From assembly GCA_038883795.1 (NCBI GenBank), contig JAVZLK010000029.1, positions 1 to 19,724 of the forward strand: a stretch of 19,724 bases of DNA, given 5' to 3'. The position numbers and the translations under genes were made by a program. Shown here in pieces: positions 1 to 19,724 of this stretch; the stretch's first letter is position 1, and each line of letters begins with the position of its first letter. The notes below the pieces were generated by a model. The model was given only the letters and a program-made list of their open reading frames with translations. It did no database searches and had not been told where the DNA came from. Origin of the DNA: Candidatus Bathyarchaeia archaeon (GTDB taxonomy: Archaea > Thermoproteota > Bathyarchaeia > Bathyarchaeales > Bathycorpusculaceae).

Positions 1-70
1 CGCTAATTCCAGACTCAACCTCCGCCTTGCGGCCTTCTGGCTCAAATAAAATTGTGATAATTTTCTTCAT
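1..70 (-). CDS. 5' end of a probable 2Fe-2S/ASKHA-domain reductive activator of corrinoid proteins (RACo/DUF4445-like); runs off the window edge
   Basis: ATG at 70 reads MKKIITILFEPEGRKAEVESGIS..., resembling the 'xFxPxGxxxEVxxG' start of 2Fe-2S ferredoxin domains. It is divergent from a corrinoid-protein gene. Only 23 codons are visible. Confidence 0.55.
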   Translation of the reverse strand, partial: MKKIITILFEPEGRKAEVESGIS

Positions 71-203
71 ACTCTCATCTTGAAGGTTCAGTTTTGCCAA
101 TTAAATAAATTAATTTTGTGCTTCATATTAATTGGTTAAGGAATTGAGCAAGCTTTTTATTTGATGCTCTAAAATATTAGTGAGAACACGGCGAAGGAAT
201 CTT

Positions 204-659
204 ATGGGAAACTCTGAAGATTTTATCAATACACTAGCCGATTTAAAAGAGGAAGAAACACTTCGACTGGTTGAGAAAAGGCTCAACGCTGGCGAGGATC
301 CGCTTAAATTTTAGATGATGTCCGCCGTGCCATGGAGATTGTAGGAGACAGATTCGCCAAAAGCGAATACTTTATTTCAAGCCTTCTATTTGCAGGTAAA
401 TTACTGAAGACGATAACCGAAAAATCAAACAAAACCTCGCCGAAAAAGTCGAGGCTAAACGTTTAGTAAAAGTTGTTATCCGGACTGTTGCCGGAGATAT
501 ATATGACATAGGCAAAATATGGTTGTCTTCATGCTCGAAGCCAACGGATTTGAAGTCTACAACTTAGGAGTAGATGTCCCACCAGAAAAATTTGTCAGAA
601 AAATAAAAGAGACAGGAGGCACAATAGTAGGCTTAAGCGGTTTCTTAACGTTGGCTTTC
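204..659 (+). pseudogene. Corrinoid (cobalamin-binding) protein, MtaC/MttC-like; frameshifted and 3'-truncated
   Basis: Joining frames gives MGNSEDFINTLADLKEEETLRLVEKRLNAGEDPLK/LDDVRRAMEIVGDRFAKSEYF.../...VVIRTVAGDIYDIGK/MVVFMLEANGFEVYNLGVDVPPEKFV...VGLSGFLTLAF. There are about three frameshifts (~308, ~422, ~516), and the DxHxxG motif reads DIYDIG. Confidence 0.9.
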
Positions 660-1876
660 CCCTCACGTAAAGTTTGCCAACGAAAAGCTGAAGAAGCCTA
701 CAAGGCGAGGGTGACTAGATAAAAGAAGCCATACAACTTAGAAAACTGCCTGACAGAGTTCCGGTTTTCCCGCTAATAGGCTTCTTTCCCGCATATTACG
801 TAGGACTTACACACTACGACATGATGTACAACTACGAGAAACTCAAAACGGTGTTCAGAAAATACGTTTTAGACTTCGAACTAGACGCATACGCCGGTGC
901 TATAGGGCCTGGCCAAGGCGTAGCTCCAGAATACTCCTATCAGTGTATTGAAGGAGAATACATGAAAGCTTATGAATACGACGATTTGATCCAAGATCCA
1001 ACATACTTCTTCTTGACTAAGTATTTCTTACGAGTGTTTGTCGCTCTGCATCCTTTCAGCAAATTACCACCCTTCACCAACGTGTTTGAAATGTATGGAG
1101 GTTTTACACCAGTCGATTTCGTTATTTTTGGCATGCCGGATGTCCAAGCTGCCCTTAAAGCTCTGATGGAAGTGGGGAATGAGGCATTAAACTGGATAGG
1201 ACTGTTGTTGCTTGGATAGGGAGATGACTGCCGCAGGCTTCCCAAACATTTTCGAAGGCGGTACATAAGCACCTTTCGACCCTTTAGGCGATACATTAAA
1301 GGGAACTAAAGGCATAATGTTGGACATACACAAACGCCCCGACAAACTTAAGTAAGCCATGGAAGTCACCCCGCTTATGATTGGAAGGGGGGCCTCCAGA
1401 GCGAAAGCCAATGGAAATCCAATAGTCTTTATTCCGTTGCATAAGGGGGCAGACGGCTTTATTTCTAACAAACAATTTGAGAGTTCTATTGGCCAACTTT
1501 AAAGAAGGTTATGATGGGCTTAATAAATGAAGGCTGTGTGCCATTCCTTTACGCTGAAGGCGGCTATAACACCTGCCTTGAAATTATCAAAAACGATCTG
1601 CCAAAGGGTAAAAATCTTTGGGGCTTCGACCAGTCCGACATGGCTAAAGCTAAAGAAATGATAGGCGGCGTCGCCTGCATAGCCGATAACGTCCCAAGCT
1701 CGTTATTAAGTGTAGGAACCCTCAAAGAGGTCAAGAAATACGTTAAAAAGCTTATTTAAACATGCGGCGAAGGCGGAGGCTTCATAGTTATGAAAGGCGC
1801 GGTGGTAGACAAAGCAAAACCAGAAAACTTCAAGGCCATGATAGACGCTACAAAAAGGTACGGCGTATATAAATGA
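652..1876 (+). pseudogene. Uroporphyrinogen decarboxylase / MtaA-CmuA methyltransferase family protein, disrupted
   Basis: Fragments include WLSPHVKFA, EAIQLRKLPDRVPV, EGEYMKAYEYDDLIQDP, APFDPLGDTLKGTKGIMLD, FIPLHKGADGF, FYWPTLKKVMMGLINEG and GGGF...AKPENFKAMIDATKRYGVYK. In-frame TAA stops occur at 1353-1355 and 1757-1759, plus several frameshifts. The ORFs 821..1219 and 1511..1759 are pieces of this gene. Confidence 0.88.
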
Positions 1877-2424
1877 TATCCCCTTTTTATTTACCTCCTC
1901 AAATTTAAACGGTGAGAAAGGTTCAAGACGAATTTGTAGAAACAACCATTTTCTCCCAATTTTAGCTCACCAACCTGATAACTATGGAGCTTTACAGCAG
2001 GCTTTTGTATGCGACAAGAGACTATGAAAGGGTTACTAAACAAAGAGGAAACTAAAAGAGGTTGAACTCGAAGACTTGCGGTGCAGTTTGAAAAGCTTTA
2101 TAGAAAATAATCCTCATTTTCCACTTAGAAAACGCATAAACCCTATAAAGTCAGTGTGACGTGCATAAGAGTCTAAACCATCGAGAGTCCACCTTATACT
2201 TCCGGGGTTCTCCTAAAACCCAACTCAACTGTTTCAGTCTCCCGTAAGAATTAGAGAAAAGTTAGGAATTAAGGGTAGACTTAAAAGAGAAAAACATTAC
2301 AATCCTGTGGATGGCGGACTATTAAACACCTAAAAAGACCTGAATAAAGCCTTCATAACATCCCTTACAAGCGGAGACTAAATAAGGCTTAAGTTAAAAA
2401 TTTCTTAAAAACAGGATTGCGTAT

Positions 2425-2571
2425 ATGCTTGAAAAATGTAAACATGGGGGAGAGCTTCTGGGAGAGCGAAAGGGAGACAAAGGAGTTAACCGCTATTATA
2501 AATGCCTAAAATGCGGATGCATCTTAATACTATCGGAGGACGGAGTTTTATACGAGGTTAGAAAGGGTTAA
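2425..2571 (+). CDS. 48-aa putative zinc-ribbon microprotein (CxH...CxxC)
   Basis: Hand translation gives MLEKCKHGGELLGERKGDKGVNRYYKCLKCGCILILSEDGVLYEVRKG*. An AT-rich TATA-like stretch lies at ~2395-2410. It is below the ORF-track length cut-off. Confidence 0.6.
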   Translation: MLEKCKHGGELLGERKGDKGVNRYYKCLKCGCILILSEDGVLYEVRKG

Positions 2572-3072
2572 ATTTCACGCTTTCCAATGAAGCCAAAGGC
2601 GGTAGTTAACGGTATTCTAAACTACTTAATCAATTTAGGAGGCAAAGTATGTTGATAAACATTAATGAAATTTTGAAAGCTAAGCGATGCAATTGGTGCT
2701 CCAAACTAAACTCTGCATCTTCGGCACAATAATTAGTTAAAAGCAATAAGCCTGTCAAATGAGGATGCAAAAACTGAAAGCATAACAACCTAATTCCTAG
2801 GCGTCATGAATAATCCAAAGCTATTTATTCATCTGTAATCGGCTTATAATGTTGTCCATTCTTATTTTCGCTTTGGAAGCATATTATGCTATGAAGCTCA
2901 TGAGGCAGATAGTATATTCTAAATAAAAATTTCTTCAAGAAAATTCATAGCAACTTCCAAAAATCACGGAATTTTCATTTAAAGTAACCTAAAACAAAAA
3001 GAAAACATAAACAACTGCTCATACCTCTTTTAAAAGCCTAACTTTGATTTTAAAAGTTTAAAACATTATTTC

Positions 3073-4224
3073 TTATTTTTGGAATGTCAGATTATTAAAT
3101 AAACTTAAAGGGGTTTCAAGGTATGCTTTGACCTTTTGAAGGAAAAGGATAGCTGGCACGCCCTCTATTACCCTATGATCATATGTTAGACTCAAATGCA
3201 CAATCGACCTAATTTTTATCTGGTCGTCTACAACGACAGGGCGTTTAACTATGGCGCCGACACCAAGTATTGCGCTTTGTGGCGGATTTAGTATAGGGGT
3301 ATCCATTAGGACACCAAACATACCGACATTAGTTATAGTAAAAGTTCCATCTTTGATATCATCTATCGTTAATTCATTTTTCCTTGCTTTGTTAATCAAT
3401 ACATTTAATTCTTTTGCTATGTCTATCAAGCTTTTCTTTTCAGCATTACGAATTACCGGTACGACTAAACCGCTTTTATCGCTGAAAACAGCAACCCCTA
3501 TATTGCAATATTTTTTAATTATTATCTTTTCGTCATTAAGATATGAATTCATGATGGGAAATTCTTTCAGCGCCATAGAAACAGCCTTCACTATTAGTGC
3601 AGTATATGAAAGAGGTGCTCCGTGCTCTTTTTCAAACTGTTGCTTTAATTTTTCGCGGAGATTTACAAGTTCAGTCACATCTACTTCGCAGAAGGTAGTT
3701 ACCTGAGCAGCTGTCCTTGCACTAAGTGTGATACGGTCAGCCATTTCCCTTCTCCATCCAATTAATGGAATAATTTCTTCGTCATTTCGCATGATAATTT
3801 TCTCTATTTCATGTTTACAAATTTTGAATTTACTGATATATGACAAAACATCTTTTTCCGTTATCAAACCATCAGGTCCCGTTCCTGTTATTTGCGACAA
3901 ATCAATTCCATGCTGTCTTGCCAGCGATTTAGCGGAAGGTGAGGCAATTATAGCTTTTTCGACTTTTTGCCGAGAGGTACGTTCGTCCATCAATTCTATC
4001 TCAGCAATCACCTCACCCACGTTAACGATCGCCCCAACTCCTTTGAAGATACGCAAGATTCCAGTTGCAGGAGATTCTAGCTCAAACGTTGCTTTTTCAG
4101 ATTCGATAGTTGCTATAATTTCTCCTACCGAAACCACTTCTCCATCTCTTTTAAACCAATTGATAATTATTCCTTCTCTCATGGTATCATGAAGCTTTGG
4201 CATGATAACACGCCGTTTTTCCAT
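3073..4224 (-). CDS. Dihydrolipoamide acyltransferase (E2) of a 2-oxoacid/acetoin dehydrogenase complex
   Basis: Single lipoyl domain (MPKL...ESEKAT), peripheral-subunit-binding domain (ASPSAKSLARQHGIDL..ITGTGPDGLITEKDV) and catalytic domain (GTFTITNVG...PILNPPQSAILGVG...LTYDHRVIEG). Confidence 0.95.
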   Translation of the reverse strand: MEKRRVIMPKLHDTMREGIIINWFKRDGEVVSVGEIIATIESEKATFELESPATGILRIFKGVGAIVNVGEVIAEIELMDERTSRQKVEKAIIASPSAKSLARQHGIDLSQITGTGPDGLITEKDVLSYISKFKICKHEIEKIIMRNDEEIIPLIGWRREMADRITLSARTAAQVTTFCEVDVTELVNLREKLKQQFEKEHGAPLSYTALIVKAVSMALKEFPIMNSYLNDEKIIIKKYCNIGVAVFSDKSGLVVPVIRNAEKKSLIDIAKELNVLINKARKNELTIDDIKDGTFTITNVGMFGVLMDTPILNPPQSAILGVGAIVKRPVVVDDQIKIRSIVHLSLTYDHRVIEGVPAILFLQKVKAYLETPLSLFNNLTFQK

Positions 4225-6283
4225 GAGATCCTCTCTCTCCTTCGAGATTTAATATAGCATTTATTATCCTCTGTTCATCAATTATATAATATTGTTCCAG
4301 GGGGGGACTAAATGGTACGGGAATATAGGGGGCACCCAGTCTAGTAATTGGGGCATCCAAATAACCTAATGCTTTTTCTGCGACGAGCGCCGCTATTTCT
4401 CCTCCAAATCCACCTAATTTTGGAGCCTCGTGTATAATTATGAGTTTACCAGTTTTTTTGACAGATTCGATGATAGTATTCTCATCTAATGGAATTAGAG
4501 TCCGCGGATCAATAACTTCAACGTTTATTCCTCTTTCACTTAAAATATTCGCAGCGAGTAAAGCTTTATGCACCATGTATCCTGTAGCTACAACCGTGAC
4601 ATCCTTCCCTTCTCTTTTTACATCGGCTCTTCCTAAAGCAATTGTATAATCAACAGGTGGAACAGGACCTTTTACATTATATAAAAGTTTATGTTCAAAG
4701 AAAATTACTGGATCTTCATCTCTAATGGCGGATTTTAATAATCCCTTTGCATCAAACGGAGTTGATGGCATAACTATTTTCAGTCCAGGTATGTTAGTAA
4801 ACCAAGCTTCAGGGCTTTGGCTATGATGCATTCCCATCCATCTTCCTGTTACTCCAAAAGGTGCCCTGACAACTATCGGAACAGAAGCATCTCCACCATA
4901 ATTGTATCTCATTTTTGCCGCTGTGTTAACTATATGATCCATCGCTATTGTCAGAAAGTCAGCAAATTGTATTTCGACAATAGTTTTAATTCCCATTAGC
5001 GCACAACCCACAGCTGCGCCCACCATCGCTGATTCTGATATGGGAGTTCCGATTACTCTTTCAGGAAAGATATTGCATAAACCCCTTGTTGGCGGCCACA
5101 AACCTCCTAATGGACCTATGGCGTCCTGCCCTATATCCTCGCCGATTAATATTACGTTCGGATCTCTCGATAGCTCTTCTCGTAACGCTTCATTAAGAGC
5201 CTCGCCCATAGTTAGTAGGCGGGATGAATAGTCTTTTTGAAGTTTAATAAGGACCGTATTATTATCCGGTTCTGAAGTAGGTTTTGTATTGTAGACGTCT
5301 TTTAATGCCTCTTCAGCTTGCGGGAATGGACTGTTTTGGGCAAACTTTACTGCTTCATCGACTATCGCAACAACTCTTTTCAATAGTTCCTCCTTTATTT
5401 GAATTGTAATAATTCCCATTTTCAATAGTCGATTTTCGAATAATACTACTGGATCTTTTTCCATCCATTTTTTAATCTCATTTTCATCTCTTCTCTCAGG
5501 AAGTCTTTCTGAATGCCCTCGAATTCTATATGTCTTACATTCAATCAAAGTAGGTCCTTTGTTATCTTTCGCCCTCTTAACAGCATCTTGGACAACTTTG
5601 TGCACCGCCAAAACGTCATTACCATCTACAACAACACCAGGAAAACCATAAGCAACAGCACGGTCAGCTATATTCTCGATCTTAAAGCTACTTTTGAACG
5701 GCGTCCACATAGCATATTGATTGTTCTCGCATATAAATATTACCGGTAAATCCTTCACCGCCGCTAAGTTTAATCCTTCATGAAAATCTCCTCTATTCGA
5801 AGCGCCATCTCCAAAAAAACATAAAACTACCGAGTCCTTTTTTCGCAGTTTACAAGCTAATGCCACACCAACTGCTATTGGGATCTGCGCACCGACAACT
5901 CCCGTTGTTCCAATAATCCCATATTTATGATCACCCATGTGATGCGAAGTAACCTTTCCTTTTGCAGGACCAGTAGATTTTCCGAATATTCCCGCCATAA
6001 TTATTTTAGGTGGCACTCCACGAACTAAAAAAGCGGGCCTTGTTCTCAACGATGGCACAACATAATCATCCTTAGAAAGTTTATAACAAGCGCCAACCCC
6101 AATCGCCTCTTGACCAATGCAAGAATGCGGGACCTCTATTACCCCAAGCCCCTCCCTATAAAGCATATTAACTTTTTCTTCAAAAACCCGAGCTAAGAGT
6201 AAGTATTGATATATTTCGATTAAATCCCTTTCATCCAAAGAACTCTCGGTCACGTGCACTTTAATTACCTCGTTTGATAGCAA
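4187..6283 (-). CDS. Fused E1 alpha-beta, TPP-dependent 2-oxoacid/acetoin dehydrogenase (start may be GTG at 6259)
   Basis: Alpha half has GQEA, the TPP motif GDGA...ENN and TYRIRGHS. Beta half has GEDIG, TPISE, EIQFADF, HHSQS, DPVIFFEHK and EVIDPRTLIPLD. It is one continuous frame with a linker. An RBS-like GAGGT lies 7 nt before GTG 6259. Confidence 0.95.
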   Translation of the reverse strand: MLSNEVIKVHVTESSLDERDLIEIYQYLLLARVFEEKVNMLYREGLGVIEVPHSCIGQEAIGVGACYKLSKDDYVVPSLRTRPAFLVRGVPPKIIMAGIFGKSTGPAKGKVTSHHMGDHKYGIIGTTGVVGAQIPIAVGVALACKLRKKDSVVLCFFGDGASNRGDFHEGLNLAAVKDLPVIFICENNQYAMWTPFKSSFKIENIADRAVAYGFPGVVVDGNDVLAVHKVVQDAVKRAKDNKGPTLIECKTYRIRGHSERLPERRDENEIKKWMEKDPVVLFENRLLKMGIITIQIKEELLKRVVAIVDEAVKFAQNSPFPQAEEALKDVYNTKPTSEPDNNTVLIKLQKDYSSRLLTMGEALNEALREELSRDPNVILIGEDIGQDAIGPLGGLWPPTRGLCNIFPERVIGTPISESAMVGAAVGCALMGIKTIVEIQFADFLTIAMDHIVNTAAKMRYNYGGDASVPIVVRAPFGVTGRWMGMHHSQSPEAWFTNIPGLKIVMPSTPFDAKGLLKSAIRDEDPVIFFEHKLLYNVKGPVPPVDYTIALGRADVKREGKDVTVVATGYMVHKALLAANILSERGINVEVIDPRTLIPLDENTIIESVKKTGKLIIIHEAPKLGGFGGEIAALVAEKALGYLDAPITRLGAPYIPVPFSPPLEQYYIIDEQRIINAILNLEGERGSHGKTACYHAKAS

Positions 6284-6289
6284 TTAAGT

Positions 6290-6298
6290 AAAAAAAAA
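6290..6298 (-). terminator. Oligo-U (T9) archaeal intrinsic terminator after the binding-protein gene
   Basis: Nine consecutive T on the minus strand, 2 nt after the stop of 6301..7635 and before the E1 gene. Confidence 0.6.
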
Positions 6299-6300
6299 GG

Positions 6301-7635
6301 TTAAGGGATGAGTCTTTCGCTCCAAGCCGGTGCTGGACATACCGGTTCTGCCTCGGCGATCTCAACAGGCCATATCGCTTTAAATTTTAATTTTCCATTT
6401 TCATACAACCACTGCTGTATTGCAAGTTGGTCAATCCCATAGATATTTTGTTGCTTTTCATCAAATTTGTATCCTAAGCCTAACAGATCCGGCCTTTCGC
6501 CTGGTTTTATATCAGTTTGGAGCAAGGCTTCCCTGACCGCATCCGGATCTACAGACTTAGCCCTCTCAATAGCATCAAATAATACCAACATATTTGGTAT
6601 ATGAATGGTTCCATGCACGGGTGTGCATTCACCAAACACTGGGTCAATTCCATACTTCTGTACCCAAAGGTTATTATAATAATCAATGTTAGGTAATTTC
6701 ATTCTTCCTGTGAGGTAAGCACAGCTTACTACATATGCGGCATCATCACCTGCACCTGCAACAAACTCTTGAACACCCATTCCTCCGCCAGACCCTATAA
6801 CCAATTTGAAGTTCACGTCGTTTTCGTGGGCTTCTCTCATTAAAAGGATTGAGTCTGTTACGTATGAAGTCGCTAAAAGGACATCAACTCCGAGGTTTTT
6901 AAGCTTTAAAAGTATTGGTGCTAGCGTCGCGGTGCCCGACGGATAACCCTCAATAGCTACTAAGTTCAATCCATGTTGTTCGCAATACTCTTTCTCAGGT
7001 TTCATTTCGGACATTCCCCATTCAGTGTTCTCATAAACAATAGCTATTTTTATATCGGCTTTGGGCTTTCCAAGTTTTTGCGAAAGGATTGGCAACACAT
7101 ATTGGTCTACAAACAACATCTTCTTTTGAATTAGCATCGATGCCGTTGGGCATGCCCTAATCACGTATTTATATCCTCGCGCAGTTATCGAATCAGCTAC
7201 TGCGGAAAATTCATAGTAGAGGACGTGATTTTTTTCCGCCACTGTCGTAGCAGCATATGACAATGTGCTACCGAAAGTTCCTACAATTATAGGGACTTTT
7301 TCTACAGTGCATAATCGTTCGCATTCACTTACCGCAACATCTGGTTCACTTTTACAATCCGCTACTATGGGAACGACTTTTGCCCCTCCAAGGACTCCTC
7401 CCCGCTCATTAATTAAGTCTATGACCAGCCTGGCAGCCATAAGATTAACCTTGCCAAGCGCTGCAAGGCCTCCAGTTAACGGAAAAAGTAAGCCGATTTT
7501 AACTTCGCTAACTTTCGGTCCCGTGGGTATGGACATATAGTAAGCCGTTGCGGCTACGCATGCAACGATAACGATGACGACTATTATTATTGCATGCATT
7601 TTTGTTATCGCTTTTTTGCAAATCATATAGTGCAC
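6301..7635 (-). CDS. ABC transporter substrate-binding protein, LivJ/K (HAAT) family (likely start ATG 7626)
   Basis: VKIGLLFPLTGGLAALG, INERGGVLGG, ADCKSEP, ITARGYKYVIR and YENTEWG motifs. The N-terminus is KKAITK followed by a hydrophobic helix, like a class III signal peptide. Confidence 0.92.
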   Translation of the reverse strand: MHYMICKKAITKMHAIIIVVIVIVACVAATAYYMSIPTGPKVSEVKIGLLFPLTGGLAALGKVNLMAARLVIDLINERGGVLGGAKVVPIVADCKSEPDVAVSECERLCTVEKVPIIVGTFGSTLSYAATTVAEKNHVLYYEFSAVADSITARGYKYVIRACPTASMLIQKKMLFVDQYVLPILSQKLGKPKADIKIAIVYENTEWGMSEMKPEKEYCEQHGLNLVAIEGYPSGTATLAPILLKLKNLGVDVLLATSYVTDSILLMREAHENDVNFKLVIGSGGGMGVQEFVAGAGDDAAYVVSCAYLTGRMKLPNIDYYNNLWVQKYGIDPVFGECTPVHGTIHIPNMLVLFDAIERAKSVDPDAVREALLQTDIKPGERPDLLGLGYKFDEKQQNIYGIDQLAIQQWLYENGKLKFKAIWPVEIAEAEPVCPAPAWSERLIP

Positions 7636-7675
7636 CCTTCTGTATAGTTTACCCTTTCTTATGGTTTATTCGAAG

Positions 7676-7725
7676 ATTTAAAAACTTTTCTATAATTTCG
7701 GATAACTCAGTTAGATTTTTATATA
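7676..7725. promoter_or_regulatory. Back-to-back archaeal promoters for the binding-protein/E1/E2 unit and the livHMGF unit
   Basis: Minus strand GAAAAGTTTTTAAA (BRE+TATA-like, ~7677-7690) and plus strand TTTTTATATA (7716-7725), within a ~130-nt divergent gap. Confidence 0.55.
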
Positions 7726-7766
7726 GCCTACGTAAATGTAGAAAGTATTGATGGAGGGAAGAAACC

Positions 7767-8636
7767 GTGGACCTCCAATTTATCATTCAAATAACCATAA
7801 ATGGTATTTTAATGGGTGGACTTTATTCCTTAATAAGCACTGGATTAACTTTAATTTTTGGTGTTCTTAAAATAATTAACTTTGCACACGGCGAATTTTT
7901 GATGATAGGTATGTATTTTTATTACTGGATGAACACATTACTCGGAATCCCCTTTTATATACTTTTAATATTAACCCCTGTCTTCTTATTTTTGGTAAGC
8001 ATATTAATATACATAACCACAATTAAACACGTATTAAATACCTCACAATTAAATCAATTGCTTCTGACAGGAGGATTAATGATGGTGTTACAGAATTTGG
8101 CAGTGATGCTGTGGTCTTCCGATTATCGTTCGTGTCCATTTTCGTTTGGCGTATATAAAGTCTGCGGAATAAATATTCCGACCATGCGCCTTTTTGCTTT
8201 TATTCTATCTTTGGCGGCATCATTAACATTCTTTATGTTATTGAAAAAGACAGATGTAGGCAGAGCCATACGAGCTACCGCTGAGAACAAAGAAGCGGCT
8301 TCACTAATTGGGATAAACTCTGAGAAAATCTTTTTGATTACTTTTGGGCTAGGGGCAGCGATGGTGGGAGTAGCATCTGCGCTTGCTGCTCCACTATTTT
8401 GGATTTATCCTACGGTTGGTCAACAATTTGGCTTGTTAGCGTTTGTTATCGTGGTGTTAGGCGGATTAGGCAATTTTTATGGTGCTTTAATGGGTAGCTT
8501 CATAATTGGTTTAGCAGAAGCGTGGGGATCTGTTTTGATCGCTGCGGAGTATCAACAGTTTGTCCCCTTTTGTATATTTGTATTAATTTTAATATTTTTA
8601 CCAGAGGGCATTGCTGGTCTTCGGAGGGTGAAATAG
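7767..8636 (+). CDS. livH: Branched-chain amino acid-type ABC transporter permease
   Basis: GLTLIFGVLKIINFAHGEF, GRAIRATAEN.EAASLIGIN and VVLGGLGN motifs; polytopic membrane protein. Confidence 0.95.
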   Translation: MDLQFIIQITINGILMGGLYSLISTGLTLIFGVLKIINFAHGEFLMIGMYFYYWMNTLLGIPFYILLILTPVFLFLVSILIYITTIKHVLNTSQLNQLLLTGGLMMVLQNLAVMLWSSDYRSCPFSFGVYKVCGINIPTMRLFAFILSLAASLTFFMLLKKTDVGRAIRATAENKEAASLIGINSEKIFLITFGLGAAMVGVASALAAPLFWIYPTVGQQFGLLAFVIVVLGGLGNFYGALMGSFIIGLAEAWGSVLIAAEYQQFVPFCIFVLILIFLPEGIAGLRRVK

Positions 8637-9590
8637 ATGAGAAATATGCACATTACAATTTTATTGACCGTAATAATTGTTAACCTCTTTCTCCTCTTAA
8701 TTCCTGATAAGTATATCATGCATATATTATTCATGACTTTTCTTTATACTTATTTGGGACTAAGTTGGGGAATTTTAACTTACGTAGGTCAATTATCCTT
8801 TGGTCATGCAGCCTTTTTTGCGATCGGAGCATATACCTCAACAATACTCTTTATACGGTTAAATGTTACCCCTTGGATTGGAATGATTTTTGGAGGTTTA
8901 ATAGCAGGTATGCTGGGAATAGCTATAGGATACATAAGCCTTCGTATTAAAGGCGCTTACTTTTCGCTGACGACTATAGCATTTTCACAGATGATAATGT
9001 ATGCTCTTCTCAACCTGAAAGAGATAACTAAGGGACCAGCTGGGATAGTGATACCTTATATTCGAGGGGAAAGCGGGTTCATTTATATGCAATTTGATGG
9101 TAAAGCTCCTTATTGTCTTCTTATATCTAATTTGGCGATATTAACAGCCCTGTTGATATATGGAATTCGAAAAAGTAAAATAGGGTATTATATGAGAGCA
9201 ATTGCAAGCGACGAAGAAACTGCTTCAGGATTAGGAATTAATTCTATTAAGTGGAAAGTGTTTGCCGCATTTCTCAGCTCGTTCTTGACAGCTTTTGGAG
9301 GTACTATTTATGCACAATACGTTCTTTACATAGAACCAATAACCTTGGCTGGGATGAATACTTCCTTTAGGATCATAATTGTATCATTACTTGGTGGTTT
9401 GGATTATATTCTTGGGCCGTTTTTAGGTGCTTTTGCACTTATACCTACCACCGAGTGGTTGCGTTTAATGTTTCTAGCTTCAGGAGGACCTGATCTCTTT
9501 ATATTTGGTATAATTCTAATATTTTTAATTATCCTCAAACCACAAGGATTAGGTTCAATAATTGAAGAGATTAAAAGACGGATTAGGTGA
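8637..9590 (+). CDS. livM: Branched-chain amino acid-type ABC transporter permease
   Basis: GQLSFGHAAFFAIGAY, LRIKGAYFSLTTIAF and GYYMRAIASDEETASGLGIN motifs; abuts livH. Confidence 0.95.
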   Translation: MRNMHITILLTVIIVNLFLLLIPDKYIMHILFMTFLYTYLGLSWGILTYVGQLSFGHAAFFAIGAYTSTILFIRLNVTPWIGMIFGGLIAGMLGIAIGYISLRIKGAYFSLTTIAFSQMIMYALLNLKEITKGPAGIVIPYIRGESGFIYMQFDGKAPYCLLISNLAILTALLIYGIRKSKIGYYMRAIASDEETASGLGINSIKWKVFAAFLSSFLTAFGGTIYAQYVLYIEPITLAGMNTSFRIIIVSLLGGLDYILGPFLGAFALIPTTEWLRLMFLASGGPDLFIFGIILIFLIILKPQGLGSIIEEIKRRIR

Positions 9591-9594
9591 GACT

Positions 9595-10314
9595 ATGATC
9601 CTTGAAGTTCAGGGCGTAAGTAAGGCATTTGGAGGTTTAATTGCAGTCAATAACGTTACTTTTAACGTTAAAGAAAAAGAGATTTTTGGTGTAATAGGAC
9701 CTAATGGTTCTGGGAAAACCACGTTATTCAATCTAATTTCAGGTTTTCTCCGCACTGATTCAGGTAAAATTATATTTAACGGAGAAGAAATTACAAATTT
9801 AAAGGCTAGCACAATTTGTAAAAAAGGAATTTGTAAAACTTTTCAATTACCCAGACCATTTAACAACATGAGTACCATTGATAACGTAATGGTTGGAGCC
9901 CTACTCCGGACAAATAACTTAGAAAAAGCGCGCAACAAGGCTTTAGAAATTATTAAATTCGTCGGACTCGAGAAAAAATCTAATCATAAACCATTTGAAT
10001 TAACTATGGCTGAACGAAAAATCCTTGAATTATCCAGAGCCTTAGCAACGGAGCCACGTGTGCTCCTTCTAGACGAAGTTATGGCAGGCTTGAATCCAAC
10101 AGAAATTGAGGAGATGCTATCACGTATTAAGAAACTAAAGGATCAAGGTATAACTATATTAATGATTGAACATGTTATGAGAGCCGTAATGTCGATCTGT
10201 GATAGGATAATGGTTTTGCATCACGGCGAGAAAATAGCGGAAGGAAAACCCGTTGAAATAGCTGAAAATGAGAAAGTAATTGAGGCGTACTTGGGGGCGA
10301 GATTATTTGCTTAA
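9595..10314 (+). CDS. livG: ABC transporter ATP-binding protein
   Basis: Walker A GPNGSGKTT, Walker B LLLDEVMAGLN, IEH switch and C-terminal VIEAYLG. ATG 9595 is preferred over the track start at 9562. Confidence 0.95.
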   Translation: MILEVQGVSKAFGGLIAVNNVTFNVKEKEIFGVIGPNGSGKTTLFNLISGFLRTDSGKIIFNGEEITNLKASTICKKGICKTFQLPRPFNNMSTIDNVMVGALLRTNNLEKARNKALEIIKFVGLEKKSNHKPFELTMAERKILELSRALATEPRVLLLDEVMAGLNPTEIEEMLSRIKKLKDQGITILMIEHVMRAVMSICDRIMVLHHGEKIAEGKPVEIAENEKVIEAYLGARLFA

Positions 10315-11011
10315 AGTAAAAAACATAAATGTTTTCTATGGGGAACTGCAAGTCCTCTACGATGTATCACTCGACATCGATGAAGGAGAATTTTGTGCGG
10401 TAATTGGTTCTAATGGTGCGGGTAAAACTACATTACTTAAAACCATTAGCGGTCTAATTAAGCCTAAAAATGGTTGTATCGAATTTAATGGGAATAGAAT
10501 AGACAAATCCGGTACCCACAATATTGTTGAACAAGGGATAGCTTTGGTACCTGAAGGAAGAATGCTTTTCTATGACATGAGTGTACTTGAGAATTTGTAT
10601 GTAGGATCTTATTTAAGGAATGCTAGGCAGAAAAGGGAAAGTAGGCTCAAAGAAGTTTTCGAATTATTTCCCATATTAAAAGAACGCAAAAATCAAATTG
10701 CGAGAACACTAAGCGGCGGTGAACAACAAATGTTAGCGATAGCGAGAGCCTTAATGTTAAAGCCCCGTTTGCTTTTAATCGATGAACCATCATGGGGGTT
10801 AGCGCCTTTAATTGTCAAGAGAATATTTGATCTTTTAAAGCACCTGAATGAAATGGGTTTAACAATTATGTTAGTCGAACAAAATGTACACCTAGCCTTA
10901 AAATATGCAGATAGGGTCTATGTACTAGAAAATGGCAAAATCGTATTAGAAGGCAGAAGTGAAGAAATAGCCGAAAAAGAACATATTAGAAAAGCTTATT
11001 TAGGCATTTAA
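10307..11011 (+). CDS. livF: ABC transporter ATP-binding protein
   Basis: GSNGAGKTT, VPEGR, LSGGEQQMLAIARAL, DEPS.GLAP, VEQN and KAYLG motifs. TTG 10307 overlaps the end of livG. Confidence 0.95.
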   Translation: MLKVKNINVFYGELQVLYDVSLDIDEGEFCAVIGSNGAGKTTLLKTISGLIKPKNGCIEFNGNRIDKSGTHNIVEQGIALVPEGRMLFYDMSVLENLYVGSYLRNARQKRESRLKEVFELFPILKERKNQIARTLSGGEQQMLAIARALMLKPRLLLIDEPSWGLAPLIVKRIFDLLKHLNEMGLTIMLVEQNVHLALKYADRVYVLENGKIVLEGRSEEIAEKEHIRKAYLGI

Positions 11012-11035
11012 TTTATTAAACTGAAGGGAATAGTT

Positions 11036-11788
11036 ATGAGTTTAAGGGACAAAGTTGCTTTTATAACTGGAGGGGGTAGGGGAATCGGTCGCGCAATTGC
11101 GTTAACATTTGCAAGGGAGCAAGCTGCATGCGTAATTGGTGATATCGATCTACAAGCCGCCGAGGAGACCAAAAAGGCGACTGAGAATATTGGGGGAAAA
11201 GCGTTAGCCATAAAAGTTGACGTAACAAAAAGCATTGAAGTAAATTCATTAGTTGATATTATTTTAAAAAAATTTGGTAAAATCGATATTCTAATAAATA
11301 ACGTTGGGGGAAGTTTAGGGTTAGAAGGAAAGGCATTTGTGGAAACAAAAGAAGAAGACTGGAATAAAATTATTGATATAAACCTTAAAAGCGTAATAAT
11401 ATGCACAAGAGCTGTTATTAAACATATGATTGAACGGCGGTACGGTAGAATAATCAACATAGCATCTACAGCGGGTTTAATGGGTCGTGTAAGGATGCCT
11501 TTTTACTCGGCAGCAAAGGCTGGAGTAATCGGATTTACAAAAAGCATTGCACGAGAGTTGGCACCCTTTGGGATAACTGTTAACTGCGTCGCGCCAGGGC
11601 TTACTAAGGCCGGTGGATATGAGAGGTTACAAGCTACAGGTTTACTCGATGAAAGCCTTAAAATACCAATGGGTAGACCCCTTGAGCCAAATGAGGTTGC
11701 AGAGCTTGTGGCTTTTTTGGCTTCAGATAAAGCATCTATGATAACTGGTTGCACGTACTGCATAAGTGGAGGGTACTGGTTACACTAA
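11036..11788 (+). CDS. Short-chain dehydrogenase/reductase (classical SDR, FabG-like, probably NAD-preferring)
   Basis: TGGGRGIG, acidic residue at the end of beta-2 (IGDID), NNVG, catalytic S...YSAAK and VNCVAPG. Confidence 0.95.
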   Translation: MSLRDKVAFITGGGRGIGRAIALTFAREQAACVIGDIDLQAAEETKKATENIGGKALAIKVDVTKSIEVNSLVDIILKKFGKIDILINNVGGSLGLEGKAFVETKEEDWNKIIDINLKSVIICTRAVIKHMIERRYGRIINIASTAGLMGRVRMPFYSAAKAGVIGFTKSIARELAPFGITVNCVAPGLTKAGGYERLQATGLLDESLKIPMGRPLEPNEVAELVAFLASDKASMITGCTYCISGGYWLH

Positions 11789-11860
11789 CGATTATGGTTT
11801 GTATGCTTTGCATACAAAATTTGAGTTTAATATTTTTATCGCAAATATGGTTGAAGTTCT

Positions 11861-12757
11861 ATGGAAAAAAGTGAGTACAATTCAACTGAGGATCAATTAT
11901 TGCAAGGTGCTATAGATTTACATATCCATGCGTCTCCTAACGTGATGAAAACTAAAGTTGATGCAATTGAAGCTGCGGTAATGGCGCGTGATGCAGGAAT
12001 GAAGGCAATAGTAATTAAGGATAACTGGTTTACAAGTGCGGGTACAGCTTATCTAGTTAATCGTATAGTATCCGGCGTAGACGTCTTCGGTGGGATCGTA
12101 TTAAATTTTGGTGTAGGAGGATTGAATCCTGATGCTGTTGACACAGCTTTGAAATATGGAAAAGGAGCAAAAATTATCTGGATGCCAACATCATCTTCGA
12201 TGAACCATCTAACTTTTTTTGGAAAAAAAGGAGGACTTTCCATTTTTAAAAATGGAAAAATTACAACTGAGGTCCGGAAGATTTTAGATATGATAGCAGA
12301 AAATAATCTTGTCTTGGCAACGGGTCATCTTTCAGTAAAAGAGCAAAAAACGCTTGTAAAGGCAGCTGTGGAAAGAGGTGTCAAGAAAATCTTGATAAAC
12401 CATCCAGAACTTGAATTGATTGGCATGCCAATTTCCGTTCAAAAGGAACTTGCGGCACTTGGGGCGTTCATGGAATACTGTTTTGTGAATTGCACTCCAG
12501 GCATCACATTACCGATCAAAGCTTACGGTGGAGTACGTTTTAACTATGTTGAACCTTCAAAAATTGCAAAAATGATAAGGGAGATTGGAGCTGAACACTG
12601 CATTATGTCAACGGATCTTGGAAGTTTGCGTACCTCACCAACACCCGTCGATGGGATGAAAATGTTTATTTGCGCTATGTTGGAACTAGGAATAAGTGAA
12701 AGCGAAATTGAGCACATGACTAAAATTAATCCCAGCATTTTATTGTATGGTGAATAG
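11861..12757 (+). CDS. DUF6282-like metal-dependent hydrolase (amidohydrolase/PHP-type TIM barrel)
   Basis: DLHIHASP (HxH), GGIVLN..VGGLNP, WMPT, ATGHLS, INHPE, STDLG and C-terminal NP..LL. Confidence 0.8.
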   Translation: MEKSEYNSTEDQLLQGAIDLHIHASPNVMKTKVDAIEAAVMARDAGMKAIVIKDNWFTSAGTAYLVNRIVSGVDVFGGIVLNFGVGGLNPDAVDTALKYGKGAKIIWMPTSSSMNHLTFFGKKGGLSIFKNGKITTEVRKILDMIAENNLVLATGHLSVKEQKTLVKAAVERGVKKILINHPELELIGMPISVQKELAALGAFMEYCFVNCTPGITLPIKAYGGVRFNYVEPSKIAKMIREIGAEHCIMSTDLGSLRTSPTPVDGMKMFICAMLELGISESEIEHMTKINPSILLYGE

Positions 12758-12771
12758 CGTCTAGTTTTATA

Positions 12772-13944
12772 TTATGAAAGGAGTTTTTCTCTATAGCATT
12801 CCCTGGCTATGATGTGCCTTTGAATTTCCCCGGTTCCTTCGATAATATCATAAATCCTCGCATCACGGTAGTATCTCTCCATATCTGAATCTACATACCC
12901 ATACCCACCAAAAATCTGTATAGCTTCGTTTGTTACTTCTTGAGCAGTTTTAGCAGCGTAAGCTTTTGCAATAGACGCGTATTTTGTGATTATTCTCTCC
13001 TCCTTCGGCTTATTGTCAATCATCCAAGCCGCTTTATATGTTAAAAGCTTAGCAGCTTCGATTTTCATTGCCATTTCGGCTATTTTATGTGTTATCATCT
13101 GAAAATTTCGAAGGGGTTCACCAAACTGTTTTCTTTCGGTTGTATATTTTAATGCCAATTCAAAGGCTTTTTCAGCAATCCCCAGAGCCCTTGCCGCAAC
13201 AGTAGTCCTTGTAAAATCAAGATGAGACATAATTTGATGAAAACCTCTGTTTTCTTGACCTAAGAGATTTTCCAGCGGAACACGAACGTCTACAAACGAT
13301 ATTTCCGCTTGTGGGAGGGCTCTTTGTCCCATTTTGGGTTTAAGAACACGCGCTTCTAATCCTTGTGTATTTTTTTCCACGATTATTTGGCTAATTCCTC
13401 GGTACGGTGGAACTGCTTTAGTGTCTGTTTGACATGCTACTATTATAAATTCTGCAATGTTTCCACAACTTATGAATGTTTTAGTCCCGTTAATCACCCA
13501 ATTATTATCATTTTTTATTGCTGTTGTATTTAAACCAACGGTTCCAGCGTCTGAGCCATGTTCAGGTTCAGTCAACGCCATCGCGCAAACAATATCACCT
13601 TTACAGATTCGCGGAAGATATTTCTCTTTTTGCTCTTCGGTTCCAAAATGTGCAATAAAGGGAGCAAAAGTATATCCTCCTAGCATAGAGCCAAGTGTAG
13701 AATCCGCTTTAAAAAATTCTTCCGCTACAATACATTCTTCCACACATCCAAATCCTTGACCCCCATACTCACGAGGTAGGCACAAACCAATATAACCAAG
13801 CTTTGCAGCCTTGCGATATAACTCCCAGGGAAATTCATATTTTTGGTCGAATTCCCTTCCTTTTTCGGTGGTAAGCTCTTTTTCTGCAAACTCCCTCACT
13901 GCTCTCTGTATTTGCTTTTGTTCCTCTGTAAATTCAAAGTTCAT
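12772..13944 (-). CDS. Acyl-CoA dehydrogenase
   Basis: MNFEFTEEQ start (ATG 13944), ALTEPEHGSD, WVINGTKTFIS, RKQFG, QIFGGYGY and YRDARI..IIEGT.EIQR with the catalytic Glu position present. Confidence 0.96.
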   Translation of the reverse strand: MNFEFTEEQKQIQRAVREFAEKELTTEKGREFDQKYEFPWELYRKAAKLGYIGLCLPREYGGQGFGCVEECIVAEEFFKADSTLGSMLGGYTFAPFIAHFGTEEQKEKYLPRICKGDIVCAMALTEPEHGSDAGTVGLNTTAIKNDNNWVINGTKTFISCGNIAEFIIVACQTDTKAVPPYRGISQIIVEKNTQGLEARVLKPKMGQRALPQAEISFVDVRVPLENLLGQENRGFHQIMSHLDFTRTTVAARALGIAEKAFELALKYTTERKQFGEPLRNFQMITHKIAEMAMKIEAAKLLTYKAAWMIDNKPKEERIITKYASIAKAYAAKTAQEVTNEAIQIFGGYGYVDSDMERYYRDARIYDIIEGTGEIQRHIIARECYREKLLS

Positions 13945-14511
13945 CTCCACCACAGACGGTATTTGAAATTGCGTTTTCTTTAAAAATTTTTCCTTCAAAA
14001 TTTTGCTCTATTTACATTTTGAGTCTTCGTTTATGCGTTCTTGCAAGCCAAAAGATAAGAAGGCATAGTACTAAAAGGGCTGCTGGTGTTGCTAAGTTTG
14101 AGTATGGATAGGGCATAACATTTGCGTATTCGCTTCCTTTACTTGCCCCATGGATTTACTGGACTCGTTCCTTCATTTAAATCAAAAATTGTTGCTAAAA
14201 AGTTCGCAGGTTTTTCGGAAATCTTAATTGTTGATCAAAAACTTTCCCGTTCCGTTAAAATAACGATACCTAAAAATTATCTCTTTTGTATACGCATTAT
14301 AATCAATAAGTTGTCCCAACAAGACCCTTAAAAAATTCGATGCTAAAATGTTTAACTTCAAAACACCGTCACTTTAGATGAACCCGTTTAAATCCCAACC
14401 GTCGAATTCTGCGGATACGGATACAATGACGATGGTGTTATATCCCAAATATTAACAACCTTTCTAACTCAATATAGTTTCCCATGGTTATCTCTCGCCA
14501 TAATATTATAG

Positions 14512-14565
14512 TATAGAAAAGTTTTTATCAACAAAACTCTTATTAATGTTAAGATTAATATTAAG
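14512..14565 (+). promoter_or_regulatory. BRE/TATA promoter plus a tandem 12-mer upstream of the DUF35/thiolase pair
   Basis: TATAGAAAAGTTTTTAT at 14512-14528. ATTAATGTTAAG/ATTAATATTAAG tandem at 14542-14565. RBS GAGGTG at 14565-14570. Confidence 0.5.
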
Positions 14566-14576
14566 AGGTGTTGAAT

Positions 14577-14999
14577 TTGAAAAGGAAAGTTCCAATTATT
14601 GACGAATTGTTTGAGTGGCCTTCTGATAATCCCAGGTTAATAGGCACTAAGTGCCCACTTTGTGGTAGTATACAATTTCCGAAGTCAAGTACTTGTAATA
14701 ATCCAGAATGTAACCATAGTATCCCTCCGGAGAAGTATTTTCTCAGCACTGAGGGCACGTTATATACTTACACAGTCCATGCTTATGGATTAGGTGAACC
14801 GTTTCAATATCATAAAGCGCCGTACATTGTCGGAGCCGTTGAGTTACCTGACGGAATAATTGTGTTAGGGAGGATAAAAGTTTTTGATGAAAAAAGCCTC
14901 AAAATAGGTATGAAGATGAAATTGGAAATAGATAAGTTGTATGAAGATGAAGAAAATGAATACTTAACTTACTTTTTTGTTCCGGTGGTGAATAAGTGA
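14577..14999 (+). CDS. DUF35-family Zn-ribbon/OB-fold protein (thiolase partner)
   Basis: CPLCG..QFP...CNNPEC zinc ribbon, LSTEGTLYTYT, PYIVGAVEL and LKIGMKMKL. TTG 14577 lies 6 nt after GAGGTG. The stop overlaps the thiolase start (GTGA). Confidence 0.92.
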   Translation: MKRKVPIIDELFEWPSDNPRLIGTKCPLCGSIQFPKSSTCNNPECNHSIPPEKYFLSTEGTLYTYTVHAYGLGEPFQYHKAPYIVGAVELPDGIIVLGRIKVFDEKSLKIGMKMKLEIDKLYEDEENEYLTYFFVPVVNK

Positions 15000-16228
15000 A
15001 GGAAAGCGCAATTGCTAGTGTGCAAATAACAGAATGGGGTCCGTCTGGTTCACCATACCCTCTTTTGATAGATACCTTGGCTAATGTCGCGGTAAACGTA
15101 TTAAGAGACGCAAAAATGACTCCAAGTAAGCTTGACGCTATAATTGCAAACACAACAGCCATACCATTTGATAATCCATCTTACATCACCACAAGTGCTC
15201 AACACTTCGCGCATAGACTTGCCGAAAGGATAGGCACAAAAGGTGCGCAATGTATCAATGTATGTGCAGCTTGTGCAAGTGCCTCTATATCTTTTGCGCT
15301 TGCAGACGCCCTTATAAAGACTGGTCAAATAAAAACTGCGCTAGTAGTCGGCATCGATAATTCTCCTAGAGGTTTTTATTTAGCTGCGCAGTCGATCCTT
15401 GATCCTGATCCATATGCGGCTACAATAAAGGTCATGGGCGCAACTAACCCTTCATATTGGGCTATGTGGGCTAGGAGGCGTGCGTATGAAATGGGTGTGT
15501 CTATTGAGAAGATAAAGGAAATTATGGCCATGGTAAAGGAGATCCAGAGTAAATATGGTGCAAGAAACCCGTACGCAAGGTATAAAAAGGAATTTTCGGT
15601 AAAGGAAGTTTTGGCCTCACCAATTGTTTGCGATCCTCTACATTTGTATATGATTTGCGCTACAAGTACCGGCGCAGGGGCAGCTGTTCTCACTAGCATG
15701 GAAAATGCTAAAAAAATTACTAATAAACCAGTGAAAATATTGGCATCAACAGTTGGCGGACCTATATATGGCGAACCAATGCCGCGACTTCGAGTATTTT
15801 CAACGGTAGGTGGTGAAAGAGCCTTAAAACCGTTTACTGAATGGCGCATGCCTATTGAGAAAGCCTATAAAATTGCTGGAATAACAGCTGACGATGTTGA
15901 TATTATTGAATGTCACGATACTAGTTGCTTTCACACTATAAATTGGATAGACCAGATCATGGGATGGGAAAGAGAAGAGACAGATAAACTTATTGAAAAT
16001 AGGCAGATTGGTCATGACGGAATGCTTCCTGTGAATCTTAGTGGTGGGACAGCGTCCTTCGGTGAGGCAGTAATGAGTCAGGCCTTTATCATGATACATG
16101 AACTATTTAAACAACTTCGAGGAGAGGCGGGTGAAAGGCAAGCAGAGAAGGATCTTCGAATAGGTGTCTGCACAGCATACGGAGCCTACGGTGCGTACGG
16201 TTGTATCGTGCTAGGAAAAGAATTTTAA
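14996..16228 (+). CDS. Thiolase-superfamily protein, SCP-x / 'lipid-transfer protein' type
   Basis: AACAS nucleophile motif, NPYARY, VLASPIVCDPL, CATSTGAGA, IECHD, PVNLSGG and QLRGEAGERQ; coupled to DUF35. Confidence 0.92.
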   Translation: MKESAIASVQITEWGPSGSPYPLLIDTLANVAVNVLRDAKMTPSKLDAIIANTTAIPFDNPSYITTSAQHFAHRLAERIGTKGAQCINVCAACASASISFALADALIKTGQIKTALVVGIDNSPRGFYLAAQSILDPDPYAATIKVMGATNPSYWAMWARRRAYEMGVSIEKIKEIMAMVKEIQSKYGARNPYARYKKEFSVKEVLASPIVCDPLHLYMICATSTGAGAAVLTSMENAKKITNKPVKILASTVGGPIYGEPMPRLRVFSTVGGERALKPFTEWRMPIEKAYKIAGITADDVDIIECHDTSCFHTINWIDQIMGWEREETDKLIENRQIGHDGMLPVNLSGGTASFGEAVMSQAFIMIHELFKQLRGEAGERQAEKDLRIGVCTAYGAYGAYGCIVLGKEF

Positions 16229-16241
16229 TAAAAACATTGGG

Positions 16242-17147
16242 TTATTTTTCGGTTAATTTTTGAAATATCGTCCACCCCTCTGCTGTTAAGCTCACCCATT
16301 TATTAAAATCTAAATTTTCAAAGTTGCGATTTACGCGAAGCATAATGCCTATAGGATCTAATGCTCTTAAAAGTTTGATTTCATTTTTTAAAGGAGGTTC
16401 TGTTGTTGTAATAGTTGGTGAAATTTTCAAATCCCATTCAACTAAATTGATGATTTCGTCGATACTTATCCCTGGATGTAAGCTTGCCAAGTACATTTCT
16501 TTTGTTTGATCGTTAAATCTAAAAACCGCTTTGTCTGTAATTACCGCTGCCGGTCCGCCGCCTCTAAGCCCTATTTTCTCTCTGGCTCCTGGACCATTAA
16601 GGTATCCTGGAGACGTTATATAATCCACCCTGGACACAAAGCGCCCTTTTTCCAATTTCATCACTATAACTGTTCTTTTAGCTAATGATGCCATATCATT
16701 TGCACCACCGCTGCCAGGTAGGCGTACAATTGGTTGTGAATAGTTGCCTGTTTCTCCAAAAATCGTAGTAGAGTTTACGTTGCCAAATTTATCTATTTGG
16801 GCACCACCTATAACTGCTAGATCAAAATATCCTCTTTGTAAATCACAAAATATTCTAAACAAGCTTGTTATATATGGAGACTTGTAACCTAAAGCATCAT
16901 CTGCAACTGTGCTACACGCCCCTGGTGGTATTCCACCCACATATCCTCCTTCAAACACTAAAACAGCGTTTGGAGCGTGTGTATGAATTGCTAATAATCC
17001 AGCTGCCATTGGCACACCTATACCAATGAATACTTTTTCTCCATCTCTAATTTCTCTCGCAGCGGCAACGGCCATTAATTCAGAAGGATGATAATCACCA
17101 GAACACGTATTTCCTTTTTTATCTTTGTCAAATTGGTATCTTCGCAA
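16242..17147 (-). CDS. Family I CoA-transferase beta subunit (GctB/CatJ-like)
   Basis: ELMAVAAAREI, FIGIGVP, LVFEGG (catalytic Glu position), GGAQIDKFGNVNST, RLPGSGGAND, VDYITSPG and VITDKAVF. Confidence 0.93.
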   Translation of the reverse strand: MRRYQFDKDKKGNTCSGDYHPSELMAVAAAREIRDGEKVFIGIGVPMAAGLLAIHTHAPNAVLVFEGGYVGGIPPGACSTVADDALGYKSPYITSLFRIFCDLQRGYFDLAVIGGAQIDKFGNVNSTTIFGETGNYSQPIVRLPGSGGANDMASLAKRTVIVMKLEKGRFVSRVDYITSPGYLNGPGAREKIGLRGGGPAAVITDKAVFRFNDQTKEMYLASLHPGISIDEIINLVEWDLKISPTITTTEPPLKNEIKLLRALDPIGIMLRVNRNFENLDFNKWVSLTAEGWTIFQKLTEK

Positions 17148-18045
17148 TTAATCGCTCCATCCTTGAAAGTTTGTATAGTCTCTCCCACCCTAATTTATTA
17201 CAGTATTCGAAATGGTTCTCGCAGCCCAAAATCCACTCGTTTATCCATTTTGTAAAGCCATCATAGGTCCTACTGCTAACGAAATACTTAATACGGAACG
17301 GCAGATCCCCGTAGTAATAACCAAAGCAAAACCATGGGTGACTGCCATAAGGGACTTCAACAACCGCGTCAACACAATAAAAAGGGATAATCGTCATATT
17401 TGGAATCCGTCTAATTTCCTCTTCGGGGACTATTTCTTCACATGTTATTATTGTATGCTTTGAAGCTCTGGCTTTATTCTCATCATTGCCCAAGCCACCC
17501 CATATTTGAGAATTTCCTTTTTTATCCGCCCTTTGTACATGAATTATCGCGACATCTGGGCGAGCGGCTGGAACTAACGCTAGTGGTTCTTTACTATAAG
17601 GATCTTTTACAATTTTGATTTTTTTGTTATATCTTGGAATATCGCTTCCTAGCAATGATTTTACGGGCATAAATGGAATATCTAACGCTCCCGCTAAAAA
17701 TCTTAAACTCATTGCAAAATTCGAATAATCCTCTATCTCTATGCGTTTTGGTATCTCTTGCTCTACCGCTCTTCTGAAGTTCGGAGGCAAGGTGATAAGA
17801 CCTCCATGCCAAGCTATTTCTACTTTATCAATACAACCTGAACCAATGAGCATATCGAGCTGATCAGTTGGGCTATCATCAACAAATATTAAGTTCCTTT
17901 TACGTTGGCGAATTATTTCGTAAGCTGCAGCTTGAGCGTTTCTTCCGCAAAAACCTCCCAGCGTTATCGTGTTTCCATCGCTTACATACCTTCTGATAGC
18001 TTCTTTTAAACTCATAATTTTGTCGTCAGCGTCTTTTTGACCCAA
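17128..18045 (-). CDS. Family I CoA-transferase alpha subunit (GctA/CatI-like)
   Basis: KIMSLKEAI..YVSDG, EIIRQ, RFLAGALDIPFMP, PDVAIIHVQRADKKGN and VDAVVEVPYGSHP. GGAGG lies 8 nt upstream of TTG 18045. Confidence 0.93.
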   Translation of the reverse strand: MGQKDADDKIMSLKEAIRRYVSDGNTITLGGFCGRNAQAAAYEIIRQRKRNLIFVDDSPTDQLDMLIGSGCIDKVEIAWHGGLITLPPNFRRAVEQEIPKRIEIEDYSNFAMSLRFLAGALDIPFMPVKSLLGSDIPRYNKKIKIVKDPYSKEPLALVPAARPDVAIIHVQRADKKGNSQIWGGLGNDENKARASKHTIITCEEIVPEEEIRRIPNMTIIPFYCVDAVVEVPYGSHPWFCFGYYYGDLPFRIKYFVSSRTYDGFTKWINEWILGCENHFEYCNKLGWERLYKLSRMERLIAKIPI

Positions 18046-18258
18046 AACATCTTCCTCCTAGCATTCTTTAGATCATAAAAATGAACTATATAAAATAGAC
18101 TTTTAAAGATTACTAAGCGGCTATATATCTAAAAATTAAAAAATAACCATCTAAAATTAGGAATATACGTTTTGAAGAGCAAAGTAAAAGATAACTGCCG
18201 CCCGGGTTTGCTTTTAGCATCGTAAACGCGTTGTCGAATAAGCAAAACCCAAACCTGC

Positions 18259-18786
18259 CTACCCAACACCAACACAGTTAAACTTTCGTCCTATACCTCG
18301 CGCGCGGTATTTCTCATGCTTTTTGAGGTCTTGTAGTTTCTTCTGATTCTCTCCACGACTAGCCAAAAAAGAAGGTTCTGAAAGCTTAGGAGGCAAGGGA
18401 AGCAATTTTGACCATAAAATGGCGCGGGGTGCGGGATTTGAACCCGCGCGGCCCAAACGGACCACAGGCTTAGCAGGCCTGCCCCCTACCAGGCTAGGGC
18501 AACCCCGCACCTCTGTTTTGTCTTTGGAGCTTTTATCTGTCTGTTTTAGGTCTATGCATGTTCTGTGTATTTTGGTTTTTGGTCTATGTATTAGGTCTTG
18601 TAGTGTCAATCCAACCATTTTAAGTTGTTCTTCCAGATAGTCTTTGCTGATTACATGGTATTGGAATTTTGGTTTGTGTGTCTCTGGATCAATGCCTAGG
18701 TAGTGCCTAACCCTACAATAGTTCTTGGTCAATATCTGTAGAAGACCTAGGTTTCCACAGACTTGACATTTAACCTTCATTTTCAT
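18259..18786 (-). CDS. CxxC protein reading in sense through tRNA-Ser; putative N-terminal fragment, int(N), of a split archaeal integrase
   Basis: The first ~92 codons are protein-like (CQVCGNLGLLQ...YCRVRHY...KPKFQYH), with a purine-rich leader and TTATATA ~50 nt upstream. The frame then enters the tRNA (VRGCPSLVGGRPAKP...). The part beyond the tRNA is probably chance read-through. Confidence 0.6.
   Translation of the reverse strand: MKMKVKCQVCGNLGLLQILTKNYCRVRHYLGIDPETHKPKFQYHVISKDYLEEQLKMVGLTLQDLIHRPKTKIHRTCIDLKQTDKSSKDKTEVRGCPSLVGGRPAKPVVRLGRAGSNPAPRAILWSKLLPLPPKLSEPSFLASRGENQKKLQDLKKHEKYRARGIGRKFNCVGVG
18420..18508 (-). tRNA. tRNA-Ser(GCT), intronless, CCA encoded
   Basis: Sequence GCGGGGTTGCCCTAGCCTGGTAGGGGGCAGGCCTGCTAAGCCTGTGGTCCGTTTGGGCCGCGCGGGTTCAAATCCCGCACCCCGCGCCA. 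Acceptor stem GCGGGGT/ACCCCGC, anticodon arm CAGGC-CTGCTAA-GCCTG, long variable arm, T arm GCGGG-TTCAAAT-CCCGC and G73 discriminator. Confidence 0.97.
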
Positions 18787-19724
18787 TCCTTCCTATTTCC
18801 TATTCATTTTCATTATATTGTTCAAAATAACTGGATATATAAGTATATCTACTCTAGAATTGTCTATTTGTATAGAGATTAGATTAGATAAAGATACAAA
18901 TGGTTCAAAGACTTTCATCCTAGAAAGACAAATGTTTCAATGTCTCAAATTAAGATCATTATTGTCTAGAATACTTTTGGAATACTTTAAAACAATATTG
19001 GGTTGTCTAAATACTTCAATCCTAGTCTATATTAGGAAATTTACATGTCTGAAATGTCTAAAATAGAACTTATTGTATCCAAGTCACCCTAGCATAAAGT
19101 CCTAAAATATGTGCTATAGACAAAGACAAAAACCAGAGTATATAGGGTTTTTTGAAGTTTGTTTTTGTGCTTCTATTCTAGGTTCTTTCATGGATTTTGT
19201 TCTTGTTATTATGGTAGGTCTTGTTTTTGTTCTTTACTCTAGGTTAAATCAAGACTAGAATCCATGGATTTTGTCTTGAATAGGTAAGACTTGACTTCAT
19301 TCTTTTCTAAAACTATACTTCTTTCCTATACTAATATATTGATTCTACTACATTCCTTTATAGAATCCTTGTTTTGGTCTATCATTGAAGGCTTAACCAC
19401 TATGGAAAAATGCCTTAGACCATTAGAACTTTATCCATATAAGCTAGTGACCTATCTACATTTATGGTCTAATCTTGTTCTAATTCTACACCTTATTCTA
19501 GATAGAAAGGAAACAAAAGTAAAAGAAGAGAAAAAAGAAAAGGAGGGTCTAACTAAATCTTATAATGTCTAAAAACTATGTTTTTATAGTGCTATCTATT
19601 TGGCTATGCAGTATCTATCTACTAAAACTATGTCTTATGTTCTCTAATTATGTCTATTGTATTAGGTTGTTTTGAACTATGTCTTTTGAGTGTTTGTCTT
19701 GTCTCTAATCTGTTCTTGTCTAAT
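18509..19724. mobile_element. Edge of a putative integrated element abutting the 5' end of tRNA-Ser
   Basis: Abrupt compositional change exactly at the tRNA boundary (AT-rich, no CG dinucleotide), plus the int(N)-like ORF entering the tRNA. The second att site and int(C) are not in the window. Confidence 0.6.

Follow-up and report, generated by a model that had tools for sequence, protein, structure and literature searches.

Features of the locus

The window, that is, the whole stretch of 19,724 nucleotides that was analysed, belongs to the genome assembly of a Bathyarchaeia archaeon (G000; 2.18 Mb, 87% complete). The following features lie at its right end.

18420-18508, minus strand: complete tRNA-Ser(GCT) gene (ARAGORN; Rfam RF00005, 57.6 bits)
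18470-18508, minus strand: putative att core, the first approximately 39 nt of the tRNA, by analogy with relatives
18508-19724, no strand assigned: CG-free tract (CG counts, genome-wide interval ranking, window controls and shuffles)
18509-18786, minus strand: Int(N), N-terminal part of an SSV-type split integrase, approximately 92 codons with a CxxC...H...H domain (translation and homologues)
18787-19724, no strand assigned: arm of approximately 0.94 kb lacking any convincing gene, extending to the contig end (GC 0.29; ORF, Pfam, PHROG and Rfam searches)

The placement of the tRNA gene by ARAGORN and Rfam shows that the CG-free tract begins at the tRNA 5' end. Over its 1217 nt the tract contains 187 C and 189 G and no CG against an expectation of about 29, and the dinucleotide GC is also scarce (14; observed/expected ratio, o/e, 0.48). 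The final one of the 655 CG dinucleotides of the window is at 18506-18507, within the tRNA, and in positions 1-18507 the CG o/e is 0.92 with a largest CG-to-CG gap of 192 nt. These counts bear out an earlier note on this DNA, which had described CG as missing from the tract and common in the remainder. The tract is the longest of the 72,934 inter-CG intervals in the whole assembly (1219 nt; runner-up 340 nt). Among 6,982 windows of 1217 nt from the host genome, the median CpG o/e of the 468 with a GC content of 0.30-0.36 is about 0.8, and the lowest host window of this length outside the tract has 0.36; the tract therefore does not share the CpG ratio of other AT-rich host regions, the alternative that the same note had raised. 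Twenty-three single-letter variants of the tract occur in the sample and none of them makes a CG, an outcome with an estimated chance of about 1 in 5.

Int(N) fragment of a split integrase

The Int(N) ORF, read from 18786 to 18509 on the minus strand and devoid of CG, enters the 5' end of the tRNA gene in frame, so that the attP-in-ORF feature of SSV-type integrases is present in the window. The frame remains open past the tRNA to 18259, and this extension is read-through outside the integrase. Int(N) aligns with the N-terminal part of a full-length integrase of 403 aa (E=2e-8). Among 31 Int(N) sequences, C7, C10 and H28 are invariant and H44 is nearly so, and a structure model is confident at residues 1-60, with four strands and a helix. 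Comparison of the fold with the PDB gave no match at E<=0.001, and no Pfam family scored above its cut-off for the N-terminal CxxC...H...H domain; a PSV_ORF131-like Pfam match was rejected for this reason (16.5 versus 27 bits). Nor was there a match at E<=0.001 in a set of 5.8 billion proteins, a search that covered longer lengths only and is weak evidence. Alignment searches of IMG/VR with Int(N) and Int(C) detected no relative, and an Int(N) search of genome contigs matched one locus, while tblastn of Int(N) against the fetched loci gave 134 matches.

Relatives and complete elements

ORFs homologous to Int(N) enter tRNA genes in genome G012 and at many further loci. In G012, the homologue reads into tRNA-Val, and a 40-nt repeat of the 5' half of this tRNA, 5.3 kb distant, adjoins a 212-aa ORF that matches the archaeal phage integrase family PF16795 (42.9 bits, cut-off 27); the full-length protein of G317 falls just below that cut-off (25.9). 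Of the 401 genomes of the class, 42 have Int(N)-tRNA junctions; within the family, the figure is 34 of 103. Of 111 stretches returned by a metagenome search with Int(N), 80 were kept, all of them with open frames of at most 147 aa. The layout of Int(N) reading into a tRNA is present at 22 of 30 genome loci and at 60 of the 80 metagenome loci, in the latter with the tRNA approximately 230-300 nt past the Int(N) start, although these counts overstate independence because the loci are mutually related and one element was in some cases recovered from several samples.

In most relatives, att corresponds to the 5' part of the tRNA. Among the 60 metagenome loci with a tRNA call, 19 have both ends of the element on the contig; these elements are 3.0-9.8 kb long, have repeats of 25-64 nt and show a whole-element CpG o/e of 0.27-0.61. 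In the relatives, what closes the elements (3-10 kb) is an Int(C) gene together with a repeat of the first 32-64 nt of the tRNA. All 20 complete elements examined have Int(N) and Int(C) in common, and no other gene. Seven of the 20 encode a beta-helix/NosD-like protein, with a dockerin on several of these, and the elements of the relatives show no capsid gene. The elements occupy at least 17 genera and use the tRNAs of the hosts themselves as att sites. We conclude that Bathyarchaeia harbour a large, previously unlisted family of split-integrase elements. As a handle for related elements, which the earlier note had proposed, the tract was useful through its integrase fragment and not through its lack of CG.

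Boundary, mechanism and far end of the element

The results support the view, also that of the earlier note, of the tract as one end of an integrated mobile element, with DNA that is foreign and was shaped by a regime unlike that of the host. Relatives integrated at the same tRNA (L072, L134 and L135) carry direct repeats that include the first 32-39 nt of the tRNA and begin at, or slightly before, its first nucleotide. The peptide of the att region in the window ORF (...RGCPSLVGGRPA) is identical to that with which the Int(C) ORF of L135 begins. By analogy, the boundary of recombination probably falls within the tRNA (att about 18470-18508) and not at 18508, and this putative att core contains the last CG of the window (18506). 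The tract was claimed to mark the element boundary almost to the base; it does start at the tRNA, while the precision is limited to the shared att of approximately 39 nt.

The locus is thus likely to be the integrase-proximal arm of a split-integrase element at tRNA-Ser(GCT), belonging to a lineage with CpG suppression that is absent from its hosts. Such an element would use an SSV-type ('suicidal') tyrosine integrase with attP within its own gene, and recombination with the first approximately 39 nt of the tRNA would cut the integrase gene in two. Int(N) would stay at the end of the window, reading into the tRNA, and the catalytic Int(C) would be placed at the far end with a partial copy of the tRNA. 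The complete lack of CG would then be the extreme of a dinucleotide-level suppression of CpG common to the element lineage across Bathyarchaeia.

One att copy is visible in the window. The tRNA-Ser(GCT) gene (89 nt) occurs in four complete copies on four contigs of G000, each followed by a different integrase, so the three copies outside the window are complete and lie beside other integrases. Neither Int(C) nor a second att copy of the element was found in the G000 assembly, which has no further CG-poor piece (no other 2-kb window below 0.50 o/e); the lack of CG therefore did not serve to find the far end, as had been suggested, and the split-integrase model for the window rests on one half of the integrase and on the relatives. 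Profile searches of G000 gave 26 matches to PF00589 and five to PF16795. Two Int(C)-profile matches (C7:4-534 and C2:164156-164983) were rejected as the far end since their CpG is normal and their att/tRNA contexts differ; these members of the wider integrase family are without CpG depletion.

Remaining arm and GTCT(A) words

The enrichment of the tract in TCTA, GTCT and CTAG, reported in the earlier note, was confirmed by word counts. GTCT occurs 26 times on the plus strand and nine times on the minus strand (4.7 expected per strand), GTCTA 13 times (1.4 expected), TCTA 29 times (8.7 expected) and CTAG 12 times (3.4 expected); in the host flank, the o/e of CTAG is 0.46. The GTCT(A) words crowd 18787-19724, chiefly on the plus strand. 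We considered GTCT words as a trait of the family and rejected this, because the relatives contain 2-14 per kb and the first kb here contains 27; the excess is peculiar to the element in the window. As a guess, the words are probably binding sites of a protein of the element.

In 18787-19724, stop-free stretches of at least 25 codons had no tblastn match in the fetched loci, the two longest ORFs had no Pfam or PHROG match, and neither an Rfam family nor a tandem array was detected. Sigma-70-type promoter words number 9 against 5.0±2.1 in shuffles, under a model that is not applicable to archaea. As DNA, the tract had no match in a phage collection and none at E<1e-20 in the 80 metagenome loci, and the sole match in 41 related genomes was 126 nt in Int(N). 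The sole match of CRISPR spacers to the tract was 19 nt of low complexity. The host assembly itself has one short CRISPR array (C30:19203).

CpG suppression across the element family

We compared the element side and the host side of the junctions. The median CpG o/e is 0.37 on the element side (n=76; 10th-90th percentile 0.16-0.62) and 0.91 on the host side (n=37), and pooled non-redundant flanks give 0.42 for elements (67 flanks, 166 kb) versus 0.91 for hosts (29 flanks, 64 kb). In the elements, depletion extends to every one of the 16 NCGN contexts, with ratios of 0.37-0.50 except for CCGG (0.15), which is low in the hosts as well (0.52). By codon positions 1-2, 2-3 and 3-1, the element ratios are 0.39, 0.43 and 0.49 and those of the hosts 0.83-0.91, and non-coding DNA has 0.39 in elements versus 0.89 in hosts. 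Along the element the ratio increases, being 0.23 in Int(N) and 0.53 at 3 kb, and the cargo is less suppressed than the integrase core, where the effect peaks. A literature search found no published report of CpG suppression in archaeal mobile elements.

Possible causes of the CpG loss

The loss of CpG may result from prolonged selection, acting on the element as it is transferred, against CG-containing targets of host defence; of the causes considered we favour this one, though tentatively. Fifteen PF01555 and 14 PF02384 matches were found in G000, many in frames of approximately 960-1260 aa, and the profile search gave no McrBC. As this host is rich in N4/N6 methylase genes and long type IIG-like enzymes, selection against defence targets is plausible, though unproven. 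The proposal of the earlier note that restriction or defence targets were selected against thus retains plausibility in a host rich in restriction-modification genes; avoidance of a few palindromic sites is, however, insufficient, since all 16 NCGN contexts are about equally depleted. The depletion is not confined to a few recognition sites, and only CCGG stands out, its scarcity in the hosts as well being in line with the defence reading. We know of no prokaryotic system that reads the bare dinucleotide CG.

As the main alternative it is possible, if somewhat doubtful, that CpG was eroded by a mutational process specific to the elements, for example methylation of CG followed by deamination, or a deaminase of the host or a helper acting while the element is episomal or single-stranded. 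A process that acts on the dinucleotide irrespective of context would produce just such evenness of depletion over NCGN contexts, codon positions and non-coding DNA. On CpG-poor contigs, the shortage extends to various 'cellular' cargo genes (G170:C18, o/e about 0.2 over 28.7 kb), and at silent positions CA and TG are at 1.18-1.29 in the elements versus 1.07-1.13 in the hosts, an excess that is compatible with transition-driven loss as well as with selection. In the tract of the window, however, CA shows no excess (0.87) and TG a slight one (1.14), CT (1.45) and AG (1.20) being raised instead, and the host DNA of the same cells is undepleted. A search for a C5 methyltransferase, which the earlier note had recommended, gave no PF00145 match in G000, and the family is present in 10 of 101 genomes of the host family; no methylase is common to the 20 elements, which are too small and variable to carry a shared one. 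Methylation and deamination, the second cause named in that note, is weakened by these results as far as the host is concerned.

A signature of lineage or structure, with neither defence nor special mutation, appears unlikely. Here, CpG would be low because of DNA mechanics (flexibility, supercoiling or chromatin binding) or a CpG-poor ancestral host. Low CpG in bacteria has been proposed to be linked with low GC and DNA mechanics (PMC11282364, in the part dealing with this proposal), the elements are AT-richer than the hosts (GC 0.37 versus 0.44), and the strongest depletion in the conserved core would fit an old lineage trait. Host DNA of equal GC nevertheless has a CpG o/e of about 0.8, and G000 contains an undepleted AT-rich island whose integrase is related (0.52-1.14, mostly 0.7-1.1). 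In addition, the at least 17 host genera, into whose own tRNAs the elements are inserted, have sampled flanks at about 0.9, and even in one CpG-poorer genus the other contigs are at 0.65-0.80 versus 0.14-0.23 for the element contigs.

A pressure that reads bare CG on incoming DNA, situated in Bathyarchaeia or in the life cycle of the element, under which the family sheds CpG, and does so fully in the visible part of the element here, is a speculative and rather improbable reading. If true, it would be an archaeal counterpart of CpG-based discrimination of non-self, and a new activity, in defence or DNA editing, directed at a target of two bases.

Linkage of the tract to the host contig

The reading of the tract as the arm of an element integrated in this host depends on the join at the tRNA. 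The read data consist of Logan contigs, and run X1 is the only run that contains the tract; one contig there continues for 604 nt beyond 19724. Because the join passes through a tRNA with four copies and the X1 contigs break there, the linkage of the host flank to the tract is without independent confirmation: no Logan contig has at least 31 letters on each side of 18508. We regard it as quite improbable that the contig is a chimera, with the tract derived from an episome or from a tRNA-Ser element of another strain or organism. The four complete copies of the tRNA, the X1 contigs ending inside it, the presence in the sample of at least two tract variants and of another CG-poor continuation after the tRNA, and a contamination estimate of 3.4% for the MAG would agree with a chimera; against it, one tract variant has the same depth (29.9) as the host contig (30), in an X1 contig 28 nt from the tRNA 5' end are continuous with 409 nt of the tract, and the layout of Int(N) entering a tRNA recurs among the relatives. 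Even in a chimera, the tract would be a tRNA-Ser-targeted element and only its address would differ. Chance, or a side effect of low-complexity AT-rich DNA, has a negligible probability: although the tract is mostly, probably, non-coding and one short word takes up approximately 35 of its 187 C and 189 G, none of 20,000 mononucleotide shuffles had fewer than 11 CG (mean 28.9), the coding Int(N) portion equally lacks CG, zero CG has a probability of about 0.009 even at the lowest-decile o/e of the family (0.16), and the next CG-free runs among relatives are only 969 and 772 nt.

Significance

Split-integrase elements are a speciality of archaea and have been described mainly from hyperthermophiles, and Bathyarchaeia are among the most abundant archaeal groups of sediments. 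In approximately 70 non-redundant elements from many genera of this group, CpG is at about 40% of expectation, and at zero in the window, whereas the hosts are at about 90%. If selection is the cause, it would imply an unrecognised defence specificity; if mutation is the cause, it would imply CpG-directed editing or modification of foreign DNA. The Int(N)-tRNA junction combined with low CpG provides a simple marker to find and delimit such elements in metagenome bins.

Comparison with known systems

The elements resemble the fusellovirus SSV1 of Sulfolobales in their PF16795-type tyrosine integrase, in attP lying within its ORF and in integration at a tRNA, which yields int(N) and int(C). The 44-nt site of SSV1 is 190-233 nt past the start codon and the putative site of the window approximately 279-317 nt. 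SSV1 is, however, a 15.5-kb virus with structural and replication genes, whereas the Bathyarchaeia elements are 3-10 kb long, have only the integrase in common and are absent from IMG/VR; the CpG o/e of SSV1 is 1.02, in contrast to the CpG-poor elements described here.

Elements with 'suicidal' integrases related to pTN3 and pT26-2 are described from Thermococcales, Archaeoglobales and Methanococcales (PMC7253208), and the passages on them describe pervasive integrated copies, an integrase split at a tRNA, an att of about 40-50 bp and PF16795, all of which the present elements share. The part of a review that deals with suicidal-integrase elements (PMC8371274) lists them for hyperthermophiles, and the word Bathyarchaeota is absent from the review. 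The present family differs in being common in Bathyarchaeia, from a hot-spring source; the passages on pTN3 and pT26-2 are silent about CpG. Huangdivirus, a spindle-shaped virus of Bathyarchaeia (PMC10848311), is similar, as compared by its description only: it combines a tyrosine integrase with a polysaccharide lyase known from prediction, and seven of the 20 complete elements encode the beta-helix/NosD-like protein. Capsid genes are not seen in the present elements, and neither 'CpG' nor 'dinucleotide' occurs in the available text of that paper.

A strong shortage of CpG in a prokaryote, like that of our elements, is presented for Mycoplasma penetrans, together with the CpG-specific methylase M.MpeI, in the passage of PMC11282364 that cites this case. 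In that organism, as the passage has it, the whole methylase-encoding genome is depleted; in ours, depletion is confined to the mobile elements and the host has no C5-methylase match. Suppression of CpG specific to the parasite is familiar from vertebrate viruses, for which the sensors are known (ZAP and TLR9), and we know of no archaeal counterpart of this sensing. As far as the accounts of these viruses extend, they resemble the Bathyarchaeia elements in a parasite CpG far below the expectation from base composition at all codon positions. The vertebrate hosts are CpG-poor too, unlike the Bathyarchaeia host, which is not CpG-poor.

A CG-free tract next to tRNA-Ser(GCT)

The window is the full length of contig C29 of the host assembly (2.18 Mb in 81 contigs) and has 655 CG dinucleotides, the final one at 18506-18507. 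The remaining 1217 nt (18508-19724, the tract) contain none, versus about 29 expected from base composition, and the CG count was always 11 or more in 20,000 shuffled replicates of the tract. Of the 72,934 intervals between successive CGs in the genome, the second-longest measured 340 nt. These results confirmed an earlier note on the sequence, which had placed the last CG inside the tRNA; the absence of CG is far beyond chance. The comparison with AT-rich host DNA, set in the note as the refuting test, gave a median CpG observed/expected ratio (o/e) of about 0.8 in host windows of equal length and GC 0.30-0.36 (n = 468), and the minimum among tract-length windows without tract overlap was 0.36. 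The noted richness in TCTA, GTCT and CTAG was also a genuine excess in motif counts (observed versus expected: GTCTA, 13 vs 1.4; TCTA, 29 vs 8.7; CTAG, 12 vs 3.4), with 26 GTCT on the plus strand and 9 on the minus strand; the GTCT excess was absent in the relatives. The GC dinucleotide was also cut to half. CTAG, 3.6-fold enriched in the tract, was depleted in the host flank (0.46); AATT and TTAA were scarce in the tract (0.37), and its plus strand had 491 T vs 350 A.

The integrase fragment and its junction

The tract begins with an open reading frame for Int(N), the N-terminal fragment of a split SSV-type tyrosine integrase:

18420-18508, minus strand: tRNA-Ser(GCT)
18786 through 18509, minus strand: Int(N) ORF, running straight on into the tRNA

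The first 92 or so codons of the ORF are conserved, and the remainder is the tRNA read as protein. An uninterrupted integrase of 403 aa, encoded in another genome (11.8 kb contig), matched this ORF with its N-terminus (E = 2e-8). The peptide encoded by the shared recombination site (att), RGCPSLVGGRPA, likewise opens the ORF for the C-terminal fragment, Int(C), in a metagenome relative at tRNA-Ser(GCT), and past it the sequences part, the window into the tRNA and the relative into the integrase. In G012, a genome of the same family as the host, a homologous ORF enters tRNA-Val; 5.3 kb beyond it is a 40-nt copy of the tRNA 5' half, and the adjoining 212-aa ORF matches Pfam PF16795, the integrase domain of SSV type in archaea (42.9 bits, cut-off 27). 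This layout is the signature of 'suicidal' integrases, in which attP lies within the integrase gene, so that integration leaves the gene in two pieces, int(N) and int(C) (PMC8371274).

The repeats of the tRNA-Ser(GCT) relatives span the first 32-39 nt of the tRNA; by this analogy, the crossover in the window would most likely lie within 18470-18508, which would make the CG at 18506 part of the shared att. The boundary read in the note thus holds for the tract, which starts at the tRNA end, but probably not for the crossover, which would fall inside the tRNA. Between the ORF and the contig end (18787-19724), none of the open frames had a homologue, searches of Pfam, PHROG and Rfam gave no match, and tandem arrays were absent. 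On the other side, the genes at 11861-18045 (acyl-CoA dehydrogenase, thiolase-like protein, two CoA-transferase subunits and DUF6282 protein) are of ordinary chromosomal metabolism, which supports host DNA.

The tract was present in one public run, labelled hot-springs metagenome, in which junction support was assessed from assembled contigs only. The host contig (depth 30) ends inside the tRNA, and a contig of 437 nt carries 28 nt of the tRNA 5' end fused to tract sequence; the tract contigs have depths of 16-63, one variant being at the host depth (29.9), and one extends 604 nt past the window. The run also contains a second variant of the tract and, following the tRNA, a further CG-poor continuation. 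One contig matches the tRNA to about 18510 and then continues as a different T/G-rich CG-free sequence, so this tRNA end serves at least three related elements in the community. tRNA-Ser(GCT) is present in the host assembly as four complete genes, each on a contig of its own:

C29:18420-18508
C4:~7380-7446
C19:~14420-14486
C59:~7328-7400

Each has a different integrase gene on its 5' side, so either tandem elements have gathered at an integration hot spot or the bin is a mixture of strains; the variable loop differs in two of the four copies. The joining of the tract to a tRNA-Ser 5' end is solid, and that to this particular host flank is not independently proven.

The element family and its CpG depletion

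Within the class, an Int(N) profile matched 42 of 401 sampled genomes; for the host's family the figure was 34 of 103. Among the 30 best genome loci, 22 have a tRNA after the match. A metagenome scan yielded 111 confirmed stretches; the 80 retained all had an open frame of at most 147 aa, and 60 of them had a tRNA 230-300 nt downstream of the start. Both element ends were on the contig in 19 of these 60 loci (element length, 3.0-9.8 kb), with repeats of 25-64 nt; these start with the first base of the tRNA or slightly ahead of it, or else, where the tRNA lies on the opposite strand, cover its 3' part. In the 20 complete elements (these 19 and that of G012), only Int(N) and Int(C) are universal; a large beta-helix/NosD-like protein occurs in seven, and the remaining cargo is variable. 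These proteins, the commonest cargo (examples are L003:12494-14767 and one in L126), are secreted, several with terminal dockerin repeats. In Int(N), C7, C10 and H28 are invariant and H44 nearly so; the predicted fold, a confident model of four strands and a helix, had no match in the PDB at E <= 0.001. IMG/VR contained no relative of Int(N) or Int(C).

Up to 3 kb from the junction, the element side had a median CpG o/e of 0.37 (n = 76; 10th-90th percentile, 0.16-0.62), versus 0.91 on the host side (n = 37); pooled non-redundant flanks gave 0.42 (67 flanks, 166 kb) and 0.91 (29 flanks, 64 kb), respectively. The three codon junctions in long ORFs of the elements had ratios of 0.39, 0.43 and 0.49 (hosts, 0.83-0.91), and non-coding DNA 0.39 (hosts, 0.89); CA and TG were raised at silent positions of the elements. 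The depletion was strongest in Int(N) (0.23) and weakened to 0.53 at 3 kb, and CG-free runs of 969, 772 and 751 nt occurred in relatives. Thus, no member seen is more depleted than the one in the window, which shows that member's most depleted part; the tract lies at an extreme of a continuous range and is not one of a kind. Contigs resembling arrays of such elements were CpG-poor along their entire length. One 28.7 kb contig (G170:C18, loci L048 and L058), with a ratio of 0.14-0.22 throughout and three Int(N)-like fragments, looks like such an array; its cargo is of cellular type (KaiC-like ATPase with V4R, MgtE, SDR and ArsR-like regulators).

Neither low GC alone nor mobile-element status or a suicidal integrase alone is sufficient for this pattern, as several controls indicate. 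An AT-rich island of the host with a related integrase (GC 0.32-0.36) had ratios of 0.52-1.14, mostly 0.7-1.1, an Int(C) fragment at the start of contig C7 about 0.9, and SSV1, the prototype of this integrase type, 1.02. No 2-kb window of the host assembly besides the tract fell below 0.50, despite 26 PF00589 and five PF16795 matches. The island, normal in CpG, lies beside the aEF-2 gene (C2:159000-165000), and its 375-aa integrase shares the catalytic family of the element's with a different N-terminus.

Cause of the CpG loss

By NCGN context, the element flanks had ratios of 0.37-0.50 in 15 of the 16 contexts and 0.15 in CCGG. Such even depletion is not classical site avoidance. The selection against CG-containing restriction or defence targets proposed in the note is still plausible, as selection on many targets fits the pattern. 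We tentatively favor selection by defence, which would act against many CG-containing targets or against one target at the dinucleotide level. The composition alone is equally compatible with a mutational process that is directed at CpG and confined to the element, a possible though somewhat doubtful cause, and an inherited or structural signature seems unlikely. CCGG was the lowest context in host flanks too (0.52), and its low ratio in both (pooled flanks L063-L142) may point to restriction specific for CCGG being widespread among these archaea. N4/N6 methylases and long fused enzymes are unusually numerous in the host (15 PF01555 and 14 PF02384 matches), many frames being about 960-1260 aa and often near integrases; no McrBC match was found in its assembly. 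Examples of its methylase genes are:

C73:1245-1946
C38:3367-4011
C41:5648-6541
C19:19302-20159
C4:11440-12726

The long-term CpG methylation and deamination also suggested in the note is, as a host activity, argued against: the host has no C5-methylase match, such a match occurs in no more than 10 of 101 family genomes, and host DNA is not depleted.

Comparison with known elements

The open-access literature searched, including main-text passages of PMC10848311, PMC11697101, PMC11282364, PMC8371274 and PMC13340088, described neither suppression of CpG in mobile elements of archaea nor Bathyarchaeia with suicidal integrases; the word 'CpG' was absent from the two Bathyarchaeia papers, PMC10848311 among them, and 'Bathyarchaeota' from the integrase review PMC8371274. 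Family-wide, host-independent CpG suppression appears to be unreported, its mechanism being open to several readings. The object to which the tract belongs is a new member of an already known kind of element.

Follow-up and report, generated by a model that had tools for sequence, protein, structure and literature searches.

A candidate split SSV-type tyrosine integrase entering a tRNA-Ser(GCT) gene in a Bathyarchaeia archaeon, and its relatives

An open reading frame that enters a tRNA gene in sense and leaves it without a stop may encode a small protein, a part of a split integrase, or nothing at all. This question is raised by the window considered here, that is, the whole analysed stretch of 19,724 nt, which is the entire contig C29 of a Bathyarchaeia archaeon. 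The only tRNA found in it by ARAGORN is tRNA-Ser(GCT) at 18420..18508 on the minus strand. It is intact, 89 nt long, with an encoded CCA, and is identical in sequence to the copy on contig C59; the contig ends at 19724, 1,216 nt upstream of it. A 175-codon ORF, 18786..18259 on the minus strand, begins 278 nt before the tRNA 5' end, meets no stop ahead of the tRNA or within it, and ends 160 nt past it. The sequence-only reading of this DNA had pointed to a protein with CxxC, RVRHY and YH motifs at this place, and these are indeed present as C7xxC10, R25-V-R-H28-Y29 and Y43-H44. The same reading had foreign composition ending exactly at the tRNA 5' end. AT-rich DNA does lie upstream (18787-19724, 29% GC), but the GC content of the coding part that precedes the tRNA (18509-18786) is 37% and hardly differs from that of the remaining contig (39%), which makes the stated boundary imprecise. 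One of the three sense frames through this tRNA is open, namely the one used by the ORF. However, 56 of the 150 sense frames (37%) through the 50 tRNAs of this genome are open as well. Since such frames are common by chance, the frame becomes significant through the family of related sequences and not through this locus alone.

A HMMER search with the 92 residues encoded before the tRNA was exhaustive and, at a threshold of E<=1e-3, yielded 131 homologues, of which 15 reach E<=1e-10. Almost all of the 131 are 50-250 aa long and begin with the conserved domain. In 52 aligned sequences of this domain the invariant residues are C10, Q17, R25, H28, Y29 and Y43; C7, R27 and H44 are conserved in at least 90%. 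The window copy retains all residues conserved in the family, and its frame is intact. The AF2 model has pLDDT of at least 90 over residues 1-60, with four strands and helices, and residues 61-92 form a low-confidence linker. As modelled, residues 1-60 are a conserved beta-sheet domain carrying C7, C10, H28 and H44, and these four conserved positions suggest that the domain may bind zinc. A chance open frame in an AT-rich spacer upstream of a tRNA would fit the share of open tRNA frames in this genome, but hardly deserves belief in view of the number of homologues, the invariant residues and the confident model.

At least 79 of the 131 homologues terminate in translated tRNA, 58 of them in sense from tRNA base 1 and 21 in antisense from the 3' end. 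The other 52 have no tRNA match in the tail; three of these are spurious long proteins. Among 80 metagenome loci, the N-terminal domain was matched in 79. It is followed directly by a tRNA in sense in 52 cases and by one in antisense in three; five of the remaining matches are unsplit genes, 13 are at contig ends and six have no called tRNA. In related genomes, a tRNA on the same strand lies directly downstream at five of 14 loci, including the tRNA-Ser(GCT) locus of the genome G013. Thus homologues of residues 1-60 adjoin tRNAs, which was one of the checks proposed by the sequence-only reading, and the small apparent size of these proteins is explained by their frames running into tRNAs. The tails of the homologues vary with the sequence that follows their tRNA. 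Hence the read-through tail of the window ORF, in the flank 3' of tRNA-Ser (18259..18419, minus strand), probably has no meaning.

The domain itself carries no accepted name. Comparison with PHROGs, NCBIfam, a phage collection, a plasmid collection and Atlas gave nothing named, a word-indexed protein search with the 92-residue piece gave no matches, and a PDB fold search with the model gave none at E<=0.001. The sole named resemblance is to the PSV ORF131-like domain (PF22415; PDB 2x5c). The PF22415 scores are 14.7-16.6 bits, below the Pfam gathering cut-off of 27 (E 0.008 at 16.6 bits), and the Foldseek match of 2x5c to the model has probability 0.66, E 0.37 and 23% identity, also below accepted thresholds. 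PF22415 itself has no attached function.

Can the fragment then be a stand-alone gene adjoining tRNAs, encoding a small zinc-ribbon-like DNA-binding protein, for instance a regulator of a mobile element, rather than a part of an integrase? The homologues are mostly called as proteins of 50-250 aa, curated families leave the domain unnamed, with Pfam matching it only below the cut-off, and separate expression of the N-terminal piece is possible after integration. However, the small size is accounted for by the tRNA frames, and in seven unsplit genes the domain and a catalytic domain are joined in one ORF. These are P0093 (401 aa), the 392-codon ORF of G348:C27, and five metagenome ORFs of 334-396 codons (L048, L049, L051, L053, L085). 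In the five metagenome ORFs the N-terminal domain is followed in frame by a segment resembling a tRNA 5' half and then by the catalytic domain. In G348:C27 the segment between the two domains resembles the 5' part of tRNA-Arg(CCT); no close tRNA was found in its MAG, the best match being 82% over 33 nt. Together with the frame kept between the halves in 13 of 15 entire insertions described below, which would not be required of a separate gene, this makes a stand-alone protein very improbable.

A search for longer relatives with the family alignment A1 found none. With the alignment A2 one 395-aa protein came up, which proved not to be an unsplit integrase: it is an upstream ORF fused to another N-terminal piece with a tRNA tail. 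A terminal overlap was looked for in the contigs of L048, L049 and L051, and none was found.

The catalytic domain is of the SSV type. PF16795 (Phage_integr_3) was matched by all nine aligned full-length or C-terminal members, with the best E of 2.6e-13; the match of P0093, 27.9 bits against the cut-off of 27, is marginal taken alone. The best PDB sequence matches of the profile of these members are 3uxu, 4dks and 3vcf, labelled 'Probable integrase' and presumably the SSV1 entries (E about 0.012, again marginal taken alone). Positions R252, R297, K300, R343, R366 and Y376 (P0093 numbering) are invariant in the nine sequences, and we take them to be the putative catalytic R..K..R..Y set including the nucleophilic tyrosine. 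The ...GR...HY motif of the family aligns with PDB integrase chains. As the window contains no catalytic half, its copy is assigned to the PF16795 type through the homology of the N-terminal part.

Fifteen metagenome contigs carry entire insertions of 2,968-8,378 nt. In all of them the order is the same: a tRNA 5' fragment (bases 1 to ~42), int(C), the interior of the element, int(N), and the full tRNA. All direct repeats begin with tRNA base 1; their length is 38-45 nt in 14 insertions and 29 nt in one. The two parts of the integrase share a reading frame across the repeat in 13 insertions, and in 12 both halves are open and in frame. Two of the insertions, L062 and L063, are at tRNA-Ser(GCT) and have the same first 42 nt and the same frame as the window (...RGCPSLVGGRPAKP). 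Their repeats are tRNA-Ser bases 1-43 and 1-42, identical or nearly identical to the window sequence, and their int(C) match PF16795 at 36.3 and 34.3 bits. By comparison with these two and with the 14 relatives having long repeats, the att core in the window is predicted at 18466..18508 (minus strand), that is, tRNA bases 1 to ~42-43, which cover the 5' half up to and including the anticodon loop. The crossover would fall within bases 1-43, and a second copy of the core would be expected before int(C), at the opposite end of the element.

These insertions establish the anatomy of the family and the match of the frame, and, with the homology, the identity of the window fragment as int(N). We conclude that 18786..18509 (minus strand) is, very probably, the int(N) of an SSV-type ('suicidal', type I) tyrosine integrase, its 92 N-terminal codons, split by insertion of an element at tRNA-Ser(GCT). 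The free element would carry one gene made of the N-terminal domain, the linker, bases 1 to ~42 of tRNA-Ser(GCT) in sense (attP) and the catalytic domain. The element would recombine around the anticodon loop with tRNA-Ser(GCT) of the chromosome and come to lie upstream of the tRNA, with its integrase gene split in two. After that, int(N) would enter the reconstituted full tRNA, as it does in the window, and int(C), preceded by the first 42 nt of the tRNA, would lie at the other end of the element, past the contig end. The tRNA at 18420..18508 is then the reconstituted one, on the attR side of the insertion. An element with a split integrase at the 5' half of a tRNA, as proposed by the sequence-only reading, is supported: the homologues adjoin tRNAs, unsplit forms exist, and the insertions have the predicted anatomy. 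Since the contig stops at 19724, this support comes from the relatives and not from the window.

At the window locus the element may be intact and severed where the contig stops, or what is left of it may be an orphan relic. The latter would be a genuine int(N) whose int(C) and remaining element have been deleted or have decayed, so that the junction is a fossil unable to excise. The 81 contigs of the MAG were searched without finding a 5' tRNA-Ser repeat, an int(C) behind a sense 5' fragment of tRNA-Ser, or another copy of the N-terminal domain; neither BLAST nor a k-mer comparison of contig ends found a continuation of the contig. On contigs C2 and C7 there are two int(C) copies resembling P0093, but what stands before each is an antisense tRNA 3'-like fragment, and both were rejected as partners. 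In the closest genome relative, G013, int(N) adjoins tRNA-Ser in the same way on a contig of 201 kb, and the 38 kb upstream contain neither a tRNA-Ser 5' repeat nor a matching int(C). A single int(C) occurs on this contig (G013:C33:42334), on the same strand 66 kb away; it is of the antisense type, with an antisense tRNA 3'-like fragment in front, and belongs to another element. With no partner within 38 kb, the G013 junction shows that orphan int(N) relics exist. Also, G348:C54 retains a 23-residue int(C) remnant, with a stop just before the tRNA, stops are present in several related copies, and the 938 nt upstream of the window int(N) contain no convincing ORF. On the other hand, the window frame is unbroken with its conserved residues complete, and the halves are still open and in frame in 12 of the 15 complete relatives. 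In the source run, the summed depth is about 50-60 on the element side and 30 on the host flank, and an 874-nt contig extends about 604 nt beyond position 19724, which shows that the element continues there. Neither an attP nor an attB joint was seen in the Logan contigs (assembled contigs, not reads) of three runs including the source, which is indecisive either way. On balance, a relic seems rather unlikely, and the window copy would still have its int(C) partner.

Several candidate signals precede the tRNA. A TATA-like sequence GATAAAAG occupies positions -29..-22 relative to tRNA base 1 (18530..18537, minus strand). The relatives have a TATA-like pentamer in the corresponding region: it was found at -40..-21 in 41 of 43 distinct int(N) relatives of the sense type, compared to 13 of 129 control windows. 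The GATAAAAG sequence could serve as a replacement promoter for tRNA-Ser, as the insertion would have separated this gene from its native one. AGACC is present at -45 (18549-18553, minus strand) and at -77 (18581-18585, minus strand) relative to the tRNA, and these two sites are counterparts of TGACC in the relatives, 12 of the 15 complete ones having it at about -44/-45 and -68/-69. The ratio of the aspartate codons GAC:GAT is 103:15 in the last 90 nt of int(N), as opposed to 16:29 elsewhere in int(N). The GACC sites in the linker DNA are putative protein-binding sites. The DNA upstream of int(N) (18787..19724), which is element DNA truncated by the contig end, contains the repeat GTCTA (TAGAC in the integrase orientation) 11 times on the plus strand and twice on the minus strand; in 2000 mononucleotide shuffles the mean was 0.96 and the maximum 5. 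L062, L063 and G013 do not share this repeat.

A broader reading may be offered tentatively, as a possibility short of an even chance. According to it, the window copy would belong to a Bathyarchaeia-wide family of suicidal integrases that combine in one gene an enzyme with a new C-C-H-H beta-sheet N-terminal domain, attP in the form of the tRNA 5' half in sense, and, in the codons before attP, a portable BRE/TATA-like promoter and phased GACC sites. Owing to the promoter and the GACC sites, the tRNA would stay expressed and the synapse could be organised despite insertion on the 5' side. The elements would be cargo cassettes of 3-8 kb without replication or capsid genes of their own. What happens to tRNA expression once an element separates the tRNA from its promoter is a testable question raised by this family.

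The family comprises at least 155 metagenome loci and 131 protein clusters, and 19 of the 20 named genome records matched are Bathyarchaeota MAGs; the metagenome-locus and named-genome searches were made with the narrower family alignment A4. With the alignment A3 no relatives were found in the genome contig or viral contig collections, and the single int(N) protein as a query found none among metagenome contigs. Suicidal integrases have been presented as a system of hyperthermophilic archaea, with SSV, pTN3 and pT26-2 (PMC8371274). The word 'Bathyarchaeota' was not found in the main text of that paper; its supplementary integrase and host tables, as well as those of Badel et al. 2020, might include members of the family. 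Apparently, this is an undescribed large family of suicidal archaeal integrases in Bathyarchaeia; the family, the conserved C-C-H-H domain and the host range look new. That it is a virus or plasmid family, as the sequence-only reading suggested, is unproven, as the cargo proteins scanned in ten relatives included none recognisable as the product of a virus or plasmid replication gene.

In practice, an ORF with the N-terminal domain entering a tRNA, together with a 42-nt tRNA 5' repeat before a PF16795 ORF, provides a rule for delimiting small elements in Bathyarchaeia. Such ORFs should be labelled in annotation as integrase N-fragments rather than hypothetical proteins, and their tRNA-derived tails should not be treated as protein. 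The family also supplies natural unsplit integrase genes for biochemistry.

Integrases of the pNOB8 type (type II) also target tRNAs, with attP outside the gene, so that the integrase remains whole, beside the reconstituted tRNA on the same strand. Three intact PF00589 integrases of this type were found upstream of other tRNA-Ser(GCT) copies in the MAG. Unlike them, the window ORF lacks a catalytic domain; its 92 codons before the tRNA contain no stop, and the frame continues into the tRNA.

In SSV-type systems the exchange takes place around the anticodon loop (PMC8371274). The family shares with SSV1 (Fuselloviridae, type I) the PF16795 catalytic domain and a gene divided between the two insertion borders, with int(N) at one and int(C) at the other. 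However, the 44-bp attP of SSV1 matches the 3' end of tRNA-Arg (PMC3293823), whereas the family mostly uses the 5' half in sense (58 vs 21 homologues, 52 vs 3 metagenome loci). The N-terminal domain also differs, and no virus genes were seen in the tested cargo of the relatives.

Most members of the family use the rarer 5'-half target. This target is not new, as pTN3 provides a precedent (PMC5495485). There, pTN3 and TKV4 of Thermococcus carry attP inside the integrase gene, which is disrupted on integration. About 41 bp of pTN3 recur in the tRNA gene, in its 5' part; the minimal site is Leu2-44, with the anticodon included, and integration reconstitutes the full tRNA, parted from its original promoter (PMC5495485). 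Similarly, the repeats of the family correspond to tRNA bases 1 to 38-45 in 14 of the 15 relatives, and the element DNA of the window lies 5' of the tRNA. A tblastn search with P0093 against 72,556 plasmid and 50,697 phage records, which may or may not include pTN3, gave no match at E<=0.01. The family proteins are shorter, 334-401 aa, whereas the catalytic tyrosine of pTN3 is residue 428 (PMC5495485). Finally, unlike pTN3 and TKV4, the family has a distinct C-C-H-H N-terminal domain, its elements are just 3-8.4 kb long, and its hosts are Bathyarchaeota MAGs and not Thermococcales.

The window locus marks the int(N) edge of an insertion; the integrase responsible is of the SSV type, splits its own gene and has the 5' half of tRNA-Ser(GCT) as its target. 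This tRNA gene, the only one found in the window by ARAGORN, lies at 18420-18508 on the minus strand. A frame of 175 codons on the same strand (18786..18259) starts 278 nt upstream of tRNA base 1 and ends 160 nt past the tRNA. As the sequence-only reading had proposed, there are no stop codons before or inside the tRNA, and the motifs it named are in place: CxxC at residues 7-10, RVRHY at 25-29 and YH at 43-44. Open sense frames through tRNAs are not rare, being found in 56 of 150 cases for the 50 tRNAs of this genome bin (81 contigs, 2.18 Mb, 87% complete, 3.4% contamination). In the window's tRNA, one of three sense frames is open, and it is the frame used by int(N). The same reading had DNA of foreign composition reaching the tRNA 5' end. 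The AT-rich part exists (29% GC), but it covers 18787-19724 only; the 92 codons preceding the tRNA have 37% GC and the remainder of the contig 39%.

The 92-residue piece has no named match in the curated libraries PHROGs, NCBIfam and Atlas; in Pfam it hits PF22415 alone, at 16.6 bits, below the cut-off of 27. An exhaustive HMMER search yielded 131 homologous proteins at E<=1e-3, including 15 at E<=1e-10. With few exceptions they are 50-250 aa long and have about 55 conserved residues (the N-domain) at the N-terminus. Positions C10, Q17, R25, H28, Y29 and Y43 are invariant in 52 aligned sequences, and at least 90% of these keep C7, G14, L16, Y23, R27, K38, F41, H44, Y50 and D79. Judging from the sequence, C7, C10, H28 and H44 are plausible candidates for zinc ligands. 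The structure predicted for the N-domain (pLDDT >=90 for residues 1-60) consists of four strands followed by helices. It has no significant neighbour in PDB, the best E-value being 0.07; PSV ORF131 (2x5c) is matched with probability 0.66 and E 0.37.

Six-frame translations of 66 tRNAs, taken from the same genome and the fetched loci, were compared with the 131 homologues. The tails of 58 match a tRNA in sense from base 1, and those of 21 match antisense from the 3' end. The prediction that homologues abut tRNAs is thus borne out, as at least 79 of the 131 proteins end in translated tRNA. This is a lower bound, since among the 52 proteins whose tails match none of the 66 translated tRNAs (three being spurious long proteins) some tails, e.g. 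those of P0001, P0091 and P0119, resemble sense read-through by eye. The sense type, entering the 5' end, comprises 58 of the proteins and 52 of the metagenome loci described below, and the antisense type, entering the 3' end, 21 proteins and three metagenome loci (L117, L123, L126). The occurrence of both orientations in one N-domain family implies that the target half and strand have been switched within one integrase family.

A metagenome scan with a narrow N-domain alignment (A4) produced 155 relatives. Eighty loci were retained, and N-domain matches, C-domain matches and tRNAs were mapped on all of them. In this sample, skewed by the query patterns, 52 of 79 N-domain loci have a same-strand tRNA directly downstream and three an opposite-strand tRNA; five are unsplit, 13 end at a contig edge within 150 nt, and six have no called tRNA, the translations suggesting sense read-through in three of these and antisense in one. 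In fifteen loci both halves are present, arranged as fragment-int(C)...int(N)-full tRNA over a span of 2,968-8,378 nt, which is the anatomy predicted for the insertion: a tRNA 5' fragment with int(C) opposite int(N) with a full tRNA. All 15 have a direct repeat starting from tRNA base 1, of 38-45 nt in 14 loci and 29 nt in one (one mismatch allowed). In L126, of the antisense type, the arrangement is mirrored, and the repeat, of 44 nt, runs from the 3' end of the tRNA. In 13 of 15 loci, all but L058 and L100, int(N) has the same frame with respect to tRNA base 1 as int(C) with respect to the fragment; 12 loci have both halves open through the repeat, and a stop occurs in L107. As the frames agree, recombination inside the repeat would restore one continuous gene (the comparison is of frames, not of a joined sequence). 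Insertion is shown to leave int(N) abutting the full tRNA, with the element upstream of it. The sequence-only reading of the window piece as int(N) of a 5'-half insertion is right in kind. Two of these relatives, L062 and L063, are at tRNA-Ser(GCT) itself.

The only genes common to the 15 complete elements are int(C) and int(N); the next protein cluster is present in five. Ten cargo proteins were scanned and included GNAT acetyltransferases, a SAM methyltransferase, a winged-helix regulator, DUF5131 and a beta-helix protein, with no replication or capsid families among the ten. The GC content is below that of the flanks in 13 of 15 elements. In five loci (L047, L050, L056, L058, L100) the 60 nt upstream of the attL fragment resemble another int(N) tail with the same TTGACC...CTTAAA motif, and in L047 the sequence upstream of this fragment is nearly identical to the locus's own attR side. 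Such int(N)-like tails suggest tandem insertions at one tRNA.

Unsplit relatives reveal the complete gene. In P0093 (401 aa) the N-domain is followed by a short tRNA-like stretch and, at the C-terminus, by a PF16795 domain ('Archaeal phage integrase'; 27.9 bits, cut-off 27). A 392-codon ORF of the same build occurs in the related genome G348 (contig C27), where the sequence that separates the N-domain from the catalytic domain resembles bases 1 to about 41 of tRNA-Arg(CCT); no closely matching tRNA was found in the same MAG. Five more unsplit ORFs, of 334-396 codons, come from metagenome contigs. PF16795 is matched by all nine aligned full-length or C-terminal members (best E 2.6e-13). The best PDB hits of their profile are 3uxu, 4dks and 3vcf, annotated 'Probable integrase' (E about 0.012, over ...R...GR...HY), which we take to be the SSV1 integrase catalytic domain. 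In the SSV-type integrase family of which the window piece is the N-part, attP is located within the gene and corresponds to a tRNA 5' half in sense.

The repeats of L062 (6.7 kb) and L063 (3.3 kb) are tRNA bases 1-43 and 1-42, respectively, identical or nearly identical to the window's tRNA. Their int(N) enters the tRNA as ...RGCPSLVGGRPAKPV, exactly as in the window, and their int(C) starts with RGCPSLVGGR(P/S)AKP and then departs from the tRNA (LNNIDQI...), with PF16795 scores of 36.3 (L062) and 34.3 bits (L063). The window's N-part is 40-48% identical to these two and 45% to the N-part in genome G013, which belongs to the same family and shares the int(N)-tRNA-Ser junction.

The window's own partner is absent from the bin. 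The window covers contig C29 in full, which stops 1,216 nt upstream of the tRNA; none of the bin's other contigs overlaps this end, and a second N-domain and a tRNA-Ser 5' fragment are both absent from all contigs. Two int(C) copies, at C2:164177-165290 (-) and C7:1-560 (-), are akin to P0093 (E 4e-37 and 2e-16), but both have an antisense tRNA 3'-like fragment in frame before them and thus belong to other insertions; no N-domain matching them was found anywhere in the bin. It is possible, although we consider it the less likely case, that the window's int(N) is an orphan relic, left without the rest of the element. Such relics do occur, as the G013 int(N) has no partner within 38 kb, the sole int(C) on that contig being again of the antisense type. 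However, in Logan contigs of the hot-spring run that is the likely source, the element side has a summed depth of about 50-60 (two sequence variants) vs. 30 for the host flank, and one 874-nt contig extends about 604 nt past the window end. Neither an attP nor an attB joint is visible in this assembled material, which carries no weight on that point.

Three further full tRNA-Ser(GCT) genes are present in the bin; that of C59 is identical to the window's, and those of C19 and C4 are a variable-arm variant. Intact classical integrases on the tRNA strand (C59:5988-7416, C19:14398-15783, C4:7358-8516) end 40-100 nt upstream of these tRNAs, an arrangement like that of the pNOB8 type. The C59 integrase has 432 aa and matches PF00589 at 65.6 bits; the C19 ORF is interrupted by a run of masked N (read as X) at about 14582-15310. 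As the 3' flanks of all four tRNA copies differ, they represent separate loci, different strains within the bin, or stacked elements. In three metagenome runs, 18400-18550, which contains the window's tRNA, has a summed contig depth of about 2,300-3,000 vs. 30 for the flank. Loose contig ends join several other sequences to the same tRNA, and thus many organisms or elements in the sample share its sequence. A second, conventional SSV-type family (3' half, antisense) is represented by a 342-codon ORF at C17:24931-25959 (+), which starts antisense inside a 62-nt tRNA-Ser 3' fragment (C17:25011-25072, -) beside host genes, and is assigned as int(C) by its match to PF16795 (77.8 bits). Phage-like genes lie beyond it. 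Its paralogues with 43-45% identity (C23:547-1428, C31:17342-18205, C38:579-1448) are each about 550 nt from a contig end.

A tRNA with an insertion at its 5' side loses contact with its promoter, a point made for pTN3 (PMC5495485, S2 Fig legend). A TATA-like pentamer occurs at -40..-21 from tRNA base 1 in 41 of 43 distinct sense-type int(N) relatives, compared with 13 of 129 control windows taken from other parts of the ORF. For Asp, the final 90 nt of int(N) have GAC 103 : GAT 15, and the rest 16 : 29 (Fisher p 2e-10, overstated since the sequences are related). These GAC codons are part of TGACC sites, which 12 of the 15 complete relatives have at about -44/-45 and -68/-69. The window linker has AGACC at -45 and -77 and GATAAAAG at -29..-22. 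By eye, native DNA upstream of attL fragments has purine-rich or TATA-like stretches at similar distances. We hypothesize that the linker encodes a candidate replacement promoter and putative protein-binding sites inside the integrase ORF. In the window, the 938 nt of 18787-19724, which have no convincing ORF, contain GTCTA 11 times on the plus strand and twice on the minus strand (shuffled sequence: mean 0.96, maximum 5). In the int orientation this word is TAGAC, also present at two sites inside the window's linker. The repeats, not found in L062, L063 or G013, could be arm-type sites, regulator sites or an origin.

The crossover in the window copy would lie within tRNA bases 1-43 (18466-18508), around the anticodon loop, which fits the SSV1 account (PMC8371274, section 17). 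Excision would probably require a whole integrase in trans, as discussed for split integrases in the same review.

Among 400 further genomes drawn from across the phylum, six have the N-domain, and these six are from the window's own family or order. Nineteen of the 20 titled loci from genome contigs are Candidatus Bathyarchaeota/Bathyarchaeia archaeon MAGs. The twentieth, L142, is a weak match (E 4e-6) in a Limnocylindrales bacterium MAG; either the contig is archaeal and mis-binned, or the match is distant or due to chance. A tblastn search with P0093 gave no matches in phage and plasmid collections. The passages on integrases in a paper on Bathyarchaeia viruses mention none that is split (PMC10848311), and the word 'Bathyarchaeota' does not occur in the main text of the suicidal integrase review PMC8371274. 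Literature searches on suicidal or SSV-type integrases, PF16795 and Bathyarchaeia mobile elements yielded no description of the family, although supplementary tables may list members. Neither the family nor its N-domain and host range appear to have been described. The kind of integrase is already known: PF16795 suicidal integrases are described for the SSV, pTN3-like and pT26-2-like families, in the conclusions of that review as a system of hyperthermophilic archaea (PMC8371274), and one SSV1-like split integrase was reported in a Nitrososphaera element (PMC6563490). The 5'-half target has precedent as well. Recombination at the tRNA 5'-distal side is described as considerably less frequent, with pTN3 among the precedents (PMC6563490); for pTN3, which has 41 bp in common with tRNA-Leu, the minimal site is Leu2-44 (PMC5495485).
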